Source: a virus (taxonomy: Duplodnaviria > Caudoviricetes). From it: a DNA stretch of 64,000 nt. Made by a program: the position numbers and the translations under genes. Positions 1-64,000 of this stretch are shown here, piece by piece. Numbering within the stretch: the first letter of the stretch is position 1; every line of letters begins with the position of its first letter. The stretch is from positions 1 through 64,000 of the IMG/VR virus record IMGVR_UViG_3300044898_000031; one strand, 5' to 3'. The notes under the pieces were generated by a model. It made no database searches and was not told the DNA's origin. It was given only the letters and a program-made list of their open reading frames with translations.

Positions 1-20
1 AGTTTATTCGGGTCTATCAT
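1..20 (-). CDS. Start of next gene (MIDPNKL...), truncated by window edge
   Basis: ATG at 20-18 overlaps the TGA of the upstream glycosyltransferase (ATGA coupling). Confidence 0.4.
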
Positions 21-991
21 AACAGTTCAAGGATTGAATTATGGCGCAGTTGATTGATGTTGGAAAGGAGTAAATTTTCTTTGATGTGTTCCCACGACCT
101 CCTGTTAAAGTCTGAAAGTAAACCGTAGTTTTCGTTTAAACCAGCCTGTAGCTCGCTGATATTAATGCAGTGATTGTTAAATTCAGGTAAATCTGTGTTA
201 CCAAAAAAAGCCGCTCCTGCATAAGTGGCTTCCATCCATGAAATATTCGACTTGCACTTATTAAACTCATTATTGGCTAATGGGAAAATCATCACGTTTG
301 GATTATAGTCCAACAGGGATTCAAAATACTGCAACGTGTCAACTGGGTCTTTCCGAATATAATTATTACCGCATCTCATCTCCAAATAAGTAAAACAATG
401 CCCCCAGAAATTAAATGTCCAGTTCTGATTTGAATTGATAATGTCTATTAGCTGATGTGCTCGCTCATACAAATCTTCTTCATGGGTTGTTCCTCCACGC
501 CATAACACATATTTAGTATTTGTATTAAATGATTTTTTTTCTGCTACTGGGAAAAGATAATCATTATGAGCGTTGGGAATAACAACCGTATTTTGATTAA
601 ATTTATAATAAGCGTTCTTTACACCCTCTGTTGTCACCCACACCGCGTCTGCCATTCTAAGACATTTCAGTATGTTAATCTTCATATCCTGATAAAACCA
701 AAAGGTAGGGTTATACTGGTTAACCTGAAACAGATTATCATCATAGTCTATGATTATTTTACAGTTAGCCCGATTTGCCAACATTATCATATTCACATGG
801 TCATTGTTGCAGGGGCGGTGCATGATTAAAACAGCACCAGCTAAATACGTAGACCAGTTGAAATCTGTTAAATGAGATATATTTATAATCTCGTAATCCT
901 CATTGCCTAAATACTGTAGTACGCCGCCGCAACGGTAAAAACTGGTATTGTCAGCCTCCATAGGGGCAAAATAGTAGACTTTTTTCTTCAT
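17..991 (-). CDS. Glycosyltransferase, GT-B-like phage family
   Basis: FYRC...IIIDYDDNLF, ADAVWVTT, VIPNA, WRGG and KSNISWMEATYAG motifs. Confidence 0.7.
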   Translation of the reverse strand: MKKKVYYFAPMEADNTSFYRCGGVLQYLGNEDYEIINISHLTDFNWSTYLAGAVLIMHRPCNNDHVNMIMLANRANCKIIIDYDDNLFQVNQYNPTFWFYQDMKINILKCLRMADAVWVTTEGVKNAYYKFNQNTVVIPNAHNDYLFPVAEKKSFNTNTKYVLWRGGTTHEEDLYERAHQLIDIINSNQNWTFNFWGHCFTYLEMRCGNNYIRKDPVDTLQYFESLLDYNPNVMIFPLANNEFNKCKSNISWMEATYAGAAFFGNTDLPEFNNHCINISELQAGLNENYGLLSDFNRRSWEHIKENLLLSNINQLRHNSILELL

Positions 992-1191
992 ATCTTAAAG
1001 TAATCCCGTAGCCAAAATGAAGCAATGAATGCAAATAAATTACGACTATTAAGAGGGCTACGGGAATTTTTTTGATTTCTTACTATCATAATTTATTTGC
1101 TGAAACAAACATACCAAAAAAAATTGTTGGTTTTTCGCAGTTACATTTACAACCAATTTACGGGAATATAAACTTTTAAAAAAAAGAAAAA

Positions 1192-1440
1192 ATGGCTATT
1201 TTAAAAAGCGTCAATGTAATGCGTGGCCCGGGTTCCAACGCAAATGCTCCTTATCCAGCGTCCTATATAGCAACGCTTGTTTCAGAAGACATGAAGTACC
1301 ATGCTATAACTGGTGATATACCGGGTGCAAACTCTAAAATCACTGTTACAGTTCAGAATGGAAGAACCCTTAATCGCAGGGATGTTTACTATGTAAACCA
1401 AACTGTTGCTCAACTCGACCTGCTAATTATAGCTGGTTAA
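1192..1440 (+). CDS. Hypothetical 82-aa beta-rich protein
   Basis: A-rich initiation region; TACATTTA (-7-like) at 1142-1149; converges on 1437. Confidence 0.55.
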   Translation: MAILKSVNVMRGPGSNANAPYPASYIATLVSEDMKYHAITGDIPGANSKITVTVQNGRTLNRRDVYYVNQTVAQLDLLIIAG

Positions 1441-1790
1441 GCCTGTAGTACCTCAACAGGGGTTATTTCAGGAAATTCAAGGATTAGCTGGAAAGGATTA
1501 AAAAACCTTCCGGCTTTTTTTGTTTGATGAATAATGGTCATCGGTACTACAATGCAGTTCGGTTCTGCACGTTTCATCCAAAAGTTAAGATTTGGGGGTG
1601 GCATATCCCTGATGGCGGTAAAGCACTCTGTAGGCGTGAAGCGCCTATTGTTACGATAAACTATAGCCGCCTGTTCGCACGCTTGCTGATAAACATGGGT
1701 GCAAAGGTCAATCAAATAAATACGGCGCTCATCCTCATTTTTCCAGTAGGGATGAGTGAACATATCATCTATTGTTCCTGCTATGGTCAT
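1437..1790 (-). CDS. Hypothetical protein
   Basis: ATGA-coupled to the upstream small ORF. Confidence 0.6.
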   Translation of the reverse strand: MTIAGTIDDMFTHPYWKNEDERRIYLIDLCTHVYQQACEQAAIVYRNNRRFTPTECFTAIRDMPPPNLNFWMKRAEPNCIVVPMTIIHQTKKAGRFFNPFQLILEFPEITPVEVLQA

Positions 1791-1936
1791 TTACCTTTTA
1801 CTTTCAATAAATTTTTGTTTGCCTTTTTTGCTTTTGAACTTGCCTTTCTTGAGGCATTTGCCAATATTTCTCCTGCGTCTTTTTGGGAATAGCCACCTTT
1901 TTTGGCTATAGATGATTGAGCCGCTTTAAATCCCAT
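1787..1936 (-). CDS. Small basic 49-aa protein (below ORF-track cutoff)
   Basis: MGFKAAQSSIAKKGGYSQKDAGEILANASRKASSKAKKANKNLLKVKGK; ATGA overlap downstream. Confidence 0.7.
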   Translation of the reverse strand: MGFKAAQSSIAKKGGYSQKDAGEILANASRKASSKAKKANKNLLKVKGK

Positions 1937-1940
1937 TGAT

Positions 1941-2516
1941 TTATGTTGTTTCATAGTTTATTTCATATAACCCGCTTATATTATTAAATATCACTAATCC
2001 TGTTTTAAAAAAATAAAGACCACACCGCTCTAATGATTTATGAGCCATACTGTGAGTAGTGCTGTTTTTAAATACATGCAAATTATCCATTTCGCAATTT
2101 TTATTATCCAAATCTATATGATGAACATGCTCATCTTTTTTTAACGGTCGGCCTATTTTTTCAGATGCAACTTTTCTATATATCAAACGATTAGATTCTG
2201 ATTTATATTCTCTCTTCCAATTATTAAGTTTTGAATATCTTAAAATTGTATTTCTTGAAATATTAAATTCATCTGCTATTTTATGTACTTTTTTATATCC
2301 AAACCTATATTCTTCCTCAACATATTTTATTATTTCAGGGTCAATAGAAGTAGGATTCCCATGTGTTTTAATCCTTAATACACCTGCGCACTTATAACTA
2401 CAAGTTATCTGTAAGCCATTCGGTTTATTTCTTATTCTATATGGGGCAACAAAAAAAGATTTGCTACATATAGGACATATAACTTCAACTTTATGATTTC
2501 CCCTTCTATTTACCAT
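1941..2516 (-). CDS. HNH homing endonuclease with N-terminal zinc finger/HTH
   Basis: CPICSK...CSYKC; KIGRPLKKDEHVHHIDLDNKNCEMDNL...HSMAH. Confidence 0.8.
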   Translation of the reverse strand: MVNRRGNHKVEVICPICSKSFFVAPYRIRNKPNGLQITCSYKCAGVLRIKTHGNPTSIDPEIIKYVEEEYRFGYKKVHKIADEFNISRNTILRYSKLNNWKREYKSESNRLIYRKVASEKIGRPLKKDEHVHHIDLDNKNCEMDNLHVFKNSTTHSMAHKSLERCGLYFFKTGLVIFNNISGLYEINYETT

Positions 2517-2546
2517 TGTGCAATATAAATAAAATTATTGCACAAT
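2515..2546. promoter_or_regulatory. 11-bp perfect inverted repeat over HNH promoter and start codon
   Basis: ATTGTGCAATA-N10-TATTGCACAAT. Confidence 0.6.
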
Positions 2547-2593
2547 CAAAAGTGTACATAACTTATTGTTTTTTTTGTATAAAATTAAATTTT

Positions 2594-3262
2594 TTATTTT
2601 GATATATCCAAATCAAATGAGTAATAAATTTTATGTGAGGTAATTTCCTTGTTAAAAATATCTTCGTTTATAGCTATAAAATCCTGCTTACTTTCTTCTC
2701 CATCCCATGCTGTCCTTGAAAAGTTATGTCTGCTGCCACTATCTTTGTCTAAGTCCCATGAATAAATATAATCTTCCCACCCATTTACGCTGACGTACCA
2801 TGATGGCGTAAATCCTGCACGGTGTATTCTCCATGAGTACCCCGCATGTTCATAGCCATACTTTACATACGCTGCATTGATATAGCCGACTTTTTCAATC
2901 ACATTTCTTGTCAGGAATATAAAACAACCCGTACCTGTTTGATAAGTGTCTATTGTTCTTCCATTTTGTATCAGTTTATTGTGGTCAGGGTGACACAATA
3001 CGAAATGTTCTATACCTGTTTTTTTGCTGGCATTTATGAAAAAGTCAGCCCATCCCTCTTTAATCGGGAAAGTATCATCATCAAACAGAAATATGTACTG
3101 GCAATCATTATCATAAAAGAACTTTATCAGACTGTTTTTGTCTTTGGCAATAGATATTTGGTCTGAATTACACCTGAAAATAGAGTTCTTGGGTCGAACA
3201 AGGTCGAGCCTTTTATACCAATCGCTATTTGTTGAGGTGACCCCTATTCCTATCTTGTCCAT
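2594..3262 (-). CDS. Glycosyltransferase, GT-A/GT2-like
   Basis: IGIGVT...YIFLFDDDTFP...VGY...YGYEH motifs. Confidence 0.75.
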   Translation of the reverse strand: MDKIGIGVTSTNSDWYKRLDLVRPKNSIFRCNSDQISIAKDKNSLIKFFYDNDCQYIFLFDDDTFPIKEGWADFFINASKKTGIEHFVLCHPDHNKLIQNGRTIDTYQTGTGCFIFLTRNVIEKVGYINAAYVKYGYEHAGYSWRIHRAGFTPSWYVSVNGWEDYIYSWDLDKDSGSRHNFSRTAWDGEESKQDFIAINEDIFNKEITSHKIYYSFDLDISK

Positions 3263-3894
3263 ACAGCTACTCTTTTATCAATATCTGCTTCACCGCGTAA
3301 AGCCCAGTTAGCCTTGTCCTGTTCTATGATTGATTCTTTGTCAGGTACGATGTTGACTGACTGACTGCCTCCATTATAATGGTTCGCTATAAGCCCGGCT
3401 TTGACTACTGTCTGATAACCCAATCTGCGAAGCACTTCATATGTAAAATAATCTCCCCACCAAATTTTAATATAGTCGTCAGGAATAGGGAATACAATTT
3501 CTGCCATTTCACGATTCAGGTGAATAAATACTCCGGGTGTACCCTCTGTCACTACCACATCCTCGATATGACTGCCGTCAGTTGGGATGCAGATTTGAGA
3601 TTGGTCAAGTTTTTTACTCCATCCCGGCTGCATGATAAGGTCACTATTCATGATGATGAGCGTATCGTAATCTGATTCAAGAAAATAATATATGGACTGA
3701 TTCCATGCAAAGTTTACATATTCGTTCTTGTCGTTTTCAATAACAGCTATATGTTCCCGTAGCAACACCAGTTTTGTAAGATCGTCAGCATTATTATCAA
3801 TCACTAAAACATCTGCTTCGCCAACAACACTATCAATAGCCATTTTAGTATGCTCTGCACCGCTTATAACAGGGATAGCGACTAATATTTTCAT
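3250..3894 (-). CDS. Glycosyltransferase family 2-like
   Basis: VAIPV, VLVIDNN, VNFAWNQ, IMNSDL, WWGD motifs. Confidence 0.8.
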   Translation of the reverse strand: MKILVAIPVISGAEHTKMAIDSVVGEADVLVIDNNADDLTKLVLLREHIAVIENDKNEYVNFAWNQSIYYFLESDYDTLIIMNSDLIMQPGWSKKLDQSQICIPTDGSHIEDVVVTEGTPGVFIHLNREMAEIVFPIPDDYIKIWWGDYFTYEVLRRLGYQTVVKAGLIANHYNGGSQSVNIVPDKESIIEQDKANWALRGEADIDKRVAVWTR

Positions 3895-4463
3895 ACTATG
3901 CGCCTTAACACTAAAAGACCATTATTAAACTCAAGAAGCAATTCTTGTATCCATTCAGGATGAGAAGACAAAAAAGGATTTAATGCATCCCAAAGACCCC
4001 TACCACAAGATAACTCTGCCGATATTCCGGGGTAGTTTATTTCTCCAATATGACCGTATGTAACTACATCATGAAATGCCATAAATTTTTTTGCTTTACC
4101 AGCATGCCTTTCTAATTCACGTTCCAATTGTGTAGCGGTGTGGTACGTGTCGAACCATAGCATATCCGTTTCCTCAATATCAGCCTCTAAAACATCCTGT
4201 AGCCTGAATTCAAAATCAATTCCAGCGTCTTTAGCCAACTGTTCCGCTTCATCCACTTCCGGGTATCTGCCAATATCATAGCTAACCAAACGCTTTGGAT
4301 TTGCTGCTAAAAAAGCGTAGGTGCTCGTAGGGTTACGAACGCCCATTTCAGTGCAATGAGCACACTGTTCAGCGTAGGATTTGATGTACGGCAGTAACTG
4401 ATAGATGTCGGATGTGGTTGCGCATTTTTCTTCGTACTTGTCAAGTATAGGTTGTAAGTTCAT
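3891..4463 (-). CDS. Class I SAM-dependent methyltransferase (Methyltransf_24-like)
   Basis: EMGVR...SYDI, LWFDTYH, FHD and NNGLLVL motifs. Confidence 0.75.
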   Translation of the reverse strand: MNLQPILDKYEEKCATTSDIYQLLPYIKSYAEQCAHCTEMGVRNPTSTYAFLAANPKRLVSYDIGRYPEVDEAEQLAKDAGIDFEFRLQDVLEADIEETDMLWFDTYHTATQLERELERHAGKAKKFMAFHDVVTYGHIGEINYPGISAELSCGRGLWDALNPFLSSHPEWIQELLLEFNNGLLVLRRIV

Positions 4464-4945
4464 ATATGGTTTTTTATAAAGTTGTCAATATCTTCACTCA
4501 AAAGTAAGTGTGCATTAGCTAATATTCTTTCATCGTCCCAATTCCACCATGCTATTTGCTCTAACTGTAATATCTGTCCTACTGGAAAGCGAAAATAATA
4601 TTGACAATCGGTTACTACAGTGTATGGCGGCACGTTGCGCCTAACAACCGTTCCCGCACCAATTACAGCCCCGTTGCCAATAGTAACACCCGACATAATT
4701 ATACAATTTTCACCTATGGTTACGTCATTGCCAACAACAATGTCGCCACGATTTTTAATATTACCCGGCAATCTTCCGTCCAGTTTATTCAATGTAAATG
4801 TGGTCACATTTTTTATATTATGATTAAAACCGCAGTCAAATACGTTATTCTGCGCGATACTGGAATAATTACCAACTATAACATCGTTCATATTTCCCCT
4901 TAAAATAGGGTCACACGCATAAGAGTGTCTGCCAAGCTTAATCAT
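4460..4945 (-). CDS. Hexapeptide-repeat O-acetyltransferase (CatB/Vat-like fold)
   Basis: IVVGNDVTIGENCIIMSGVTIGNGAVIGAG; IAWWNW. Confidence 0.85.
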   Translation of the reverse strand: MIKLGRHSYACDPILRGNMNDVIVGNYSSIAQNNVFDCGFNHNIKNVTTFTLNKLDGRLPGNIKNRGDIVVGNDVTIGENCIIMSGVTIGNGAVIGAGTVVRRNVPPYTVVTDCQYYFRFPVGQILQLEQIAWWNWDDERILANAHLLLSEDIDNFIKNHI

Positions 4946-5480
4946 ATTGGTGTTTAATTTGTTCTACTTCTTCTGGTGTAAGGTATTTCCACGGAGAATG
5001 AAAACCGAGACTGCCTAAACTAAATTCTGTTTCCACACTGAACTTTTTTGCCGTTTCCTTATCAGGTAAATTGCCATTTAGTGCCTGTAACCCATTACAG
5101 AAGAACATATCCTCATTGCCTCCGTTATAAGGAAAATTGTCAATCACTTTTAGCATAGCATCCCGTTTTCTGAGGCTTAAACCACCGTTCATTGCCGGAA
5201 ATGGGATATGGTAAAGAGGCGCTCCAATAAAATCCCATTCTAAAAATTCCTCAATACCGTGACGTAAAAGCAAACTATCATGCTGAAAAATAAGTACATG
5301 GTCACACATTGCTTCCCAAAAGCCTCTTGAGGCAAGTAGTTCGTTATATTCCTGCATAGTGGTCATCGGCTGACTGATGTGTACCATCGACCAATCATCA
5401 GGTAAAAACTTAGCGTGTACATCCATTATCTTGCTCACGTCAAACCTGTTTTCAATAATAACTGCGCACTTGGTTATCAT
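4938..5480 (-). CDS. DUF5672-like, GT-A-like protein (start revised to 5480)
   Basis: LIFQHDS...DFIGAP...NGGLSLRK...NEDMFF; ATGA overlap. Confidence 0.75.
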   Translation of the reverse strand: MITKCAVIIENRFDVSKIMDVHAKFLPDDWSMVHISQPMTTMQEYNELLASRGFWEAMCDHVLIFQHDSLLLRHGIEEFLEWDFIGAPLYHIPFPAMNGGLSLRKRDAMLKVIDNFPYNGGNEDMFFCNGLQALNGNLPDKETAKKFSVETEFSLGSLGFHSPWKYLTPEEVEQIKHQYD

Positions 5481-6235
5481 GGTATAATATCTGATATAAA
5501 TAAGCATGCTTTATAAGACCAATGAAAACCGCTTGCGCTTTTATTATATCCTATAACAGAAAATATTCTTTTTCTTTTTATACCGGTTAAACTTTCTAAT
5601 TCCCATATATTTTTAAAGGAATTTATTAATTTATGGGTTTTTTTATCAAACTGATATATTCTTTTATGAGGCTTACTTGCTTGCCATATTGCTTGTCCAA
5701 GACGCATTTTAATACGGGATTCATCAGTATGTGATTTCCGCCACATATTATGCTTTTCTTTTTTTAACCCCTTTTTAAGATTGGTTTCTTTAGAATACTT
5801 TTTGCCGATTTGTCTCTGTCTATTAGCTTCTACAACGTCTTTCGACATTTTTTTTCCTAAAAGCCACGGTTTTGGGACTCCCTTCGTTCTTTCAGATCGT
5901 TTTCTTTTAGATTCTTCGGAATGTTTAAAACCAAGCATGCTGTTTGCAGTAGGACTTAAGTTGTAGCGAGGCTTAAAGAAATCAATCCATTTTTGTTCTG
6001 GAATAGTTAATTCAAATCTTGTTTTTGCCAATGGCAATTCTTCTATAATAGAAAATTCAAAATTCTCTTCACCGTGTTTATTCCATGAATTTTGAAGAAT
6101 TCTTGAATGATGCTTATTTGCTCTTAATAAATTTTTATGCTTCCAAATTCTACTATTTAAATTTACGGCTGACCCAATGTAAAAATCATTGCTTACTTTA
6201 TTTATAATGGCATAAATACAAGCTGTATCTATCAT
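5477..6235 (-). CDS. GIY-YIG homing endonuclease with NUMOD3-type repeats
   Basis: CIYAIINKVSNDFYIGSA; LGFKHSEESKRK and KSHTDESRIKM repeats. Confidence 0.9.
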   Translation of the reverse strand: MIDTACIYAIINKVSNDFYIGSAVNLNSRIWKHKNLLRANKHHSRILQNSWNKHGEENFEFSIIEELPLAKTRFELTIPEQKWIDFFKPRYNLSPTANSMLGFKHSEESKRKRSERTKGVPKPWLLGKKMSKDVVEANRQRQIGKKYSKETNLKKGLKKEKHNMWRKSHTDESRIKMRLGQAIWQASKPHKRIYQFDKKTHKLINSFKNIWELESLTGIKRKRIFSVIGYNKSASGFHWSYKACLFISDIIP

Positions 6236-6972
6236 TCTATAACCTCCTTATTAAAATTGGGATGATTATGCAATATTTTTGGTAATAAATTTTTATCAAA
6301 GTGAGTCGCTGACCAAAGCGACTCAGCTACAAGATGCAACCCTCCTTCAACTACATCTCCCGGTTTCCAATTCAAATACATATCTAACCAACCATCACGT
6401 ATCTCCGATTTATGACCGTGAACTTGTAATTTATAGCGCATCACCGCTTCACTTTGTGCAGTTGAAAAATGGTATACTTTACATGGGACTACGCCCTCTC
6501 CTCCACTGTTATGCAAATTAATATAGCGTATAGGGGTAAAACTGTCGTGACAGGCGTAATTAAACGACTTCCAAAAATTTATAAAACCGCCAAAGCCAAT
6601 ATACCGCTTGTCTGTTTTCGTACATAGGTCTAATGCAATAGATAAATCTATTGGGTCAAAAATCTCATCAGCGTCAAAAGCCAAAATCCCATCATATCCG
6701 TCTGCAAAATTTAAAATGTAATTACGGTGGTCGCCCTCTGTACCTGCATTTATTTTATACCATTCCACTTTTGGGCTCGCGGCTATCGCAATATCATGAA
6801 GTTCTGTTTCAGTCTCAGGGCAAATAGCATCCGTTCCAAATCCGTAACTGGGTTCATTAGTGTATAGGATAATGATACGCTCCACAAACGGTTCAACACT
6901 TTTTATGGCATATGACAGGTATTCTTTCCCGTATAAAAGCGGACAATAGGCGATTATGCGTGTGTTTTCCAT
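6232..6972 (-). CDS. Glycosyltransferase, GT-A-like
   Basis: YLSYAIKSV...DADE (DxD) motif. Confidence 0.7.
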   Translation of the reverse strand: MENTRIIAYCPLLYGKEYLSYAIKSVEPFVERIIILYTNEPSYGFGTDAICPETETELHDIAIAASPKVEWYKINAGTEGDHRNYILNFADGYDGILAFDADEIFDPIDLSIALDLCTKTDKRYIGFGGFINFWKSFNYACHDSFTPIRYINLHNSGGEGVVPCKVYHFSTAQSEAVMRYKLQVHGHKSEIRDGWLDMYLNWKPGDVVEGGLHLVAESLWSATHFDKNLLPKILHNHPNFNKEVIE

Positions 6973-7886
6973 AGAGATATTATATTGCTTGCCATGTGTG
7001 AAAAAGTATAGTTGTTTAAAGCCAATTGATGACCGTTTTCTCCAAAAATCATTAATAATTCTGCATCATTAATGATTTTATCAATTTCTGATTTTAACTC
7101 ATCAAGTGTATTCCAATAGTCTACCCTGCACAAGTTTCTTGAAAAATCAATTTCAATCCCTTTATATTGATGGCTTAACACACAGATACCACTCCCAAGC
7201 ATACGGAACATCCGATCACTGGTATACCTGTCGTAATCAAAGTGTGACAGGTTAATCCCGATCTTGGCGTTCCTGTAAATACAGGCCTCCCCATATTGGT
7301 CACCCATGTAATTACCGCTCTCAAATCCTCCCCACCCTGAACCGTACACACCGAAGTTATCCCCATAATGCATCTTTAGAAAAGATACCATTTGCTGCCT
7401 CATTTCAGATAAGGGAAAACCACCGCAGTTGTTCCCCATAAAAACTATTTCAGGTGAGGGGTATTTTTCACCATCGGGCTTATAAATTTCGGGATCATAT
7501 CCTATCTGTAAAAATTCTGACTGATAGCCCAACGCTCTCATTGTGGCTACATCTTCCTCATTTGAAAAGCAGGTTAAATCCACTCCCCAAGATTCCATAT
7601 CAATATAAAATTGCGGCAATGGACTTCTGCAATCTCCTGACCAGTTGATGGTATACGCGCCCGTTGCCTTTATCGCCTCAATAGAGGCTTGTGTGATGCC
7701 AGTGGCTTGTATTTGAATAAATACCAAGTCAGGGATAAAATAAGTCAATACATCGGCTATTCTGTGGTTTAAATCAGGTTCAGCAACTGATATTTCTAAA
7801 TATCCGTCACAAACCGTTCGCATCGCTTTAGTAAATCCGTTATCTTCGCCAACAGATGCCATGCACCCGATATAAAGTATATTCAT
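6954..7886 (-). CDS. Glycosyltransferase, CgeB/Glyco_trans_1_2-like (start revised to 7886)
   Basis: QIGYDPEIY, VFMGN, YRNAKIGINL, SDRMFRMLGSG motifs. Confidence 0.8.
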   Translation of the reverse strand: MNILYIGCMASVGEDNGFTKAMRTVCDGYLEISVAEPDLNHRIADVLTYFIPDLVFIQIQATGITQASIEAIKATGAYTINWSGDCRSPLPQFYIDMESWGVDLTCFSNEEDVATMRALGYQSEFLQIGYDPEIYKPDGEKYPSPEIVFMGNNCGGFPLSEMRQQMVSFLKMHYGDNFGVYGSGWGGFESGNYMGDQYGEACIYRNAKIGINLSHFDYDRYTSDRMFRMLGSGICVLSHQYKGIEIDFSRNLCRVDYWNTLDELKSEIDKIINDAELLMIFGENGHQLALNNYTFSHMASNIISLWKTHA

Positions 7887-8530
7887 AATGATGTAGGTTG
7901 AACAAGTAAATATGGGTGTGGTATCGGTTCTGTCCCATGCCATGCCCTGTGGTCGCCTTTATGCAGGTGATAGGTCTTCACCGTCCAGCTTGGGTTAGAT
8001 ATATTATACCCGGCTTTCTGAATCTCAAAAGCTAAACGGTTGTCAACACCGGGAGTTCCAATTTTAAAATTATAATTCCCCGGCTTTATACGGCCTCTAA
8101 AGCACCACGTATCCTGACTATCCGACCTATCCATAAAGGTTGCATCCTTAACCATTATATTACCAAACTTGACCATGTTATCGCTATTCATTTCCCACCT
8201 TGTCAATGCCCAGCAATCATTTTCAGTAAGCAATAATTTTATTATATCTATACCCTCCTCGTCAAAATAAATATCACTGTTTGCCACAATATTTATATCA
8301 TCATACCCCGTAACCTCATTTACCCAGTCAAATAACTGCTGCATTGTAGGACGGCTGTCTATCCATCTCATTGAGACATTTTTTTCAGGCATCGAAACAT
8401 TATGTGGCTTCATCTCATTCATAGCATAAATCATATCAATAAACTTACATGATTTGTTAATCAAATGAACATGATACAGTTCGTTTTCCCTGTCTGCATC
8501 ATAGTAATAAGTTGTGAATAGATTTACCAT
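7883..8530 (-). CDS. Conserved viral protein, possibly GT-A-like
   Basis: ANSDIYFD, WALTRW, SQDTWCF, GVDNRLA, YHLH motifs. Confidence 0.55.
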   Translation of the reverse strand: MVNLFTTYYYDADRENELYHVHLINKSCKFIDMIYAMNEMKPHNVSMPEKNVSMRWIDSRPTMQQLFDWVNEVTGYDDINIVANSDIYFDEEGIDIIKLLLTENDCWALTRWEMNSDNMVKFGNIMVKDATFMDRSDSQDTWCFRGRIKPGNYNFKIGTPGVDNRLAFEIQKAGYNISNPSWTVKTYHLHKGDHRAWHGTEPIPHPYLLVQPTSL

Positions 8531-8542
8531 ATAAAAAAGTTA

Positions 8543-8642
8543 TTCCCGGCAACCAAAAATTGAAATGCAGTGGCGAACGAACAGATGAAAATCTGGTGTA
8601 CCGGGAAATGTCTTTGCTTAATTATTTTCATCGTTCGTTCGC
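8543..8642 (-). ncRNA. Structured 5' leader (candidate H-type pseudoknot) of glycan operon
   Basis: 19-bp stem 8573-8592/8624-8642; loop segment 8594-8607 pairs with 8543-8555. Confidence 0.55.
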
Positions 8643-8647
8643 TTTGA

Positions 8648-8679
8648 TAAAGGTAAAAATCATAAGTGACATTACCAAA
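8648..8679 (-). promoter_or_regulatory. Bacteroidota primary-sigma promoter
   Basis: TTTG-N20-TACCTTTA. Confidence 0.6.
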
Positions 8680-8681
8680 TA

Positions 8682-8822
8682 CTAATTTTCTATTTTATTA
8701 AATTTGCCTATCCATTCTTCTTTTAATTCAGCAAGCGTTGATATATCAAAATTTACATCCCTTTGAACAGCGTCCAAATACGATTCCAATAATTCAAAAT
8801 ACAATTGTTTAAACTTTTCCAT
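8682..8822 (-). CDS. Small hypothetical protein (46 aa)
   Basis: MEKFKQLYFELLESYLDAVQRD...; A-rich initiation region. Confidence 0.4.
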   Translation of the reverse strand: MEKFKQLYFELLESYLDAVQRDVNFDISTLAELKEEWIGKFNKIEN

Positions 8823-8837
8823 GTTATTTTTAAAGAT

Positions 8838-8865
8838 AAAAAAACGGGTTCATTTCTGATCCCGT
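8838..8865 (-). terminator. Intrinsic terminator
   Basis: ACGGG...CCCGT stem followed by T run on minus strand. Confidence 0.5.
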
Positions 8866-8923
8866 CGGTGATGTTTTCTTTTCCTCCTGCCCTCAAAGAT
8901 GTCAATTTCTATAATCTCTATCT

Positions 8924-9175
8924 CTATGCAGCCGGGGTTGCGTTTGGGAGTAACAAGCTGATACCAGTATGGTTTTCAGGGTCACTGGCTAAAGCGTTAT
9001 TGATCGCTGTTGCCTGTTCGGCTGTCAAGGCTTCCAGTTGATTAATGAAGCTTACGTTTGCCAGTTCTGCCTGTGCCTCAGTAAGTGCTTCCTGATCGGT
9101 TTGTAAGGCTGTTGCCTCCTGCTGTACCTGTGCAGTAAGTGTGTCTACTTTGTTTTGAAGTGCGGTGCTATCCAT
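8924..9175 (-). CDS. Acidic Ala/Gln-rich coiled-coil protein
   Basis: Heptad-like composition; TACATTTG at 9190-9197 upstream. Confidence 0.6.
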   Translation of the reverse strand: MDSTALQNKVDTLTAQVQQEATALQTDQEALTEAQAELANVSFINQLEALTAEQATAINNALASDPENHTGISLLLPNATPAA

Positions 9176-9276
9176 GATTTTTTTTATTTCAAATGTAATT
9201 AGTTTTTACTTTAAAGTTATATCAATGATTTTTTTTAAATTAAACCGATTTTTAAGCCCGTAAATCAATTATATAT

Positions 9277-9522
9277 TCAAAGTTGATACATACTACCACC
9301 GTATGGGTTAAAGTGGCACTCGTGGTCTGTAATGAAGCCATACGGTATATTCAGCTTCCATTCACTTATCCGTTTAAACTGGTTCATATTATCAGAGAAT
9401 ATAAATTGTTCATTTGAATCAATCAGTTCCTTTACAATTTCAGTAACATCCCCGGCAGAAGTAATTACTGAAAACCATTTACCCGTTGGTACTGACTTTA
9501 ATTTTTTTATTGTTTCTATCAT
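9277..9522 (-). CDS. Hypothetical protein
   Basis: Directly follows primase-helicase in the operon. Confidence 0.55.
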   Translation of the reverse strand: MIETIKKLKSVPTGKWFSVITSAGDVTEIVKELIDSNEQFIFSDNMNQFKRISEWKLNIPYGFITDHECHFNPYGGSMYQL

Positions 9523-9525
9523 GGT

Positions 9526-11334
9526 TTAAAATGCTAATTCATTATTTTGTGAATTAATTGGGTCAAAATTGTAGTTTGGTAATAATTGCGTTGAAAACTC
9601 TATTTCTGATTGTGGCTCATCCGGCATTAGCCAATTTGCATTATCGTAATTATCCAATGAATTAAAACGGCTATTGTTCACATTATACCTAACTTCTACC
9701 ATCCCCTGATTTCCCAAATGGTTATACTTCATTTTCTGAACATGTATCTCACTCAATTCAGTTTCGTAATTCCTGTAAAATGTTATGCCAATGTCTGGTT
9801 TATTGAACCAGTTGCTTGATCCTGATATATCGTAAAGGTTTGGTATTTCAAATTGCCCTGTCTTTAAATTTTTCCTGATTTTTGTAGGATGAGCAATGAC
9901 TATTGAAAATATGCCGTGGCGCTGGCTGAACCTGATTATTTTATCCAGTTGTTTTGAAATGTAATTTGTTTCAGTGTCGCCTTTATCCTGATTATGCTCT
10001 AATTTATTCCAAGGGTCAAGCAAAAATCCCCTAACACCGTACTTAACGACTAAACTTTTTGCTTTTGATAAAATATTATCCAGTGTCACGTCATCATCTT
10101 CCGGCTCTATAAAAAAGAAGTGATCGTTTATAAATTCTTTTGCTACTAACTTTTCTTTATCGGTGAATCTAACGAATTTACGTACCCTTTTACCTATTAA
10201 ACATTCACATATAGTAACTAAAAACACAGCTAATGGCTTATGTTCAGGTGTAAACATTGCCCACTTATACCCGTGATTGACCGACAATGCACACATAATC
10301 TGCAAAGCAAATGGTGACTTTCCGTGATTTGGTATCCCTGTTAATACCATGAGGTGACCCGGATAAAATGAAACTAAATTATCAAACTCTTTCATATACC
10401 CGGTAGTATCTCCACGTGGCAATCCGTTTTCCATATAATTTTCAACCTCATCCCAAACATATTTGGCAGTAACTATACCAGAAATCGGAAATTCAATCAA
10501 ATTAGGCTCTCTAATCAATTCTTTTAATTCAGACGACCCTTTTGCTACCAATACTTCATTTGCGTCTTTAAACGATCCGAAATCAACCTTAAAACACCTT
10601 TCATACCCCACCCTACGTGCGAGTTCTTCCCTAAGTGCTATTCCCGGCTCATCATTATCCGTTGCCAATATTATTTTTGTCTTGTTATTGAAATAGTCCA
10701 CACAGTTATCCAAGTACTCCAAGTTGCAATTCCCTTTTGATGCGCCATTTGGGACTGAAATAACTTCTTTGATACCTGCTTCTGAAAATGAAAGTTTATC
10801 AATCTCTCCCTCTACGATCACACACCAGTCGCTTTCTTTAATGTCATCTAATCCATAAAAAACAAGTTCAGCATCTTTAACCATTTTGAAATGCTTTTTG
10901 CCGTCCCTGTATTTTACGTTTACCAACTGCCCGTCTCTGAAATAATTAAACTGAATAGTGTTTTCTTCTTTTTTTGTTTGAGGCATGTAAACCTTTCCCT
11001 CTGATAATTTAGCGTCAGACAATACTTTTTGAGATATACCGCGCTTAAAAAACCATTGCACTACTGCATCTGATAATTCGGTATTATTGACGTAAACAGG
11101 ACGGATATACTCTTTCACTTTTGGGATATATTCTTTCAATTCAAACACCTTACCTCTGAACTCGCAACCGGGATTATGGCAGTTGTAAACTCCATCGTCT
11201 AAATCGATACTAAGGCAAGGATCGTTTTTGTGTTTTCGTGAAGCACTACACTTAGGGCAGATAACTTTATCTGATCCTGCATTTCTTCTTGTAATTATAC
11301 CAAGTTCGGCAAACATTTCTTTTATAGCTTTCAT
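9526..11334 (-). CDS. Primase-helicase (Zn finger + TOPRIM + DnaB-like; T7 gp4/Twinkle type)
   Basis: CPKC...CHNPGC; IVEGEIDKLS; ATDNDEPG; Walker A GIPNHGKS; LLDPWNKL; AHPTK. Confidence 0.93.
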   Translation of the reverse strand: MKAIKEMFAELGIITRRNAGSDKVICPKCSASRKHKNDPCLSIDLDDGVYNCHNPGCEFRGKVFELKEYIPKVKEYIRPVYVNNTELSDAVVQWFFKRGISQKVLSDAKLSEGKVYMPQTKKEENTIQFNYFRDGQLVNVKYRDGKKHFKMVKDAELVFYGLDDIKESDWCVIVEGEIDKLSFSEAGIKEVISVPNGASKGNCNLEYLDNCVDYFNNKTKIILATDNDEPGIALREELARRVGYERCFKVDFGSFKDANEVLVAKGSSELKELIREPNLIEFPISGIVTAKYVWDEVENYMENGLPRGDTTGYMKEFDNLVSFYPGHLMVLTGIPNHGKSPFALQIMCALSVNHGYKWAMFTPEHKPLAVFLVTICECLIGKRVRKFVRFTDKEKLVAKEFINDHFFFIEPEDDDVTLDNILSKAKSLVVKYGVRGFLLDPWNKLEHNQDKGDTETNYISKQLDKIIRFSQRHGIFSIVIAHPTKIRKNLKTGQFEIPNLYDISGSSNWFNKPDIGITFYRNYETELSEIHVQKMKYNHLGNQGMVEVRYNVNNSRFNSLDNYDNANWLMPDEPQSEIEFSTQLLPNYNFDPINSQNNELAF

Positions 11335-12029
11335 TAGTGTACAAGTGTGCGTTTAGGTTGTTCTTTAATTTTATTTTCATCTTTAAACCATACTGATTGC
11401 ATTTTCTGTTTCCAACTTATGACAGGATTTCCCTTACTATCTTTCCACCCTGCAACATCGTAATAATTAAATGCTCTTTCGCCAACTTTACCCTCATATC
11501 CATTGTCTATAAAATACTGCCTGACATCAGAAATTAACGGCACTAATAACTCTCTACTTTTCTTTACTTTACTCTCCTCTACTCTACTTTGTGGGTTTAC
11601 GAGTTCTGACTTTTCACATTGGTGTAGTTTAAGGATACCTAAATCAGTTAAAAGTTCCCTTAAACCAAGTAAAGTTATACAATTATTGGTTCTTTTGTTA
11701 TAAGCGTCCTGAATTGAATCAACCAATTGTTGGCACCAAATTATTTTATGTTCCCAAAGTTCTCGGTCAAAAGAACCCATTTTTGTAACATCAGAAATAA
11801 TAGATAAAAGGACTTCTTCTGACACATTGCATTTAGCCGCCAAGTACATTATTTCTTCTTCTTGGTTAAGGTTTAAAAAATGGTTATCAGTGGCACATAA
11901 TTTCTCTAAAATCTTATGCCATGTTGAATATCCATCATTGCCATACTTTTTCTCAATGAAGAACATTTTTTTGCCATCGCCAACCATGTGTGGATAATAG
12001 TCAACTGTGTTTCTTTGTGGTCTTGCCAT
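11334..12029 (-). CDS. Replication initiator-like protein (DUF4373/Lin1244-type N-terminus)
   Basis: MARPQRNTVDYYPH...KYGNDGY; C-terminal YYDVAGWKDSKG..SWKQ. Confidence 0.7.
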   Translation of the reverse strand: MARPQRNTVDYYPHMVGDGKKMFFIEKKYGNDGYSTWHKILEKLCATDNHFLNLNQEEEIMYLAAKCNVSEEVLLSIISDVTKMGSFDRELWEHKIIWCQQLVDSIQDAYNKRTNNCITLLGLRELLTDLGILKLHQCEKSELVNPQSRVEESKVKKSRELLVPLISDVRQYFIDNGYEGKVGERAFNYYDVAGWKDSKGNPVISWKQKMQSVWFKDENKIKEQPKRTLVH

Positions 12030-12547
12030 TATATGCCACGATTAAAATGTTCAAACTCAAACCTTGCTTCGTTAGCTGAAATAATAGCCTCTGTAGTATC
12101 CTCGAAGTACTCCTTAAACCATTCTATTTCTTTACTTGATTTACCTATACTTTGGTAGTATAATGGGTAGTATTTTGTATTTTTAGCAACAGGAACCACA
12201 TCCATGCAGTCGCCACCATTTCTTATTGTAGATATATGGCCATAATCAGGAGTGCCTATAAATAGTAGAATTGGCACATCTTCGAATAATTCAGAAAGTT
12301 CAATACATTTTTTTCTTTCTTTGGGTAGTAGTATATCTGGCTTTACCTCTCCAAATGTCTTTAGTTTTGGAAAATAAAAATCAGGTAAATATTTGCCGGA
12401 TGGTAGGTTATATCCTTCATATTCATACTCCCAATCCCATCTTAAACAATCTAATAATACAGCCCACCTTGCTTCAAGTCGGCTTCTAAATAATCTTCCG
12501 GCATATCTTGTTTCTATAGCCTTAATCTTAGGATTAAATTCAGACAT
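12029..12547 (-). CDS. PD-(D/E)xK-type nuclease-like phage protein
   Basis: IKAIETRYAGRLFRSRLEARWA...YLPDFY...EVK. Confidence 0.7.
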   Translation of the reverse strand: MSEFNPKIKAIETRYAGRLFRSRLEARWAVLLDCLRWDWEYEYEGYNLPSGKYLPDFYFPKLKTFGEVKPDILLPKERKKCIELSELFEDVPILLFIGTPDYGHISTIRNGGDCMDVVPVAKNTKYYPLYYQSIGKSSKEIEWFKEYFEDTTEAIISANEARFEFEHFNRGI

Positions 12548-12602
12548 AATTTAATTAATTTAGGTAAGTTTTGATTTTTTAAACAGATAACAGCCAACAA
12601 AT

Positions 12603-12794
12603 TCACGCTACCTTTGCGATAGGGAATATGACATGCTTAAGCAGTTCTTTTAGCTGATCTTCTTTTTCAAGGGAAAGTGAGCGTTCACCGCGCATAACCA
12701 TAGAGAAGTATTGGGGATGAATTTCGAGTTGTTTTGCCAGATGTTTATACTTGAATCCGCTGGCTTTTACTTTTTCTTTTGTGATATTGTTCAT
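12603..12794 (-). CDS. XRE-like HTH regulator
   Basis: YKHLAKQLEIHPQYFSMVMRG. Confidence 0.7.
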   Translation of the reverse strand: MNNITKEKVKASGFKYKHLAKQLEIHPQYFSMVMRGERSLSLEKEDQLKELLKHVIFPIAKVA

Positions 12795-12798
12795 ACTG

Positions 12799-12829
12799 TA
12801 AACATACGTGTATTGATTTATTAAAGCAA
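12799..12829 (-). promoter_or_regulatory. Promoter giving probable leaderless HTH transcript
   Basis: TTG-N20-TATGTTTA, 4 nt before ATG. Confidence 0.55.
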
Positions 12830-12896
12830 GTATAAATACCTGTTTTTGCCTTTTTTAAAACAAATACTTACTAACATTGTATGTGGAGAAAAATAG

Positions 12897-12937
12897 GAAA
12901 AAAATAAAGCCGCACAGATTACCACGTCTGTACGGCT
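12897..12937 (-). terminator. Intrinsic terminator
   Basis: AGCCGTACAGA...TCTGTGCGGCT plus T-rich tail. Confidence 0.65.
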
Positions 12938-12992
12938 AAAACCAAAAATTACTTTGAAAAGTTACCGTTGGTAACGGTAGTAAAAATTTTTA

Positions 12993-13418
12993 TTAAAATA
13001 TTTCTTTTTGCTGTCCTGGATCGTTGATTACTACCCCTAAAAATTCTGCTGCCCATTGTTGTATTTCTGCAATAAAATCGTTAAATTCAACTGTTGACAA
13101 TGAAGCGGTTGACTGAATGATCGTGATAAACTGCCCTTCCTCATTGGCCACATCTTTTTTAAGGAATTTCGCCTTTAGCATCTCATGTATCGTTTCATGG
13201 TCGAGCATATGCCTTTCAAAGCCCATATTGATTAACCCGTCCTTAACTTCATTCAATACTATACCGTGATAAAATGCATTTTGGTTGAGGCTACGCTGCT
13301 TTTTTGCTTTAGCAATAGTAACTATCCATCGACCATCATTAAGAGATTGTAGCGCCTCATACAATGGCCTATTGCCTTTTAAGACACCCTCTTGTTTGTG
13401 TAGGTTAAACTGTTTCAT
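12993..13418 (-). CDS. NinB/YbcN-like recombination accessory protein
   Basis: KQRSLNQNAFYHG...STASLSTVEFNDFIAEIQQWA. Confidence 0.7.
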   Translation of the reverse strand: MKQFNLHKQEGVLKGNRPLYEALQSLNDGRWIVTIAKAKKQRSLNQNAFYHGIVLNEVKDGLINMGFERHMLDHETIHEMLKAKFLKKDVANEEGQFITIIQSTASLSTVEFNDFIAEIQQWAAEFLGVVINDPGQQKEIF

Positions 13419-13785
13419 CTGTTTCGTAACCTATTCTATCCCTGAAACCATACCATTCAGACCGCCTCATAACTGCTTTTCCAAACGTATCAAGGCAGTC
13501 GTTTAGGTAATTAGCTAAAATAAAATCAGGTGTATTACTACCATTTTCTTTAGAGTATCTGTTTATCAACGCTTCAAGTTCTTTTATGAAAGTATTGCCA
13601 TCCCGTTCTTCTATCTGCGGGTATGGATTATAGGGTTCGTTGATAGCTGTGCTTAACTCACCGATTGGCTTTATATGTTCATGGCTTTTCGCGCTAAGTT
13701 GTGTTTTTTCATCAACAGCCCCGGCCAAGAAAACATAATCTGTAGCTGTGTTATGTAAAATAGTTTTTCCTTTTATAATTTTCAT
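13405..13785 (-). CDS. Hypothetical phage protein
   Basis: LINRYSKENGSNTPDFILANYL motif, common in phages. Confidence 0.65.
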   Translation of the reverse strand: MKIIKGKTILHNTATDYVFLAGAVDEKTQLSAKSHEHIKPIGELSTAINEPYNPYPQIEERDGNTFIKELEALINRYSKENGSNTPDFILANYLNDCLDTFGKAVMRRSEWYGFRDRIGYETDETV

Positions 13786-13814
13786 AATTTTATGTGTTAA
13801 AATATATTTAATTA

Positions 13815-14015
13815 CTATTTAACTGGCTTAAATAAGCCATATCCATCACTTTTTAATAAGTCAAATCTTTTTAAGATTATTTTATTGGTATTGTTGTAAA
13901 ACGCCAATAATGAATTTGGTCTGTCTTTACTTGGCTTAAAAATATCGGTAGAAGTGTCTATATCATCCAATAATTGCCAAAGATTTTCAGCTATTTTTTT
14001 GTAATCTTTTTCCAT
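13815..14015 (-). CDS. Hypothetical protein
   Basis: ORF in operon. Confidence 0.55.
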   Translation of the reverse strand: MEKDYKKIAENLWQLLDDIDTSTDIFKPSKDRPNSLLAFYNNTNKIILKRFDLLKSDGYGLFKPVK

Positions 14016-14032
14016 TTTTTTTTACTAAGTAG

Positions 14033-14221
14033 TTAAATAATTGCTTTTAATTTTTGTTTTGGCAACTCAATATGGTCATAATGTACGTACTGTTGTTCAT
14101 TCCCTTTATGAATATCAGTTGGAATAATCCAAACCTTTAAGATACCTTCATCGAAATCAACAGAAACTAAAATACAAGGAATTATATATTTAGTTCTTGG
14201 GTCAGTATATTATAACTCCAT
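14033..14221 (-). pseudogene. ORF with in-frame TAA at codon 4
   Basis: ATG GAG TTA TAA TAT ACT GAC CCA..., then an open frame to TAA at 14033; fills the gap between genes. Confidence 0.4.
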
Positions 14222-14243
14222 ATTAAACTTAAAACATAATTTT

Positions 14244-14459
14244 TTAAACCTTTCTTCTGTCATAAAAAGCTTTTAGTGAATAATATACTTTAACCTTACC
14301 TGTAGCTATTAAATGGTTAATACGATCGGTAAATAAGTCAACTTTTACTGGTAATTTTGATTTATATTTAGTACATTTAACTACTGTTTTCATCGTAGCG
14401 CCATGAAATGCATCACGTTCTTTACGGCTGTTAAACGCAGGTTCTTTATCATCAAGCAT
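14244..14459 (-). CDS. Hypothetical protein
   Basis: ORF in operon. Confidence 0.5.
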   Translation of the reverse strand: MLDDKEPAFNSRKERDAFHGATMKTVVKCTKYKSKLPVKVDLFTDRINHLIATGKVKVYYSLKAFYDRRKV

Positions 14460-14494
14460 AAGCCTTTAAGTGGTGAATATCCTTTTGGCTCGCC

Positions 14495-14878
14495 TCATAT
14501 CCTATCTCCTTCCAACATTCTTTTTTGCCTATCCCGAAATTCAGAAGTTATAGACAAGCGCATTTCGTATGGGCCACATCTAAAATAAAAATCATTAGCA
14601 GGATATCCACGTTCCATTGCATTTAACATTGTATGCTCGCATTTATACCCTTTTTGGGTCAATATAGACTCATAATAGAGTTTGGCGTCTATGGTCATGT
14701 AAAATGTCACAAATGAGCCTTCAACATGAAAATTCATAAAGTTTGACCCCGGACGCATATGATCCATACCTACAATAAAATCAAAAAATGATGCCATTGG
14801 GTCAGGTATTTTTATTTGTCCCTCCCTTAAAGGTAAATTGGCATTTCTGCCTATTGGTATTTTTATTTCTTTGCTCAT
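14495..14878 (-). CDS. Hypothetical protein
   Basis: ATGA coupling. Confidence 0.6.
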   Translation of the reverse strand: MSKEIKIPIGRNANLPLREGQIKIPDPMASFFDFIVGMDHMRPGSNFMNFHVEGSFVTFYMTIDAKLYYESILTQKGYKCEHTMLNAMERGYPANDFYFRCGPYEMRLSITSEFRDRQKRMLEGDRI

Positions 14879-15063
14879 AAAATTTGTTTTTTATTACCGA
14901 TATTATAACTTACTTTATCCTTCTCTGCCTGTAGCCTGAATAACGCACAATAGCAGTTTTTATCGCTACCACAACTTTCCCATTTTATAGGGTGGTTATC
15001 ACATAATGCACACTTGATATATAACCTGTCGTATTCAGCTTTTGTTATAGTAGTCCTTTTCAT
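14875..15063 (-). CDS. Small Cys-rich hypothetical protein
   Basis: CALC...C....C.C; coupled on both sides. Confidence 0.55.
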   Translation of the reverse strand: MKRTTITKAEYDRLYIKCALCDNHPIKWESCGSDKNCYCALFRLQAEKDKVSYNIGNKKQIL

Positions 15064-15551
15064 TTTCTTACCACATTATCAGGAAACTTAGTTATCCTAT
15101 TGCCATTAAAAAACCAATGTGGATTTATCCAGTAATAATCCATAACATGTATCTTTGCTATAATACCGGTTTGCATTAACTCTACTATAGCTGACTTATA
15201 TGTGTTTATTGAGCCTACCTCATTTTCTTCCATATACCTAACCTTATTGATCCATATATAATCCTTGCCTGACTTTAACTCATACCCTATCCACAAAAAT
15301 AAATCTTTCGACCTCGGCTTTAATTTTGCCATTATAGTACGCCTTTGTTTATCTGAAAATACCTTACAGTAAGGCGTGGCCTCATAATCAAAGTTTGCTA
15401 ACTCATAGATAGAATCCTCTCCTGAGGACTTATCATGTACCCTATATTTATTATCAGACCGTACCGAATTTACAGGTATTTTTAAACTCGATACAAATGG
15501 ATTTATACCTAATTCAGCCTCATCTAATTCTTGCTTTTCATACTTACTCAT
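15060..15551 (-). CDS. RepL-like (plasmid replication wHTH-type) protein
   Basis: YKSAIVELMQTGIIAK...YWINPHWFFNGNR. Confidence 0.55.
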   Translation of the reverse strand: MSKYEKQELDEAELGINPFVSSLKIPVNSVRSDNKYRVHDKSSGEDSIYELANFDYEATPYCKVFSDKQRRTIMAKLKPRSKDLFLWIGYELKSGKDYIWINKVRYMEENEVGSINTYKSAIVELMQTGIIAKIHVMDYYWINPHWFFNGNRITKFPDNVVRK

Positions 15552-16257
15552 ATAGAATACAAATATAAATAAATTGACATAACATCAAAATATTAATTAC
15601 AAATAATTGCCTTTTTATCAAAAATAAATACCATGTCAATTTTTTGGTTCCAAAATCAGTTTACTGACACCCTGTTTTTATGCCTTTTTAATACCTACAA
15701 GCCACTTTTTACTACCATAATTATCCAATACTCGATTAGTCATATAATAAGTATTAAGTTAAATCGAGTACCTCTGCTAAAATAACATCAATTAACTTAA
15801 CATTACACCTATTTAAAATAACTTATGTTGCTGTTAACAATAAGTAAGTAGCAATATAAATAATACCTCATATTGGTACCTATGGGGGGTTATCTCCTCA
15901 AACACTACCCCATGATCCGTGTTTTTAAAACGGGATTTTGGTAACCGGGTGGCATCGTTTTGTAAAAGGTACTACACTATCAGCTATAGGAGCGTAGCAT
16001 ACAGCATGGGATCAGTCAAACCTTTTTGCTATAGCTCATTGTAATGGTGTTATCACAAGTGACATTGTTTACTGTCATAGCATACATACATTTTAAAAAC
16101 TAATAACATTATTTGTATTATTGTATTGTAAAAACAGTAGGGTAGGGGAGAGGTGTTTTAGTTAATTATATTTCTACTTAACATAATTAACATTATGAGT
16201 ACATTTTACCTCTTTCTGTTTAACCCTTTTTTTAAGCATTTTAAGACACTTTAGTTT
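15552..16257. other. ~700-bp non-coding region at divergent strand switch (candidate origin or packaging terminus)
   Basis: No ORF; 9-bp inverted repeats 15729-15737/15762-15770 and 15754-15762/15792-15800; G-run tracts. Confidence 0.5.
15560..15589 (-). promoter_or_regulatory. Leftward promoter
   Basis: TTTG-N18-TATATTTG, 8 nt before ATG. Confidence 0.7.
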
Positions 16258-16671
16258 ATGTTGGAACAATCTCCTTCCCTATTTTATAAAGACTTTCCCA
16301 AGGCTGTAAAAGCAAAATTAAGGGGGTTAAACCACGTCTTAACAGATGACGTTATATTATCACTTTGCCGATGGTATCAGTTCAACGACACATTAAAAAA
16401 CAAATACAGGTTGCATCAGGTGAATGTATCAACGTTAATGTTAATCATTTATAACTGGAATTATAAGCAGCAGGGGACGAGTGTGTATTGCATTCAAAAG
16501 AATGTAGATAAATGGCAAACGATTAAAAATACGGTGTCTATAAGGGATAGGTTGTATATTCTAATGGAAAGGGGTTTAGTTGAACAATCGGTAAAAAACG
16601 GAGCACTGAAGGTTTACACTCCAACATTAAAAGCCTTGCAGGAAATTACTACACTATCTCAAACGGTGTAA
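16258..16671 (+). CDS. Winged-helix-like DNA-binding protein
   Basis: SIRDRLYILMERGLVEQS...VYTPTLKA. Confidence 0.5.
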   Translation: MLEQSPSLFYKDFPKAVKAKLRGLNHVLTDDVILSLCRWYQFNDTLKNKYRLHQVNVSTLMLIIYNWNYKQQGTSVYCIQKNVDKWQTIKNTVSIRDRLYILMERGLVEQSVKNGALKVYTPTLKALQEITTLSQTV

Positions 16672-16863
16672 AATAAATCCATCATTATAACTATACTTAA
16701 CCCCACTAAAACAGGTCAAAAACCCTCATACGATAGCAACAGGAAATAAAGAGAGTGAACAGTATATAATTACGTATTGTACGTATGAGCGGTATTTGTG
16801 TTTGGTTTTGATCTTATTCTATTTGTAGCACTGTAGAAATTTGGTATATAAATTACGCAAAGT

Positions 16864-17400
16864 GTGTATATTATTCTACAATGTAATTCCCCATTGAATA
16901 ATAAAAGTGCTTGTGTAGGTTGTATACCTATTTGGCACAGTATTTGTATATGTATTTACAACACTGCGGTGTTGCAGTGGGTAAAAAAGCTTAGCAGTAT
17001 GTTAAACATTAATCCCTTTGCTGAAATATTCAGCACAACTAAAATTAAATCATTAGGCATATCGCTTGATACTTTTTACATGGGTGATAAATTAGCCTAT
17101 AAAATGCATGTTAATGGTGTTTTGTTATTTGAAGGCACTGATTTTAAACCCTCCCCTTTGTATAATTGGGATGATTTGGAGGCAAATATTGATTTATTGG
17201 GATTCCTATCATGTGGAATACATGATACCGATAGTGAATACTTCGCTAGTTATAACCATGCTCAATTAGACTGGGCTAATGATGTAAGCGGCGGTATAAC
17301 CATACGGGAACGATTGAGCGGCTTGGTATCGGATGCCAGCGACAAAAGAAGCGAGTACTATAAAGACGCTATTAAGCAATTCAAACATAAAACGCATTAA
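16864..17400 (+). CDS. Hypothetical early protein (true start probably downstream, ~16999)
   Basis: ORF; LFEGTDFKPSP motif. Confidence 0.55.
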   Translation: MYIILQCNSPLNNKSACVGCIPIWHSICICIYNTAVLQWVKKLSSMLNINPFAEIFSTTKIKSLGISLDTFYMGDKLAYKMHVNGVLLFEGTDFKPSPLYNWDDLEANIDLLGFLSCGIHDTDSEYFASYNHAQLDWANDVSGGITIRERLSGLVSDASDKRSEYYKDAIKQFKHKTH

Positions 17401-17407
17401 CCGTTGT

Positions 17408-17470
17408 TCCGCTAAGCTCAGCGGATGATCTGCCAGCCTGCTATCCTTATAGGAAGCGGGCAATTGGCAG
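17408..17470 (+). ncRNA. Two-hairpin intergenic element, copy A
   Basis: TCCGCT/AGCGGA, then CTGCCA-GCCTGCT...AGCGGGC-TGGCAG. Confidence 0.45.
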
Positions 17471-17503
17471 TAGGGGATGTTCCCAAATTTAAAACTTAGC
17501 AAA

Positions 17504-17806
17504 ATGCCACTTACAACAGCTTTAAACTACCAACGAATAATGGCTCTTAAGCCCACTGTTTATTGCACCATTACCAATTCATTGGGCCAATCATTTGATT
17601 TGATAGAGCATCCAACAAAAGGCGATGAATATACAGTAATCATAATGTATCACGATGAAAAATTAGCTATTGATAGCGAGTTTTGGGACACTGAAGATAT
17701 GGAACACACTGAGGATTATATGCCATACTATATCTATGGTGAAATTCATTTAGGGTACGAATTAGATAATATAGATAAGACACCATTTGATAAATTACCT
17801 ATATGA
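17504..17806 (+). CDS. Hypothetical early protein
   Basis: ORF; start revised to the A-rich ATG. Confidence 0.6.
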   Translation: MPLTTALNYQRIMALKPTVYCTITNSLGQSFDLIEHPTKGDEYTVIIMYHDEKLAIDSEFWDTEDMEHTEDYMPYYIYGEIHLGYELDNIDKTPFDKLPI

Positions 17807-17825
17807 AATAACGAACTATAAAGTT

Positions 17826-17884
17826 CTGCTAAGTCTTTAGCAGTCTGCCAGCGCGACACTCTAAGGGGTTCGCGATTAAGGCGG
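17826..17884 (+). ncRNA. Two-hairpin intergenic element, copy B
   Basis: CTGCTAA/TTAGCAG, then CTGCC...GGCGG. Confidence 0.45.
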
Positions 17885-17899
17885 TAAAAGATAAATAAA

Positions 17900-18067
17900 A
17901 TGATAGAAGAAGCTAAATATAAAATTGTGAGGCAAGCGGATGGTAAAGTTATCAAATCACACAATTTACAAGCACTTGCACGCTATTTTGATTGCGGTAT
18001 AATGTATATTAAACTTCATTTAGATAAACCGGTTCAATTAAACGGTTGGGAAGTAAAATCGATATAA
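17900..18067 (+). CDS. Small hypothetical protein (55 aa)
   Basis: MIEEAKYKIVRQADGKVIKSHNLQALARYF... Confidence 0.5.
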   Translation: MIEEAKYKIVRQADGKVIKSHNLQALARYFDCGIMYIKLHLDKPVQLNGWEVKSI

Positions 18068-18084
18068 CAGATAATTATAAGATT

Positions 18085-18276
18085 ATGAGAAAGAATATTG
18101 ACATATCAGAATCAGCGGTAAAAGTATTAGATACTTTGGCAGTGGCTGATAACAGGCCAACAAAGAACTATATAGAAACTCAAATAGAGTTCTTATGTAA
18201 GAAAAATATAAATGCTATTGACCTCTGGAATCAGTGTGAAGCAGTTACTAAACAGTTACAACAATTAAGTAAATAA
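18085..18276 (+). CDS. Ribbon-helix-helix-like regulator
   Basis: MRKNIDISESAVKVLDTLAVADNRPTKNYIE. Confidence 0.6.
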   Translation: MRKNIDISESAVKVLDTLAVADNRPTKNYIETQIEFLCKKNINAIDLWNQCEAVTKQLQQLSK

Positions 18277-18280
18277 GATT

Positions 18281-18586
18281 ATGAAAACGTTAGAGCCTTC
18301 ATTAGCTGCACTGTCACTAATTAAACAAGCTGAAATAATAAATGCTAATCTTGACAGGCTGCACGATATTATCAATAAGGCGGAACGCGGAGCAATGGGG
18401 TTAACCTTAGATAGTTCTAAAACCCCTGAATGGAGTAAAGCTAAGCATGAATACGACATGATGTTTAGCCGGTTACGTGCAGTTAACAGCCAGTTGAATA
18501 AACTACGTAAATGCGTAGGTTATGAGGCTGTGAACGGCAAGAGGGTAGCAATCTATCAATACAAAGATAATCAATTAACCAAATAA
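18281..18586 (+). CDS. Hypothetical protein
   Basis: ORF in early cluster. Confidence 0.6.
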   Translation: MKTLEPSLAALSLIKQAEIINANLDRLHDIINKAERGAMGLTLDSSKTPEWSKAKHEYDMMFSRLRAVNSQLNKLRKCVGYEAVNGKRVAIYQYKDNQLTK

Positions 18587-18611
18587 GTATCACCAATAAT
18601 CAAAAACTATC

Positions 18612-18956
18612 ATGTCTATTAAATTATTAACACCGAACCAACACGATGAATTATTAAACCTTTATCGATTATTCCCTGAACTCACTTTAGAGAATAAAGG
18701 GTACGAGGGTATAAACAGATGCGATTTTACACAAGAAGCAAAAGACGCTGATAAAAAAGTCAACAGTATTTTAAAAAATAGTATCAGTGGCTTTAGTTCT
18801 TTTCAAAATTTCTGTCATAGCAAAGCGGGTGAAATATGTTTAAGGTTTCAATATAACTATAGTTACGATACAAATGATCTGCCATTTACAGGAGTAGGAT
18901 ATATTCTTTTGGATGAACTATTGAACGGCTTTAGTGACAAAACCCAAAAAAGCTAA
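18612..18956 (+). CDS. Hypothetical protein
   Basis: ORF in early cluster. Confidence 0.6.
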   Translation: MSIKLLTPNQHDELLNLYRLFPELTLENKGYEGINRCDFTQEAKDADKKVNSILKNSISGFSSFQNFCHSKAGEICLRFQYNYSYDTNDLPFTGVGYILLDELLNGFSDKTQKS

Positions 18957-19078
18957 TCACAAAAATACTCCTGTTTCCTGATCGTTCAGGAGCACACCAC
19001 CCGGCTGACTGTATTTATTTACGGGGTGCGCTTTTGAGGTGAGAAATGTTTAATAAATAACAAATTAAAAACGTAAAG

Positions 19079-19297
19079 ATGAATTTTAACACAGCACAAG
19101 AAGCGCAAACATTATTTGAATTGGCTTTTGGACGCTTACTAAGAATAGGGTCACGCCCGGCACAAGATGGAGATGTAGTAGAATATGAGCATTGTAAATG
19201 GGTTTGTTATAATGCTGCTGAATATTTAGGTATTCAAACAGAATATTCTAGGCCGCATGATTTTGTAAGAGATTATTATAAGATTCACCATGACTAA
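19079..19297 (+). CDS. Hypothetical protein
   Basis: ORF in early cluster. Confidence 0.55.
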   Translation: MNFNTAQEAQTLFELAFGRLLRIGSRPAQDGDVVEYEHCKWVCYNAAEYLGIQTEYSRPHDFVRDYYKIHHD

Positions 19298-19537
19298 CGA
19301 AGAAAAGATGCAGATATTAAAAGATAATAATATAGAGTATCAATTTAATCCCCAAGGTAATTTAATGGCGCTATGTAAAATTAGCGTTTTTACTGAAGAG
19401 GAATGGTTTTTAGCAGACGATGTAATTAAGCTACTCTGATTTTCTTTGATAACGTTTCAGCGCAACGCTCCAAAGGCTTGCGCTTTTGGAGGTGCAAGGC
19501 AATAGTGCCGAAGCATAACAAAACGATCACAATTAAC

Positions 19538-19813
19538 ATGAATAAGCAAAACAGAAAAGATTTAACCGAAGCCGTTGAATTTTTAGAAAAAGCAAAGGAA
19601 CTAATAGCCAGGGCAAAAGAACGTGTTGAGCAAACCGGAAACGAGGAACAAGAAAAATACGACAATGCAAGTGAAGGTCAGCAAAGCAGGGATAAGTTCC
19701 AGCAAATGGAAGAAAACGCTTCTTCTTTGGAAGATATTTCAGGGTATTTAGATGAAGCTGAAACATCTATTGATGACCAAATAAACGCAATTCAAGATAT
19801 TATCAACCAATAA
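19538..19813 (+). CDS. Acidic coiled-coil phage protein (start revised)
   Basis: MNKQNRKDL...EEQEKYDNASEG, a common phage family. Confidence 0.65.
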   Translation: MNKQNRKDLTEAVEFLEKAKELIARAKERVEQTGNEEQEKYDNASEGQQSRDKFQQMEENASSLEDISGYLDEAETSIDDQINAIQDIINQ

Positions 19814-19953
19814 ACCCTTAAGATCATGAACTTTATTCAATTTTCAATAGGCTTAGTACTCATAGTGGGTTTAGGCTTATTAGCTATCAATGTAAACTGG
19901 GCTAATCAATGTCAGGATTTATTTAACTTGTTTAAAGGTAAGGAGAAAGTAAA

Positions 19954-20286
19954 ATGAACCTAAAAGACGAAACCCTTAAACATATTGGCAATAAGTCAAT
20001 AAAATGTATTTATATATTTTATTGCTATTTTAGGATCGACCACGATAGTGATGTTGAGCAATTTATATTGCCAGTTAATCACACAAATGAACAAGCAAAT
20101 GATTTTATAGCGTCTTTGGATTTTAATTATGATAATGGTTATGGTTCTCAGCGCTACGATGGCACTATATGGTATAAAGACGGATCCTGGTCAGAGCGAA
20201 CCGAATATGATGGCTCCGAATGGTGGGCATATAGAACATGCCCCGAAATACCTAAAGAATTAAAAGGAGAACACCATGCCATTTAA
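19954..20286 (+). CDS. Hypothetical phage protein
   Basis: YDNGYGSQ...GTIWYKDGSWSERTEYDGSEWW motif. Confidence 0.7.
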   Translation: MNLKDETLKHIGNKSIKCIYIFYCYFRIDHDSDVEQFILPVNHTNEQANDFIASLDFNYDNGYGSQRYDGTIWYKDGSWSERTEYDGSEWWAYRTCPEIPKELKGEHHAI

Positions 20287-20461
20287 ACCGTACACCCCTG
20301 AACAGGTCTTTGATTTACTCGGCAGCGTAACATGTGAAACCGATGTAATAGAAATAGAGCATTATGTAAAATCACACTGGCAGTATTATACGCCTTTAGA
20401 TGTGCGCCTTTTCTTACAGAGTATTAGAATGATTAATCAATATTTAAATAAAAAGACATGA
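20276..20461 (+). CDS. Hypothetical protein
   Basis: Overlap-coupled. Confidence 0.55.
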   Translation: MPFKPYTPEQVFDLLGSVTCETDVIEIEHYVKSHWQYYTPLDVRLFLQSIRMINQYLNKKT

Positions 20462-20700
20462 AAACTATTAGCGATTTAGATAAGCAATCTTTAAGAAATT
20501 ATGTTAAACTGATTAACGAAGATCAGGGAAAGGTTAAAATAAAAATATCATTCAATATATCAAGTGTTGATGACTGCGAATACTTAATGTTCAATGTAAA
20601 CGGTAAGAACATAATTCGTTTTACATTAGATGAAGCAATAAGTTTCTTAGATGGCTTAATGACGGCTTTAGATGCTTGTTTTTTAGATCAAATTAGCTAA
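20458..20700 (+). CDS. Hypothetical protein
   Basis: ATGA coupling. Confidence 0.55.
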   Translation: MKTISDLDKQSLRNYVKLINEDQGKVKIKISFNISSVDDCEYLMFNVNGKNIIRFTLDEAISFLDGLMTALDACFLDQIS

Positions 20701-20761
20701 CCAAACCACTAATTTCAAAGAACTGATACATAAATATAACTAATTAAAACCAAAAATTACC

Positions 20762-20959
20762 ATGAAAAAAGCAAATATATTGGGCATATTAGCCTCAACT
20801 GCAATGTTAGGAATGCCAACAAGGCTACCGGAAAGTAGACGCAGAAATTACCCATTACAAGGCAATCAAGGGTGGGGACATTACCACGAGCCAAAGGTAA
20901 AAAAATGGAGAGCGAAGGAACGAAGAGCAAAACAAGCACGTAAAATTAACTGGAATTAA
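20762..20959 (+). CDS. Small basic protein
   Basis: A-rich initiation region; K/R-rich C-terminus. Confidence 0.55.
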   Translation: MKKANILGILASTAMLGMPTRLPESRRRNYPLQGNQGWGHYHEPKVKKWRAKERRAKQARKINWN

Positions 20960-20984
20960 AAACAAACCAAAAATTACCACAAAC

Positions 20985-21366
20985 ATGAAAAAATTACTAC
21001 TCCTGCCATCCCTGTTATTTGTTTTAACAGCTTCGGCACAAACAGCACAATACAAACGTATTGAAACAACTCATTTTAAAGGGGATAAATTGTCTTCTAA
21101 AGTTATCAATTACAAATCTGGAAATATTTCGATGGGAGACAGTTTTATCAATATCGAAGGATTAAAGAGTTTTACAATTGTTTCTAAGGGTCAAACGGAG
21201 GCCGAGGATGAAGGATATTATTCACGGACATTATTTGATCACTGAGACGACCAAAGGCTCGCTAAAGGCTTTAAAACCCGTTCTTTTTTGGTCGCCTAAA
21301 AATAAACTAGTAGATGTAGTGGTAAAGGACGGCCACCGAAATATTGATTATTGTTTAACCAATTAA
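20985..21366 (+). pseudogene. Signal-peptide protein split by an apparent 1-nt insertion
   Basis: MKKLLLLPSLLFVLTASA|Q; removing a T at ~21231 fuses ...YYSRT with YLITETTK... Confidence 0.55.
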
Positions 21367-21375
21367 AAATAAACC

Positions 21376-21654
21376 ATGCATATATCTGACCCAACTATGC
21401 TAATTGTGGAGTTTATTAAAAAATTAACAAATCTTACACCATACGAAAAAGATGATGGTGATAAATACACCTTGTTGTTAGGGTATTTCAATCCACTGGA
21501 AATAGGTTTTTACAGACATAAACACCCTAATATGAATGACGAAAATATGAAAATGTCTGCTCACCTCCGGTTATTGCATGAGGTGTCTGTATTTATTACC
21601 AATTGGGACGAGTGGTGCACATGGCTTGAAATGGAAGAATCTAACAATAATTAA
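21376..21654 (+). CDS. Hypothetical protein
   Basis: ORF. Confidence 0.5.
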   Translation: MHISDPTMLIVEFIKKLTNLTPYEKDDGDKYTLLLGYFNPLEIGFYRHKHPNMNDENMKMSAHLRLLHEVSVFITNWDEWCTWLEMEESNNN

Positions 21655-21758
21655 AGTAAAATTATGAAAAACCCCTACGAAAATATGCCACCGGATCAGC
21701 ACTATACACTGGTCATTATTATATTATTTATTATTTTAGGACTTTTAAGCAGTATGTT

Positions 21759-22172
21759 ATGAAAAACGAAATATATAAAGGCCAAATCTATGTAACTAAA
21801 AGCTCTTGTACATTCTGCCCAAGTATGAAACCATGGGAAATTATAGAACTATACGAAACAGAACCCAAAGAGTTTTATGATGCGGTCGAAATGGAGCGTA
21901 ATGCAAAAGGAAACTTAAATACTATAAAGGGGCTTGGCCGGGACTTTTCTTGGTGGGATTTAATTGTAGCTTATAGGTATCTTAAATTTGTTCAAAGAGC
22001 CAATATTATTGGTCTTTATATTCCACTTAAAATTTCGAAATTAATGAATAAGGTAAATAATAGTAGACCTATTGATTATGAAAAATTATCAAGGGATAGA
22101 AATAATCCTACTCAACAAGTGTGCGATTTATTTAAACAAAATATAGAAATGCCATGCGACTGCATGAATTAA
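21759..22172 (+). CDS. C-terminal fragment resembling phage PAPS-reductase-like proteins
   Basis: KSSCTFCP...ERNA...KGLGRDFSW; no N-terminal nucleotide-binding domain. Confidence 0.4.
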   Translation: MKNEIYKGQIYVTKSSCTFCPSMKPWEIIELYETEPKEFYDAVEMERNAKGNLNTIKGLGRDFSWWDLIVAYRYLKFVQRANIIGLYIPLKISKLMNKVNNSRPIDYEKLSRDRNNPTQQVCDLFKQNIEMPCDCMN

Positions 22173-22354
22173 TAATTTAAACCATGAAAAAGAAATATAT
22201 ATTATCATACACTTTTCTAAATGTAGACTGCATTTTAGAATTTACTAACCTGTTTGACTTTTCGGCTAAATTAGAATGGTGTCAGGAACAAGCCGAAATA
22301 CTACAGCATACTATTGATTTTAGAACTGAGTAAAAATAAATTATTAAAAATTAT

Positions 22355-22384
22355 TTTGATATTAAAAAAATAACATTATATTTG
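22355..22384 (+). promoter_or_regulatory. Promoter
   Basis: TTTG-N18-TATATTTG. Confidence 0.7.
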
Positions 22385-22535
22385 AGTTCTTAAATAAAGA
22401 TTTAAATAGCAAAAACAAATCTACACAATTAAAACAAGGGGAGGCAACATGAGAAAGTATTAAATTAAATCAAAATCAGATAAAAAACAAAGGCGATTCA
22501 TTGAAGTCGCCTTTGGCGGTAGAAAACATTTGATA

Positions 22536-22691
22536 ATGAGCAAAAGCGATATTAAATCATTCCCAGTTTATCTACCAATAGATAAATTTAATAAATTAGA
22601 TGAACTGGCTAAAAAAAAGCGAATCCCAAGAACCCGATTAGTAGAGGCTGAAATAGATAAGCTTTTGGCACGAGAAGAGAAAAGTAAATAA
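22536..22691 (+). CDS. Ribbon-helix-helix regulator (51 aa, not in track)
   Basis: MSKSDIKSFPVYLPIDKFNKLDELAKKKRIPRTRLVEAEIDKLL. Confidence 0.7.
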   Translation: MSKSDIKSFPVYLPIDKFNKLDELAKKKRIPRTRLVEAEIDKLLAREEKSK

Positions 22692-22721
22692 CAAACAAAT
22701 AAACCACAAAATTACCACACA

Positions 22722-22934
22722 ATGAAAACTTTAACCAATCAGCCACTACTCAACGACCAATTGAGCAGGGTATTTAATCACGCCATTTTAGTTGGAGCAG
22801 GATTAAAAACAGAAGATGCTTTTAATATAAGCTTTAACAGCCCCCTATCTCTTTGTTGTGGGATGCCATTAGATCGTGAGGGATCATACGAATTTTGTAG
22901 TTATTGCATGGAGTTTCATAATAGTGAACTATAA
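22722..22934 (+). CDS. Hypothetical Zn-finger protein
   Basis: CCG...CSYC. Confidence 0.55.
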   Translation: MKTLTNQPLLNDQLSRVFNHAILVGAGLKTEDAFNISFNSPLSLCCGMPLDREGSYEFCSYCMEFHNSEL

Positions 22935-23143
22935 TGGAATACGGCGAAATAAATTGTCCTTTATGTGGATGGGAAGCGCCACCTTTTGAAGGAAAGTATT
23001 ATACTGTAAATAAGAAAAAATATCCTGTATTTTTAAATGAACATAAGTACTATAACGGTTCATTTGATATGCATGATTGGGACGAAAGGCATTGTTGCCC
23101 CAAATGTAAAAAAGAATTTGAATTTTCAAACGGATCGGTATAA
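22934..23143 (+). CDS. Hypothetical Zn-finger protein
   Basis: CPLC...CPKC. Confidence 0.55.
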   Translation: MEYGEINCPLCGWEAPPFEGKYYTVNKKKYPVFLNEHKYYNGSFDMHDWDERHCCPKCKKEFEFSNGSV

Positions 23144-23379
23144 TGATAACACAACAACAATACGATGAAGCTATCGACAAAAGGTTAACAGCCATCATAG
23201 ATATTGAACAGCTAAAAGCAGAAATAGAAGTATTGGATGCAATAATAAACGAATTTGAGAAACAAGAAGAACCATTTTAACTAATGTACATGGGATGATT
23301 GTAGCTAAGAATTTAAAGCTAAAGTTGCAAAACAACATAATAATCCACAAGTAGAAGATAAAAAAAATAGGGAACTATT

Positions 23380-23562
23380 ATGAACCAGCTTGACAGGCAC
23401 GTTTTTAACGCGTATCACCCAAAAAAGCAATGGCCTAACTGGAAGTATGTCATAGTAGAACAGTATGGCAAGGAAGTCTACAGGGCATCTTCCCCGGCTT
23501 TTTGCCATAAGTTTATAAAAGAAAATGCTCTTAAAAATGCAATAGTGAAATTCGTCAGATAA
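23380..23562 (+). CDS. Hypothetical protein
   Basis: ORF. Confidence 0.5.
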   Translation: MNQLDRHVFNAYHPKKQWPNWKYVIVEQYGKEVYRASSPAFCHKFIKENALKNAIVKFVR

Positions 23563-23588
23563 AAAACCAAAATTAAAAAATCAAATAA

Positions 23589-23888
23589 ATGGAAACAGAA
23601 AAATTCAGCATTATCAGAACACATTCCGCAGGTGTATGGTTCGGCAACATTAAAAAATTAGATGGCAGTATAGCCATTGTTACCAATGCCAGAAGATTGT
23701 GGTATTGGTCAGGTGCAGCTTCTTTGAGCCAGTTAGCCGTTGAAGGCACAAAAAGGCCACGTGATTGCAAATTCACCGTAACTATAATAGACGAAGATGG
23801 CGTTTATCTGCCACAAGTTATCGAAGTATTACCATGCACTAAAGAAGCTATTGAAAATATAAATTCAGTACCTGTATGGAAGATTTAA
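23589..23888 (+). CDS. DUF6948-like phage protein
   Basis: IIRTHSAGVWFG...ARRLWYWSGAASLSQLAVEG. Confidence 0.7.
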   Translation: METEKFSIIRTHSAGVWFGNIKKLDGSIAIVTNARRLWYWSGAASLSQLAVEGTKRPRDCKFTVTIIDEDGVYLPQVIEVLPCTKEAIENINSVPVWKI

Positions 23889-24583
23889 TTAAAGCATTTA
23901 TGGCAATAGAGCAGGTAAGCGATGGCTCTGGCGATGGCTATGGCTCTGGCGATGGCTCTGGCTCTGGCGATGGCTCTGGCGATGGCTCTGGCGATGGCTC
24001 TGGCGATGGCTCTGGCGATGGCTCTGGCGATGGCTCTGGCGATGGCTCTGGCGATGGCTCTGGCGAAATTAAACAAATCACTTATGCTGACTATAAAAAA
24101 GGCTTTTTAGATAAGCAGATACATTCACTAAAGTCATTCAGCGGCAAACCTGTCTATTATATCGACAACATCCCTTGTACGTTTTTATCAATTGTGAATA
24201 ACGTGGCTAAAGTATCTGTCATTAAAGATGACTTCACTACCGAAAAGATGTACATCGCTAAGTCGGGTAATCTCTTTGCGCATGGCGATACAAAAGAACA
24301 GGCATTACAATCTGTAAATGATAAATATTTTGCCTCACTATCTTTTGCTGAAAATAAAGCGGAATTTATTAAACTTTTCAAAAAAGAAGAAAAGTATAGC
24401 AATCAATTATTTTTTGAATGGCATTATCTTTTAACAGGAAGCTGTAAAAGTGGTCGGTTGATGTTTGTGAAAAGTCACGATATTGATCTGAATGGCAAGA
24501 TGACCACTTTTGAGTTTTTAAATCTGACCAAATCGGAATACAATGGTGAGATCATAAGGGAAATTATAAGTGGATTATCATGA
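23876..24583 (+). CDS. GDGS-repeat phage protein
   Basis: (GDGS)n N-terminus; AHGDT, WHYLLTGSC motifs. Confidence 0.75.
   Translation: MEDLIKAFMAIEQVSDGSGDGYGSGDGSGSGDGSGDGSGDGSGDGSGDGSGDGSGDGSGDGSGEIKQITYADYKKGFLDKQIHSLKSFSGKPVYYIDNIPCTFLSIVNNVAKVSVIKDDFTTEKMYIAKSGNLFAHGDTKEQALQSVNDKYFASLSFAENKAEFIKLFKKEEKYSNQLFFEWHYLLTGSCKSGRLMFVKSHDIDLNGKMTTFEFLNLTKSEYNGEIIREIISGLS
23966..24061 (+). repeat. 8 perfect tandem copies of GGCGATGGCTCT (degenerate copies from ~23920)
   Basis: Direct reading of sequence. Confidence 0.95.
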
Positions 24584-24888
24584 ACCTTGAAATAACTATA
24601 GTAAGCTTTAAACAGACATCCGAAAGCGAGGAGGAATTATATTTTTGCTCTGACAGGCGAATTGAATCAGGGGATTATTATCTAAATAACGCACTACAAC
24701 CATTTATAAGAGTTCAGAGAGCATTTAAACCGGTAAGTGGGGAAAGATGTAAAAAGTTAGAAGCCTCTACGTGTAGGGCTTATAATGTGCCCGAAATACC
24801 ACTGTCATTTGTAAAGCAGTATTTTGCTTTGGAGAAAAAGGACAGGCCAGTGAAAACTTACTTTAGAATAGAAGAATTAACTAAATAA
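24580..24888 (+). CDS. Hypothetical protein
   Basis: ATGA coupling. Confidence 0.55.
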   Translation: MNLEITIVSFKQTSESEEELYFCSDRRIESGDYYLNNALQPFIRVQRAFKPVSGERCKKLEASTCRAYNVPEIPLSFVKQYFALEKKDRPVKTYFRIEELTK

Positions 24889-24900
24889 ATATAAACAAAA

Positions 24901-25455
24901 ATGAAAGATCAAGAAACGCTACGGAAAGAGCTATCTGCGCCGTTGCCTGCGGAGGCTGTAAAACCTCACCCCACTAAAACCTACCTATCGTCTATTAAGG
25001 CTATTTATGTTACCGAGCGGTTAAATACTGTATTTGGTATCGGTAAATGGACACTAAAGGTAGACAAGATAGAGCGAGCCGAAGGGGGTACGGTGGTTGT
25101 AAAGGCTACTTTAGAAATCCCCGAATACAGTATTTACCTTGAAAGCTACGGCGGGAACGATAATGGGGGGGAGAACAGCAAAAACTTCGACTTAGGGGAT
25201 GCTTATAAGGGTGCCACGACCGATGCAATCACAAAGATATGCTCATACCTTGAAATAGGAATAGATGTCTTTAAAGGGCTGAAAACACCACCTACGCCTA
25301 AAGCTGATAATCGGTTGCTATGGCTCAAGCCAAATACCGAGGCATGGACAAAAGCAATACCTTATCTTAAGGGTGGTGGAACAATTGCAGATATTAAAGA
25401 AAAATACAATTTAACCGAAGAAAACGAAAAAGAACTTTTAAAACAAGCGATATGA
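24901..25455 (+). CDS. Rad52/Sak-like ssDNA annealing protein
   Basis: LSAPLP...YVTERLNTVFGIGKW...DAYKGATTDAITKICSYLEIG. Confidence 0.75.
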   Translation: MKDQETLRKELSAPLPAEAVKPHPTKTYLSSIKAIYVTERLNTVFGIGKWTLKVDKIERAEGGTVVVKATLEIPEYSIYLESYGGNDNGGENSKNFDLGDAYKGATTDAITKICSYLEIGIDVFKGLKTPPTPKADNRLLWLKPNTEAWTKAIPYLKGGGTIADIKEKYNLTEENEKELLKQAI

Positions 25456-25721
25456 TTAATCTTGACATCTGTTTATCAGAAATCCCACAGGACGCAAGGC
25501 GTACAGGGAAAAACAATAAGGTCTACACTAATATAGTAGTAGATAAAATGAAACAAGTTGACCAATACGGGAATACACATACCGTTTATATGGCGCAAAC
25601 TAAAGAAGAAAGAGCCGCCAAAAAAGATAAGGTGTATATCGGTAAGGCAAAGGAGTTTATTTTCGAGAATAACACTGTTTCAAACGGGAATTACCCTCCC
25701 GAAGATAATTTGCCATTTTGA
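25452..25721 (+). CDS. Small SSB-like protein of Bacteroidota phages
   Basis: INLDICLSEI...DQYGNTHTV...YIGKAK; acidic EDNLPF tail; adjacent to annealase. Confidence 0.6.
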   Translation: MINLDICLSEIPQDARRTGKNNKVYTNIVVDKMKQVDQYGNTHTVYMAQTKEERAAKKDKVYIGKAKEFIFENNTVSNGNYPPEDNLPF

Positions 25722-25753
25722 TATTAATACTCAATTAATTAACTGATAACTCC

Positions 25754-25783
25754 AATAATCCCGGTTAAATAGCTGGGATTATT
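25754..25783 (+). terminator. Hairpin/terminator
   Basis: AATAATCCCGG...CTGGGATTATT then T's. Confidence 0.45.
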
Positions 25784-25799
25784 TTAAACACTTAAACCA

Positions 25800-26330
25800 A
25801 TGTCAGCATCAAAAAATGAATTTATGGCTCTAAGAGAACAGGAACAAAACGAAACTACCGGGACACAAACAGCGGTAATCTTAACTAAAAAAAGCATCCT
25901 ACACATGAGTAAATCTACTATTGAGGACTTGGCTAAAGCCGATGTTGCCTTAGTGGTTGACGGCCATGAAGATGTTGTAGAAGCAATGATATATGTTTCT
26001 AAAGGATTAGAATATTTTACCCTGCTTGATAAAAACCTGCGCCCCTACCTGTATGAAAAGCAGTTAGAAAAGCAGTCGCTTTACAGCATGAAGGTTGAAC
26101 CGGCACAATTAGGTACTAAGTATGATTATTCAGTTTGTCAGGATCACATACTTGATGAACTGAATGCCAAACTTGAAGAAGCTAAAAAAGCGGTCACAGA
26201 CAGGCAGAACTTTTTAAAGGCAATTAATGTATCAGCTAACCTTGTCGACGATGACACAGGAGAGATATATAAGGTCTATGCCCCTAATAAAACCGCAACG
26301 AGTGGTTATAAATTATCTTGGGATAAATAA
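25800..26330 (+). CDS. Conserved Bacteroidota phage protein
   Basis: GTKYDYSVC...RQNFLK motif. Confidence 0.65.
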   Translation: MSASKNEFMALREQEQNETTGTQTAVILTKKSILHMSKSTIEDLAKADVALVVDGHEDVVEAMIYVSKGLEYFTLLDKNLRPYLYEKQLEKQSLYSMKVEPAQLGTKYDYSVCQDHILDELNAKLEEAKKAVTDRQNFLKAINVSANLVDDDTGEIYKVYAPNKTATSGYKLSWDK

Positions 26331-26454
26331 ACGATACTGGTTAAGTAGTTCCATTCTAAAAACTACATAGTGATTAGGTTTAAGGTTTAGGAGAGTATCG
26401 GGGAGAGCAAGTCAATCCGGTACTTATTTAAAAACACTTTAAAAAAAACTGAAA

Positions 26455-27819
26455 ATGAAATACTTGAAAATTAAAAACGATGGCGAAATAGACATTAGAC
26501 TGATATGTTTAATGGGTGCTAGTACTAAAACCGATGACCCTAAGAAAATTGGGCAATTTGGCACTGGATTAAAATATGCTATAAGCTATTTTCTTCGCAA
26601 TGAGATAAAGTTCTCTCTGTTTGTAGGTAAAGAAAAAATTAATTTTAGTATTCAGGAAGAAAGTATTTCAGGAAAGGATTTTAAAGAGATTTATTGCAAT
26701 GGCAAATCCATGAATATTACCACTCAATATGGCTATCAATGGGAGGCGTGGGAGGCTATACGTGAAATTTGGTGCAACGCTACAGATGAAGATAATGGTT
26801 TTCGCAAGGTAATTGACGATAGAAGTAAATTAATGGGCGAACAGGGTAAAACTATTTTTTATATCGAAGTAACTCCTAAAATTGAAGAAGTGATAAATAA
26901 GTGGGAAGAATATTTTTTAAATGACAATCCCATTTATGAAGATAAAGAAATTGCTATTTATTTAAATACAGGCAAGCATTTAAAACTTTATAAAAACAAA
27001 GTTCTTATTCAAAATAGTGAGTATTATAGTTCGCTATTTACCTACGACCTTAAATCAGCCAATTTAAACGAACTTCGCCAATATCAAGGGTATTTATCAT
27101 CTGATATAGGGAAAGCATTGCTTGGGTCATCTAAAGAGGTCGTATCGCTACTTTTAGAAGCTATACGCGATAAATCTAAAACGGATATGTATGAGGTTAA
27201 AATGGATTGGAGTTATCTTACCTACTCCACTGCCAAAGTACGTGAAATATTTGCAGGTTGGTTATTTCTGCATCCATTATCTGCTCAAACAAAAAGTACC
27301 AAAGGGGTTATCGTAAATGAATCATTATTTAATCTACTTAGAAAAATAGGGTTGCCTACGGAACGGATTAAAAAATCATCAGGTGGTTGTTATGGTGGTG
27401 GTGGATTTGGATATATTGACAATAATGAGGTTTCATACAAGGAGGTATTAAACCCTGATTTACAAAAAAGGATTGAGGTAATCGCAGTTAAATATGGGTC
27501 AGGAATGAAATATACAATTGCTATCCCAAAAACAGATGATTTTGAAGTATTGGTAAATAAATCACAAGTGATCTTTAATTCATCATTAGAAAATCTGTCA
27601 GATACCGACCTTGAAGCCACTGTCTTAATAGGTATTTTCCATTCACAAGAATATAATATTTATAAAGGGTTTAAACGATTGATAAAATTCGTAATGGGGA
27701 ACAGGAATTTCCGTAAAATTCTATTTGGCAGAAATATTAATGACAAGGTTAAGCCTACTTATCAACCGCCTTTGATAGGAGTTGAAAAAGAAGATACAGA
27801 AATAGAATTACCATTTTAG
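26455..27819 (+). CDS. GHKL (HATPase)-like ATPase, MPN635-type
   Basis: IGQFGTGLKYA; AIREIWCNATDE. Confidence 0.7.
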   Translation: MKYLKIKNDGEIDIRLICLMGASTKTDDPKKIGQFGTGLKYAISYFLRNEIKFSLFVGKEKINFSIQEESISGKDFKEIYCNGKSMNITTQYGYQWEAWEAIREIWCNATDEDNGFRKVIDDRSKLMGEQGKTIFYIEVTPKIEEVINKWEEYFLNDNPIYEDKEIAIYLNTGKHLKLYKNKVLIQNSEYYSSLFTYDLKSANLNELRQYQGYLSSDIGKALLGSSKEVVSLLLEAIRDKSKTDMYEVKMDWSYLTYSTAKVREIFAGWLFLHPLSAQTKSTKGVIVNESLFNLLRKIGLPTERIKKSSGGCYGGGGFGYIDNNEVSYKEVLNPDLQKRIEVIAVKYGSGMKYTIAIPKTDDFEVLVNKSQVIFNSSLENLSDTDLEATVLIGIFHSQEYNIYKGFKRLIKFVMGNRNFRKILFGRNINDKVKPTYQPPLIGVEKEDTEIELPF

Positions 27820-27990
27820 CATGGGAACAAGAACTTCTGCCACATGGGTAACACATTATTATGATGCCCTGTTAGAAAGTAGCTTACCGGGTGACATATC
27901 TTATTTAAGGGCTTTAGCTAAAGGAGAATGGAGGCCATCAGAAGCTAAACAACAGCAGATAAGAATTTACGAATCTAATATTAAAAAGAA

Positions 27991-28218
27991 ATGAAAAAGA
28001 TAGAAATAACTGAAAATCAGAGACAGCAATTTAATCTTATGAGAATGGCGTTAATTCAAATTCATAAGGACTACCAAACTCCAAGCCAATTAAGGCGCGA
28101 TTGTAAGGGAGATTATGGTTTAGAGTTTGAAGAAACTATAGAAATGGCCTATGAGAATATACAGCATTTAGCTAAGTCAATGGTTAAAGGTGTTAAAGCA
28201 ATAGAATTTAAACCATGA
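27991..28218 (+). CDS. Hypothetical protein
   Basis: ORF. Confidence 0.55.
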   Translation: MKKIEITENQRQQFNLMRMALIQIHKDYQTPSQLRRDCKGDYGLEFEETIEMAYENIQHLAKSMVKGVKAIEFKP

Positions 28219-28269
28219 ATCAATTTCATTCTCTCCATCCGGGAGTTTTACCCTTAATAGTTCAATAGC

Positions 28270-28713
28270 ATGATACAACCTAAACTTAAGATTTGCGGTA
28301 CGTGTGGGCGAAATTGCTACTTATGGGTGTCTTCTCCCCCTACATGTAAAGAATGCCACCAAAGGGCTAAAAGTATGCTTAAACAGACAACTGACGGTAA
28401 GGTAGCTAAACCCTTTAAAGTATACTCAACTAAAGCTATAAAAGCAGTAAGTACAAGACAGATGAAACTCAATTACGCTTATAAAGTATTGCGTGACCAG
28501 TTTATGAAAACACGCCCTACCTGTCAGGCAGGATTAGGAGGATGCACTATTAAATCAACGGAATGTCACCATATACGGGGAAGGGGCGAATACCTTTTAA
28601 ATGATAAATACTATTTAGCCCTTTGTAATAACTGCCATCGGTGGATAAACGAACATAATGAGGCAGCTACAGCAATGGGGTTCTGCCAATCACGATTAAA
28701 TAAAGTAATATGA
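28270..28713 (+). CDS. Zn-finger HNH-like nuclease
   Basis: CGTC..CKEC; CQ...ECHHIRGR...LALCNNCH. Confidence 0.65.
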   Translation: MIQPKLKICGTCGRNCYLWVSSPPTCKECHQRAKSMLKQTTDGKVAKPFKVYSTKAIKAVSTRQMKLNYAYKVLRDQFMKTRPTCQAGLGGCTIKSTECHHIRGRGEYLLNDKYYLALCNNCHRWINEHNEAATAMGFCQSRLNKVI

Positions 28714-29015
28714 ACCATACAGAATTAGAAAAATTTATCCATGCCGAACTCCTTAAAGAAGGGTGGGAGCCAAATCAGTTTGGCGTTATATCCGCAGATT
28801 TTGAAGGTGGTAGCTGTAACCTTACTTATGTTATTGCTGATATTATACGGGCTTGGGAATGGTTCGCAGAATATGTAAAAATAGCTAATGATCACTTCTC
28901 ACAAATCCCAGAAGATTGGTTTGATATCGGCTATTGGGATTCCCATGAACAGGATTATTTAAATGGATATACGCCACAAGAGGCATTTTACCAAGACTTA
29001 TATACTGACATTTAA
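28710..29015 (+). CDS. Hypothetical protein
   Basis: ATGA coupling. Confidence 0.55.
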   Translation: MNHTELEKFIHAELLKEGWEPNQFGVISADFEGGSCNLTYVIADIIRAWEWFAEYVKIANDHFSQIPEDWFDIGYWDSHEQDYLNGYTPQEAFYQDLYTDI

Positions 29016-29026
29016 AAGTTAATCCC

Positions 29027-29492
29027 ATGAAAACTGAACAATCAAAAGCTGAAAGTGTGGAAGAAGCTGTAATAAGAGCGTCCTTTCCTAAACATGAAAG
29101 TTTCATACCATTTATCTTTAATGATAAACCTGATAAGCCTTTAGGGTGGGATGAATCAATTGAATTTGCCCAAAGTAACTATTGCAGCCTTGACCCAAGA
29201 ATAGATAACACTCCGCGTCAAATGCGTGAAAAAGCTATTTCTGCTTGGTCGTATCAGGCTGGTGCTAATTGGCAAAAAAAACAAGATAACTGGATAAGCG
29301 TAGGTGAAAGGCTACCAGATGAAGGGACAAATCGTAGATGCATGGGTAGGACGCAATGCAAGAAGTCAATTTGTAAATGGCAGATTTGAAAGATATGTTG
29401 ATATATCTGAACTCGACAGAGTAATATTTACCATAAACTATATTAATGTCACCCACTGGCAACCACTTCCAAAAGAACCTATAAATAGATAA
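29027..29492 (+). pseudogene. DUF551-containing gene with apparent 1-nt insertion
   Basis: WISVGERLPDEG in one frame continues as QIVDAW...VTHWQPLPKEP in another; extra G in GGG at 29324-29326. Confidence 0.65.
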
Positions 29493-29500
29493 ACTATATT

Positions 29501-29749
29501 ATAAAACCAAAATACAGAATAATCCAATGTAGCAATTTAGATAAAACGTGGTTCGAGGTTGAAAAACATCATTGGTATGGGTGGATAGTAGAAAAAGTAA
29601 CTAATTATATGGGCGCTTTTCTTTTACCAATATCTTGGGCTTTTGAATTTACTACCTATGAAAAAGCCAAGAAATATATTATAGGCGAACTGCCAAAAGA
29701 ATATAAAAAAGAATTACCAACTGAGAGACATATTTACGAAACATTTTAA
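29501..29749 (+). pseudogene. 82-codon ORF beginning at ATA instead of ATG
   Basis: ATA AAA CCA AAA TAC AGA ATA...; fills the gap between genes. Confidence 0.4.
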
Positions 29750-29752
29750 ATT

Positions 29753-29944
29753 ATGAAACCAAATTTACGTGCTATAGTCCCAGATGAAAAGGAAAAGCCA
29801 CTGCACTTTAAAACAATGGCAGAGATCATCGGAAGACCGGAACAGGAAACCAAAGAGTTTATTCAAAGGGTAAGACCAGAGGTGCCCGATGACCTGATAG
29901 ACTTTACCAAAAAGAACTATATTCCTTTCTTTAAAAAGATATAA
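29753..29944 (+). CDS. Hypothetical protein
   Basis: ORF. Confidence 0.55.
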   Translation: MKPNLRAIVPDEKEKPLHFKTMAEIIGRPEQETKEFIQRVRPEVPDDLIDFTKKNYIPFFKKI

Positions 29945-29946
29945 CT

Positions 29947-30567
29947 ATGCGCGGACTCTTAGCAATAGAACCTTTATACCATCAGATCGTAAAAGGCGCA
30001 AAAACCCAAACTCGTAGGAGTGGATGTCTTGAAGAAGTGAATGTCAATCCTGACAATTGGGAGATAACCGGATATACGGGAGAAGAAAATCAGTTAGAAG
30101 AAGTTGACTTTTGTGATTACATGGATACCCAACGTAATATCCATTGCAAACCACGATACAAAGTTGGCGAAGTACTTTACCTGAAAGAACCAATTACTAT
30201 TATAAGCGGTGGCGTATCTGAAAAAGAGTTTCTTCTTTATAAGTATAATACAGCAGAAATCGATAGGTGTAATTTTAAATGGTCAAATAAACTATTTATG
30301 CCACAAGCTGACGCCCGTGCCTTTGTAAAGATCACTGGCATACGCTGTGAGCGCCTTTTGGATATAAGTTATACTGACGCTATATCAGAAGGAGTGCAAT
30401 CAATGGGATACCACGGATGGAAAGATTACCTTAAGCCGAATACCTTTGAACTAACTGCTATAGAAAGCTTTCTATCCCTTTACAAGTTCGCCAACAAAGT
30501 AAAAACCATTGATAATATTTGGGTATGGGTATACGAGTTCCAATATATTAAGGATTACAAAATATGA
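29947..30567 (+). CDS. ASCH/PUA-like phage protein
   Basis: GAKTQTRR...LFMP...ITGIRCERL.DIS..DAISEG...WVWVYEF. Confidence 0.7.
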   Translation: MRGLLAIEPLYHQIVKGAKTQTRRSGCLEEVNVNPDNWEITGYTGEENQLEEVDFCDYMDTQRNIHCKPRYKVGEVLYLKEPITIISGGVSEKEFLLYKYNTAEIDRCNFKWSNKLFMPQADARAFVKITGIRCERLLDISYTDAISEGVQSMGYHGWKDYLKPNTFELTAIESFLSLYKFANKVKTIDNIWVWVYEFQYIKDYKI

Positions 30568-30791
30568 GTAGTTTTCAAGTATGCCCTAAATGTAATGGCA
30601 CAGGTAAACGGATCAATCCTGTACCTGAAACATCATGGTTGGCAGTAGTGGCTAATATTGGTATTACAATGCCATATTTTTATAAAGATGAAAATGGGGA
30701 ACTAAAAGTAAAGCCGGTTGAAAACATCTGCCCTGTATGTAATGGTAAAATGATTATTTCAACAGAAACAGGTAAACCACCAATAGATTAA
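30564..30791 (+). CDS. DnaJ-type Zn-finger small protein
   Basis: CPKCNGTG...CPVCNGK. Confidence 0.6.
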   Translation: MSSFQVCPKCNGTGKRINPVPETSWLAVVANIGITMPYFYKDENGELKVKPVENICPVCNGKMIISTETGKPPID

Positions 30792-30796
30792 AACCA

Positions 30797-31018
30797 ATGA
30801 GAGGCGATAAACGACATATATTAAGAACCTATAATATGCATTTGGAAATAATGTGGGAGGACTTAATAGCGTTGGAGTTTCCATTACTAAGAGGTATCAG
30901 AGTAATTATATCCAATGGTAATATAAATATTACATATTTAGGCGATCCTTATCCAAAAGAACAAATTACCAATAGGATAAATGAACTTATAAAAGAATTT
31001 AGCAATCCAGTAATATGA
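30797..31018 (+). CDS. Hypothetical protein
   Basis: ORF. Confidence 0.5.
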   Translation: MRGDKRHILRTYNMHLEIMWEDLIALEFPLLRGIRVIISNGNINITYLGDPYPKEQITNRINELIKEFSNPVI

Positions 31019-31752
31019 GCCGAGTACCATACACTATAGAGCAACTCAAAAAAATGGGTCTTGTTGAAAAAGACGGGCAATATGTTCAAGTTAAGTCATT
31101 AGTAGCTAAAAAAGTGGAAAAGTTGCCGTCTTTGATTGAACAGTGCAAGCCTTTTGTTGATAATATGACCGAAACTATAACCAAGATGCAGGTTATAATT
31201 GATAAGTCAGGGCCAGTTTTTGATAATATAAAATTACAAAATAGGATTACTGAATTAAACGCTCAAGAAGCCTTTGATTTATTTAATAGAACAGGTTTCA
31301 TGTTCGTTAAACCTAATCCAATTGAACAGTTTCTATTGCCCGATGGTACCCATGTAGATGTGCTTTATAGGTTTGACATAGAGCCTTGCCCCGCACCAAG
31401 AATGACCCAAAGCGACAAATGGAAAACAGACCCTTATCACACCGACCAATCTAAGCGTCAAAGAAAGCCCGTAGCGCAATATTTTGCCTTTAGGGATAAA
31501 CTACTATCGCTCTGTCAAGAAAATGGCTACAAACTCACTAATACGCTTAATATCCTATTTATAGTACCATTTCCTAAGTCCTACAGTAAAAAGAAACGCG
31601 AACAGTTAAACAACCATCCACACGATCAAAAGCCCGATATTGACAATTTTTGCAAATGCTGGATGGATAGCCTATCATCCAATGACTGTAAGGTCTGGAA
31701 CATTAGAGCAATTAAACTTTGGGGGTACAAAGGACAAATAATAATATTTTAA
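31015..31752 (+). CDS. rusA: RusA-like Holliday junction resolvase with N-terminal extension
   Basis: PCPAPRMT...KPDIDNFCKCWMDSL..DCKVW...KLWG. Confidence 0.8.
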   Translation: MSRVPYTIEQLKKMGLVEKDGQYVQVKSLVAKKVEKLPSLIEQCKPFVDNMTETITKMQVIIDKSGPVFDNIKLQNRITELNAQEAFDLFNRTGFMFVKPNPIEQFLLPDGTHVDVLYRFDIEPCPAPRMTQSDKWKTDPYHTDQSKRQRKPVAQYFAFRDKLLSLCQENGYKLTNTLNILFIVPFPKSYSKKKREQLNNHPHDQKPDIDNFCKCWMDSLSSNDCKVWNIRAIKLWGYKGQIIIF

Positions 31753-31754
31753 AT

Positions 31755-31982
31755 ATGAAAGACAAACCTTTAATTGTTAGTGAAATGCTATCATCTCCAA
31801 TGCGACCAACGGATTATATGTTTCCAAATGCCACGATGACTATCATAACTGAACATAATATTGATTGTAAAAATTGCCTATATGGATTAGTAAAAAACTG
31901 GCTTGGAATAAGTAAGATTTGCCCTGTCTGCAATGGCACATATAGTATAGGGAAGTACACCACAACAACTATACTCAGATGA
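31755..31982 (+). CDS. Small Zn-finger protein
   Basis: CKNC...CPVCNG. Confidence 0.45.
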   Translation: MKDKPLIVSEMLSSPMRPTDYMFPNATMTIITEHNIDCKNCLYGLVKNWLGISKICPVCNGTYSIGKYTTTTILR

Positions 31983-32227
31983 AACGTAAGCACATCAAAC
32001 AGTTTCAGGTAGTCCACTATCAAAAATCAGACGAACGTATCTTAGGATGCGTTATAAGGGCTATGCTCTCCCATTGTGGTCTTTGGACTAACGGAGAAAG
32101 AAAGTTTAAACGGTTTAATATATTTAATGACGGGATATGATGAAAGACAAAATAAAATACTTTGGATTAAAGACTTTAATAATATTAATGGCTACGGCTG
32201 TTTATGATACTTTAAAAACTATAAATC

Positions 32228-32443
32228 ATGGAAAATCCTAAAACACACTTTTCATTCGGACTTATTTGTGGGGCAGCAAGTTTTATAGCCGCTCTGCTTA
32301 TAGATAGCTATAAACCTGATTACAGGGAACAAGTTCGCGCCAAAGACGCAGAGATAGGCCGCCTAAAGCTTGAAAACGAAATGCTTAAAGGCGATACTAT
32401 TAACTACTTTACAGAACATAGCGAGATTGTTAAGGGTAATTAG
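32228..32443 (+). CDS. Single-TM coiled-coil protein
   Basis: Hydrophobic N-terminus then charged helix. Confidence 0.5.
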   Translation: MENPKTHFSFGLICGAASFIAALLIDSYKPDYREQVRAKDAEIGRLKLENEMLKGDTINYFTEHSEIVKGN

Positions 32444-32841
32444 GGTTTGGCTTTGGGATTACCGATAAGCGCACGACGTTTAAGAGTGTTAGACCGACTC
32501 CAATAATTTTCTTTGTTAAATGTAGCTTGATTTAATCCTTTATAATATTCTATATAATGTTTTTCAAGAGTGCCACCCCATCCATACGTAACGTCAATTA
32601 CATTAAAAATAGGAGTCTTTCCAATGGAAATCATTGCTCTTATCCAAAACCCAACCGTGCTTTTTGCGTGCCTATGGCAGTAAAATCTTTCGGAGAAATT
32701 AAAGGTTTTTCCTACGTAAACGACAAATCCATTATAGGGGCAACAAATAGTGTAAATATATTCAGGAACAAAAGGCACTATAAGCCCATTGCTCATATAT
32801 TCCCATTTTTTGGGAAAGCCAGTTTTGGGTTGATTTATCAT
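32440..32841 (-). CDS. Minimal GIY-YIG nuclease
   Basis: YIYTICCPYNGFVVYVGKT...RFYCH...LEKHYI. Confidence 0.7.
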   Translation of the reverse strand: MINQPKTGFPKKWEYMSNGLIVPFVPEYIYTICCPYNGFVVYVGKTFNFSERFYCHRHAKSTVGFWIRAMISIGKTPIFNVIDVTYGWGGTLEKHYIEYYKGLNQATFNKENYWSRSNTLKRRALIGNPKAKP

Positions 32842-33002
32842 TTTTTATCCTGTTTCGGTATTTCAATATTTAAACGCTTGGCGTTTTTTTTAATCCAGTG
32901 TTCGACCAGGTTGCCCTGCGATCTGCCTTCATGCTCGGAGATTTGTTCCAATACCGGCTTTAGATTTTCTTCAATTTTTACAGTTAACATTTTTTTTGCC
33001 AT
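32838..33002 (-). CDS. Ribbon-helix-helix regulator (54 aa, not in track)
   Basis: MAKKMLTVKIEENLKPVLEQISEHEGRSQGNLVEHWIKK; ATGA-coupled to GIY-YIG. Confidence 0.7.
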   Translation of the reverse strand: MAKKMLTVKIEENLKPVLEQISEHEGRSQGNLVEHWIKKNAKRLNIEIPKQDKK

Positions 33003-33005
33003 GCT

Positions 33006-33013
33006 CAAATATA
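33006..33013 (-). promoter_or_regulatory. -7 element for probable leaderless RHH transcript
   Basis: TATATTTG 3 nt before ATG. Confidence 0.5.
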
Positions 33014-33075
33014 CGTATAAACGAAGTATTTACTGATAAATAAAAAATAATTTAAAAAAATATATTCAAAAAGTA

Positions 33076-33105
33076 TTGACAATGTACATATTATTTGTAT
33101 CTTTA
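33076..33105 (+). promoter_or_regulatory. Rightward promoter
   Basis: TTG-N19-TATCTTTA. Confidence 0.6.
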
Positions 33106-33137
33106 CATTGCCATTCAATAAAGGATGATATTAAAAG

Positions 33138-33566
33138 TTGCAAAAGATGAGAACAAGATACCAAATACAATCGGCAATTGGCGCATGTCGCGGGCGAATA
33201 GAAAACGGCGCTGATTTGAAAAATGCATTCGCTGATTTATTAGATGATATATCTGATATTTATGCAGGTGCGAGTATTTATGAATCACAAGATGGCGAAG
33301 ACGGGCATTTGAGCGATTGCGCATGTCACAATGAGCCAAGCAAACCAAATGAAGCATGTTCATGTGGTTTCGAACCGTCTCCAAATGTGGAATTTGAAAC
33401 CCAATACCAATTGGAGCAATTTAGAGAAATTGAAGGTCAATACTTTGACGAATATAATATACACTACGCAGGAACGCAAATGGATCGTAATTGCGCTCAA
33501 AAGATGCTTAATCTTATTAATCAAATGGAATATGAAATAAAAAAACATGCAAGATTTTATAATTAA
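33138..33566 (+). CDS. Hypothetical protein with H.SDCA.HNEP...C.CG metal-binding motif
   Basis: Motif common in phage proteins. Confidence 0.6.
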   Translation: MQKMRTRYQIQSAIGACRGRIENGADLKNAFADLLDDISDIYAGASIYESQDGEDGHLSDCACHNEPSKPNEACSCGFEPSPNVEFETQYQLEQFREIEGQYFDEYNIHYAGTQMDRNCAQKMLNLINQMEYEIKKHARFYN

Positions 33567-33795
33567 CCATATCAAACGAAAATGGCTTGCTATAGTAACC
33601 TGTTTCCTGATTGGCACTGCATTTATTTGTGCTGTATTAACTGTAATTAATCTTAGTAGGTAATTTATATTAAAGATGATGATATAACCAATAGCAATGA
33701 CACTGAGCTACCTGATTATAGAAAAAGGCAAGCATTTGCAAATCTTAAAAAAATGTTAACAATCAAACAAATAATAAGTCACTAAAACAAAAGAC

Positions 33796-34035
33796 ATGAA
33801 AACACAAGCAAATGACAGTATTAACCCCCAAATTGAAACTATAGAACGCGCTGGCGAACAATTTTACACAGACATTTTTAGTACAGGCGGTCTCACTAAG
33901 CGAGAGTACTTTGCTGCTATGGCCATGCAGGGAATATTAGCGAGTTCAGCAGATAGAGGCGAAACAGCAGCAGGTAATATGGCAGTTAAGTTTGCAGATG
34001 CTATTATCCAAGCCCTTAACAAAGACGAGAAATGA
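33796..34035 (+). CDS. Conserved phage protein (GLTKREYFAAMAMQG family)
   Basis: Motif recognition. Confidence 0.7.
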   Translation: MKTQANDSINPQIETIERAGEQFYTDIFSTGGLTKREYFAAMAMQGILASSADRGETAAGNMAVKFADAIIQALNKDEK

Positions 34036-34295
34036 AAACAAAGCTTTTACGTAAATTCAGAAAGCGATTTAAGTTCACCGATATACACGGGTATTGGGAA
34101 ATGCTTGATAAGCATACTAATATTATTTACGGCCCGGAATGGGGTTATTGCAGAAGCAGGTATTCAGTAAAAGAATATCTTTATTTCAAGGCTATAGCAT
34201 TACTAATAGGTAATGAATACTGGAAAAGCGATAGGCTTTTAAAGAAAAGTAAAAGGCGCAGGTTATTTCATATTAAACAGATTAAATCAGCATGA
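34032..34295 (+). CDS. Hypothetical protein
   Basis: ATGA coupling. Confidence 0.55.
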   Translation: MKTKLLRKFRKRFKFTDIHGYWEMLDKHTNIIYGPEWGYCRSRYSVKEYLYFKAIALLIGNEYWKSDRLLKKSKRRRLFHIKQIKSA

Positions 34296-34888
34296 AAACA
34301 TACCAAATCATAGTAAAGGACGGTAAGGGCAGACCTGTAAATCCGTATCAAAGGTTAATACCAAGATCGGATAAATATCCAAACGAGAATATAGTTAATC
34401 CAGATTGGACGATGTTTCAAGAAAACGAACCATGGTTATCGACCGATAACATTCCAGACACCTCAATAGGTGAACCAATTATGGCGTATTTACAATGGCA
34501 ATATAATAAAAATAATGGCACGCCGAATGGTAAATGGGTCAATATACCTACTACCGACAAGGTTTCATATTATAAAGATATTCCTACCCGTCAAATATGG
34601 GTAGCTACCCCCGAATCAAAACAGGTAGAATCTAAGTTCGGAGAGTGGGTGAGTAAAATTAGGACTAAAGCCATTGAGGTAATAGTTAAGCAAATGGGCG
34701 ATTTGGATTACATGCATTTTCCTCTAAGGAAAGTAGCATACCTCAAATCATTTGTATCTAATCCGGTAACTTCTAATTACGCCACTAAGGGCAATTTAGA
34801 ATTATGGTCAACTGATAGCTTATGTGAATTAGCAGATTATATTAATTCTCTTCCCTCACCACCAAATACAGTTAAGAAAGGAGAATAA
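34292..34888 (+). CDS. Hypothetical protein
   Basis: ATGA coupling. Confidence 0.6.
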   Translation: MKTYQIIVKDGKGRPVNPYQRLIPRSDKYPNENIVNPDWTMFQENEPWLSTDNIPDTSIGEPIMAYLQWQYNKNNGTPNGKWVNIPTTDKVSYYKDIPTRQIWVATPESKQVESKFGEWVSKIRTKAIEVIVKQMGDLDYMHFPLRKVAYLKSFVSNPVTSNYATKGNLELWSTDSLCELADYINSLPSPPNTVKKGE

Positions 34889-35188
34889 GAGGTGATGAAA
34901 TTCTTTAAAATATATTGGCCCAATATAATATTTGCGGCAGCCGTATTGGGACTTATATGGGTAGTGATTTTTATGATGTCTGATAAACAATATGAACTTA
35001 AGTAACCACATGACAAACGAATAACTAATAGAAAGGATAATAACTGATGAAACGTTCATATTATTTACTGATAATAGCATTGATGATTATGTCATTCTTA
35101 TTAGGAGTTATACTTACTCCTATTATAAATCAGTTGATTTATGGTAAGAGAAATATTTACATTGAAGTAAAGCATTAATTCATTATAA

Positions 35189-35371
35189 ATGGTACTAAAT
35201 AAAGAAGAATTTATTCAACAATACGTTATTCAGTATGTAGCTTTGAAAATGTCACGAGTTAATCGCTATGAAGTAGTTAATGGTGATATTGTAGAAAGAA
35301 ATACATTGATAGCAATGAGTGAAGCAGAAGAGATTTACAATAAACTATATTCATTAAAGATAGGATCATGA
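35189..35371 (+). CDS. Hypothetical protein
   Basis: ORF. Confidence 0.5.
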   Translation: MVLNKEEFIQQYVIQYVALKMSRVNRYEVVNGDIVERNTLIAMSEAEEIYNKLYSLKIGS

Positions 35372-35793
35372 ATGAACAACCAAAAGCTGAAACAGTTGAA
35401 GAAGCTGCAATCATAATTTACAATGAGAAGTACGGAGACAAATCCGATACCGCTGAAATAGAACATGCTTTCTTTTCTGGGTTTAAGGAATGTTCAATTT
35501 GGCAATCCCAACAACCCCTCACCGAAGCCCAGGTAACAGAGATAGATTATAAATTATTCGATGCCTTTATTCACTGCTTGTTAATTAGTGGTGCACATAC
35601 AATTGAATCATTGAGATCGAAGGATAAAGAAACAGTGATTGAGGCATATAAATATTGGCTTAAAGAATTACCAACTGGGCTTTTGTCCATGCAAGATGAA
35701 ATAGTTAAACACCATGTCCGTCCAATTCAGGAAGTCTTAAATAATGCTGAAGATCGTTGCAAAGGCTTAGGGCTTAAGATTCAACCCCACTAA
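35368..35793 (+). CDS. Hypothetical protein (N-terminus shared with 29027 ORF)
   Basis: EQPKAETVEEAA vs EQSKAESVEEAV. Confidence 0.6.
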   Translation: MNEQPKAETVEEAAIIIYNEKYGDKSDTAEIEHAFFSGFKECSIWQSQQPLTEAQVTEIDYKLFDAFIHCLLISGAHTIESLRSKDKETVIEAYKYWLKELPTGLLSMQDEIVKHHVRPIQEVLNNAEDRCKGLGLKIQPH

Positions 35794-35809
35794 AACAACA
35801 TAGTAAACA

Positions 35810-36169
35810 ATGGAAAATAAATTAACTAAAAAAGAGGCGTTAGAACAAGGTTTTACGCTGTGCGGAGACGCTGATTCGGAATGCCAATCATTAATGGAAA
35901 TTTCAGATATAGCAGATGAAGATATTACTTACCGAACTTATATCGCAGCCAAAGAGCCTATATTCCCGGAAATATCCGAAGACGAATTAAAAGAAATTGT
36001 TACTGACCACATTGTAGATAAATGGATGGGTAAAGTAGGTGATGAAATGGGGTTATCAATTTATTTGGAAGAATTTGATTTTAAGCCGTTCTCGGATGCC
36101 TTGAATAAAAAAATCGGTGAAACCGATTGCGCTTGGTATCCATTAACCGAAATCCAACTTATACCATAG
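35810..36169 (+). CDS. Acidic hypothetical protein
   Basis: ORF. Confidence 0.6.
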   Translation: MENKLTKKEALEQGFTLCGDADSECQSLMEISDIADEDITYRTYIAAKEPIFPEISEDELKEIVTDHIVDKWMGKVGDEMGLSIYLEEFDFKPFSDALNKKIGETDCAWYPLTEIQLIP

Positions 36170-36205
36170 CCGCCATTAAAAAGGCTGAATAAATAATTAA
36201 AGATT

Positions 36206-36397
36206 ATGACATTAATAAGCGAAGATCAATTTCAGAAAAAGTACGGATTGGATAGACGAACATTCGATTTCTCAAATCCTAGAACATTTACAAAATCTAT
36301 TCAAGCTTTACGCCGTTTATCAGAAGATGAGCGACAGGTATTAGAAGAACTTATTTGGATGTGGGAAGAAAATAAATTTAACCATGAAACAAACTAA
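36206..36397 (+). CDS. Hypothetical protein
   Basis: ORF. Confidence 0.5.
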   Translation: MTLISEDQFQKKYGLDRRTFDFSNPRTFTKSIQALRRLSEDERQVLEELIWMWEENKFNHETN

Positions 36398-36515
36398 ACA
36401 ACCCTCCCTCACCCCATTCTACATTTTATGCGAATTACTCATTATATCAATGCTTAGTTGCGCTATATTTGTATTAACTTATTCAAATTATTAACTTTAA
36501 AACAAAACAAACATT

Positions 36516-37034
36516 ATGAGCTTTGGAACATGGATAACTAAGGTTATCAACTCAATCGGAAACTTTGTATCAGGCGCAGTAAAAGCCGCACCTACAGTAA
36601 TTGTAAATGTAGAACACGCGCTTGAAACAGCGGCACAGGTATCAAGCAATCTTGTGAATGCTTTAAAATCATGGATTGCCACACCAACAGGCACTTTGGT
36701 GAAAGACGTTATTGAAACCGTAGTACCTGCCCAATGGATAGAGGGAGTGCTTAACTTTTTGCCAACTATTTTACAGGATTTAGGATGGGCGCAGGCAGAG
36801 TTTAATAAGTCCCCTGCACAAATCGTTCAGGACGGCATTACATACGCTACAAGCTCATCAAATCCAAATGTGGTAGCAACTAACCTTGCAACGCTTGCTG
36901 CTCATATAAACACGCATATTGGCTCTGTACAGGGTGTAGATATTCCCATTCAGGCATCATTATCTCAGGCTCACGTTGTTTATTTAGGATTACCCGGGGC
37001 TGATACTACGGTACAGGATACCCCAAACGCATAA
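36516..37034 (+). CDS. Amphipathic-helix protein in own transcription unit (moron-like)
   Basis: TATATTTG at 36464-36471; terminator downstream. Confidence 0.7.
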   Translation: MSFGTWITKVINSIGNFVSGAVKAAPTVIVNVEHALETAAQVSSNLVNALKSWIATPTGTLVKDVIETVVPAQWIEGVLNFLPTILQDLGWAQAEFNKSPAQIVQDGITYATSSSNPNVVATNLATLAAHINTHIGSVQGVDIPIQASLSQAHVVYLGLPGADTTVQDTPNA

Positions 37035-37108
37035 GCCAGTGGTATATACGGGCATAGAACTGGATTAAAAAGAAACTACATGTGATGTAGTGTTAATTGT
37101 GGTTAGTA

Positions 37109-37135
37109 AGCCGGGTTTGGTCGCCCGGCTTTTTT
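37109..37135 (+). terminator. Intrinsic terminator
   Basis: AGCCGGG-loop-CCCGGCT-TTTTT. Confidence 0.85.
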
Positions 37136-37321
37136 AAACTTTAAAATTATGATTGAAAACCCGCCGATGGAGTCCTTAATCTATTTTTTCAACTATCACA
37201 AAAACTTAGCTAAAGAAGCCTTTGTAATATATAATGATATGGCAGATGCTTATTTTATTCATGATTACCACATGGAACAGGCTGAAAAGTACGAGAAGGA
37301 AATTTTGAAGCAATTGTAAAC

Positions 37322-37357
37322 AAAAAAAGCAGAGTAAGCCTCGCGCTCCCCTGCTTT
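37322..37357 (-). terminator. Terminator ending the late operon
   Basis: AAAGCAG...CTGCTTT plus T7 on minus strand. Confidence 0.65.
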
Positions 37358-37380
37358 TACATCTGCTTATGAAAAAAAAA

Positions 37381-37665
37381 TTATGAATTAATCCTTATAC
37401 CCCAAAAGTCTTCTGCCTTTTGCAATATCAATACCAATACTCCCATGTATTCCAATATCTGCTTTTTAGCATCTTCGGGTATTTCAGATATGCCATTTGC
37501 AACCAGTCCTACAACGATTGTAAAGAACGTTATCATTTTAAATATGGCTTTTATCTTATCGGGTGTAGGTAAGCTGAGTGCGCTTATGCCAACTACTGTT
37601 TTTGTATCGGATACATCCGATACTACTGGCTGCTGCGCTATTACTGGTTCGTTTTGATCTGCCAT
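37381..37665 (-). CDS. Putative holin (2 TM)
   Basis: Two hydrophobic segments; immediately downstream of lysozyme. Confidence 0.6.
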   Translation of the reverse strand: MADQNEPVIAQQPVVSDVSDTKTVVGISALSLPTPDKIKAIFKMITFFTIVVGLVANGISEIPEDAKKQILEYMGVLVLILQKAEDFWGIRINS

Positions 37666-37677
37666 TTGTGATAATTT

Positions 37678-38124
37678 TTAACTAATATACAAATTATATT
37701 CTGCCTTTCTCCTGTCAACCAAGTCCTGCAATATCTTACCATCTGCCTTGTTCCATGCATACCATGCTTTTTGCAAATCGCCCTGTTGTCCGTTGATGAT
37801 CTTAAGCAGCGTTGAACTCCGAAACCCGGAAGTTCCGATATTGTATACTAAACTAAACAATGCATCAAACTGATTTTGTTTAAGTATTGGCTTTGTCCAG
37901 TAAGCCACTGCATGGGAGTATTGTCCGGAAGTATTATTGAATAGTTCACGGGCGCGTTCTATGGTTATTGGCGGGTCGGTTATCTTTACATGTTCTCCAT
38001 TTTCGTAATACGTAGACCCGTAGCCGATAGTAGGTATGCCAACTTGGTCAAGGTATGGGTGTAGTACAAGCCCTTCTTGTTGTTTAATGAAGTTAAATCC
38101 TGCTTCGCTTAAAGTCGTTATCAT
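37678..38124 (-). CDS. Endolysin, GH24 lysozyme
   Basis: EGLVLHPYLDQVGIPTIGYG; QNQFDALFSLVYNIG; RRKAE. Confidence 0.93.
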   Translation of the reverse strand: MITTLSEAGFNFIKQQEGLVLHPYLDQVGIPTIGYGSTYYENGEHVKITDPPITIERARELFNNTSGQYSHAVAYWTKPILKQNQFDALFSLVYNIGTSGFRSSTLLKIINGQQGDLQKAWYAWNKADGKILQDLVDRRKAEYNLYIS

Positions 38125-38330
38125 GCCGCTAATTCAAATTGTAACTCTTTATATTCTTTTTTCTTTTTCCAATTAACTTTCATCTTTTCCGCATGGCAGC
38201 ACCAACATGAACAAGGTTTGCCATGCGACCTAAAGCAGTAAAATTTGCCAACTGTATTAGTCAATCCATAATTTTTTAACCGCTTTTTATACTTCAGCAT
38301 TTTCAATTCATGCCGTCTTGCTTTGTTCAT
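38121..38330 (-). CDS. Small basic protein with HGKPCSCWCC motif
   Basis: ATGA-coupled to lysozyme. Confidence 0.6.
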   Translation of the reverse strand: MNKARRHELKMLKYKKRLKNYGLTNTVGKFYCFRSHGKPCSCWCCHAEKMKVNWKKKKEYKELQFELAA

Positions 38331-38433
38331 CTATTCGCCATTATAATCTTTACATTAAAAAATATCGCTACTAAAATAATGTAGTACCAAGAAAAGTTGT
38401 GGATGGCAAGCCGTCTAAACTTGTGATCATTAT

Positions 38434-38517
38434 TTATTTATTTATTTTCATCATTGATGCACCCCATATGACCAGACCTAAAAGCGCTATAGCGAATACT
38501 ATGAAGTTAATGCTCAT
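38434..38517 (-). CDS. 27-aa single-TM peptide
   Basis: MSINFIVFAIALLGLVIWGASMMKINK. Confidence 0.3.
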   Translation of the reverse strand: MSINFIVFAIALLGLVIWGASMMKINK

Positions 38518-38518
38518 T

Positions 38519-38614
38519 TTATGCAATAATAAATAAAAAGATAGATATTATTAACAGGGCTGAAACAGCTAACCCAACATACCAGTCATCTGCCTTTTCC
38601 TTATTTAATTTCAT
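38519..38614 (-). CDS. 31-aa single-TM peptide
   Basis: MKLNKEKADDWYVGLAVSALLIISIFLFIIA. Confidence 0.3.
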   Translation of the reverse strand: MKLNKEKADDWYVGLAVSALLIISIFLFIIA

Positions 38615-38644
38615 GCATTAAATATAATAAGATTATTTTCAAAT

Positions 38645-38674
38645 AAAAAACCCCAACGCTCGCCGTCAGGATTT
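38645..38674 (-). terminator. Intrinsic terminator
   Basis: AAAATCCTGA...TTGGGGTTTTTT. Confidence 0.5.
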
Positions 38675-38731
38675 TCATCTACCTATCTTATTACCAATTA
38701 AAGCTACCGCATGATACGGCCTGCTGTGAAG

Positions 38732-40582
38732 TCAATAAACAATAATACCAAACTTACCGTCGATAATCACAAAGTGACTCTGCGCAGCAGGGCTTACGGC
38801 AAAAGTGATTGTATAATGCGAACTGCCACCCGTATTGGTTGCTGTAATCGTTACTGCTGTAGGGCTGTACACCGCAGTCGGCAAGCCCGATATAACACCT
38901 GTAGCGGCGTTTAAAGATAACCCCTGCGGTAATGCGACATCACTCGTATAGGATGTTGGGATACCACCCGTATTCGTTGGTGTCAGGGCAGTTATCCCCT
39001 GATTCTGAATATAAGCCACCATAGAAAGCGGGTAAGTGATATTTGGGGCAACTACCGGGATGGCATTTACTTTGATCGTTATAGGTACGCTACTGCTTCC
39101 TCCTCCATTTGTTGCGGTCGCTGTATAGGTAGTTAGCGGAGAGCTTGCCAGTGGAATACCTAATATTGTCCCATTAGCGAATATAAGCCCCGCAGAGAGA
39201 GCCGGCGAAATTGACCATGAAGTAACCGCACCACCTGTATTCGATGGATTTAAGGGGGTTATAGCCGTCCCTACTGTTGCGGTGAGCGTGTTGGGGGAAT
39301 AGGATATATTAGGAGGGACTATAACCGGAGCTTTAACAACAATTGTTAAAGGCACACTACTCGTACCGCCTGAGTTATGCGCCACCACAGTATAGGTAGC
39401 CGACACGGTGACAGCACCGGGTATCCCGCTAATAATCCCCGTTGTGCTATTGATGCTTAACCCCGAAGGGAGTGCAGGCGATACGGTGTAGTTTACGATT
39501 GCCCCGCCAAAGCTATTGGACACAATGCTTACTATCGGTAAGCCTACCGTAAACGAATAAGAGGTAGGGGAATAACTAATACTCGGCGGCGCGACTACAG
39601 GGGTGCATGCAGGCCATAGCGGGTTAGGCAGGATGGATGCGTTTAACGCAGTACTGGTGGTATTACTTGCCCAACCAGTAGGCGAGAAAGCCGTACTGGG
39701 GTCAAACCAGTAGTTAAACACGTTCCCGTTGGCTGCGTTACAGCGAACGTTATTGAACGCCATGGTAATATTATTTGACGGTTGTCCGGAATAATTACCA
39801 AATGCGATGCCTACTGAAGTGTAAGATGTTTGTGCTAAATAACCTGTGTTATAACTCATTTCAATAAACGTACCACCTTGCACCTGTGCGCACACACTGC
39901 CACAGTTCACAAATGTATTACTATCGCATCGTTGATATGAACCACCAACGTCCCCTCCAACCATGCCAACATAGCCTGTTCCCGGTGGATTATTAGAACC
40001 ATTTAAGCATTGATTTCTACAAGCCCGTATAGGACTTGCGGGAGTTCCATTACATTTATACAAAGAAAATTGGTCGCCTATTCCCGGGCCGCTCACGTCA
40101 TGATAGGATTTATTATCTAAAATCTGAATTGATGGCCCATTACACCCATTCAATTGAACCGAACTACCCCCTCCATCACTTGATGATGCTGTAACATTTG
40201 GATCAATAATATTATGGAAATAATTATACCAAATATGAATATTACTTGTATTACCTGTCGTTCCATTTATTCCACGCCAACCGGACTCAAAGAAACAAGT
40301 GTCTATTGTGATATTGTAACATCCTGAATTTATCCTTATCAACCCTGATAAAGCCGTACTATTTTTAATGATACATTTAGTAATGTGTACATCATGAACT
40401 CCCGCAGGAATGTTTATACCCACTGTAGCTGTGCCACCGAGGTCAATTGATTTTCCTGAAATAGTTGTGTTTGATGTTGCTGTGATTGCGCCGCTTGAGG
40501 TAAATGTTCCGCAACCGGGGACGGCTTGCGCCAAAGAGAACAAAGGTAAAATTGTGAGAAAGAACAGGATCAATCGTTTCAT
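38732..40582 (-). CDS. Secreted right-handed beta-helix protein with three putative Ig (He_PIG-like) domains
   Basis: MKRLILFFLTILPLFSLA|Q; N/G-rich parallel beta-helix; three ALP.GL....TG.ISG.P repeats. Confidence 0.8.
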   Translation of the reverse strand: MKRLILFFLTILPLFSLAQAVPGCGTFTSSGAITATSNTTISGKSIDLGGTATVGINIPAGVHDVHITKCIIKNSTALSGLIRINSGCYNITIDTCFFESGWRGINGTTGNTSNIHIWYNYFHNIIDPNVTASSSDGGGSSVQLNGCNGPSIQILDNKSYHDVSGPGIGDQFSLYKCNGTPASPIRACRNQCLNGSNNPPGTGYVGMVGGDVGGSYQRCDSNTFVNCGSVCAQVQGGTFIEMSYNTGYLAQTSYTSVGIAFGNYSGQPSNNITMAFNNVRCNAANGNVFNYWFDPSTAFSPTGWASNTTSTALNASILPNPLWPACTPVVAPPSISYSPTSYSFTVGLPIVSIVSNSFGGAIVNYTVSPALPSGLSINSTTGIISGIPGAVTVSATYTVVAHNSGGTSSVPLTIVVKAPVIVPPNISYSPNTLTATVGTAITPLNPSNTGGAVTSWSISPALSAGLIFANGTILGIPLASSPLTTYTATATNGGGSSSVPITIKVNAIPVVAPNITYPLSMVAYIQNQGITALTPTNTGGIPTSYTSDVALPQGLSLNAATGVISGLPTAVYSPTAVTITATNTGGSSHYTITFAVSPAAQSHFVIIDGKFGIIVY

Positions 40583-40619
40583 AATTGTAAATTAATTTAT
40601 GCAACTAATTTACAATTAT
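40581..40619. promoter_or_regulatory. 14-bp perfect inverted repeat over start codon
   Basis: ATAATTGTAAATTA-N11-TAATTTACAATTAT. Confidence 0.6.
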
Positions 40620-40637
40620 TTATGAAAATAAAAATGA

Positions 40638-40919
40638 TTAAAACCTGTTATGAAAGCGGATATATTTCCAAAGGTATAGCATAACAATACACATCGGCAG
40701 GTTAAGAATTAATATCCGGATAAGAGCCGTTGCGTTCGGGGGCCATATCAAAAAGAAAATACCAGCGCCACCGTATACCCAGATTTTACAAACAAATAAG
40801 GCAATCAGCAACTTGCGTAACATCCCATTTTTAGAGCGGTAAAACTCGTATGCTATCCCGACCGACATCAGGCAGATAACAAGCATTACTATTTCAATTG
40901 CGATAAGGTTAAGGTTCAT
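40638..40919 (-). CDS. 3-TM membrane protein
   Basis: Hydropathy by eye; ATGA coupling. Confidence 0.7.
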   Translation of the reverse strand: MNLNLIAIEIVMLVICLMSVGIAYEFYRSKNGMLRKLLIALFVCKIWVYGGAGIFFLIWPPNATALIRILILNLPMCIVMLYLWKYIRFHNRF

Positions 40920-41173
40920 TTTCTGTTTTCTAACATGGTTTTTACTGCTGTTAACACATTGGTGTTATTGTTGGTTACTCTATTGCTTTCCTCAAATTGT
41001 CTTTCTATGGTCTTTTTCCAATCTGTGCGTTCATCTCTATGCTGCCGCTCCAGTTCTTCACGCTCCCGCTTATGGTCTTGAATAACGTCCTTGATGAACT
41101 TAACGCACCATCCTATAGCTCCTATAGCGATTGCTGCAATTACACCGGGGATGCCATACTTATCTAAATCCAT
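40916..41173 (-). CDS. Single-TM coiled-coil protein (BhlA/holin-like)
   Basis: YGIPGVIAAIAIGAIGW then charged helix. Confidence 0.65.
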   Translation of the reverse strand: MDLDKYGIPGVIAAIAIGAIGWCVKFIKDVIQDHKREREELERQHRDERTDWKKTIERQFEESNRVTNNNTNVLTAVKTMLENRK

Positions 41174-41229
41174 CCGAACTTTATTTTTGCTTCAATTATT
41201 ACAGTTGCTGACAAGTATTTTCATTTGAT

Positions 41230-41529
41230 TTATCTTTTCATATCCCTATAAATATCTGTAATTTGTTTTCTGATGCCTTTCTGTTCATCCCTTAAATCCT
41301 TGATGTCATCTCTGATATTAGAGATTGCTAAAGTAACAGATTCGTTTACTACGCTTTTTATAAACTCCTCTTTCTCTAACCTTAATAATCTATTGGCCTC
41401 TGTTTTTTGCTGCTTAAGGTATTTAAAATACTGGTCAACGCCCCAGCCAAAGCCAAACACGCCGCTTACGCAAGCGGTAATCCATTTAAATAAAGCGATC
41501 CAATCCGGTTCAGGTGGTGGTATTGCCAT
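41230..41529 (-). CDS. Single-TM coiled-coil protein (holin-like; start revised)
   Basis: WIALFKWITACVSGVFGFGW then charged helix. Confidence 0.6.
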   Translation of the reverse strand: MAIPPPEPDWIALFKWITACVSGVFGFGWGVDQYFKYLKQQKTEANRLLRLEKEEFIKSVVNESVTLAISNIRDDIKDLRDEQKGIRKQITDIYRDMKR

Positions 41530-41536
41530 TTTGTTT

Positions 41537-41974
41537 TTAATCTGATAGTAAGTCATGTCTTGATCCGCTTATTAGTATTAACAGGGTTACAATAAACGTA
41601 CCGATATTTAAAGCTAAAAAATAAACATAAGGGTCACTAATTTTGCCGAAATAAACTCCTGTAATCAGGACGTAAGTTAAAACAATGGCTACTTTAAAGC
41701 AATTTAATATTTGCCTTTGAATAAAATGCCTTACGCCCATAAACTCAAAAATAAAAACAGAGCTAATGCCTAACCCCATAATCGCATTACGCCACTTATC
41801 TTTAAACCAGATACACTCCATCATGTCCATTTTAACAGTGGCAAGTATATAGTAAAAACGAGTTATGCTTACAGAAAATATCAGCAGGCACAAGCAGGTA
41901 ACCCCGGTTAAGGAGAATACATTCTTGCCTATCTTTATTATCCAGTCAATAAGTGATCCTATAAAAAGTTTCAT
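41537..41974 (-). CDS. 4-5 TM membrane protein (start revised)
   Basis: Hydropathy; ATGA overlap with 66-aa peptide. Confidence 0.65.
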   Translation of the reverse strand: MKLFIGSLIDWIIKIGKNVFSLTGVTCLCLLIFSVSITRFYYILATVKMDMMECIWFKDKWRNAIMGLGISSVFIFEFMGVRHFIQRQILNCFKVAIVLTYVLITGVYFGKISDPYVYFLALNIGTFIVTLLILISGSRHDLLSD

Positions 41975-42171
41975 GCGGCGGGTATCCATACACATGCACC
42001 GTTTGAGCATACCCAATAGCCGTTAGTTGTTTTACCAGGGCCTGAACATGCCGGGTTGCATGTGGTGCTAACCTCAGGGTGAACGATACCGAATTGGTCT
42101 CTTGTAACATAGCCTGCTACGGTGGCGAATGTTTCTGGTGATAATGTTTGTAAGTAATCTTTGATTTCCAT
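41971..42171 (-). CDS. 66-aa peptide with 4-Cys C-terminus
   Basis: TTCNPACSGPGKTTNGYWVCSNGACVWIP. Confidence 0.6.
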   Translation of the reverse strand: MEIKDYLQTLSPETFATVAGYVTRDQFGIVHPEVSTTCNPACSGPGKTTNGYWVCSNGACVWIPAA

Positions 42172-42189
42172 TTTATTGTGTTTTTAAAG

Positions 42190-42564
42190 TTAATTCTGTT
42201 TTGCCAGCCGTTTAGTATTTAAAAAAATCCAGGTATATAGCTTTGTTTGTAAAGCCGTCCATTTTGAGTAAACACTTGCGGGCATATCCTTTTTCACGGT
42301 GGTTAATAGCGAACCTGATTTATCATAATACCTTAGCTCTAACTGAATGTTTATGGTGGTATCACTGGTTATGTGCGCTAATATATCTACAGAACGCACT
42401 GAATCCCCTAAGGCATTTGCGGGGATATTAACAATCTCCTGCCCGTATTTAGGCATCCAAAGCGAATCATTTAAAGTCAGGTTCTTAGACTTTACTTTAA
42501 TCATTGTTTGTGCATTTGCGCCGATAGCTGCTATCAGGAGCAAAAAGGTTAAGTATTTTTTCAT
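42190..42564 (-). CDS. Signal-peptide protein in tail-fibre cassette
   Basis: MKKYLTFLLLIAAIGANA|Q; DSL, DSV, DTT sequons. Confidence 0.75.
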   Translation of the reverse strand: MKKYLTFLLLIAAIGANAQTMIKVKSKNLTLNDSLWMPKYGQEIVNIPANALGDSVRSVDILAHITSDTTINIQLELRYYDKSGSLLTTVKKDMPASVYSKWTALQTKLYTWIFLNTKRLAKQN

Positions 42565-43004
42565 CTGTAATCTCCTAATAAAGTTATTCTTAAATTTAAT
42601 GTGCTGCCTGTTACCGTTGCCGCCGTCACCTTAACAAATATGCCTGTATTCGCAGGAACTGACGTTGCTATTGTTGCCAGTGTCGGGTACATGATACTAT
42701 TTAGCGTGTACAAGCTAGTTAAGGTTGTTGCGGGTACTATGTTATTGTAATTGGGGCTGTTAGTACCCACCGATACAATGGCAGGAACAGTAAGTACGGT
42801 AACATTACTGCTCATTATCTCACAAACAGCCAAAAGCGGATAAAACATCTCTGTCCCATTTTCGGTCGTCCCTATCTGTGTGGATGCGGAGGAAAGCAAA
42901 CTGATGTTCGTTTTAGGGAACCGCTCCAATGGCCTGTTCCCCGCGCCCTGTGCGAAAAGTAATGCGGGTGAAAGTAATAAAAATAATAAGATAAGATTTT
43001 TCAT
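42561..43004 (-). CDS. Signal-peptide beta-sandwich-like protein in tail-fibre cassette
   Basis: MKNLILLFLLLSPALLFA|Q; S/T/V-rich. Confidence 0.75.
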   Translation of the reverse strand: MKNLILLFLLLSPALLFAQGAGNRPLERFPKTNISLLSSASTQIGTTENGTEMFYPLLAVCEIMSSNVTVLTVPAIVSVGTNSPNYNNIVPATTLTSLYTLNSIMYPTLATIATSVPANTGIFVKVTAATVTGSTLNLRITLLGDYR

Positions 43005-43006
43005 AT

Positions 43007-46000
43007 TTAATAAGTAAAAAAGTTTCCGGATGAAGCAACATAATAAACCCTTATGTTGCCATAATTTGTATTGATTGTTTTACTTGATGCACCGTCAATA
43101 GTTTTACCTGAAGGTGCATTTATAGTGATATTGTTTGTTCCTGCTGTTCCAGCCTCATCTTTGATGATTTGCTGTTGCTGATCTGTCAGCGCGATTAAGG
43201 TAACGGTACGGGCGGCTGTAAGTGACGTGTACGAAATCAGGTAGTCGGTCGATAAGGCGGTGTATGCAACGTCCGAAACGGTAGTTCGGCTGTTCAGATA
43301 ATTAGTGCTGTTTACACTCACTAAGTTCTTGTTTGCGTCTGTGCCTACAAGTTTTGAAGCTGTGAGTCCGTCCAAGTGAAATGCTCCTGTTCCGATCCAT
43401 GCTGAAAAATTATTAACCCCGGTAGCCACCGCATTCCCCACGTATAACGAAGCTGTATTAGTTACCGAACCTGTTCCTACCAGTGTAATTGTGCCGAGTG
43501 GGTTAGCTACAACAGTTGCGGCCCATGGTACAGTTGTGGCTGTTCCTACCTGAAATGGTGTTGAGCCGAATATAGCGTTTGAATAAGTAGTGCCATTTGC
43601 AACAAGTGAGTTAGTATTACCGTTAAATAGAACTCTATAATTATTGGTTGCTGCACCGGCATATATAGCACCTGTTGATGTAGTTGTTGTGGTAGATGTG
43701 CCCCCGTTCGCATTAAAATTAGCTGTACCCCCTGAAGCGGTGAATATACCCTGATTACCTTGTATAAAACCTCCTATAATGCTTCCGTTTGTGGTGAAAG
43801 TCCCACTATTTGTAAGTGTTAGCGAACCTGAATTATCCAAAACCATTCTTGTAGTATATGACGGCGTACTTGATGAACCCCTTGAGGATGCCCATGTAAG
43901 TGTGGTGGTTGGTGCTGCCCCGCTTGTTACATCAGCATATTGTATCCAGTCGGCATAATTATCGGCAGCCGTTGTGGTGGTATTCCATACATGCGCACCC
44001 AAATGAAGTGATGGCGATATTTGTCTTGGTACGCCTGATGTGGATAGTGTATTATTTTGCAAGAAAAGCGCATCCGTTGGAGTAATGACGATGTTGTTTT
44101 GCTGAAAGGTATTTAACCCTGTCCATATATTGGCTGCTGTTAAGGAAACACCCTCATTGTAATCCACCCACCAGCTTGCTGCGGTTGTACCACTTGTTAA
44201 GATACACGTAAATACAGCAGATGACCCGGCAGGCATAATACGCACCGTGTTACCTCCAGATGATTGCACCGTAACCACTCCTGTACTTGAATTTTTTATA
44301 GATATGGAATAGTTAAACACCAATGTTGATGCTACAGGCAGTACGCATGTTTGTGTTGTTGTGCCTGTAAATATTGTTTTATTTGGAGAGCCTACCGTAA
44401 GGGTGGTTGTCCCGGCTGCTGTAGCTATACTTTGCCCGTTTTGAATTAGGTTGTTAATTGTTGAGTTGGCATTAGCATCACGGGAAACAATAGTACTTGC
44501 AGTGGCAGCATTGGTAGCATCGGTAGTGATCGTAACTGCTGCTGACCCATTATAAGATGAACCTCCGGATGTAAGATGTGTGTCAAATGTCAGTGCATTA
44601 AGATTTGACCCTAATGATACGCCGCTAATGGTTGAGTTGACTAAACCAGCGTTTGGTAATCCTGTAGCATTGGCAAGTGTTAATGATGCCGGAGTTCCAA
44701 ATACACCACCGTTGGGAATAGTCACCGTCCCTGTGAAAGTTGGCGAAGCGATGTTGGCCTTTAAAGTAATATTACTTGTGTTGGTAGCAATATTGGTGGT
44801 ATTGGTTGTAATCCGTCCACTCAAATTATTATAATCAGTCAACGCCCCTGCTTTGCTTTTTAAAACTGTAGTATCCGCGCTGATAGTCCTATTTGCCGAA
44901 AGGTCGCCAATGGTTTGCATACCTAATCCTGCTGTTAAAGTGCGGGTTGTTGGAACATAACCATTAAACTTGGTTTGAAGTGCTGAAAGTGAGTAACTAT
45001 TTGCTACGGTTCTGAATACTGCACTGTCGACTTTTGGTGCTGCATCGCTTCGCATGAACGTAACAGCAGAACCATTTACAGCCGAAGTCCCTGCTGTTGC
45101 TGTCGGATTAGCACCCGTAGGAACTGTAACCCCGCTTACCGCATTATCTACATACGTCTTAACTGCATTTTGAGTTGGGTATAGTGTATTGCTTGTTCCT
45201 AAAGTAGTAGTAGTTGATTTATTGGCGACTTTCTCTAACAAAGCCTCGAATGTGCTTGATATATCAATTACAGGCGTTGCACCTCCTGTAGAAGTAATTC
45301 GGTTAGTTGTTCCTGAAACAGAGGTGACACCCGATGAAATAGTCCCCTTAACACTATCTGCTTTGGCTTTGGCGGTACTGTCTGTATATGATTTGTTTAC
45401 TAAGCTGTTTCCCCAATATAAGGCATGATTAACACCCGATATTTCAATTCCATTGTGAGTAGTATTATCAATGCCCTGAATAGCCGAATGAAAACCTACG
45501 CGCGGTGTCGTCTCTATAAATATGGCAACCTGATGCGATATGTCTTTATTTTGAATAATATCAAACCTGTCATTACCAATATTTACATCGGTATAATTTG
45601 CTGAATCCCGGCTGCCTGATGGATTGTCCCCGGTTACAAAATGATAACCTGAATACGAGCCGTAATTATGAAAATCAAACAGGTTTCCGTTCAGGTCTAA
45701 ATCAAAGTTACCAGTTAGTGTACCGCCCAAGTTAACTGTACTATCCCCGATTGCTGTTGTACCGCTTCCGTCAACAATATGCGAACCGCCTCCACCGCTA
45801 CCAGTTCCCACGTTCCCACCCGCATCAACTACTAACGAAGTGCCCCCCGTTATCGCTGGCAAGTCCAGTATTGTCATGCCACCTTTTACTTTTAACGCCC
45901 CGTTAACCCCTGCGCCTGTTGCCGGGCCTGTAATATTTACGGTATAGGCTGAATCTATTGTTGCCCCGCCTATATTAATAATATGCAGTGGTTTTATTGC

Positions 46001-47185
46001 TATTTGGTTGAACATGGAATAGCTCCCACCAGCCGCAGCAGTCACGTCCTGATTGCCGATAATAAACCCGGAATAATCCGTGCCTGATAAGGGGTTGGCA
46101 GAAGTTGACCCCCGCATAAATGCCCGGTAAGCTACTGTGCTATGGTCTGATATTAATAGCTTTGGATTGGTACTTGTATTTACCCCGCTCCCAAATACGG
46201 CAAAGTCGGATGACTCCCTCGCGCCGGGGTTGGACTGGTAAACGCCTTCAAGTGGTGTGCCAATTATAGGCCCTGTAAAAGCAAGCGTATCGCCGTGTTG
46301 ATGTACAGTTACGTTTGACCTGAAATTCAATGGCAGAAAAGGTAAAACCAATGTGTCCACCTTTAGCGTATCATTACTCGTCCGTAGTCCGAAGCCGATA
46401 TGCGCCGTATGTGCGGTCAGTGTATCCTTTAAAGCTGTTTGGGTAACTACATTTATCGTATCCACTGAAAATACATTAGCGGATAATTTCAGCCCGAACC
46501 CGGCATTATAAATCGCCTGATTACTGAAAAAAAGGTTTCCTGCCCCGTCCGTTTGTATTACCTGCCCGCTCAGCCCGTCGTTTGCCGGGAGGATATATTT
46601 TCCTCCAATAGTAAGCGTGTCTGTCCTTAATGACCTCACCCACGGCGTAGCGGTATTTTGCTGTATTAAGGGGTTAGCAAGAACAAACTGATTGATTGGC
46701 CCGGGTGGGATTATTATTGTACCCGTAGGAGTGATTAACACAGCCCCTGCGCGAAGGTCGCCATGCGGTATACTTGGCTCTACCGGATTAGGAGAAAGTA
46801 TCCCTACGGCGATGTGAATGCCGTTATTGGCACTGTCGGCATAAACCGTCTCATACCGTGAGTAAACACTGTCTCTTGGTTGCAGGGTAAAGTTGGCAGG
46901 AGATGATAAAGTATATACCGTATTACTGATATTCCAACTCCCTGCGCTTACAGTTAGCGTCGAGCCGGATACCGAAAGATTAAGACCTGATAATATTTGA
47001 TTATATGATTGGTATTGCCCAAAATCAAAGTACTGGTATGTTAAACCATTAAACATCCATCTATGATGGGTTGACTGGTCATAATACATGGTTGCCTGTG
47101 GCATTTGTACAGGCTGCAATGGCTTTGTTTGTGACTTAACTAAAAACGGGCACAACAATAAAAAGTATAAAAGTAATTTTTTCAT
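43007..47185 (-). CDS. Tail fibre/adhesin with Sec signal peptide (start revised to 47185; 1392 aa)
   Basis: MKKLLLYFLLLCPFLVKS|Q; G/S/T-rich fibre repeats (SVSGTTNRIT, YPTQNAVKTYVD, LKANIASPTFTG, GTPASLTLANATGLP); C-terminal TIDG..SKTINTNYG domain; ATGA overlap. Confidence 0.8.
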   Translation of the reverse strand: MKKLLLYFLLLCPFLVKSQTKPLQPVQMPQATMYYDQSTHHRWMFNGLTYQYFDFGQYQSYNQILSGLNLSVSGSTLTVSAGSWNISNTVYTLSSPANFTLQPRDSVYSRYETVYADSANNGIHIAVGILSPNPVEPSIPHGDLRAGAVLITPTGTIIIPPGPINQFVLANPLIQQNTATPWVRSLRTDTLTIGGKYILPANDGLSGQVIQTDGAGNLFFSNQAIYNAGFGLKLSANVFSVDTINVVTQTALKDTLTAHTAHIGFGLRTSNDTLKVDTLVLPFLPLNFRSNVTVHQHGDTLAFTGPIIGTPLEGVYQSNPGARESSDFAVFGSGVNTSTNPKLLISDHSTVAYRAFMRGSTSANPLSGTDYSGFIIGNQDVTAAAGGSYSMFNQIAIKPLHIINIGGATIDSAYTVNITGPATGAGVNGALKVKGGMTILDLPAITGGTSLVVDAGGNVGTGSGGGGSHIVDGSGTTAIGDSTVNLGGTLTGNFDLDLNGNLFDFHNYGSYSGYHFVTGDNPSGSRDSANYTDVNIGNDRFDIIQNKDISHQVAIFIETTPRVGFHSAIQGIDNTTHNGIEISGVNHALYWGNSLVNKSYTDSTAKAKADSVKGTISSGVTSVSGTTNRITSTGGATPVIDISSTFEALLEKVANKSTTTTLGTSNTLYPTQNAVKTYVDNAVSGVTVPTGANPTATAGTSAVNGSAVTFMRSDAAPKVDSAVFRTVANSYSLSALQTKFNGYVPTTRTLTAGLGMQTIGDLSANRTISADTTVLKSKAGALTDYNNLSGRITTNTTNIATNTSNITLKANIASPTFTGTVTIPNGGVFGTPASLTLANATGLPNAGLVNSTISGVSLGSNLNALTFDTHLTSGGSSYNGSAAVTITTDATNAATASTIVSRDANANSTINNLIQNGQSIATAAGTTTLTVGSPNKTIFTGTTTQTCVLPVASTLVFNYSISIKNSSTGVVTVQSSGGNTVRIMPAGSSAVFTCILTSGTTAASWWVDYNEGVSLTAANIWTGLNTFQQNNIVITPTDALFLQNNTLSTSGVPRQISPSLHLGAHVWNTTTTAADNYADWIQYADVTSGAAPTTTLTWASSRGSSSTPSYTTRMVLDNSGSLTLTNSGTFTTNGSIIGGFIQGNQGIFTASGGTANFNANGGTSTTTTTSTGAIYAGAATNNYRVLFNGNTNSLVANGTTYSNAIFGSTPFQVGTATTVPWAATVVANPLGTITLVGTGSVTNTASLYVGNAVATGVNNFSAWIGTGAFHLDGLTASKLVGTDANKNLVSVNSTNYLNSRTTVSDVAYTALSTDYLISYTSLTAARTVTLIALTDQQQQIIKDEAGTAGTNNITINAPSGKTIDGASSKTINTNYGNIRVYYVASSGNFFTY

Positions 47186-47760
47186 GATATGATAAAGCCG
47201 CTTATTTGAATATAGCCTGTAGTCGGTATAGGATATGTCCATGTGTAACTGTCTGGCAGGTTTATATCGCTGTCAATATTAATGATGGTAGGCACTGTTG
47301 CGGTATCCTGTGTATACGTTCCATCGCCGTTGGATACCCATATAGATATATCAGGGAAGTTTCCATACAAGATAGAATAGGTAGCTTGATAGCCCGATAA
47401 TGAAATGGTAGTTTGTGCATTAAATAGTATCCTTGTTGCATTGGCCGTGACATCTTGGGTGATAACAATTGAATTTGGCGGCGGTTGGTAATTCTCGTCT
47501 ATCTCATTCAGTGTGGGGTCCAGCCCTATTTTTTCACTCAGACAGATATAAACGGCTACCGCTTCACTTGAATTATAATCACCCATATTAAACTGCCTGC
47601 TCAATGCCTGTATATTAAGGTAATATTCTTGTGCTTCTTTCCAACTGACAGACCCCAATGGTGCTCCTTTAGTCAATTTTACACGGTTATCCTCAACTAA
47701 ATTCGCCATAATCAGTTGAGCCGTGAGTATCGTATTTTGTACCTGATCCTGTGTTATCAT
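47182..47760 (-). CDS. Putative tail hub/fibre-attachment protein
   Basis: Position between ejection genes and fibre; no signal peptide. Confidence 0.5.
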   Translation of the reverse strand: MITQDQVQNTILTAQLIMANLVEDNRVKLTKGAPLGSVSWKEAQEYYLNIQALSRQFNMGDYNSSEAVAVYICLSEKIGLDPTLNEIDENYQPPPNSIVITQDVTANATRILFNAQTTISLSGYQATYSILYGNFPDISIWVSNGDGTYTQDTATVPTIINIDSDINLPDSYTWTYPIPTTGYIQISGFIIS

Positions 47761-48212
47761 GGGTTCAAATAAGTATTTGCTGCTACAATATTATTTTGTG
47801 CCAAAATGCTTAACCCTGCCAAGGCATAGCGTAAAGCTGCCGCTAAAAATAGTTCACCTATTGAAAGTTCCTGAAATGTTTCATGTGAACAGTTACAGGA
47901 GCACCCTACTTTACTGATGATATTTAAAAAAGTGGCACTATAAATACCTATCGCTAAATAGTCCCTTATTTTTTCATAACTGCCGTTATTGTCTATCACG
48001 TCAAGCTTAAACCGAAACCATGCATCTGCCGTAATGCCATAATTTGCGGTCAGGCTTGTACCCATATTGATCTGCGTTAGCTCGTTGCCTAATGCATCGT
48101 AGATAGTCAGCATACGGCTTGTTACTGTGCCGTACCCTGTTCCGGTATCCGTGGCTGTCAGGGTTTTCCCGTCAAGGGATGATGATATTGAAAGTCCTAT
48201 TACTGCTGACAT
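47757..48212 (-). CDS. Putative tail hub/adaptor protein
   Basis: Beta-rich N-terminus plus helical C-terminus with CSCNC; synteny. Confidence 0.5.
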   Translation of the reverse strand: MSAVIGLSISSSLDGKTLTATDTGTGYGTVTSRMLTIYDALGNELTQINMGTSLTANYGITADAWFRFKLDVIDNNGSYEKIRDYLAIGIYSATFLNIISKVGCSCNCSHETFQELSIGELFLAAALRYALAGLSILAQNNIVAANTYLNP

Positions 48213-48215
48213 AAC

Positions 48216-48551
48216 TTATGCTTTTTGGTATTGTAAAAGACTGTAATCTGCAAAAGATGGCGGAACAAGAACATTTATAAGCAACGTATCGCCATTGGCT
48301 AATCCGCCCGGAAGCGTTGTCCACGTAATGGTATAAACGGTCAATCCGGCTACTGTAGTTTTGGCAACGGTAGCACTATCCATAGGAATAGTGAGTGCTG
48401 CGGTAACATCATATATGCTTACTATTGACCCCGGAACACCAGTACTAAGATTTATTTTAAGTCCGCTCTGAATACCGTTTATCACCAGCTTTCCGTTGCC
48501 GGGGGTAAACGTGTATGTGTACGGATTTTGTTTACTAATCTGAATAACCAT
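48216..48551 (-). CDS. Putative tail structural protein
   Basis: YTFTPG motif; beta-rich; synteny. Confidence 0.5.
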   Translation of the reverse strand: MVIQISKQNPYTYTFTPGNGKLVINGIQSGLKINLSTGVPGSIVSIYDVTAALTIPMDSATVAKTTVAGLTVYTITWTTLPGGLANGDTLLINVLVPPSFADYSLLQYQKA

Positions 48552-48596
48552 GATTTCTCTATTTTTAGTAAAGATAATTTATTATAAAGGTGTTTT

Positions 48597-51500
48597 TTAT
48601 TCAGCCTCTTTTGCCATTGTCTTTTGTAAATCCTGTTGGCCCTTTTGTATAAAATGTGCTTTTGCAGCATCATTGCCATGAGGAGTAAATAATCTCGGCA
48701 GTGCTATATCTCGTATATACCCGAAAAGCGATAATACACCTGCTTGGTCAGCATTAACATTATTATCAATTGAGTTTATGCCAAATAAGCTTTTTTCAAA
48801 TCCTGTCTTTTGGTTAAGATAATTTATGCCTTTTTCAAGTGCTGGATTTAATGATTCGGTGGCTACCATAGCATTTGCAAGATACTGCTCTCCAAATCCT
48901 ACAGCATTAACTTTCCTAAATAAACCAATATCTGGTTGCCCTTTATCATTTCTGTTATTAGTAATATAAGGTGCTCTACCTGTTACAGCAGTTGTCACAA
49001 ACTGAGTCCCTGGCGCTGAGGTTAAAGGACTAACGAATGTATTTAAAGCCTGATTAGATGCTGCTTCGACGCTTTGACCTGCTGTACCGCCCAATTGATT
49101 TGTTTCCCATGCTTTAGGTGCGCCAATGGCACGTAATCCACGACCAAGTACAGGGAATTGAGAACCAAAAATATCTATATCATCCCATTCACCAGTTTTT
49201 TCATTATAAGCGAATTTCTTCGTGAAATCATTTTTAAGGGACTCTGGCATAGGCACACGACCAAGTTTACTTGTTTCATCTTCCCATGGCCATTTTCCTG
49301 TAATCGCATGATAGGCTGTCATCCAGTAAGCAACTGCCCCTACAACCCCTCCTGTCACTAATTGAGCGGCTTTATATCCTATCAATTTAGCCGTTTGTTT
49401 AGCGCCCATTTTTGTTGTAAATGCCTGTTTTATAGTTGGTCTTTCTAATGCCAATGGGCTTGTTCCTGTTACTGCCTGTAATCCTGCTTTATAAATAGCA
49501 GAACCAAAGGTATAATATGGTGCCATTCCGCTCTCCTTTAGATTCCTGCCTAATGTGCTTTGCAGTGCTTTGGTATAAACACCCAATTCTTCCTGCATTT
49601 TTTGATGTAATTCAGGGGTTGCCTGTGGATTCATAGCATCTGTAAGCCTGTACATAAGAACTCTTGCCTTCAAGTCAAAAGAATGATTGCCATAAAGTAA
49701 TGGTGAAAAATCCCAAAAAGCAGGAATATCTATTTTGCCAACTTTTAAACGTAATGCTTTTGCACCCATATCTTCGGCAAATTCCCTATTCCATGTTTTC
49801 TGCCATGTCTTTTCAGGTATAAACCCTTCATTAGCCATTTTTTGAATAGTTCTTAAAGCATCGTCACTTGAAATGTCAGTGGCTAATATTTTCCCTATTG
49901 TTAAAAAACTTTTTGTTACTGGGTTATTAGCTATAAGCCCTCCCGCTTTACCTATCAGCCCATTTTTATAAGCCCATTCAGTTACATATGGATTTGACCC
50001 CGTAATGACACCTGTGAGCCTGTATGCATGTGCGGTAGCTTCTAACGGCCCACCCAATTGGAATTTTATGAGTGTATTGGCTACTTTTCCAAATAGGCTA
50101 TACTTATCAAATTCATCCGTTGAGTTAAATATAGGTTTCATCTCATCATGTAACCATTTAGGCATCAGTACGTATTTTGATGGTGTATGTGTGATTTTAC
50201 CATCATTTATAATCATCCTACTGTCCTTTACCTTTTCCTTAACAGCATCAAATACCTCGTCACCTATCTGTATTTTATTGCCATCGTCAGGATGATTATG
50301 TGGTATATCAACTACTAATCCTGCTTCTTTTAAAGCATCAATTGCATTTGATTTATTGTTGGTTTTAATAGATGATACAAGCTTATTTGAAAAGTCAGCA
50401 ATTGCGGTGCTATAATTATCGCCCTGTCCTGTAAACATTTTATTGTTTATATTTTGAGGGGCATTAAAAGTATTTCCTTTCGACGGTATTCTCGCTTTTT
50501 CATTGCCACCTAAACGAGTCATGGGGAAATAAGTATCTAATGGGCCAAGAGCATCACTAAAAATACCCTCGTTACTTGCATGGCTGTCGGCTATTGGTTT
50601 TTCTATAAATTCCTTATATGCCTCCAATGCCTGTTGCATTTTATGGTCGGTAAATTTGCCGTCTTTTACCTGATCATCGAAAGTCTTACCATTAGATAAT
50701 GTTCCTAAAGTAATTACATTATCTGCCGCATGTTTAAATACGTCTGAAATATATTGCCGAGCTTCGTCATACCTCGCAGCCCCAATAAGGCTTGCGGCAA
50801 AGTCAGCTGGATTACCTTCTCCCTCTAATGGCTGTAAGGTTTTTATCATGCTGTACATATTGCCATCTTTGCCATCCTTAAAAAGGTCATGCAAATCACT
50901 ATCACTTTGCTTTTCTATTTGGTCAGCATAGCCATTCCATCGTTCTTTTGCCCCTCGTAGCCTGCTTTCTACCAATGCTTCACGTAGATTTGTCCACCCA
51001 TCGCTACCAACTAAGTTCTTTATTGCCTTAGTAGCTGTTTTAAGTATAACTGAGGCTTGCGATCGAGAGGTAGCATATTTTCTAACTGCATCATAAGCAT
51101 CAAAGTTTTTTATGTCGTGTGTAAATGCCCTCAACTGTTCTAAGTTCCGTATAGTATAACTTTTTAGTGCCGCTGTTCGGGTATATACCCTTTTAGTTTC
51201 ATCTTTCTGTTTTTCAGGTAATTCATCTACTGGAACAGGTAACTTTGCTTGTGCAGGTATTTGCCTTTTAGGAAGTGTGGCAACTGGCTTTTTGCGCTCC
51301 GCCATAAACTGGTCAAGTTCCTTTGGTGTATTGTATGGCTTTCTCTCTTTTGGATCAAGGTTGGCAAGATGTGCCGCATACGCTGACTTTAAAGCATCAA
51401 CATCCTCATCGGTGGTATCATGATACGTTTTTAACCAATCATTTACTATATCGGCAAATTTATGTATACCAATATCAGCATAAGCCTTTATCACTTTAGC

Positions 51501-54500
51501 CATGCTCTTTAATAATTCAGGGTTGACCCCTATATTTGTTTCAGAACGTGCTTTTTTTAAGGCTTGTGATAATTCTTTTTTAGACTGCTCTAAATATTGC
51601 CCCCGTTTTACTGCGCCTGCGGATTTTTCAGGTTGTTCACGTACTGTCTCACCTTTAATATTTTCGTCCGCACTTCGGCTTTCGTCATTGGCCTGTCGTA
51701 CATCTTCCGGAATGCGTCCAGTGTCTTCTGCGTTGTTTGCAGGTAGTCCGGTATTTGTTCTTGACTGCTCATAATCCCTTATTTGGTCGGCAGTGATGCC
51801 GTTTGGTTTTAAATCCTTTGTTACTCCGGCTTTTGCCTTATCATTCAGGTTTACCAGTTTAGCCTTACTCTCATCTTGAATATCTAATGCTTCTTTAGCC
51901 TTTTTAATAAGTTCGGGAGTAAGTTTTTCACGATTCTGGCTGTAAGCTAACCGCGCCTCAAAATCGCTGTCATAGGGTTTAGAAATAGTTAATCCTGAAT
52001 TGGTATCCACAATACCGAATTTCCCATCAGGGAGTTCCCCCAATGCTAAATGATATTCAGACCCTTTTAGCTTATAAGGTTGAAGCAGGTTATTATCCTT
52101 AATTTTGATTTTACCTGCTTTACCTTGCGTTACTTCTTCTTTGGTGGGAATGGGTTTTTCTTCTTTGCTGGTTTTTTCTTGCTGCCCATTTTGTCCGCTT
52201 TCTTGTCCATTTTCGGCTCGTAGCCCTTCTTCATTGTTGCCATTTTCTGTTGTTTTTATTGGTGAATATTTAATATATTTAGCTATATCATAAACTTTTT
52301 GCTCCCGATCAACTTCTGCCTGCCAAACTTTAGCCATCTTCTCATCTTTAAGACGATTAGCTTCGACAAGATTATCTTTTGCATTTTGTAACCTTCTCTC
52401 AGTGGCTTCCAAATTAGGTCTATTCTCAGCCAATTGTCTTTCAGTTGACCTTTTTGGCGTTAAATTCGGTTTGCCTTGTGGTGCTTTATCAATACGCTCA
52501 GGGAACTCTTTTTTTATTTGGTCAAGCCCATCGGTGCCTATAAACCAATCTTTGTGAACCTTAAATACACCATCATCCTTTACATTAAAGATAACTTTAC
52601 CGTCTTTATCAACTTCATACCCTGCTTTTTTAACAGCATCTACATTTTCGCCATCACCATCCAAAGCCGCATGAACTTCTTGCATTTGATCGATAATATC
52701 AGCTTTTTGTGCCTTTAGTTTTGCAGTAGTGGCATTATCTTTATCCTTTAACTCTTTAGCTTTACTATCAATGGCTTTAATCAACTGTTCTTCTTTGACA
52801 TCATCCGCTTTAACTTCGGTACGTCCACTGGCTTGCTCACTTGTTGTGGTAGGCTCTTTTGGTCGGTCTGATCCGCCCATTTTTTCGCCCATTTCTGGTG
52901 TGTCGCGAATGCCCATTTTTGCTGTTTCTTGCTGAGAAAGGGTGCCATTTTCTTGTTCTCCTATATTAGTTTCAGGTGTTTCATTAACTTTTTCAGCAGG
53001 GGCTTCCTGCGGTGCTTGCGGTACGCCATTTTCAACAGTCGGCTCAATCGGTGGTGTGTTGACTTGGTTCTGTATATCTTCATGCTGCTCTTTGATGACA
53101 CCTTTTAAAGCCTTATAAGCCTCGTTCTTTAATTTGGTAAGGTTCTCTATCCCTACTTCCGCTTCGGTCTTTTCAACGGGGTCTTGTGAGCCGTCAGCGA
53201 TAGGTTGCAGGTTCTTTAAATCCTCGTCAATCGCACTGATCTTTTTGCCTATCTTCTGCTTTAAATTTTCCGTCAAATCCGTATGTACGGCATTTACCTT
53301 GTCTAAAACGGCCTGTTTCTCCGGTGCTGATAATTCTGAATTATTTATACCCTCTACGAAACTTGCCTTATCAGCCAATAGGCTTTGCGCTATCGTTTTG
53401 ACATTGGATAGCTTGCTATACGTTGAACTTGCTGCTGCCAGTTGCGCCCTTTTCTCCGGGTCAGTCTCCTTTTTTGCCTGTGCTGCATAATCTACCGCTT
53501 TCGCATTCAGGTCAGCCGCATTATCCGGTAACTCATAAGCTTCTTTAATAGCATCAGGGGAAGCATCCAAAAAGTTGTTCATCGCTACCGCCTGCCTGTT
53601 CTGCTTAAATTCCTGCAATGGCGCATCCGCCTTTTCAAACTCTCCTGCGGTATGTGCCGCCTTTAACAGCCCAAAAAAACCACCGATACCTGCATTAGTT
53701 TCCGCCTCTTTTAAATCAAATGGTTTTCCTTGTAATAAATTTGAGGCAATAGGATAAGCCCCGAAGATAGCGGCATCCGTAACTGCATCAACCCCCATTT
53801 TAGTAAGTTTACCATCGGTTAATATTCCTGTCGAAGTAAGTCCGTTAGCTATCTTTGGCGAAATAAACTCCCCTCCTATTGAACCCAATACATTCATGGT
53901 AGCGGCGCTTATCCCCTCGTGTACTGCTCCCTTTAAGCCCTCTTTAGCAGCTTCTGCGGGTGCGCGTCCCTGCTGCCTTGCAAGGTCATAGCTTTCCAGC
54001 CCTCCTTTAATAGCTGATATTTTTGTAAATGGATTTATCACCACTGATTTTAACTTCGCCAGTGACGCAGCATTTACGCCCATATCGGCTGTAGTGCCCA
54101 ATTCCGCTTCGGGTGCTAATGCTGCCGCACCTGCTATTGGGGCTATATTGATAAGCCCACTTGTCACGTTCCCAAAAAATGTATTTGGCAACGGGTTCTT
54201 CTGATCCTGCTCCGTAGTGGCATTATTATAACTGTCAAGCCCTAAAGCAAGCTTATTAGTAAAACTGCCTGCGGTATGGTCATCCCCTAATTTATTAGCC
54301 AAATCAACTGATACGTGGGCTAAGCCAGCCAGTGGCTTTGTTACAGCCCCTACAAGCGCATGCTCAAATATTGGGAGTGTATTGCCCCAATTCCCGGGAT
54401 GTGCTTTCTCAAAGTCTTTACGCTGCTTTTCTAAGTCCTGATAATATTGACTACCGGGATTATTAAGCTGCGCTTCAGGCGTATTTTGATTAGCTATAAA

Positions 54501-54863
54501 CTGCTGCACTGCTGCTTTATCATCAGGGTTATTCTGATTAAAAATAGGGGCATCCTGTGGCATTCCCTGAAACTGTGGATTTGGCGTATTAGCTACCTGC
54601 TGGTCGTGCGCTAACTGCGCTTGTCCGTTTAATGGGAATGGATTAAAATCTTGGCCGTTCGTGCCACCACTCTGCGAGCCGTTTGAGGTAGTTGACGCAG
54701 CGGGAGTAGAAACTTTTTTTTTTACGGCCAAATCCCCGAAAGGATTAAGACCGCCCGTTTTATCCTGTACAGGCGCAGGCGTAGTCCCATGCTTGTACTG
54801 ATGCAAAGCCTTTAAAAGTGGGTTATCGCCCGGAGGTGTTTCTACTGCATTTAAATCAGCCAT
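48597..54863 (-). CDS. Large internal virion (ejection) protein, 2088 aa
   Basis: Size, helical A/K/E-rich composition, third of three consecutive genes after the muzzle. Confidence 0.75.
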   Translation of the reverse strand: MADLNAVETPPGDNPLLKALHQYKHGTTPAPVQDKTGGLNPFGDLAVKKKVSTPAASTTSNGSQSGGTNGQDFNPFPLNGQAQLAHDQQVANTPNPQFQGMPQDAPIFNQNNPDDKAAVQQFIANQNTPEAQLNNPGSQYYQDLEKQRKDFEKAHPGNWGNTLPIFEHALVGAVTKPLAGLAHVSVDLANKLGDDHTAGSFTNKLALGLDSYNNATTEQDQKNPLPNTFFGNVTSGLINIAPIAGAAALAPEAELGTTADMGVNAASLAKLKSVVINPFTKISAIKGGLESYDLARQQGRAPAEAAKEGLKGAVHEGISAATMNVLGSIGGEFISPKIANGLTSTGILTDGKLTKMGVDAVTDAAIFGAYPIASNLLQGKPFDLKEAETNAGIGGFFGLLKAAHTAGEFEKADAPLQEFKQNRQAVAMNNFLDASPDAIKEAYELPDNAADLNAKAVDYAAQAKKETDPEKRAQLAAASSTYSKLSNVKTIAQSLLADKASFVEGINNSELSAPEKQAVLDKVNAVHTDLTENLKQKIGKKISAIDEDLKNLQPIADGSQDPVEKTEAEVGIENLTKLKNEAYKALKGVIKEQHEDIQNQVNTPPIEPTVENGVPQAPQEAPAEKVNETPETNIGEQENGTLSQQETAKMGIRDTPEMGEKMGGSDRPKEPTTTSEQASGRTEVKADDVKEEQLIKAIDSKAKELKDKDNATTAKLKAQKADIIDQMQEVHAALDGDGENVDAVKKAGYEVDKDGKVIFNVKDDGVFKVHKDWFIGTDGLDQIKKEFPERIDKAPQGKPNLTPKRSTERQLAENRPNLEATERRLQNAKDNLVEANRLKDEKMAKVWQAEVDREQKVYDIAKYIKYSPIKTTENGNNEEGLRAENGQESGQNGQQEKTSKEEKPIPTKEEVTQGKAGKIKIKDNNLLQPYKLKGSEYHLALGELPDGKFGIVDTNSGLTISKPYDSDFEARLAYSQNREKLTPELIKKAKEALDIQDESKAKLVNLNDKAKAGVTKDLKPNGITADQIRDYEQSRTNTGLPANNAEDTGRIPEDVRQANDESRSADENIKGETVREQPEKSAGAVKRGQYLEQSKKELSQALKKARSETNIGVNPELLKSMAKVIKAYADIGIHKFADIVNDWLKTYHDTTDEDVDALKSAYAAHLANLDPKERKPYNTPKELDQFMAERKKPVATLPKRQIPAQAKLPVPVDELPEKQKDETKRVYTRTAALKSYTIRNLEQLRAFTHDIKNFDAYDAVRKYATSRSQASVILKTATKAIKNLVGSDGWTNLREALVESRLRGAKERWNGYADQIEKQSDSDLHDLFKDGKDGNMYSMIKTLQPLEGEGNPADFAASLIGAARYDEARQYISDVFKHAADNVITLGTLSNGKTFDDQVKDGKFTDHKMQQALEAYKEFIEKPIADSHASNEGIFSDALGPLDTYFPMTRLGGNEKARIPSKGNTFNAPQNINNKMFTGQGDNYSTAIADFSNKLVSSIKTNNKSNAIDALKEAGLVVDIPHNHPDDGNKIQIGDEVFDAVKEKVKDSRMIINDGKITHTPSKYVLMPKWLHDEMKPIFNSTDEFDKYSLFGKVANTLIKFQLGGPLEATAHAYRLTGVITGSNPYVTEWAYKNGLIGKAGGLIANNPVTKSFLTIGKILATDISSDDALRTIQKMANEGFIPEKTWQKTWNREFAEDMGAKALRLKVGKIDIPAFWDFSPLLYGNHSFDLKARVLMYRLTDAMNPQATPELHQKMQEELGVYTKALQSTLGRNLKESGMAPYYTFGSAIYKAGLQAVTGTSPLALERPTIKQAFTTKMGAKQTAKLIGYKAAQLVTGGVVGAVAYWMTAYHAITGKWPWEDETSKLGRVPMPESLKNDFTKKFAYNEKTGEWDDIDIFGSQFPVLGRGLRAIGAPKAWETNQLGGTAGQSVEAASNQALNTFVSPLTSAPGTQFVTTAVTGRAPYITNNRNDKGQPDIGLFRKVNAVGFGEQYLANAMVATESLNPALEKGINYLNQKTGFEKSLFGINSIDNNVNADQAGVLSLFGYIRDIALPRLFTPHGNDAAKAHFIQKGQQDLQKTMAKEAE

Positions 54864-56563
54864 TATTGTATATTAAATGTTTTGCTCAAAAAGTCAAACC
54901 TGTCTTGTGCACTAAGCGCCTTAAAATCAGGGCTATTTATCAGTTCTTTAAAATCATCCTGCATTTTGTCAAATTTATCAGTTTTTATCTTACTATTTCC
55001 CTTGATGGCATCATAAGGGATTGCTGCTGGCTGATACTCTGTCTTCCCTTTTTCATTTTTTACTGGCCTGTCCCCATATACCCACGGTGAAAAATTGATC
55101 TTATTCAGCTGATTTGATTTTATCAGGTTGGTTAATTGCTCTTTTGACATCACGGCACCATCCTTACTATCTGAAAAAGTTGGCTCCATCTTTATTGCCC
55201 CTGCGGTAAATTCAAAAGGCTGCGTATTTTTTATTACGTGTCCTGTTTTTATATCTACATAGCTTCCCGGGGTCGTCATTACCTTTGTTTGAGGAAAGTT
55301 CTGTGAAAATAAAGTAGCCCCTTGTTTGGGTACGACAAAGCTATTAGCCAAGATTGGTTTATCGAGATCGTCATCTATACCATTTAATTTCTTTTTGTAA
55401 CCAACAATTTTAGGCACAACCTTACCATTTTTATCTATATTCTGTGAGATAACAGGGACAGTGCTTTCCTGATTGCCAAATACAACATCACCGCCATCAT
55501 TCTTATTCTGCTTATCCTCAAAGTCTTTCTGCGCCCGGTTTTCCTGATTATAGGCAAAATCAGGTACGTCCTCATTCTTGATATTGGCTTTTGTCCTTGC
55601 CCGGTCAACATACTCTTTTATAATGCCATTATAAGCCTGCTTGCCCTGAAAGTCTCGTTGTGACTTCTGCTGTAATAATGCCTGATAACGCGGGTCTTGG
55701 TAACTGGTTATTCCTGCCTGTACCAATCCCTGTTGCCCTTGTGGGTTATTCCGGAAAAATACATCGTTGATATGGGTAATATCATCCAAATTATCAGGCA
55801 GGCCTTGTGCCTGCTGTGGTGTTAGCCCTGTCTTTTGCTGTATATATTGCTGACCTCCCGGTGTTGAAGCATAAAGGTTAGCCCCGTTACGTGCTGTGGC
55901 CTGCGGCATAAACTGCTTGCTGACTATTTTATGACCGCTTTTGGTAACTATCGTATTTTCAGGGGTCATTACAGGCTCCGCTTTACTCAATACGGTCGTT
56001 TCAGGATTAAACGCTTCGCTCACATAAGGCGCCTGCAATCCTTTGTCAATAATGTCCCTTAATTTATTTTTAGTATAAAAATCATGCATATTCTGTATTG
56101 CAACGGGGTCAAACTGCCCGGCAGGGCTTTCAGCTACTTTCTTATCCTGCTCCAAAAGGTGGTCTTGCAGTTGCTTTCTGACATCCTGCATATTGTATAA
56201 ATGGGCGCGGTCGCTCATATACTGGTCATGGGCTGCCATCTGCTGAGGGTCGTTGGGATTAGGGTTATAAATATCGATCCCCTGTTTGGCGTAATCACTC
56301 CCCTGCTGTATGTGCTTTTGCTGCAAAGCCATCAGTTCATTATTGAACAGTGTGCCATTGGCTGCCTTAAACGCATTTTCCTTATATGATTTTGCTAAGT
56401 CCTGCGCTTGTTTTTGTTTATTAGCGGCATTTAACTGGTCTATCTTCTGATTATAGTCAATCGTGTCCAATAGCCTGTCTGCTGCCTGCGAGCCTTGCGG
56501 TAATATATACGCGGCACCTGTTCCCGCTTCACCTAATGGTACTGAATTGTAGCCGTCTGCCAT
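54863..56563 (-). CDS. Internal virion (ejection) protein 2 (start revised)
   Basis: Q/K-rich helical; TAATG coupling. Confidence 0.7.
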   Translation of the reverse strand: MADGYNSVPLGEAGTGAAYILPQGSQAADRLLDTIDYNQKIDQLNAANKQKQAQDLAKSYKENAFKAANGTLFNNELMALQQKHIQQGSDYAKQGIDIYNPNPNDPQQMAAHDQYMSDRAHLYNMQDVRKQLQDHLLEQDKKVAESPAGQFDPVAIQNMHDFYTKNKLRDIIDKGLQAPYVSEAFNPETTVLSKAEPVMTPENTIVTKSGHKIVSKQFMPQATARNGANLYASTPGGQQYIQQKTGLTPQQAQGLPDNLDDITHINDVFFRNNPQGQQGLVQAGITSYQDPRYQALLQQKSQRDFQGKQAYNGIIKEYVDRARTKANIKNEDVPDFAYNQENRAQKDFEDKQNKNDGGDVVFGNQESTVPVISQNIDKNGKVVPKIVGYKKKLNGIDDDLDKPILANSFVVPKQGATLFSQNFPQTKVMTTPGSYVDIKTGHVIKNTQPFEFTAGAIKMEPTFSDSKDGAVMSKEQLTNLIKSNQLNKINFSPWVYGDRPVKNEKGKTEYQPAAIPYDAIKGNSKIKTDKFDKMQDDFKELINSPDFKALSAQDRFDFLSKTFNIQ

Positions 56564-57366
56564 TATGTTGTAGGATAACGTGAGTAAAGGTCTTTCCAAC
56601 CCGTGAATTGTGGTACTTGTCCCCCTTGACTATCTGAATAAGGATTTTGAGGTTGCTGTGCCGGGGCTGTTGCAAATATACTTTGCATGGGCTTTGCATT
56701 TCCTACCCCCTGATTGCTTAAATCCGTTGTGACGTGTTTAGGGTTCAAATAGCCGGATAATACGCTTGCCCCTGTGTCAATGGCATTATATTCATTGGTA
56801 TTGCCTGCCTGTGTAAGTGCTGCCTTTTGCCTTAATAACTGGTCATACTGCTGCCTGTCATAAGCGTTCTTGTTTTGATACTGCTGCCCTGCTGCTGCAT
56901 TGGCATCGAGGTAAGTGCCCAACATGCTATCTTTTCCTTGCTGCTGCGCTGCGGTTAGCTGCTGCTGTGCAACATTTTTACCATAAGCCAGCTTTGCTGC
57001 TAAGTCGGCTACATCCCCACCGCTCGAAGCGCCCTGTACCCCCTGCGTATAGGCATTCTCAAAATTGTTATTTATATTGGATTGTGCCTGTGTCTGTCCG
57101 GGAAGGGTGTAATTATTATATCGGTCGCTTACGATACGCTGGTTATTAATAATGCCTTGATTAAGCTGATAGCCGGGGTTGACAGGGTTTATTTTATTCG
57201 CCTGTGACTTTTGTGAAGCACCTGAAAATAGCTTAAATAAAGATGGCGCAAGCCCGATAACACCACCTACAACAGCGCCTGCTGCTGTTCCAACACCGGG
57301 AATAACAGACCCAATTGTTGCACCTGTGGCTGCGCCCGAACCTGCTGCTCCGAAATCTAATCCCAT
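56563..57366 (-). CDS. Internal virion (ejection/pilot) protein 1
   Basis: G/A-rich hydrophobic N-terminus then Q/N/A-rich helices. Confidence 0.75.
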   Translation of the reverse strand: MGLDFGAAGSGAATGATIGSVIPGVGTAAGAVVGGVIGLAPSLFKLFSGASQKSQANKINPVNPGYQLNQGIINNQRIVSDRYNNYTLPGQTQAQSNINNNFENAYTQGVQGASSGGDVADLAAKLAYGKNVAQQQLTAAQQQGKDSMLGTYLDANAAAGQQYQNKNAYDRQQYDQLLRQKAALTQAGNTNEYNAIDTGASVLSGYLNPKHVTTDLSNQGVGNAKPMQSIFATAPAQQPQNPYSDSQGGQVPQFTGWKDLYSRYPTT

Positions 57367-57396
57367 ATTACAAATATATTAATTTAACGCCCTTAA

Positions 57397-58335
57397 TTAT
57401 TCACCGCCATTATAGCTATAATTTTGATTATCTGTCATAAAATCCATACTCACTATCCTTACAAAAGTATTGCTGTCATTCCTGATCGTTACCTGCATTA
57501 TTTTGCCCTGTAATTCCGCTCCGTTAAACAAGGCTTTTACCACATCGGTATAACGAGGGTCTGTCATATCCCTTAAAAAGTCGGCAAAGTAATCCCCCTG
57601 TAATTGCTTATAATTCCCCTTTTTCAACCTCGACTGCTGCCCGTTTGGTTTCCCCTCATACGGTAAGATAAATATATCCCCCTGATTTGGTGAACCCCAT
57701 ACGGATGAGGCTACCTGACGGGCTGAAAAGAAGTTTTTCACTACCTGATCGTCCACGTTTACATAAAAGGTTATTTCAGACTCATACTGCACCCCATAAA
57801 AGTTATTATATACCGAGCTATCATTGTTTTTCCAAAGCTGTCCATTTTTAAAGCTAAATAACTTATCCCCATACCTGATGCTGTTTTCAGGCTCTAAAGA
57901 ATAGTAAGTTGACCACTTCTTAAATTTCTCGCAAAAAGCTAATGTCTGTCCGTTATCGGGATTAAGTAAATGGATGGCTATTTCAAAGGCACTTATCCTT
58001 AATGAGCCATCAGAGTAAAACTGGATATTAGGATTCCCGTCATAGGTAAACGTCTGTTCAAAGTTTACCACGTTCCCGGTTTGTGGCGTGCCATTTACTG
58101 CTCCGAATATCGGGTATACCTGCCCTGACACATAATTATCAACGGTATAAGTCAAATCGTACTGTTGCCCTGTTATTAGCCCCAATTGCGTCAGGTCGCC
58201 TTTATAGCTTACCAAGCCGGGATTGCAGGGGAAGTGCTGCGCAAAGCCTCCGCTTATTACCCATCCGCTGTCTGAGAAATCAGAAACAGGGTCTACATAT
58301 CCCATTTGCCCGACTATCATTGATATACTTCCCAT
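57397..58335 (-). CDS. C-terminal part of muzzle/stabilization protein with N-terminal beta-sandwich (start revised)
   Basis: TLAFCEKFKKWSTYYS...LFSFKNGQLW...YNNFYGVQY...VKNF. Confidence 0.65.
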   Translation of the reverse strand: MGSISMIVGQMGYVDPVSDFSDSGWVISGGFAQHFPCNPGLVSYKGDLTQLGLITGQQYDLTYTVDNYVSGQVYPIFGAVNGTPQTGNVVNFEQTFTYDGNPNIQFYSDGSLRISAFEIAIHLLNPDNGQTLAFCEKFKKWSTYYSLEPENSIRYGDKLFSFKNGQLWKNNDSSVYNNFYGVQYESEITFYVNVDDQVVKNFFSARQVASSVWGSPNQGDIFILPYEGKPNGQQSRLKKGNYKQLQGDYFADFLRDMTDPRYTDVVKALFNGAELQGKIMQVTIRNDSNTFVRIVSMDFMTDNQNYSYNGGE

Positions 58336-58685
58336 TATACTCCTCCTCCTGTTGCTCCTGTTGCCGGAATAGGGCACGAAGTCGTATTAAAAACTGGTGC
58401 TACATAATAGGTATTAAGTACACGGTCAGTAAGCAACGTCCATGTACCTGCTATTTTCTTAAATAAAGTATCGTTGGGCTGATTATACCAAATATCCCCA
58501 TCAGAACCTCCAATGGGTGATATATTACTATTGGCATTATAGGTAATAGAAGTCCCATCCGGCACGATTGCCTGTGGTGATATTTGCTGAATATTAGGCA
58601 TAATCAGTCCATCAAGGGCGCTGTTATCTAAATAGATACCTTCTAATATTGTCCATCCCAAATATCCACTATTTACTAATGCCAT
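58335..58685 (-). CDS. Small structural protein within the split muzzle locus
   Basis: NSGYLGW.ILE...YVAPVFNTTSCP motif. Confidence 0.55.
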   Translation of the reverse strand: MALVNSGYLGWTILEGIYLDNSALDGLIMPNIQQISPQAIVPDGTSITYNANSNISPIGGSDGDIWYNQPNDTLFKKIAGTWTLLTDRVLNTYYVAPVFNTTSCPIPATGATGGGV

Positions 58686-58687
58686 AA

Positions 58688-61600
58688 TTATGTTGGATCA
58701 AGTTCTACAATTATTGGTGTTTGTACCCCTGTTTGCGTAATAGTCAACCCCATATTCGAAACAGTATATGGGGTTATAGTACCATTTGAATCTACCCTTA
58801 GCACACCCACGCCCCCATCCGTACTGGGTAAAATCTTCACATTGACCGAATACCCTGTCCCGGATGCAATAGTACCCGATACCGATGTACCTGCTAATAT
58901 ATTAGTTCTACTATAAACTAATGTTGCCCCTTTGAATACTTTTACAAAAGCAATATTAAAATCAGTAGTTGTATTATTAATACTTATTGTTGATGTTGGC
59001 GGGATTGGCGGTACAAACGGAATTTGTAAACAATAAGCCGAAGAATCACGCATCTTGTACCCCTTCTGCCTGATGGCAGGATAACTTACAGTGATGCATT
59101 CATTCTTAATAGTCGTAAAAGAGGAGTCAGGCAATTGAAGCTTATAAGTAAAACTGTCCGTACCCACAAAGGTAGGGTTCATGGTAATCTCAAAATTACC
59201 CGTAATCCCATTATAAACCACATTCCCGTTTACGGGCTGTGTCACTACTATTCCTGTGCTGTTATTCGGATTAATATCCTGCACTGTTGACCATATATTT
59301 GAATTAAATCCCCCGTTGAATAAAACCTCGATATAAGGCAATATAGTCCATAGGGCTTCATCATTCTCCCGGTCAAACCCTGATAGCAACTGAAGCCCAT
59401 ATTGCTGTACAATGGCTAATAAAGCCCTGCAAGCTTTGTCAAAAAAATATATAGAGGAAATAGCATCGCTTCCGTCGCCTGCTATTCTTAAAAACACTCC
59501 TGAATTGGCAGAAGCCAGATACATATAATTCCCGTTCGATGTCCAGCTTTCAGGATTATTGCCTATGCCCCCCTCCCATGCAAAATACTGCATCTGATTT
59601 AGCAGTTTTTCGGTTGATGCTAACAACGTATTGCCATCTGCTCCTGTAGTAAGCTGGTTATTTACCAATATATAACCACTCTTTAGTTCCTTAAAGGCAT
59701 ATAAACGCGCCTCCCTGAACTTGGTAAGCTGTATCACGCCGTACGGGTCATCATAATCCTCCCTTGATGCACTGTCGAAGTCATTCAATCCATTGACTGA
59801 GGTATCCTGTATATAATTGTTGGAATAGCGCACCCGTGAGCCAAACAACTTCTTCCCCAATCCCAAGTCCTGCGGGTACACCCTGCCAGTATCATGCATA
59901 TCGGAGAAGTAAAAGTCTGAAAAATTAGGGTCAACGGCCTTGTTTACCGTTACCTGAGTACCGGGAAAGATCGTATTGGTCGGGTATTCCCTGTTTCTGA
60001 TATAAGCATCTCCGTTTATTACACTCATTAAAGCAGGCGCAATAGCAGACTGATTTTGAACATTTGCAGCATGATAGGCATTTGCTGTTCCCCAGTTGAT
60101 TATTTCAAACTTTTGTCCGAAGTCATAGAATATCTTGTAATCGGTGGATATAGCTGCTGCCTGCGGGGTGTATATCTCCACAATGGAATTAGGAAGTATC
60201 GTTATCCCGGTCGGCTTTGCTATCCTTATCGTTCCCCTGCGGTCAATAAGTACAAAATTAGGATATGTTACTACGGTCGTGGGTGAGGACGTATTATCTC
60301 CTACAATGGGTTCATCGAGAGCGTATGTATTTGCTCCGGTATCTACAGTCACAATTAACCGCTCATTGCCATTAATCTGTATATTAAACCCTGCCTGATC
60401 TAATCTAACAGGTTTTGTAGGAGTTACTATTGTTGACCCATTAACCGTTATATTGGAATTTACCAATTCAGTGGTCTCTGTGCTATAACTTAATATCTCC
60501 GTGTCGTAATATTGATTATATAGATTTCCTGTAGCTGTATCTAAAACCGGGCGCAGCCTGTCACCACGCGTAAACTCATAAGTTAAGATTGAGTTTGGGT
60601 GCAGTTTATTATAAGTAGGCAGGCTGCCTATCGCCAAGTCAAGGTATTCACCGTCCCCTATGGTTCCGGGGTCTTGTTCAATCACCTGCTGTATAAGCGT
60701 CCAAATAAAACTGGCAGTATCAGGTGTTCTCACTAATTTCCAGTATTTGGCCCACAACGGGGGTTGGTGGTTAATGGTAATGGTGTGCACAGGGCGCTGA
60801 AAGTCACCGTTGGTATTTAATCCTATTTCGGTAATAAAGGGTGTTCTTACAACGCTTGTCGGGGAGGTATATGCCAAGCTTTCCCTTCCGTCATCATCCA
60901 CATATACAAAGCCGTAATTTCTTACAGTGCCATATTTTACAAGATTAAAGGATGTACCGTCATCCTTAAGGCTTTCAAAGGAAACAGGGGTAACACTTCC
61001 TGAAAAAACCGTTTGGCTTGATTTCCACTTCCCCAAGTAACCATAATCCCAGTGCACAGTGCCTGAGCCGTCCGTACCCTCGTTTGATATGGCATTGGGG
61101 TTCGAGGGATACCCACGCCCTATGCTACGTAAAAACTGTTTGATCTGCGCAGCAACCGTTTCGGCAGTATCATTGCCATTTGCCGTATAGGTGAAAAAAT
61201 AATTATCCTTATCGCCTGCCGACCCTGAAATATTTAAAGGGTCAAGTATCTCATTGCTCGTTGTACTACCTCCGTTGGTGCCGTAAATATTATATACGTT
61301 TCCTTTTTTTACATCAAAACCTATCGTAAACCTATAGGTAGGGTTATAACGAACCACCACAAATAATTGCTGCTTTTCCTTGTTTACAGAAACAAGGGTA
61401 ACGGTAATAGAGGGGTTGTTAAGTTGATTTACCGTGCCAGCAGGAATAAACAGGTCGGTAAAGGTACAGGCTACGCTTGCATCCACCAGTACACTGTCAA
61501 ACCCCTCCTCAAAATTGGTGTAGGTCATCGCATTCCTTACGAATGCCTGACATTTAGGGACACGCGGCAAATAACTATACAGCCTGTTTATCTTATTTTG

Positions 61601-62545
61601 GTCGGTATTGGAGTATGATCCATCGTTATAAAAGTTCCATATATAAGTTGATAGATCGGGTATGCTCAGTTCATCTTTATTCAACAACTGGCAGACAACA
61701 AAGTCTGTGATCTGTATTTCCCCTACGGCATTTATTTGGTTATTATTAACCTTAACTGCTATCTCTATTTTCTTTACCAGTGAACTGCCTGTGGGTACTG
61801 GTAAAGCAATGGCATTATTCGTATTGGTAATCCCTGCTATGCCTAAATAACTTTGACTTGAAGGAAGCGGAACAACCGACCAATCACACCAGTTTGACAA
61901 TTCGCCATCATCATAATGCCACCGTACCGTGAATTTAAAAAGGTTGGCATACAGGTTATTGGTATTTCTTGAAGTATCGGTAATATAATAAGGTACAGGG
62001 GCGAATATCGCTGTTTGCTTATAGGCGGTTATATAGTCCTCGTAAATGGCAAACCCATAGCCATTGACAGACTGATCCATCATTTTTGATATATTGAATT
62101 TACGGGCTTTATTTAAGCCATCAGTCCAGTATATCAGGTTACCCGCAATAATGTCTGTGTGTAAAATCAGATAATTGGGTGAAAACTTTAAAATATCAAT
62201 CCCATTACTTTGTGTAACTGACTGAAAAACACTTATTACCTGATTGGTGATGTCATTATACAGGAAAATAGTATGAAGGGATGTATCGTTATAGACAAAG
62301 AAAAAAAAGCGGTTATTAGCTTCATCGGGGTAAGAACCTATTGTTCTGTTATTTCCTGACGGAAGTGGTGTAGTAATTAACGTGGTGCCTTTTACATTGG
62401 TGATAACCCCTAAATTGCCAAAAGAAAAATAACGGCAGTTGAGCATATACCGAGCCTTTGTATTGCTGAGATATTCAGGACTTGTATCACTGTCCATCCC
62501 ATCAATGAAAACATGCTTACTATTCTTTTTTTGTGGTATAGCCAT
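58688..62545 (-). CDS. Muzzle/tail stabilization protein (P22 gp10/crAss muzzle-like), N-terminal part plus Ig-like C-terminus
   Basis: GMDSD...NCR; WTDGLNKARKFNI; SNNYIQDTSVNGL..F...DDPYGVIQ; GIGNNPES. Confidence 0.75.
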   Translation of the reverse strand: MAIPQKKNSKHVFIDGMDSDTSPEYLSNTKARYMLNCRYFSFGNLGVITNVKGTTLITTPLPSGNNRTIGSYPDEANNRFFFFVYNDTSLHTIFLYNDITNQVISVFQSVTQSNGIDILKFSPNYLILHTDIIAGNLIYWTDGLNKARKFNISKMMDQSVNGYGFAIYEDYITAYKQTAIFAPVPYYITDTSRNTNNLYANLFKFTVRWHYDDGELSNWCDWSVVPLPSSQSYLGIAGITNTNNAIALPVPTGSSLVKKIEIAVKVNNNQINAVGEIQITDFVVCQLLNKDELSIPDLSTYIWNFYNDGSYSNTDQNKINRLYSYLPRVPKCQAFVRNAMTYTNFEEGFDSVLVDASVACTFTDLFIPAGTVNQLNNPSITVTLVSVNKEKQQLFVVVRYNPTYRFTIGFDVKKGNVYNIYGTNGGSTTSNEILDPLNISGSAGDKDNYFFTYTANGNDTAETVAAQIKQFLRSIGRGYPSNPNAISNEGTDGSGTVHWDYGYLGKWKSSQTVFSGSVTPVSFESLKDDGTSFNLVKYGTVRNYGFVYVDDDGRESLAYTSPTSVVRTPFITEIGLNTNGDFQRPVHTITINHQPPLWAKYWKLVRTPDTASFIWTLIQQVIEQDPGTIGDGEYLDLAIGSLPTYNKLHPNSILTYEFTRGDRLRPVLDTATGNLYNQYYDTEILSYSTETTELVNSNITVNGSTIVTPTKPVRLDQAGFNIQINGNERLIVTVDTGANTYALDEPIVGDNTSSPTTVVTYPNFVLIDRRGTIRIAKPTGITILPNSIVEIYTPQAAAISTDYKIFYDFGQKFEIINWGTANAYHAANVQNQSAIAPALMSVINGDAYIRNREYPTNTIFPGTQVTVNKAVDPNFSDFYFSDMHDTGRVYPQDLGLGKKLFGSRVRYSNNYIQDTSVNGLNDFDSASREDYDDPYGVIQLTKFREARLYAFKELKSGYILVNNQLTTGADGNTLLASTEKLLNQMQYFAWEGGIGNNPESWTSNGNYMYLASANSGVFLRIAGDGSDAISSIYFFDKACRALLAIVQQYGLQLLSGFDRENDEALWTILPYIEVLFNGGFNSNIWSTVQDINPNNSTGIVVTQPVNGNVVYNGITGNFEITMNPTFVGTDSFTYKLQLPDSSFTTIKNECITVSYPAIRQKGYKMRDSSAYCLQIPFVPPIPPTSTISINNTTTDFNIAFVKVFKGATLVYSRTNILAGTSVSGTIASGTGYSVNVKILPSTDGGVGVLRVDSNGTITPYTVSNMGLTITQTGVQTPIIVELDPT

Positions 62546-63288
62546 TATCTTGGAGAAGATTTATACATGGATTGTGCTGTATTGGCCATAAATAAGGCTG
62601 TTCTGTAATTGTAGAGCCTTTTTAGGCGATTATATTCCCTTTCATAAGATTGACGGTTATACTCCGATAGTTGAAGATTTCTATTTAAATACCACTCAGC
62701 CAAAGCATAATATTTAAGGCAGTTCCATTGCTCTACGGGGATTAAGGTAAGCCCGTCTTCTACGCCTGAGCTTTTGTATTCTACCACAATTTCTGCATCT
62801 ATAGGTAGTAAACTGCCAATATAAATCTCACCTAATTTTCTATTGATATTATAATAACCATTACAGTTAAAGTTTCCGCCTACTCCGTAAAGCTCGCCTA
62901 ATCCCGTAGCCGTAAAAGGGTAGTTATAAAAAAAATACTGGTCTCCGTAAGCTCCCCCATCCCAAATACAGTTTAATGCTTGGTCTGTCTGCTCCTGCGT
63001 AAGCGTTTCCCGTGTGATGCTTGTATCCAACGTCATCACTGCTATTATGCCATTTCTCTTAATTCCTATCTTGGTCTCAAATACAAAATCATCGGGTAAT
63101 TTAACCACATTGTCATATTCCAGTACCGCAGTTTTTACGCAAAATTCCTGATCTACATATAGATGTAATTCCCTGTACCCTGCAAGTAGTTTGCGCATAA
63201 TGCTGAATTTGAACCTGCTGGTTGAATCCGACAAATCGACACATAAATCATCAGCAATAGTTTCTATGGGTACGAGTGCTTTTGACAT
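62545..63288 (-). CDS. Tail ring/adaptor protein
   Basis: VKLPDDFV motif; position upstream of muzzle. Confidence 0.6.
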   Translation of the reverse strand: MSKALVPIETIADDLCVDLSDSTSRFKFSIMRKLLAGYRELHLYVDQEFCVKTAVLEYDNVVKLPDDFVFETKIGIKRNGIIAVMTLDTSITRETLTQEQTDQALNCIWDGGAYGDQYFFYNYPFTATGLGELYGVGGNFNCNGYYNINRKLGEIYIGSLLPIDAEIVVEYKSSGVEDGLTLIPVEQWNCLKYYALAEWYLNRNLQLSEYNRQSYEREYNRLKRLYNYRTALFMANTAQSMYKSSPR

Positions 63289-63289
63289 A

Positions 63290-63904
63290 TTATGAAGCGT
63301 TTAAGTCCTGTTTATTTACATCCACATCTGCGGGTTGCTGCCGTTGTGCTGAGAAATGCTGCACGCACAAATCTATTACATCAGCCTCTAACCCTGCTGC
63401 TATAGGTAACTCATCATTATCGGTATACTGGCTGGGGTCAAGAATTACTATAGCATTTACAGTAGTGGCAAATTTAGTTACGTTCCAAAGTTGTACGGTC
63501 TGTCCCATTTGCAGGAAAAGCCTCGTATTGGGAAATACATCTTTGTAATAATTGATCATGCTTACCTCCCCGTCCTGCACAGGTGTGTAAGTATTTCCAA
63601 AGTCGTCCTGTAAATTCCTTATTCCCTGATTTCCGGCAAACTGCAAAACTACTTTCGGCAAGGTAATAGTAGGTATACTTCCTGTCCTTGATATTGTCAG
63701 GTTGGGGAACGAGGTATAAAAATAGCTTGGGAAGTCCCTGTTATACTCCTCTTTTTTGTTCGTAAAGTAAAATTTGGTGGTGGCGAAGTTCAAGGCGATA
63801 GGCAGATACGCCCGTATATCAGCACGTTGCACAGCGGAATCATCGGTCAAATTTCCGCCATTTACTCTTAAAAGAATTAAATCTACCAATTTTCCCTGCA
63901 ACAT
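63290..63904 (-). CDS. Tail ring/adaptor protein
   Basis: Synteny; helical-beta-helical layout. Confidence 0.55.
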   Translation of the reverse strand: MLQGKLVDLILLRVNGGNLTDDSAVQRADIRAYLPIALNFATTKFYFTNKKEEYNRDFPSYFYTSFPNLTISRTGSIPTITLPKVVLQFAGNQGIRNLQDDFGNTYTPVQDGEVSMINYYKDVFPNTRLFLQMGQTVQLWNVTKFATTVNAIVILDPSQYTDNDELPIAAGLEADVIDLCVQHFSAQRQQPADVDVNKQDLNAS

Positions 63905-63905
63905 G

Positions 63906-64000
63906 CTATATTACCTCCAAATACTTATTAATAAGTCCATTTTCATTTAAAAAATTGATATATGCGTCCCTTGCATCTTCCTCTTTTTTAAACCTACCTA
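63906..64000 (-). CDS. C-terminal end of AP2-domain protein (likely HNH-AP2 endonuclease), truncated
   Basis: ...LGRFKKEEDARDAYINF... Confidence 0.55.
   Translation of the reverse strand, partial: GRFKKEEDARDAYINFLNENGLINKYLEVI

Follow-up and report, generated by a model that had tools for sequence, protein, structure and literature searches.

A conserved glycosyltransferase cassette near the head genes of an uncultured soil phage and its putative role in virion glycosylation

Described glycosylation systems and the soil phage locus

As stated in passages of two articles (PMC12619734 and PMC11256854, citing Freeman 2023), the capsid and tail-tube subunits of mycobacteriophages carry glycans. 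Mycobacteriophage cassettes (Corndog gp35-gp38, the glycosyltransferases [GTs] of Che8-type Cheoctovirus, and Myrna gp234/gp238) combine soluble GTs with a methyltransferase; in Corndog, the methyltransferase and three GTs (gp35-38) lie just upstream of the major head protein gene, gp41. The chlorovirus capsid protein is likewise glycosylated by soluble, cytoplasmic, virus-encoded GTs together with SAM methyltransferases (reviewed in PMC9614988), and in PBCV-1 such enzymes (A064R, A111/114R, A061L) assemble the methylated glycan borne by the major capsid protein. In phages, GT-A and GT-B enzymes with comparable folds also glycosylate 5hmC in DNA (Pyle et al., 10.1101/2023.12.21.572611). The 5hmC/5hmU clusters (Pyle et al.; T4 alpha/beta-glucosyltransferases) contain enzymes of these two types, in some cases as consecutive genes and in some cases near replication genes, and are defined by an adjacent ThyS-like hydroxymethylase or by a C5-methyltransferase (C5-MT) plus 5mYOX.

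The locus considered here occupies positions 17 to 8530, minus strand, of a 64,000-nucleotide window from the 76.5-kb genome of an uncultured soil phage, whose host is probably a member of the Bacteroidota. It is a single, translationally coupled operon with seven GT-like genes, a CmcI-type methyltransferase gene and a hexapeptide acetyltransferase gene, situated just upstream of the DNA-packaging and head genes and adjoining a primase/helicase gene. The preliminary description of this locus was borne out: every ORF that it claimed is present on the minus strand at the position it had been given, the stop/start overlaps are real (4 to 19 nt), and all seven ORFs taken to be GT-like are so by family, profile or structure matches of varying strength. 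In line with its statement that none has a signal peptide, the products are soluble by a Kyte-Doolittle scan, in which no ORF of the locus contained a hydrophobic 19-mer scoring above 1.5. Nucleotide-sugar synthase and flippase genes had also been reported as missing, and indeed a whole-genome scan for Epimerase, NTP_transferase, Wzx-type flippase and Bac_transf gave zero matches; no priming transferase, flippase or ligase was found in the genome.

Like the mycobacteriophage cassettes, the operon encodes soluble GTs and a methyltransferase without nucleotide-sugar genes, and the Corndog gene order provides a precedent for a cassette positioned near head genes. The systems differ in GT number (seven here versus two to three) and in host phylum, and the acceptor of the present cassette is a predicted one. 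No similarity to cassette genes was detected in Corndog, and none of Corndog, Myrna and Ruby showed detectable similarity to the four genes described below as the core (g12, g11, g10 and g08) or to g01, g05, g06 and g07. The chloroviruses are eukaryotic viruses with an N-linked glycan, and they encode nucleotide-sugar enzymes, unlike this phage. The PBCV-1 enzymes have three domains, as does one fused relative of the core (P0172, g12-g11-g10). A further four-GT cluster, that of Phapecoctavirus (for example, Escherichia phage anhysbys gp013-gp016), on which we found no paper, contains homologues of g01 (28% identity) and g04 (28% identity) beside a primase/helicase gene but no homologues of g12, g11, g10 or g08.

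Core and accessory enzymes of the operon

Core gene 1, g12 (7883..8530, minus strand), encodes a GT of an unannotated family with 51 homologues, and a Pfam search returned no domain for it. The AF2 model (pLDDT 91) has a clear predicted GT-A fold by both Foldseek and VIA, the latter matching CHSY3-CHPF (Z 15.4, rmsd 3.2, 178 aligned), WrtF (Z 14.3) and SpsA (Z 13.4); N84-S-D86 and H188-L-H190 are invariant in the family alignment. The product of core gene 2, g11 (6954..7886, minus), is GT-B-like (Glyco_trans_1_2/CgeB-like; Pfam PF13524, 7e-11), and the profile of its family matches PDB GT-B enzymes (5i45 and TreT) over their C-terminal halves at about 1e-3. The true start of g11 is at 7886, where the family consensus begins with Met, giving an ATGA overlap with g12.

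Core gene 3, g10 (6232..6972, minus), had zero Pfam matches and is assigned as a GT2-like GT-A enzyme from its Atlas neighbours, which are viral clusters (PF00535 on 32% of the members of one), and from its family profile. The family is represented by 159 clusters at an E value of 1e-30 or less among 1.84 billion representatives, with an invariant D100-A-D102-E motif. The only solved protein matching the profile is GmaR, the Listeria monocytogenes flagellin O-GlcNAc transferase (PDB 22ao), a cytoplasmic enzyme of GT2 type that adds sugar directly to its protein substrate; the match is marginal (E 1e-3, residues 6-123) and covers the N-terminal half only, the anti-repressor part of GmaR having no counterpart here. 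Core gene 4, g08 (4938..5480, minus), encodes a DUF5672 protein (Pfam PF18922, 5e-28) whose AF2 model (pLDDT 96) has a compact GT-A-like fold, with conserved residues Q66-H-D68-S, N98-G-G and N122-E-D124. Foldseek matched this model to Skp1 alpha-GalT, B3GNT2, PBCV-1 A64R and glycogenin in the PDB and, in BFVD, to DUF5672 domains of giant viruses, often within multidomain GTs. Against PBCV-1 A064R-D1 (2p72), the TM score was 0.51 by query and 0.47 by target, a resemblance at the level of fold only, with 11-12% identity.

Five genes are accessory. The product of g07 (4460..4945, minus) is a left-handed beta-helix (hexapeptide) acetyltransferase (Hexapep, 6e-12), with further matches to Vat/CatB-like (5e-26), WbbJ (7e-14) and NeuD/PglB/VioB (2.5e-9) families. 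It had been called an O-acetyltransferase; the hexapeptide acyltransferase assignment stands, and family matches do not separate O- from N-acetylation. The proposed SAM methyltransferase, g06 (3891..4463, minus), is of class I, Methyltransf_24/RMNT_CmcI type, as read solely from its Atlas model (pTM 0.93), sequence searches of Pfam and PDB having returned nothing. That model aligns with methyltransferase clusters (TM 0.82-0.95), among them phage domains fused to GT2 and giant-virus domains fused to GT90, and by fold class the predicted enzyme is of the sugar O-methyltransferase type. A GT2-like GT-A enzyme is encoded by g05 (3250..3894, minus), for which the signals are weak but in agreement: Pfam GT2 at 1e-3 (below cut-off), TIGR01556 at 6e-5, phrog_13126 at 2e-3 and GT2 enzymes in the PDB at about 1e-2 with the family profile. 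Its invariant residues are D33-N34 and N83-S-D85.

The GT-A enzyme encoded by g04 (2594..3262, minus; phrog_2456, 2e-37; phrog_1579, 3e-26) carries an FDDDTF motif. In tblastn searches, it matched the Phapecoctavirus GT cluster and, at about 30% identity, the GT-A domains at the N termini of Myrna gp234 and of gp96 from the Cheoctovirus Ruby. It is the sole gene of the locus with relatives in phages of known glycosylated virions and the only one homologous to an experimentally linked system. The last gene ahead of the GroES-like, TerL and portal genes is g01 (17..991, minus), whose product has a DYDDD motif and belongs to a large unannotated family (more than 363 homologues, none with a Pfam domain). 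The GT character previously proposed for g01 is supported by phrog_7162 (2e-23) and by about 28% identity to annotated Phapecoctavirus GTs. The GT-B fold proposed with it is not: nothing in Pfam or PDB supports it, and hhalign gave a weak match (probability 40%) to the N-terminal half of the g11 family.

Distribution of the core and its linkage to head genes

In IMG/VR, the g12 family has 344 relatives; g12, g11, g10 and g08 make up a core of conserved synteny. Of the best 80 of these 344 loci, 65 contain g11, 62 contain g10 and 63 contain g08 (overall 58-65), and the core genes occur in two fixed orders. Accessory genes are found less widely (g06 at 23/80 loci, g07 at 7/80 and g05 at 6/80). 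Since the core genes are fused in several proteins, they appear to be tied together as a unit: g12 is fused to g11 at four loci (L015, L052, L014 and L029), P0172 (809 aa) is a triple g12-g11-g10 fusion, and P0230 joins g10 to a g11-like domain. The core is almost absent from GenBank phages (six records among 50,697), and a search of 185,579 species found it in only three genomes, all of them MAG contigs. On jumbo-phage contigs, g11 and g12 lie beside a GDP-mannose dehydratase, a DegT aminotransferase and a PglD-like acetyltransferase, and these neighbours therefore confirm a role in sugar chemistry.

At least five unrelated types of head module have the core within or immediately next to their packaging or capsid genes, and an annotated head or packaging gene is within three ORFs at 61 of 77 loci. 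The order is TerL-portal-protease-MCP-[core+GT]-head-tail adaptor in lineage A (34 loci) and protease-virion structural protein-[core]-portal in lineage B (26 loci). In the 76.5-kb phage and two relatives (L008 and L018), the core and accessory genes precede GroES-like, TerL (phrog_6681) and portal genes; elsewhere, the core precedes TerL (phrog_10250/979) and portal (L027 and L009) or TerL (phrog_3717/2) (L012). The L008 record, which has terminal repeats, shows primase/helicase, locus, GroES-like gene and TerL to be contiguous. Module boundaries are also places where cargo genes gather, and it is at such a boundary, ahead of TerL, that the cassette sits in the 76.5-kb phage and lineages D and E. 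Annotated neighbours are non-structural in the jumbo-phage group and at L015 and L052, and the core genes of L043 sit among tail genes.

Candidate acceptors and remaining ORFs

That these enzymes build a glycan from host nucleotide sugars is well supported, and the glycan is probably methylated and acetylated. Two acceptors had been proposed, head proteins in the cytoplasm and a lipid-linked O-glycan destined for the exported fibre; the position of the core beside head genes favors the former, and the latter is weakened. By analogy with mycobacteriophages and chloroviruses, we lean toward virion proteins, probably those of the head, being glycosylated in the cytoplasm, because the core is in or beside the capsid and packaging genes of at least five unrelated head-module types. 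That hundreds of unrelated uncultured phages carry the core next to capsid genes likewise suggests that the cassette most likely sugar-coats the particle. A scan of the head proteins for an acceptor motif or Ser/Thr-rich tail found none. The case for a virion-protein acceptor is one of guilt by association, and the acceptor, the reaction sequence and the advantage to the phage are all inferred. The locus would be a late-expressed assembly line decorating the phage's own structural proteins, with g12, g11, g10 and g08 acting as one unit on host nucleotide sugars. One core enzyme would start the glycan directly on the protein, without lipid carrier, flippase or oligosaccharyltransferase, and the other core enzymes would extend it. 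Lineage-specific accessory enzymes (the GTs g05, g04 and g01, with g06 for methyl and g07 for acetyl groups) would finish the chain, and the resulting coat would change the particle surface, affecting stability, stickiness or recognition.

Alternatively, the soluble enzymes could modify undecaprenyl-linked host glycan precursors at the inner membrane, of the Bacteroidota general O-glycan, LPS or capsule, with the product appearing on an exported fibre or the cell surface. In O-antigen and O-glycan pathways, the cytoplasmic GTs that act on lipid-linked intermediates also have no membrane segments, and Bacteroidota O-glycans contain methylated sugars. In a crude scan, the fibre at 43007-47185 has a leader and 15 D(S/T)(A/I/L/V/M/T) sequons, and in lineages C, D and E g05 and the methyltransferase (with or without the acetyltransferase) accompany large leader-bearing proteins (G001, G002 and G003). 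This association is, however, confounded by host taxon and comes from three lineages only, and two complete genomes (G016 and G018, 100%) and one near-complete genome (G008, 95%) carry the core without a large leader-bearing protein by the same crude scan. Such genomes, in which the core is present but no exported fibre was seen, weaken the route through the fibre and host O-glycan. Genes for envelope remodelling would not be expected within head modules, no priming transferase, flippase or ligase is encoded by this phage, and classical seroconversion does not apply because no integrase was found in the genome. We consider this route unlikely, though conceivable for the 76.5-kb phage and for its accessory genes.

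Modification of DNA, in which sugars would be added to hydroxymethylated bases as a defense against restriction, a strategy known from T-even phages and from the 5hmC-glycan clusters that Pyle et al. describe, could account for the adjoining primase/helicase gene, and the homologous Phapecoctavirus cluster adjoins both primase/helicase and DNA polymerase genes. The genes that define such clusters are nevertheless missing here: the whole genome contains no thymidylate-synthase-like hydroxymethylase, TET/JBP or C5-MT and no family A DNA polymerase match, and no base-modifying family was found among 53 early and replication ORFs. In 28-29 cassette-bearing records, ThyS was found in one, TET/JBP in one and C5-MT in three. 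For records at least 90% complete, the counts were 2/14 (one of them real, in a 361-kb provirus record, the other weak at 17 bits), 0/15 and 1/15, respectively. DNA glycosylation, which the preliminary description had kept as an alternative, is disfavored because these genes do not co-occur with the core, and we regard it as highly improbable. To our knowledge, the longest reported DNA glycans are trisaccharides, and seven GTs with methyl and acetyl transfer far exceed any described. Some other acceptor (a free or lipid-bound oligosaccharide, a small molecule, or a non-virion phage or host protein) is rather improbable. About 65% of phage GT contigs have no assignable context (Pyle et al., 10.1101/2023.12.21.572611), and the highest scores of g07 are to streptogramin and chloramphenicol acetyltransferases (Vat/CatB xenobiotic class). 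Those scores are far under the curated cut-offs (92 bits versus 300), same-fold sugar acetyltransferases also match, and g07 is an accessory gene; moreover, such an acceptor leaves the consistent linkage of core and head module unexplained.

The remaining ORFs include a small one inside the locus (1787-1954) and the operon member g02 (1437..1790, minus), whose 117-aa product has no family match and has a 58% identical counterpart at the same position in L008. In the gap between g02 and g01, an 82-aa ORF on the strand opposite to the operon (1192..1440, plus) shows protein-level conservation with L008 (43% identity over 67 aa, E 7e-14) and is probably a real small gene. Two homing endonucleases interrupt the operon. 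A GIY-YIG enzyme with NUMOD3 (5477..6235, minus; Pfam 5e-10 and 5e-5) lies between g10 and g08, which abut in the syntenic relative L008. An HNH_3 enzyme with HTH_7 (1941..2516, minus; Pfam 2.5e-5 and 6e-5, narrowly missing the cut-off in both cases) follows g04 and is also missing from L008. Both endonucleases are selfish insertions outside the glycan pathway.

Genes of the glycan operon and their predicted folds

The minus-strand operon at 17-8530 comprises a core of four genes (g12, g11, g10 and g08) together with the accessory genes g07, g06, g05, g04 and g01. The ORF positions claimed in the preliminary description of this stretch were borne out, with the starts at 7886 and 5480 agreeing with family alignments, and the gene junctions indeed overlap, by 4-19 nt. 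Neither a membrane segment nor an export signal was detected in any locus protein, and no nucleotide-sugar synthase or flippase was found in the genome by Pfam-type matches (Epimerase, NTP_transferase, Polysacc_synt), as had also been described. Glycosyltransferase (GT) folds had been claimed as well; the GT-A assignment held in structure models for g12 and g08, sequence or profile evidence was obtained for g10, g05, g04, g11 and g01, and the GT-B fold proposed for g01 found no match in Pfam or PDB searches.

No Pfam domain is present in g12 (7883-8530). Structurally, residues 1-207 of the AF2 model (pLDDT 91) aligned with VIA Z values of 15.4 to CHSY3-CHPF, 14.3 to WrtF and 13.4 to SpsA, the range extending to 13.1 with B4GALNT1 included, and with a Foldseek E value of 5e-6; the predicted fold is unambiguously GT-A. 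For g08 (4938-5480), DUF5672 was matched at 5e-28, and the AF2 model (pLDDT 96) matched Skp1 alpha-GalT, B3GNT2, PBCV-1 A64R and glycogenin in the PDB by Foldseek (E of 2e-5 to 2e-4, TM of 0.44-0.59), so that the modeled structure is GT-A-like. The BFVD matches of g08 were DUF5672 domains from numerous giant viruses, frequently embedded in multidomain GTs of 430-740 aa. The g10 protein (6232-6972) also lacks a Pfam domain, but has an invariant DxD motif, Atlas neighbors that partly carry PF00535 and a profile that marginally matches the flagellin O-GlcNAc transferase GmaR. Glyco_trans_1_2 was found in g11 (6954-7886) at 7e-11, and the family profile matched GT-B C-terminal halves at only about 1e-3.

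Among the accessory GTs, g05 (3250-3894) gave weak but mutually consistent GT2 signals, g04 (2594-3262) matched phrog_2456 at 2e-37, and g01 (17-991) matched phrog_7162, annotated as a glycosyltransferase, at 2e-23, with a weak hhalign link to g11. Conserved candidates for an acidic DXD-type motif were D100-A-D102 in g10, FDDDTF in g04, N-S-D86...D in g12, N-S-D85 in g05 and H-D68-S in g08. Single-sequence PDB searches with 3891-4463, 6232-6972 and 7883-8530 returned nothing usable, profile PDB searches with the g12, g08 and g01 families returned nothing, and hhalign revealed no relation between g08 and g12 or between g01 and the lineage-A GT (cluster c4). The g06 product (3891-4463) had no Pfam, NCBIfam or PDB sequence match. 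By Atlas structure it is a predicted class I SAM methyltransferase (MT) of the Methyltransf_24/RMNT_CmcI type; the structure neighbors had TM values of 0.82-0.95, with PF13578 or PF04989 on only 13-33% of their members, and included MT domains that form fusions with GT2 in phages and with GT90 in giant viruses. The remaining accessory gene, g07 (4460-4945), encodes a soluble hexapeptide acetyltransferase (AcT).

A four-gene core and its neighborhoods

To place the operon among related loci, the g12 family alignment was used to collect 344 IMG/VR relatives, and the best 80 of these 344 loci were taken with their flanks; IMG/VR records may be fragments. When all locus proteins were compared by tblastn against these best 80 of 344 loci, g11, g10 and g08 were present in 65, 62 and 63, respectively, and the accessory genes in far fewer (MT in 23, AcT in 7, g05 in 6, g04 in 2 and g01 in 1); a related-locus search with g04 alone likewise gave only two distant loci. 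The core occurred in two orders, either g12-g11-g10-g08, often with the MT next, or g11-g10-g08-g12. Fusions were also found. A single ORF joined g12 and g11 in four loci (L015, L052, L014 and L029), the 809-aa protein P0172 joined g12, g11 and g10 (identities of 35%, 38% and 51%; E values of 1e-37, 4e-59 and 1e-74), and in a further protein, P0230, g10 was joined to a g11-like domain. The core was nearly absent from 50,697 GenBank phage records, in which g08 matched one megaphage, g12 matched four records and g10 matched none, and the locus itself found no megablast match among GenBank phages. Among 1.84 billion representatives, 159 clusters belonged to the g10 family at E<=1e-30. When 185,579 species, each represented by one genome, were scanned with a pattern, three hits emerged, all of them MAG contigs with the whole cassette; two of the three MAGs were Bacteroidota.

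Clustering of the 1,495 ORFs from the 80 IMG/VR loci separated two large lineages, of 34 and 26 loci, from a jumbo-phage group of 8, three small groups and five singletons; PHROG annotation of recurrent neighbors then supplied the gene maps. In lineage A, the core, in the order g11-g10-g08-g12 and followed by another GT, lies between TerL, portal, head morphogenesis, protease and major head protein (phrog_10) genes on one side and head-tail adaptor and Neck1 genes, and further on the tape measure gene, on the other. In lineage B, genes for a protease, a virion structural protein and a 188-aa protein precede g12-g11-g10-g08, with or without the MT, and two small proteins and the portal (phrog_11226) follow. 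The genomes of lineages A and B measure 31-39 kb and are frequent in freshwater viromes. In lineage C, formed by this phage and the loci L008 and L018, the core with AcT, MT, g05 and other genes is followed by a GroES-like gene, TerL (phrog_6681) and portal (phrog_6547). The core precedes TerL (phrog_10250/979) and portal (phrog_7376) genes in lineage D (L027 and L009), and in lineage E (L012) the core with MT and g05 is separated from TerL (phrog_3717/2) by one ORF. Protease and MCP genes are flanked by GT genes on both sides in L014. Overall, a head or packaging gene was located within three ORFs of the core in 61 of 77 loci, a raw count over annotated clusters with no formal null model. Not readily fitting this pattern were L043, in which the genes lie among tail genes, L015, in which a pyruvyl transferase gene adjoins the core, and the jumbo group, in which g11 and g12 lie beside genes for GDP-mannose 4,6-dehydratase, DegT aminotransferase, PglD-like acetyltransferase and an epimerase/reductase.

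The larger sugar island of that group, found at L025:7253-17542 (a 266-kb IMG/VR record) and in seven similar jumbo-phage contigs, also contains a methyltransferase fusion, and its gene set resembles a nucleotide-sugar pathway of the perosamine type. At L015:9911-12405, in a complete phage record of 88 kb, the gene for the g12-g11 fusion (562 aa) precedes one for a polysaccharide pyruvyl transferase.

In the phage studied here, the entire IMG/VR record, whose bases 1-64000 form the window, is 76,528 bp, is rated 100% complete by CheckV and has no terminal repeat; a soil metagenome is the sole sequencing run containing it, and possibly its source, and no RNA run is listed. Its genes form three blocks, namely, a minus-strand block running from 15.6 kb down to 1 (replication genes and then the glycan locus), a plus-strand block of small early genes (16-37 kb) and a minus-strand structural block (76.5 down to 37.4 kb). 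Across the record ends, the locus continues into genes for the GroES-like protein, a 199-aa protein, endonuclease VII, TerL (genome 72334-74499; phrog_6681), portal (genome 69764-72298; phrog_6547) and head proteins (genome 68589-69716, 67013-68557 and 65637-66767). On gene order this junction is judged to be real, since the primase/helicase gene, the locus, and the genes for the GroES-like protein, the 199-aa protein and TerL are contiguous in the closest syntenic relative, L008, whose 73-kb record carries direct terminal repeats. The GroES-like protein (genome 75733-76503, equivalent to L002:13733-14503) has 256 aa and a C-terminal GroES/Cpn10 domain (6e-6). Its gene comes immediately after the glycan operon and before TerL and is kept in L008; in L018 an ORF of equal size occupies the same place.

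The host is likely a member of the Bacteroidota, because the predicted primase/helicase (9526-11334) resembles its counterparts in Riemerella, Cellulophaga, Tenacibaculum and Flavobacterium phages (32-36% identity). Other replication genes seen in the whole genome encode a Rad52-like annealase, RusA, NinB and a Lin1244-like protein, and no family A DNA polymerase, integrase, thymidylate synthase or tRNA was detected in it. Scans for a Bacteroidota-type promoter motif, sigma-70 promoters and terminators stayed at chance level, and no Rfam family was found in 1-9600.

Candidate acceptors of the glycan

The association of the core with head and packaging genes points to a virion protein, most likely a head protein, as the acceptor; we consider it somewhat probable, from gene content and by analogy, that the locus glycosylates such a protein in the cytoplasm. 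The core would act as one multi-enzyme unit, as its synteny and fusions suggest, and would draw its nucleotide sugars from the host, as genes for their synthesis are lacking in the genome. Assembly would take place in the cytoplasm because no locus protein has an export signal, and the operon may be transcribed together with the late packaging and head genes, given the shared strand and translational coupling. A virion protein from the adjoining genes would be the most economical acceptor, and the accessory GTs, MT and AcT would then diversify the glycan. Neither Ser/Thr-rich tails nor sequon enrichment was found on the head proteins.

The preliminary description had also proposed that the enzymes might act on the lipid-linked O-glycan precursor of the host, so that the glycan would reach an exported fiber. 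A leader scan, which applied a crude hydropathy rule and not SignalP, did recover leader-bearing fiber proteins in this phage and similar large proteins in the genomes G001, G002 and G003, which belong to lineages C, D and E. The accessory genes may be linked to such fibers, but this co-occurrence is confounded by host taxon. However, the same crude scan found no large leader-bearing protein in the complete lineage A/B genomes G016, G018 and G008. The core is therefore independent of exported fibers, and we regard the host-envelope route, to the fiber or to the cell surface, as unlikely. Modification of DNA bases had been named as an alternative; to carry sugars, DNA needs a hydroxymethylated base, which is the product of a ThyS-like enzyme or of a C5-MT acting together with a TET/JBP dioxygenase (10.1101/2023.12.21.572611). 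These enzymes, and a family A polymerase, are all absent from this genome, and among 28-29 cassette-bearing records ThyS was found in 1, TET/JBP in 1 and C5-MT in 3, which makes DNA a very improbable acceptor; other acceptors are distinctly improbable as well. Classical seroconversion of the GtrABC or Oac type does not fit, because the proteins, including the hexapeptide AcT, are soluble and the phage has no tyrosine integrase. A self-contained O-antigen/CPS-type cluster was likewise rejected, as Bac_transf, Polysacc_synt, NTP_transferase and Epimerase all went unmatched in the genome, and no priming transferase, Wzx flippase, sugar nucleotidyltransferase or epimerase/dehydratase was found in it.

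The leaders in lineages C to E were, by this heuristic scan, Bacteroidota-style (MKK..., ending AQ, SQ or GQ), like that of the fiber of this phage; the proteins lie at 11703-13904 in G002, at 5990-8878 and 8875-9756 in G003 and at 59691-65410 in G001.

Virion glycosylation by virus-encoded enzymes has, to our knowledge, been shown only for a few mycobacteriophages, chloroviruses and other giant viruses. The system described here would work like this known kind, with an uncharacterized enzyme set that is largely unrelated to the known ones. According to PMC12619734 and PMC11256854, which cite Freeman 2023, capsid and tail-tube subunits of mycobacteriophages carry glycans. In the Corndog genome, a methyltransferase and three GT genes lie directly upstream of the major head protein gene. 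This cassette shares with the mycobacteriophage systems soluble GT-like proteins, here with a predicted methyltransferase, encoded close to structural genes. However, of the locus genes only accessory g04 is homologous to mycobacteriophage genes, at about 30% identity to Myrna gp234 and Ruby gp96, no locus gene matches Corndog, and no core gene matches the GTs of Che8, Corndog or Myrna. The closest functional parallel is provided by the chloroviruses, whose methylated capsid glycan is assembled by soluble three-domain GTs together with methyltransferases (PMC9614988), although the likeness is at the fold level only. In Phapecoctavirus (L007, Escherichia phage anhysbys, NC_052656.1 10294-13438), four adjacent annotated GT genes lie beside primase/helicase and DNA polymerase genes, and g01 and g04 each have a homolog among the four; a literature search on phAPEC8 with glycosyltransferase returned nothing on the function of this cluster, and one on DUF5672 returned a single, unrelated paper.

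More tentatively, the core may be a portable, self-contained protein-glycosylation module by which a glycan is begun and extended directly on capsid proteins without a lipid carrier, moving between unrelated tailed-phage head modules, with its DUF5672 part shared with giant viruses. If this holds, environmental phages would commonly have glycan-coated virions, which would be no mycobacteriophage peculiarity, and each lineage would adjust its coat through the accessory methyl- and acetyltransferases, possibly in the direction of host-like methylated glycans in Bacteroidota phages. The conserved four-enzyme cassette, which has no cultured or characterized member, is embedded in head modules across hundreds of uncultured phages. 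Should it coat virions, sugar-coated particles would be widespread in soil and water, which would matter for how phages adsorb to mucus and particles, for the stability of the particles, and for grazing and immune recognition. The cassette also bears on virome protein annotation, as Pfam has no family for g12, g10 or g01 and DUF5672 is itself functionally uncharacterized, and it offers compact, soluble, lipid-independent candidate enzymes for protein glycosylation.

Homing endonucleases and a small antisense ORF

Three free-standing homing endonuclease genes were seen in the genome, of which one (NUMOD4+HNH_3+AP2) is at genome 63906-64427. The other two, on which the preliminary description was silent, lie inside the glycan operon with 4-nt overlaps (GIY-YIG+NUMOD3 at 5477-6235; HNH_3+HTH_7 at 1941-2516). 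Both are missing from the syntenic L008, and on this comparison they are considered recent insertions that keep translational coupling. On the plus strand, antisense to the operon, an 82-aa ORF (1192-1440) lies in the 445-bp gap between g01 and g02, the gene for a 117-aa operon protein (1437-1790). Its hhalign match to a 92-aa lineage-B protein was weak (probability, 18%), and it is conserved at the protein level in L008 (43% identity; E of 7e-14).

Follow-up and report, generated by a model that had tools for sequence, protein, structure and literature searches.

The window analysed here, a 64,000-nucleotide stretch of DNA, belongs to the 76.5-kb genome of an uncultured, short-tailed phage (podovirus). 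The genes along this genome follow the order terminase, portal, capsid-like protein, a 1285-aa structural protein, proteins of 267, 578 and 2088 aa, a trio of small proteins, a fibre, and the lysis genes. The large proteins ahead of the small trio may be counterparts of internal core proteins, and the fibre gene closes the tail module, i.e. it occupies the usual slot of a podovirus fibre gene. The features considered below are as follows.

37678-38124, minus strand: 148-aa endolysin (PHROG 7 endolysin, E=7.6e-39)
38732-40582, minus strand: 616-aa beta-helix / He_PIG Ig-repeat protein, predicted to be exported, with a leader, Gln19 and 13 Cys (Pfam He_PIG, E=7.5e-21)
40638-42171, minus strand: small membrane proteins of 66, 159, 108, 85 and 93 aa (hydrophobic segments in the translations)
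42190-42564, minus strand: 124-aa protein with a leader at aa 1-18 and Gln19 (ORF, leader scan)
42561-43004, minus strand: 147-aa small beta protein with a leader at aa 1-18 and Gln19 (ORF, leader scan)
43007-47185, minus strand: 1392-aa precursor of a fibre-like, putative receptor-binding protein, with leader, anchoring module, mosaic shaft and tip (ORF and start)
43010-43288, minus strand: C-terminal tip of the fibre, aa ~1300-1392, motif ..IDG...I...YG..RVYY..G.FFTY (identity to the fibres of loci L011 and L014)
46706-47017, minus strand: predicted shoulder-type (baseplate-anchoring) beta domain of the fibre, about aa 57-160 (AlphaFold2 model, fold matches)
47132-47185, minus strand: predicted signal peptide of the fibre, aa 1-18, MKKLLLYFLLLCPFLVKS, with Gln19 at +1 (heuristic scan, homologue conservation)
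47182-47760, minus strand: 192-aa leaderless protein directly upstream of the fibre (kept in 10/10 loci)
47757-48551, minus strand: 151-aa and 111-aa leaderless proteins of the syntenic trio (synteny)

The cluster at 40638-42171, which separates the fibre cassette from the 616-aa gene, probably consists of holin/lysis-control genes, judging from the translations; relatives carry syntenic small transmembrane proteins.

A sequence-only reading of this DNA had described three consecutive, tightly spaced late genes, each starting with a signal peptide followed by Gln. The three N-termini that it quoted are exact, namely MKKLLLYFLLLCPFLVKS (1392 aa), MKNLILLFLLLSPALLFA (147 aa) and MKKYLTFLLLIAAIGANA (124 aa), each preceding a Gln, and the junctions point to translational coupling. 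An ATGA contains both the stop of the 192-aa gene and the start of the fibre gene, only 2 bases lie between the fibre gene and the 147-aa gene, and a further ATGA overlap joins the 147-aa and 124-aa genes. Matches to the Bacteroidota promoter consensus TTTG..TAnnTTTG occur in the genome at chance level, with none inside the cassette. A phage collection searched as both DNA and protein, with the cassette and the fibre as queries, returned zero matches.

The length of 1392 aa is counted from an MKK start, and the open frame runs back a further 19 codons to 47242, which leaves room for the suspicion that the start codon is wrong or that the N-termini are hydrophobic by chance. However, the MKK codon is also the start in the fibre homologues, which share the ATGA overlap, and an upstream start would merely lengthen the n-region and leave the signal N-terminal. 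Moreover, all five leaders of the genome (see below) measure 18 aa and precede a Gln, and an artefact of this kind is hardly credible.

Every ORF and every possible start in the 76.5-kb genome was scanned with our own n/h/c-region heuristic. Five plausible leaders were found in real genes: those of the 1392-aa, 147-aa and 124-aa proteins, the 616-aa He_PIG protein (38732-40582), and an 86-aa protein (20985-21245). Because Gln has a residue frequency of about 4%, its occurrence at +1 in 5/5 leaders is far beyond chance. The pattern of a Sec/signal peptidase I leader (a basic n-region, a hydrophobic h-region, and small residues at -3 and -1) is present here and in 40/40 of the relatives assigned to the leader class. 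No fibre candidate without a leader was found anywhere in the genome.

The earlier reading had suggested a survey of homologous phages for conserved signal peptides, and that survey bore it out: the leader is kept while the distal fibre modules reshuffle. Of 20 fibre homologues, 18 start with a leader and then Gln. The two that do not are P0017, whose gene call is truncated, and P0020, a distant homologue that is genuinely leaderless. When 1.84 billion representatives were searched by profile, the whole N-module of the fibre matched about 30 proteins, all of the leader-then-Gln type (two among them that seemed leaderless were truncated gene calls). At ten related loci, taken from phage contigs of up to ~76 kb, each fibre- or spike-sized gene past the leaderless trio likewise encodes a leader and then Gln. 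Gln at +1 is near-universal in the leader-bearing relatives. A genome scan of 185,579 species revealed no relative of the N-module, which was seen on phage contigs only.

The fibre itself matched nothing in Pfam, PHROG, NCBIfam or PDB sequences. Its 20 homologues form a similarity mosaic; they are alike over aa 1-260/300 of the fibre and then diverge into shuffled modules. The "typical fibre repeats" noted earlier therefore match no family, but mosaic modules common to many fibre-like proteins are indeed present. The description of the C-terminus as fibre-tip-like agrees with what we found, as the same tip occurs in other small phage fibres: it shares 52% identity with the last part of a leader-bearing 336-aa fibre in L011, and aa 1264-1381 are 39% identical to a fibre fragment in L014. 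In both cases, a homologue of the 147-aa protein comes next.

Behind the leader, AlphaFold2 predicted a shoulder-type domain with a pLDDT of 75-88, in a monomer model of mean pLDDT 53. With this model as the query, the best 10 VIA matches (Z 4.9-7.2) were N-terminal domains of phage receptor-binding proteins, the small SPP1 gp22, and the type VI secretion baseplate protein TssK. The matched set comprises SPP1 gp22, BPP-1 Mtd, the HFTV1 and A-1(L) fibres, the lactococcal 1358 and p2 receptor-binding proteins, and TssK; unrelated VIA matches reached a Z of at most 4.1. Foldseek placed the same set on top, with E values of at least 0.007. The match is a middling one, with a moderate Z, and suggests that aa ~57-155 form a domain of the virion-anchoring type. 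In known receptor-binding systems, the shoulder domain fastens the trimer to the baseplate. We recognised the domain in 71 proteins, of which 40 bear a leader and 31 are leaderless and fibre-like.

These two classes also differ in sugar-attachment motifs. A general O-glycosylation system of Bacteroidota uses the motif D-(S/T)-(A/L/V/I/M/T) in the periplasm, and the motif is enriched in non-cytoplasmic proteins (PMC12871550). Scored as D-(S/T)-(A/I/L/V/M/T), it occurs 15 times in the fibre against 6.6 expected (O/E 2.3, p = 0.0005) and three times in the 124-aa protein against 0.5 expected (O/E 6), whereas 17 leaderless late proteins of the same phage, when pooled, contain 22 against ~27 expected. 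Among the shoulder-domain proteins, O/E is 2.52 in the 40 leader-bearing and 0.79 in the 31 leaderless members, a contrast that may reflect host phylum instead of compartment. Control motifs (E-, N-, reversed and non-hydrophobic) show no enrichment in the leader class (O/E 0.56-0.95). The exported 616-aa protein has zero motifs. Because a Q-rule and an enriched O-glycosylation motif occur together, and the nearest cultured relatives are Cellulophaga and Flavobacterium phages, we infer that the host belongs to the Bacteroidota.

Leader and motifs together bear on whether the hydrophobic N-terminus is used for export at all. Alternatively, the fibre would be assembled in the cytoplasm, and the segment would be a helix buried in the tail or would be cut by some other protease. 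Textbook tailed-phage assembly is wholly cytoplasmic, and Sec capacity is perhaps limiting late in infection. There is also a precedent in capsid proteins of Porphyromonas gingivalis phages, whose "signal peptides" were ascribed to cleavage by a prohead protease (PMC10367356). However, a buried helix would keep its sequence, whereas conservation here is limited to the n/h/c-region pattern, the small residues at -1 and -3 and the Gln at +1. Nor is enrichment of an extracytoplasmic glycosylation motif in the leader class only to be expected of a cytoplasmic protein. In addition, one relative (L002) encodes a SecB-family protein, although none is found in the present 76.5-kb genome. We therefore consider cytoplasmic assembly of the fibre quite improbable. 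Because a host-type leader coexists with many sugar-attachment motifs on the fibre and its partners, maturation is probably periplasmic rather than cytoplasmic.

The 147-aa family has the core IGTTENGT..SIGTNSPNYNNI..VPANTGIYVK and comes after same-tip fibres in 3 loci, which makes the 147-aa protein a candidate for a tip-specific fibre partner. Its leader is less constant: every protein of the cassette in the present phage has one, as claimed, but 147-aa family members without a leader exist elsewhere. The fibre and the next small protein both have leaders here and in L011, and neither has one in L012. In L013, a leaderless member of the 147-aa family adjoins a leader-bearing protein, so the co-variation is imperfect; L014 is undecidable. 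This mixed picture was not counted as support. In L007, a 60-aa lipoprotein with the motif LFGC occupies the slot of the 147-aa gene. For the 124-aa protein, 13 homologues were found, and 9/9 of those fetched keep the leader, the Gln at +1, and the motifs DSI, DTV/DTA and DTT/DST; the gene lies downstream of the fibre in L007, L016 and L020. Considered as possible fibre-assembly chaperones (Tfa, gp38 and similar), the two small proteins had no match in Pfam or PHROG and nothing usable among PDB sequences, and their atlas neighbours are viral hypothetical proteins only. In NCBIfam at E<=1, the fibre and the 147-aa and 616-aa proteins matched nothing, and the 124-aa protein matched nothing beyond a peptidase-T entry attributable to chance.

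Upstream of the fibre, the three genes at 47182-48551 are leaderless, as the sequence-only reading had stated. Its label "hub-like" fares less well, as all three had zero matches in Pfam and PHROG and nothing usable in NCBIfam or PDB sequences. The 192-aa protein is a candidate virion-side adaptor. In its model, three helices make up the N-terminal part, and a disordered linker leads to a C-terminal beta domain that is predicted with confidence; fold searches with this model gave only generic three-helix bundles, and Foldseek gave none at E<0.001. A C-terminal extension of ~70 aa occurs in only 6 loci, those with an extra leader-bearing pectate-lyase-like gene. Judged by eye, a leaderless GDSL esterase in L006 has an N-terminus like that of the ~110-aa trio protein.

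Export as such does not place the fibre on the virion. The exported proteins could instead never enter the particle and do their work in the infected cell's envelope, for instance by masking or destroying receptors (superinfection exclusion, protection of progeny from debris), by loosening surface polysaccharide to aid release, or as free enzymes or adhesins at lysis. Exported proteins normally do not encounter cytoplasmic particles, the 616-aa beta-helix gene sits between the holin-like genes and the endolysin, and relatives possess leader-bearing pectate-lyase-like enzymes. The L007 lipoprotein points in the same direction, recalling the receptor-blocking lipoproteins that lie beside the receptor-binding genes of T5-like phages. 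Five Q-rule proteins of P. gingivalis phages, of unknown function, are likewise thought to modify the host surface (PMC10367356). The 616-aa protein has leader-bearing homologues of 610-799 aa in seven related loci, with 3 Cys invariant in an alignment of 5 sequences including that of the present phage. Nonetheless, an envelope role would leave the phage without a receptor-binding protein, and the fibre evolves in modules with swapped tips, as a host-range determinant does. The anchor-type N-terminal domain also heads leaderless phage fibres, and the records of the Cellulophaga phages phi18:3 and phi10:1 list analogous proteins as virion components on the strength of MS/MS. Moreover, a means of reaching the surface is missing: no T9SS C-terminal sorting domain (type A/B) was found with Pfam at E<=0.01 or NCBIfam at E<=1, and a lipobox is absent, the 147-aa and 124-aa proteins having Gln, not Cys, past the leader. 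Display on the infected or lysogenic cell, which had been offered as an alternative to virion assembly, thus found no support, and a role confined to the envelope seems possible but unlikely.

Our preferred reading is that the 1392-aa protein is the receptor-binding tail fibre of a podovirus, made as a Sec pre-protein, matured in the periplasm, and joined to particles at lysis; we put its probability at roughly 0.55. Its two halves differ in strength. Predicted export of the fibre is strongly supported by a leader kept amid reshuffling, by the Gln at +1, and by motif enrichment in leader-bearing relatives only. Joining of the virion, which would take place at or after lysis, is supported indirectly, by the anchor-type predicted fold, the gene position, the lack of a leaderless fibre candidate, and the MS/MS annotation of the phi18:3 and phi10:1 proteins.

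The route that we infer, from cleavage, cyclisation and glycosylation to when, where and on which partner the fibre docks, would be as follows. Late in infection, the pre-protein would pass the inner membrane, signal peptidase I would cut off the 18-residue leader, and a host glutaminyl cyclase would cyclise the new N-terminal Gln, in keeping with the Bacteroidota Q-rule. The fibre would receive O-glycans at its D-(S/T)-(A/I/L/V/M/T) motifs and would reach its folded state in the periplasm, alongside the 147-aa and 124-aa proteins exported with it. Particles assembled in the cytoplasm without fibres would encounter the mature fibres once the holin has opened the inner membrane. Docking would proceed through the shoulder-type domain behind the leader, possibly onto the leaderless 111-, 151- and 192-aa proteins.

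More tentatively, and with the odds somewhat against it, tailed phages of Bacteroidota may be assembled in two compartments, with heads and tails made in the cytoplasm and with Sec-exported, pyroglutamate-capped, O-glycosylated fibres fastened only when the holin breaches the membrane. In this reading, transferase genes of the phage itself, at 17-8530, may remodel the glycan. The host-recognition surface of the virion would then be a host-type glycoprotein. If true, assembly would include an extra step that needs host Sec, signal peptidase, glutaminyl cyclase and perhaps O-glycosylation, all previously unconsidered as host factors for phage infectivity. It might also account for any misfolding that such fibres may show when made leaderless or in E. 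coli, and Bacteroidota phages, gut and soil lineages included, might bear a glycan-coated recognition surface.

No relevant description of exported tail fibres was found in the literature searched, and each known system resembles the present one in part. The predicted shoulder domain opens the mature protein, as in p2 (2wzp), 1358 (4l92), HFTV1 (9h5b), A-1(L) (8kec) and TssK. However, the known shoulder domains belong to proteins that lack a leader and are both synthesised and assembled in the cytoplasm, and the likeness is one of fold only (Z 5-7, 6-18% identity). The Q-rule substrates of Bacteroidota signal peptidase I (PMC5837995, PMC10653852) have the same tripartite Sec leader, small residues at -1 and -3, and a Gln at +1 that is expected to become pyroglutamate, but those described are cellular envelope or phage accessory proteins, none of them a tail fibre or other virion part. 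The motif enrichment of the fibre family is that of the Bacteroidota O-glycosylation system (PMC12871550), whose known substrates include no phage virion protein.

A parallel among cultured phages is provided by Cellulophaga phages phi18:3 (gp085-gp087, NC_021794) and phi10:1 (gp091-gp094, NC_021802), in whose proteins the leaders span 17-20 aa and precede a Gln. These proteins are annotated, solely in GenBank record notes, as structural "based on experimental MS/MS proteomics", with the caveat that purified virion preparations may hold co-purifying secreted proteins. Neither the records nor the literature searched comment on the leaders. Like the present genes, these are late, of fibre, tail or pectate-lyase type, and adjoin lysis genes, and the structural module of phi18:3 is distantly homologous to that of the present phage. 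Past the leaders, however, they have no detectable sequence homology to the cassette proteins and are analogous only, with few O-glycosylation motifs (0-3 each). The siphovirus phi10:1 and the podovirus phi18:3 have a three-gene cassette in common.

The MAT fibres of Bdellovibrio bacteriovorus (PMC10769870) combine, as here, a signal peptide, a conserved beta-rich N-domain, a phage-fibre-like mosaic shaft, and swappable tips, and show that export and folding beyond the cytoplasm are feasible for fibres of this kind. Nonetheless, MATs are encoded by chromosomal genes of a predator, have a common N-domain of ~130 aa, and are carried on its own surface, whereas the present fibre belongs to a phage structural operon.

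The window covers the opening 64 kb of one virus record of 76,528 bp. The late operon of this record is on the minus strand and extends from ~76.5 kb to 37.4 kb; its genes, in order, are as follows.

Terminase, 721 aa, minus strand
Portal, 844 aa, minus strand
Capsid-like structural protein, 514 aa, minus strand
Structural protein, 1285 aa, minus strand
Proteins of 267, 578 and 2088 aa, minus strand
47182-48551, minus strand, small proteins of 111, 151 and 192 aa (the leaderless trio)
43007-47185, minus strand, fibre, 1392 aa
42561-43004, minus strand, 147-aa protein
42190-42564, minus strand, 124-aa protein
Small membrane protein cluster, minus strand
38732-40582, minus strand, He_PIG protein, 616 aa
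Endolysin, minus strand

At 26% identity, the 1285-aa protein resembles structural proteins of Flavobacterium phages and of the Cellulophaga podoviruses phi18:3 and phi38:1, and by this similarity the record is a distant, uncultured relative of those roughly 72-kb short-tailed Bacteroidota phages. Both the structural operon and the transferase operon contain inserted homing-endonuclease genes, at 63906-64427 (HNH), 1941-2516 (HNH_3 with HTH_7) and 5477-6235 (GIY-YIG with NUMOD3).

The sequence-only reading had quoted N-termini for the 1392-, 147- and 124-aa proteins, each a Sec-type leader followed by Gln, and the translations match them exactly. These three genes and that of the leaderless 192-aa protein are coupled by ATGA overlaps or a 2-base spacer. 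The fibre frame stays open for 19 codons further upstream of its MKK start; its homologues, however, begin with the MKK codon and show the overlap there too. An n/h/c-region heuristic, applied genome-wide to all ORFs and all their possible starts, found five leaders in real genes, those of the fibre, the 147-, 124- and 616-aa proteins and an 86-aa early protein; all five are 18 residues long and are followed by Gln. The 86-aa protein (MKKLLLLPSLLFVLTASA, then QTAQ; 20985-21245, plus strand) lies in the early/middle region, on the strand opposite to the late operon.

The same reading had proposed a survey of homologous phages for conserved signal peptides. A basic-hydrophobic-small leader followed by Gln heads 18 of 20 fibre homologues, the remaining two being a truncated gene call (P0017) and a distant, genuinely leaderless protein (P0020). 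A profile of fibre residues 1-330 gave 1484 matches among 1.84 billion representative proteins, and leader and Gln are present in all of the ~30 that span the whole N-module (the N-terminal part of the fibre), two apparent exceptions being gene calls that start inside the leader. To judge from these comparisons, the leader has been conserved under selection in the fibre family, and that it is an artefact is highly improbable. The homologues are alike over residues 1 to ~260-300 and carry shuffled modules beyond; a common N-terminus with shuffled distal modules is the evolutionary pattern of host-range fibres. Because relatives of the N-module were absent from 185,579 prokaryote species (one genome each), its distribution marks it as phage gear and not a cellular adhesin family.

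In all ten related loci compared, on phage contigs of up to ~76 kb, the fibre- or spike-sized genes downstream of the leaderless trio are leader-bearing; they comprise the fibre, a pectate-lyase-like protein (6/10) and sometimes more fibre-sized proteins. A homologue of the 616-aa protein, also leader-bearing, lies farther downstream. One related phage, on an NCBI MAG contig of 72.8 kb (L002), encodes a 146-aa SecB-family protein (21768-22208; Pfam PF02556, 47.5 bits against a cut-off of 26); an export chaperone carried by a phage would fit heavy Sec use, and this phage's genome has no SecB-family protein. In four relatives a stand-alone response-regulator receiver domain protein (PF00072, 130-138 aa) lies among the small membrane proteins of the interval between the fibre and He_PIG genes (L004:15486-15902, L005:15572-15964, L006:14113-14523 and L016:13047-13439).

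An AlphaFold2 monomer model of fibre residues 19-330 was poor overall (mean pLDDT 53), with a single confident beta domain at residues ~59-153 (pLDDT 75-88). In an exhaustive structure search of 48,161 solved chains, the ten best matches (Z 4.9-7.2) were all of one kind, unrelated folds appearing from Z 4.1 downward. This set holds SPP1 gp22, the BPP-1 tropism determinant Mtd, the fibres of HFTV1 and cyanophage A-1(L), the receptor-binding proteins of lactococcal phages 1358 and p2, and TssK of type VI secretion; the N-terminal domain was the aligned part in all top matches but the small SPP1 gp22, aligned over most of its length. Foldseek, an independent ranking, placed the same set on top, none with E<0.001. 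Where its role is known, this shoulder domain attaches the trimer to the baseplate. Detected by sequence, it heads 40 leader-bearing and 31 leaderless fibre-like proteins, the latter having ordinary phage-fibre N-termini. The leader of the fibre thus comes before a predicted anchor-type domain and does not take its place.

In Bacteroidota, proteins outside the cytoplasm are O-glycosylated in the periplasm at D-(S/T)-(A/L/V/I/M/T), a motif that is commoner in such proteins (PMC12871550). The mature fibre contains 15 motifs versus 6.6 expected from composition (p = 0.0005), and the 124-aa protein 3 versus 0.5; taken together, the 17 late proteins of this phage that lack leaders have 22 versus ~27, and the leaderless 2088-aa protein has 1 versus 5.9. 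Enrichment is 1.9- to 3.4-fold in all leader-bearing fibre homologues but P0021, which has only ~40 residues in common with the fibre and scores 0.19; it is 0.91 in one leaderless homologue. Within the shoulder-domain set, the observed/expected ratio is 2.52 in the 40 leader-bearing and 0.79 in the 31 leaderless proteins, classes that may also differ by host phylum. Control motifs in the leader class (Glu or Asn for Asp; reversed; non-hydrophobic third residue) give 0.56-0.95. The enrichment appears to be an independent sign of periplasmic life for the fibre. That the fibre cassette is exported has good support, and it is quite unlikely that the leader is present and not used for export. The 616-aa protein has zero motifs and 13 cysteines, 3 of them invariant across five homologues. 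For a gene block at 17-8530, Pfam gives only partial support to a glycan-building role: the matches are DUF5672 (4938-5507), a hexapeptide acetyltransferase (4460-4945) and Glyco_trans_1_2 (6954-7943), with HNH and GIY-YIG homing endonucleases between and four ORFs without a Pfam match; this block might remodel the glycan on exported proteins.

As to the small partners, 13 homologues of the 124-aa protein were found, and all nine fetched have the leader, Gln and three conserved motifs; in several relatives the gene lies downstream of that of the fibre. The 147-aa protein is a member of a family of small beta proteins from phages. Because its gene follows fibres with a common C-terminal tip (here and in loci L011 and L014), it fits a tip-specific chaperone or accessory, for which it is a candidate. 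The family has leader-bearing and leaderless members, in imperfect agreement with the neighbour's leader. In locus L007, whose fibre tip differs, a 60-aa lipoprotein (9548-9730; MRKYIIIITGLLVILFGC, then S) is encoded at the position of the 147-aa gene; it could serve to block the receptor or be an alternative partner of the tip. Members of the 192-aa family carry a C-terminal extension of ~70 residues in the six loci with the extra leader-bearing pectate-lyase-like gene and lack it in the other four; this pattern fits a putative adaptor role on the virion side, though linkage alone could explain it, the features being DNA-adjacent. Locus L006 encodes a 535-aa leaderless GDSL esterase (8397-10004), the start of which resembles, by eye only, the ~110-aa leaderless protein (111 aa here, 48216-48551); if the likeness is real, the 111-aa protein might represent a stand-alone version of a domain that binds the virion.

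Leaders followed by Gln also occur in cultured Cellulophaga phages, in phi18:3 gp085, gp086 and gp087 and phi10:1 gp091-gp094 (e.g., ISFGYS before QVL and ISGVSA before QTV), all annotated as structural 'based on experimental MS/MS proteomics analysis'. These proteins are analogues, not homologues, of the cassette proteins described here. The fibres of phi38:1, in contrast, lack leaders and share a MARIKNT N-terminus. The three-gene cassettes of podovirus phi18:3 (gp085-087; L022:4892-10584) and siphovirus phi10:1 (gp092-094; L009:12888-17392) are related, gp086 and gp093 being 83% identical over the first 118 residues, leader included; the exported kit thus passes from one tail type to another.

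The most economical account, to which we give a probability of roughly 0.55, is that the fibre is the receptor-binding protein of this phage, which would mature in the periplasm and dock on cytoplasmic particles after the holin opens the inner membrane. The anchor-type domain, the gene position, the proteomic precedent and the failure to find any other fibre candidate in this genome all fit this account. Alternatively, the proteins may be exported envelope factors outside the virion, which we consider somewhat unlikely. Display on the cell surface, raised by the sequence-only reading, is also unlikely, because the leader-bearing cassette proteins have neither a T9SS domain nor a lipobox.

Our literature search found no paper on exported tail fibres. 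Leaders of the Q-rule type have been covered for non-fibre proteins (PMC5837995, PMC10653852), and a survey of P. gingivalis phages reported them, not on fibres (PMC10367356). The phage-like MAT fibres of Bdellovibrio have a signal peptide and a conserved N-domain and fold outside the cytoplasm (PMC10769870); they are, however, cellular.

Follow-up and report, generated by a model that had tools for sequence, protein, structure and literature searches.

The window, that is, the whole 64,000-nucleotide stretch of DNA that was analysed, comes from the genome (about 76 kb) of a tailed, lytic-type phage and contains the gene of a fibre/receptor-binding-protein-like protein. The features of this gene and of the predicted exported proteins near it are as follows, a hyphen before Gln marking the predicted cleavage site of a signal peptide.

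43007..47185, minus strand: fibre/receptor-binding-protein-like gene, 1392 aa from the signal-peptide Met
47129..47185, minus strand: predicted Sec-type signal peptide (MKK, hydrophobic core, VKS-Q; Gln at +1)
47009..47128, minus strand: conserved peptide of about 40 aa at the mature N-terminus, Q-x2-P-x2-PVQ-x2-Q-x-T-x-Y
46694..47011, minus strand: beta-sandwich "shoulder" domain, aa ~78-183, holding sequons 1 and 2 (D124 and D136)
44867..46873, minus strand: segment rich in sequons, 15 D-[ST]-[AILVMT] motifs in aa 124-792
46283..46621, minus strand: cluster of six DT[LI] sequons, aa 208-320 (motif positions)
43007..44866, minus strand: distal shaft and tip (the last 619 aa), zero sequons
42190..42564, minus strand: predicted exported partner, 124 aa, three sequons, signal peptide ending ANA-Q
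42561..43004, minus strand: predicted exported neighbour, 147 aa, signal peptide ending LFA-Q, zero D[ST]
38732..40582, minus strand: predicted exported protein, 616 aa, He_PIG Ig-like domain, two D[ST] and neither of them a sequon

The longest ORF of the fibre starts at 47242, and residues are numbered here from this first ATG; both the database copy (P0004) and every homologue begin with MKK..., and the upstream gene ends at 47182, where the fibre start at 47185 abuts it. The signal peptide was called by eye and by a simple sequence rule (n-h-c layout, Gln at +1), with predicted cleavage before Gln39. The homologues retain MKK or MRK, the hydrophobic core and an A-Q junction, and nearly all of them have Gln at +1, as described by the Q-rule of Bacteroidetes signal peptides (PMC5837995). 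In the mature N-terminal peptide, which may serve as a docking peptide, the columns of the Q-x2-P-x2-PVQ-x2-Q-x-T-x-Y pattern are invariant in the family alignment. The Pfam and PHROG scans gave no match for the fibre, nor did tblastn against 50,697 phage records, and phmmer against the sequences of all PDB chains returned nothing at E<=0.1.

The fibre gene is directly downstream of the genes of two virion proteins (1285 aa and 2088 aa) and upstream of the lysis genes, and this order of virion block, fibre and lysis genes is also seen in the relatives; by position, it is part of the virion/tail module. The phage genome contains no fibre-like ORF without a signal peptide. The only phage relatives that were found infect Cellulophaga and Flavobacterium; they are podoviruses and the kinship is distant, the 1285-aa protein having 26% identity when compared with Cellulophaga phage phi38:1 (Pervagoviridae, the nearest cultured group found). 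Because of these relatives, and because the signal peptides obey the Bacteroidetes Q-rule, the sequence data fit Bacteroidota as the host phylum. The "muzzle" label of the 2088-aa ORF in the initial annotation implies a crAss-like phage, whereas the relatives found here are Pervagoviridae-like podoviruses. A SecB-like gene, seen in one relative (L002), is absent from the present genome and from five relatives.

In the AF2 model of the fibre, the pLDDT is 81-96 over model residues 41-140 and low at the DT[LI] cluster, so that the confident part comprises only about 100 residues. It holds two of the 15 sequons (D124 and D136), which in this model are located in loops flanking one strand. Structure searches with this shoulder match SPP1 gp22 (Z 8.2), Mtd (7.5), the cyanophage A-1(L) fibre (7.4), the phage 1358 receptor-binding protein (RBP) (7.4), the HFTV1 fibre (7.2), TssK (6.1) and the phage p2 RBP (6.0), and the best 12 matches (Z 4.3-8.2) are all phage tail-fibre, receptor-binding or baseplate proteins, SPP1 gp22, or the T6SS homologues TssK and IglD; because these Z values are middling, the likeness is support at the level of the fold only. 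This is also in agreement with the BFVD matches of the shoulder, which are receptor-binding and minor tail proteins. Like SPP1 gp22 (2xc8), the p2 RBP (2wzp), the 1358 RBP (4l92) and TssK (5m30), the fibre has a beta-sandwich of about 100 residues at the N-terminus of what would be a trimeric receptor-binding protein (Z 6-8.2); those proteins are cytoplasmic, however, whereas the present shoulder follows a signal peptide and carries two sequons. The C-termini of the fibre homologues are mosaic, some having SGNH esterase domains. In its architecture the fibre thus appears to be of the receptor-binding-protein type, the shoulder domain being followed by a fibrous shaft and by a tip that varies.

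All 15 sequons that had been counted by hand in the N-terminal half are present, starting at D124, 136, 208, 261, 273, 291, 296, 318, 430, 500, 546, 621, 629, 739 and 790, and there are none beyond; the sole other D[ST] of the fibre, DTH at 887, does not form a sequon. The Asp totals are likewise as claimed, with 40 in the mature N-half and 17 in the C-half, where sequons are absent. The C-half had been described as just as S/T-rich; it is actually richer (0.29 vs 0.22). The enrichment is significant in the composition-preserving shuffles (20,000 per test) that had been proposed as a check: the N-half has 15 sequons when 3.7 are expected (p<5e-5), a 4-fold excess over chance, the C-half 0 when 2.4 are expected, and the whole mature fibre 15 when 6.5 are expected (p=0.002). 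Sequons per Asp also differ between the two halves (Fisher p=0.002). As had been noted, the third residue is permissive at every D-[S/T] of the N-half, and this bias is specific for Asp, with 15 of 15 D[ST]x being permissive compared with 68/147 (46%) of the other X[ST]x; over the whole fibre it is 15/16 against a background of 0.454 (binomial p=7e-5). For the non-secreted 2088-aa ORF the earlier count of about 5 of 17 was in error, this ORF having 11 D[ST] and 1 sequon. No DNA tandem repeats were found behind the DT[LI] cluster.

The sequons are conserved in the homologues, as the check suggested earlier asked, and most strongly at the first six sites (14/14, 7/14, 14/15, 12/15, 15/15 and 14/15 for sequons 1-6), with lower values further along; in the DT[LI] cluster, the sites are kept apart from swaps among L/I/V/T and between S and T. 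Among the relatives sharing the N-domain, D[ST]x is permissive in 366/451 cases (0.81) when there is a signal peptide and in 39/77 (0.51) when there is none, whereas for the non-Asp control, X[ST]x, the two groups have the same fraction, 0.45; the contrast has a Fisher p of 5e-8, which overstates independence since the sequences are related, and a per-protein Mann-Whitney p of 1e-4. The same is seen in six related phage genomes, where the signal-peptide ORFs have 119/156 permissive D[ST]x (0.76) and the remaining ORFs 245/745 (0.33; p=1e-23), and also when the fibres are left out (45/67 vs 245/745, p=8e-8), these p-values being subject to the same overstatement. In the alignment of shoulder homologues, the sequon-1 column has a sequon in 9/17 proteins with a signal peptide and in 0/9 without, the latter reading D-A-T or D-V-T, and the second sequon column has one in 11/17 and 1/9, respectively.

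It could be argued that the excess of motifs simply follows from structure, D-[ST]-hydrophobic being an inherited turn or strand start of the fibre fold to which glycans are irrelevant. The Asp of sequon 1 is indeed nearly invariant even in the signal-peptide-free homologues, the conserved sites have been inherited from a common ancestor, and the six DT[LI] motifs are clustered in a region that is likely to be of repetitive beta structure. At sequon 2, a complete motif (DTT) is present in one signal-peptide-free relative, and two others have D[ST] followed by a residue that is not permissive; because one sequon position has D[ST] in some of these relatives, part of the signal is structural. 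As an explanation of the whole excess, this is nevertheless improbable when the same homologues are considered further, since their permissive fraction (0.46-0.51) equals that of the non-Asp controls and they read D-A-T, not D-S-V, at the sequon-1 column. Moreover, the third residue varies among permissive residues only, Thr and Ala included, and the bias is limited to signal-peptide ORFs within single phage genomes.

The nearest cultured group provides a further comparison. The tail fibres gp085 and gp087 of phi38:1 have a comparable late-gene position, but they begin with MARIKNT... and have no signal peptide, and D[ST]x is permissive in only about 30% of cases in this phage (29/93 across the 25 genes read; 6/17 in gp085 and gp087 together). 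There is no detectable sequence similarity between them and the present fibre (tblastn of the phage collection). That this cultured relative makes its fibres without signal peptides would agree with a hydrophobic N-terminus that is not a working signal peptide but, for example, a membrane or tail anchor, leaving the present fibre cytoplasmic and its sequons unused. Very little probability is given to this idea, in view of the canonical n-h-c layout and the Gln at +1 in nearly all homologues; the sequon bias also tracks the signal peptide, which is hard to explain without periplasmic exposure.

The three sequons reported earlier for the 124-aa partner (DSL, DSV and DTT) are all present (shuffle p=0.009) and are kept in 13/13 homologues, even at 40% identity, allowing for S/T, L/I and V/A swaps. 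They are at loop or strand edges in its AF2 model (pLDDT 68), and the fold search with this model gave no match, its best Z of 4.6 being noise. The 616-aa protein has a Pfam match to PF05345 (7.5e-21) and is a "tail protein" by PHROG, and its equivalents in the related phages have 1 sequon among 2-3 D[ST]. The 616-aa and 147-aa exported proteins, which belong to the cassette of the fibre, are thus almost without sequons, an observation that counts against export and glycosylation.

The D-(S/T)-(A/I/L/V/M/T) motif is enriched in non-cytoplasmic proteins of Bacteroidota (PMC12871550; PMC8729774), where the motifs are nearly fully occupied and engineered motifs become glycosylated (PMC12871550). 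The fibre is like these O-glycosylation substrates in having a predicted Sec signal peptide, Gln at +1 and motifs in soluble regions, and in that the excess is confined to exported proteins. It is unlike them in being phage-encoded and receptor-binding-like, and in having 15 motifs in one chain; in the literature on these substrates, a review (PMC12871550) and the Porphyromonas gingivalis glycoproteome (PMC8729774), about two sites are detected per glycoprotein on average (257 sites/145 proteins; 312/145). Neither paper mentions phage proteins. Some prophage proteins of P. gingivalis (PMC10367356) are also Bacteroidota phage gene products with host-type signal peptides and Gln at +1, but, unlike the fibre, they are small, of unknown function and discussed as modifiers of the host envelope, in a paper without mention of fibres or glycosylation motifs.

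Export followed by host O-glycosylation is the best reading of these data because of the enrichment, its conservation, its restriction to proteins with a signal peptide, the phage kinship and the shoulder fold. The proposal of a glycosylated fibre made in the initial annotation is therefore upheld in part, the enrichment being real, Asp-specific, conserved and confined to signal-peptide ORFs, with a host phylum that fits; its selected bare tip is not. Glycosylation may be the reason for the signal peptide or a consequence of export. It is reasonably likely that the fibre is exported and then O-glycosylated by the host on its N-terminal two-thirds. It would be made with a Bacteroidota Sec signal peptide, pass the inner membrane and be cut before Gln39, and in the periplasm the general O-glycosylation system of the host would modify it at D-(S/T)-(A/I/L/V/M/T). 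Selection in the fibre family may have favoured many motifs in the N-terminal two-thirds, the 15 found here allowing up to 45 glycans per trimer, to which the exported partner would add three more motifs. The glycans would probably be of benefit in keeping a long chain soluble and protected from proteases; this chain would have to stay unfolded in the periplasm until the C-terminus has come through and can nucleate the folding of the trimer; such unfolded waiting would also explain the N-to-C gradient of sequons. The fibre would probably join the particles at or after lysis, because there is no other receptor-binding candidate and because the shoulder fold is one that docks to baseplates. A more specific version, in which the fibre is Sec-exported, trimmed to an N-terminal pyroglutamate, given up to 15 host glycans per chain and added to DNA-filled particles at lysis, is put forward tentatively, as plausible but rather doubtful in all its parts.

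An exported and glycosylated fibre could also act outside the virion, on or in the envelope of the infected cell, as a surface or periplasmic fibre. It might mask or destroy receptors, thereby blocking superinfection and the trapping of progeny, or be an adhesin like the MAT fibres of Bdellovibrio. This would be in agreement with the conservation of the signal peptide across the family, with the cytoplasmic assembly of tailed-phage particles and with the SGNH esterase ends of some homologues, which could destroy receptors. An envelope fibre is nevertheless rather unlikely when it is considered that the shoulder fold is the part docking receptor-binding proteins to baseplates, that the gene is directly after the virion block and that the genome has no signal-peptide-free fibre-like candidate. 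The joining of fibres to fibreless T4 particles in vitro is classical, and therefore attachment after lysis is feasible. We know of no way for a periplasmic protein to become part of a tailed-phage particle. Like the present fibre, the MAT fibres of Bdellovibrio bacteriovorus are phage-tail-fibre-like, with a signal peptide, a conserved beta-rich N-domain and a mosaic shaft and tip, but they are chromosomally encoded, belong to the predatory proteobacterium's own surface and have no described glycosylation motif (PMC10769870). Between the fibre and the MAT fragments expected among the PDB chains, phmmer gave no match at E<=0.1; the likeness seen is one of architecture alone.

If the fibre is indeed exported, decorated by the host and added to the particles, the virion appendages of a group of Bacteroidota tailed phages would carry host-type glycans. 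No published description of a sequon-rich exported phage fibre was found. To our knowledge, glycosylation of bacterial virions is carried out by phage enzymes in the cytoplasm (mycobacteriophages), and the prevailing view is that the assembly of tailed-phage particles is wholly cytoplasmic; we know of no export and periplasmic sugar-coating of their parts. Such a fibre would represent a new assembly route for tailed phages. It would also give the phages of a phylum that is prominent in gut, soil and sea a new means of stabilising or disguising the parts by which they recognise their hosts. Purified particles should then contain a fibre that starts at pyroGlu39 and carries host glycan at predictable sites, and fibres produced in Escherichia coli would be mis-made, so that they would have to be expressed in a member of the Bacteroidota for host-range engineering and structural studies.

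A glycosyltransferase locus of the phage itself, considered as the source of the fibre glycan, is rejected as a family trait, being unlinked to the fibre. DUF5672 and Glyco_trans_1_2 were found only in the present genome and in one other (G001), which is without the N-domain of the fibre, and a complete genome (G003) whose fibre has 13/14 sequons has 0/3 of the glycosyltransferase families searched. Selection for a bare tip, as had been proposed, is rejected as well: the observed/expected ratio of sequons in the last quartile is 0.40 in the family and equally low, at 0.45, in signal-peptide-free fibres, and therefore the tip is at the fibre baseline, with no special avoidance. The tips of the signal-peptide fibres are nevertheless somewhat poorer in D[ST] as such than those of the signal-peptide-free fibres (0.50 vs 0.79).

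The fibre, a receptor-binding-protein-like product, is encoded on the minus strand, and positions 44867-46873 correspond to codons 124-792 of the open reading frame 43007-47242, whose longest form encodes 1411 aa. A start 19 codons further in (MKKLLLYF...), adjoining the stop of the upstream gene, is common to P0004 (the database copy of the fibre), all homologues and the gene calls, and gives a protein of 1392 aa; residue numbers count from the first ATG, as in the initial annotation. The N-terminus, with MKK, a hydrophobic core and VKS followed by Gln at position +1, has the layout of a textbook Sec signal peptide as judged from sequence, and Gln at +1 is found in most Bacteroidetes signal-peptidase-I substrates (PMC5837995). 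Just past the predicted cleavage site the motif Q-x2-P-x2-PVQ-x2-Q-x-T-x-Y is invariant in nine sequences, and the approximately 40 residues following this site (aa 39-78; window 47009-47128, minus strand) rank with the best-conserved stretches of the family. It is possible that they function as a docking or sorting peptide.

The fibre contains exactly the 15 D-[ST]-[AILVMT] motifs (sequons for Bacteroidota O-glycosylation) that were listed initially, from D124 to D790, and its sole additional D[ST], DTH887, is not a sequon. Their enrichment is significant in composition-preserving shuffles, both for the mature N-terminal half and for the whole mature protein, the latter comparison being free of a post-hoc choice of boundary.

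Sequons in the fibre compared with composition-preserving shuffles
Mature N-terminal half: observed 15, expected 3.7, p<5e-5
Whole mature protein: observed 15, expected 6.5, p=0.002
C-terminal half: observed 0, expected 2.4, not significant

The bias is specific for Asp: in the N-terminal half the third residue is permissive (within AILVMT) in 15/15 D[ST]x and in 68/147 of all other X[ST]x, and the frequency of Ser/Thr after Asp is 1.7 times that predicted from composition. No DNA tandem repeat was found under the DT[LI] cluster. The contrast with the non-secreted 2088-aa ORF is stronger than first stated, since the count of about 5 of 17 for that protein was a miscount, and it has one sequon among 11 D[ST]. 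The 124-aa signal-peptide partner (42190-42564, minus strand) has the three sequons claimed for it (shuffle p=0.009), and all three are kept in 13/13 homologues, at identities down to 40%.

The N-to-C polarity of the sequons is a family trait, as shown when the observed/expected ratio is calculated per quartile of protein length.

Sequon observed/expected ratio per length quartile
20 long family members with a signal peptide: Q1 6.0, Q2 2.5, Q3 1.3, Q4 0.40
27 long fibre proteins without a signal peptide: Q1 0.77, Q2 0.96, Q3 0.73, Q4 0.45

The proximal two-thirds are enriched and the tip is at the general fibre baseline. The proposal that the tip is selected to stay bare is therefore not borne out, the last quartile (0.40 versus 0.45) showing no special avoidance.

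It is possible that the motif is purely structural, and one feature agrees with this: in the alignment of the shoulder, the N-terminal β-sandwich domain of the fibre, the Asp of the sequon-1 column is nearly invariant. Nevertheless, relatives without a signal peptide have D-A-T, D-A-S or D-V-T in this column (9/9), whereas D-S-V, D-T-I or D-S-T occurs in 9/17 of those with a signal peptide, and in the sequon-2 column the sequon is present in 1/9 and 11/17, respectively. On these aligned sequences the Asp is structural, but its completion into a sequon goes with predicted export. This is also in agreement with the wider comparison (167 homologues from two database searches), in which the relatives sharing the N-domain were split by signal peptide: D[ST]x is permissive in 366/451 (0.81) with and 39/77 (0.51) without one (Fisher 5e-8; per-protein Mann-Whitney 1e-4), the control class of other X[ST]x being at 0.45 in both. 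In an alignment of approximately 15 homologues (40-75% identity), five of the first six fibre sequons are kept in 12-15 sequences and the second in 7/14, and the homologues swap S/T and L/I/V/T/A without losing the motif. These family comparisons use related sequences, so that the p-values overstate independence, with the direction being identical in every comparison.

The same bias is seen within genomes, when the predicted ORFs of this phage and of five related IMG/VR records (G001-G005) are compared.

Sequons in the ORFs of six related phage genomes
With signal peptide: permissive D[ST]x 119/156 (0.76), 0.80 sequons per 100 aa
Without signal peptide: permissive D[ST]x 245/745 (0.33), 0.22 sequons per 100 aa

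The difference (Fisher p=1e-23) persists when the fibres are left out (45/67 versus 245/745, p=8e-8). A purely structural motif is contradicted by the homologue split, the shoulder columns, the six genomes and the conservation, and a signal peptide that is present but non-functional is hard to reconcile with a sequon bias that tracks signal-peptide ORFs. Sequon richness is, as read from sequence, not universal among the predicted exported proteins of the cassette: a 616-aa signal-peptide protein (38732-40582, minus strand), with a He_PIG Ig-like domain and a conserved Cys-Gly-x-[FY]-T just past the signal peptide, is present in five of the six phages (none seen in G001) and has 0-1 sequons among 2-3 D[ST]. 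Small predicted exported proteins (91-123 aa) of the relatives have D-T/S-x 4-7 residues past a Q-rule cleavage site, in the pattern Q-x-K-x-D-T/S-x, with a permissive sequon in 5/7:

G001 53758-54099
G004 46009-46380
G004 46980-47255
G005 8905-9243
G005 9293-9619
G003 20109-20399
G002 4323-4607

An 86-aa early-region protein of the window (20985-21245, plus strand) has a Q-rule signal peptide, the mature start QTAQYKRIETTHF and no sequon; similar mature starts occur at G004 32471-32872 and G005 67982-68368.

The IMG/VR virus record from which the 64-kb window comes is 76,528 bp long and has a completeness rating of 100%. The host is almost certainly some member of Bacteroidota, because a virion protein of 1285 aa is 26% identical to structural proteins of podoviruses of Cellulophaga and Flavobacterium (phi38:1, phi18:3 and others) and the gene order is akin to theirs, running from terminase and portal through the structural block and giant proteins to fibres and lysis genes. 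Unlike the fibre described here, the phi38:1 fibres gp085 and gp087 are without a signal peptide; in the 25 phi38:1 genes that were read, D[ST]x is permissive in approximately 30% of cases (29/93), and in these two fibres in 6/17. At the left end of the window (17-8530, minus strand) glycan-related genes, assigned by Pfam, are split by two homing-endonuclease-type genes:

1941-2516, minus strand, HNH endonuclease-type gene
3250-3894, minus strand, weak GT2 match
4460-4945, minus strand, hexapeptide acetyltransferase
4938-5507, minus strand, DUF5672
5477-6235, minus strand, GIY-YIG and NUMOD3 endonuclease-type gene
6954-7943, minus strand, Glyco_trans_1_2

Of the five relatives, G001 alone has DUF5672 and Glyco_trans_1_2 and is the one other IMG/VR phage with a 61%-identical glycosyltransferase; G001 is without the N-domain of this fibre but encodes other fibres with a signal peptide. 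G001, G004 and G005 have GT2 genes. A tie between this locus and the sequon-rich fibre family was considered and rejected, since the complete genome G003 encodes a 13/14-sequon fibre, yet DUF5672, Glyco_trans_1_2 and GT2 are all absent from it. By gene content, the sequon-rich fibre is thus independent of phage glycosyltransferases, and the host system would be enough. A 72.8-kb relative, whose fibre homologue P0015 has a signal peptide, carries a 146-aa gene with a SecB (PF02556) match (L002:21768-22208, minus strand); an export chaperone encoded by the phage would be in keeping with a fibre that is exported, and no homologue of this gene was found in this genome or the five relatives.

Non-cytoplasmic Bacteroidota proteins are enriched in the motif, its Ser/Thr is occupied nearly fully, an engineered motif becomes glycosylated, and proteins are glycosylated across species within the system (PMC12871550). 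The glycoproteomes of P. gingivalis and T. forsythia have 257 sites in 145 proteins and 312 in 145, respectively, and periplasm-exposed proteins are mostly glycosylated (PMC8729774). Because of this near-full occupancy and wide reach, glycans at most of the 15 sites would be the default expectation if the fibre is exported, a number of potential sites far above the approximately two detected per Bacteroidota glycoprotein. The sequon load claimed initially is real, and, from the sequence comparisons, its best explanation is selection acting on an exported protein glycosylated by the host; the initial interpretation is thus supported in part, and its bare-tip argument falls away. Text searches of the literature turned up no description of Bacteroidota phage fibres that are exported or glycosylated by the host, the nearest being a description of small Q-rule signal-peptide proteins encoded by P. 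gingivalis prophages (PMC10367356).

Sec would move the chain out with the N-terminus first and the C-terminus last. In fibres of this type, folding usually starts from a nucleus at the C-terminus, so that the proximal part would remain unfolded longest in the periplasm, where dense glycans could shield and solubilise the waiting chain, which would account for the sequon gradient. The mature fibre would then join particles at lysis, which is feasible because T4 fibres attach spontaneously to fibreless particles in classical in vitro complementation.

The fibre has no match in Pfam, PHROG, PDB sequences or cultured phages. In the AF2 model of mature residues 1-422, confidence is restricted to approximately 100 residues (pLDDT 81-96), and this predicted domain matches the N-terminal shoulder β-sandwich of phage receptor-binding proteins and of the T6SS homologue TssK.

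Structure matches to the modelled shoulder
SPP1 gp22, Z 8.2
Mtd, Z 7.5
Cyanophage A-1(L) fibre, Z 7.4
Lactococcal phage 1358 RBP, Z 7.4
HFTV1 fibre, Z 7.2
phi812 baseplate, Z 6.2
TssK, Z 6.1
Phage p2 RBP, Z 6.0

The Z values are middling, but each of the best 12 matches is a tail-fibre, receptor-binding or baseplate protein of a phage, SPP1 gp22 or one of their T6SS homologues. The domain also matches predicted viral structures whose annotation is receptor-binding or minor tail protein. The homologues share the signal peptide, the invariant post-cleavage peptide and the shoulder, after which mosaic shafts and tips diverge; three signal-peptide family fibres (P0007, P0021, P0024) end in SGNH/GDSL hydrolase domains (PF13472, PF00657), which are typical of receptor-modifying tailspikes. 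Given this modelled fold, this architecture, and a genome in which every fibre-like ORF found has a signal peptide, the protein looks like the receptor-binding fibre of the phage, with a signal peptide ahead of its docking domain. It may also be an exported fibre without a place on the virion; an architecture of signal peptide, conserved β-rich domain and mosaic fibre is shared with the MAT fibres of Bdellovibrio (PMC10769870).

A second, weak shoulder-region match (26% identity), 1-2 kb deeper in the same fibre ORF, is seen in two relatives (G002:C1:14871-15173 and G003:C1:10851-11153) and is a hint of a second shoulder-like domain inside the protein. The shoulder is also internal in several distant homologues.
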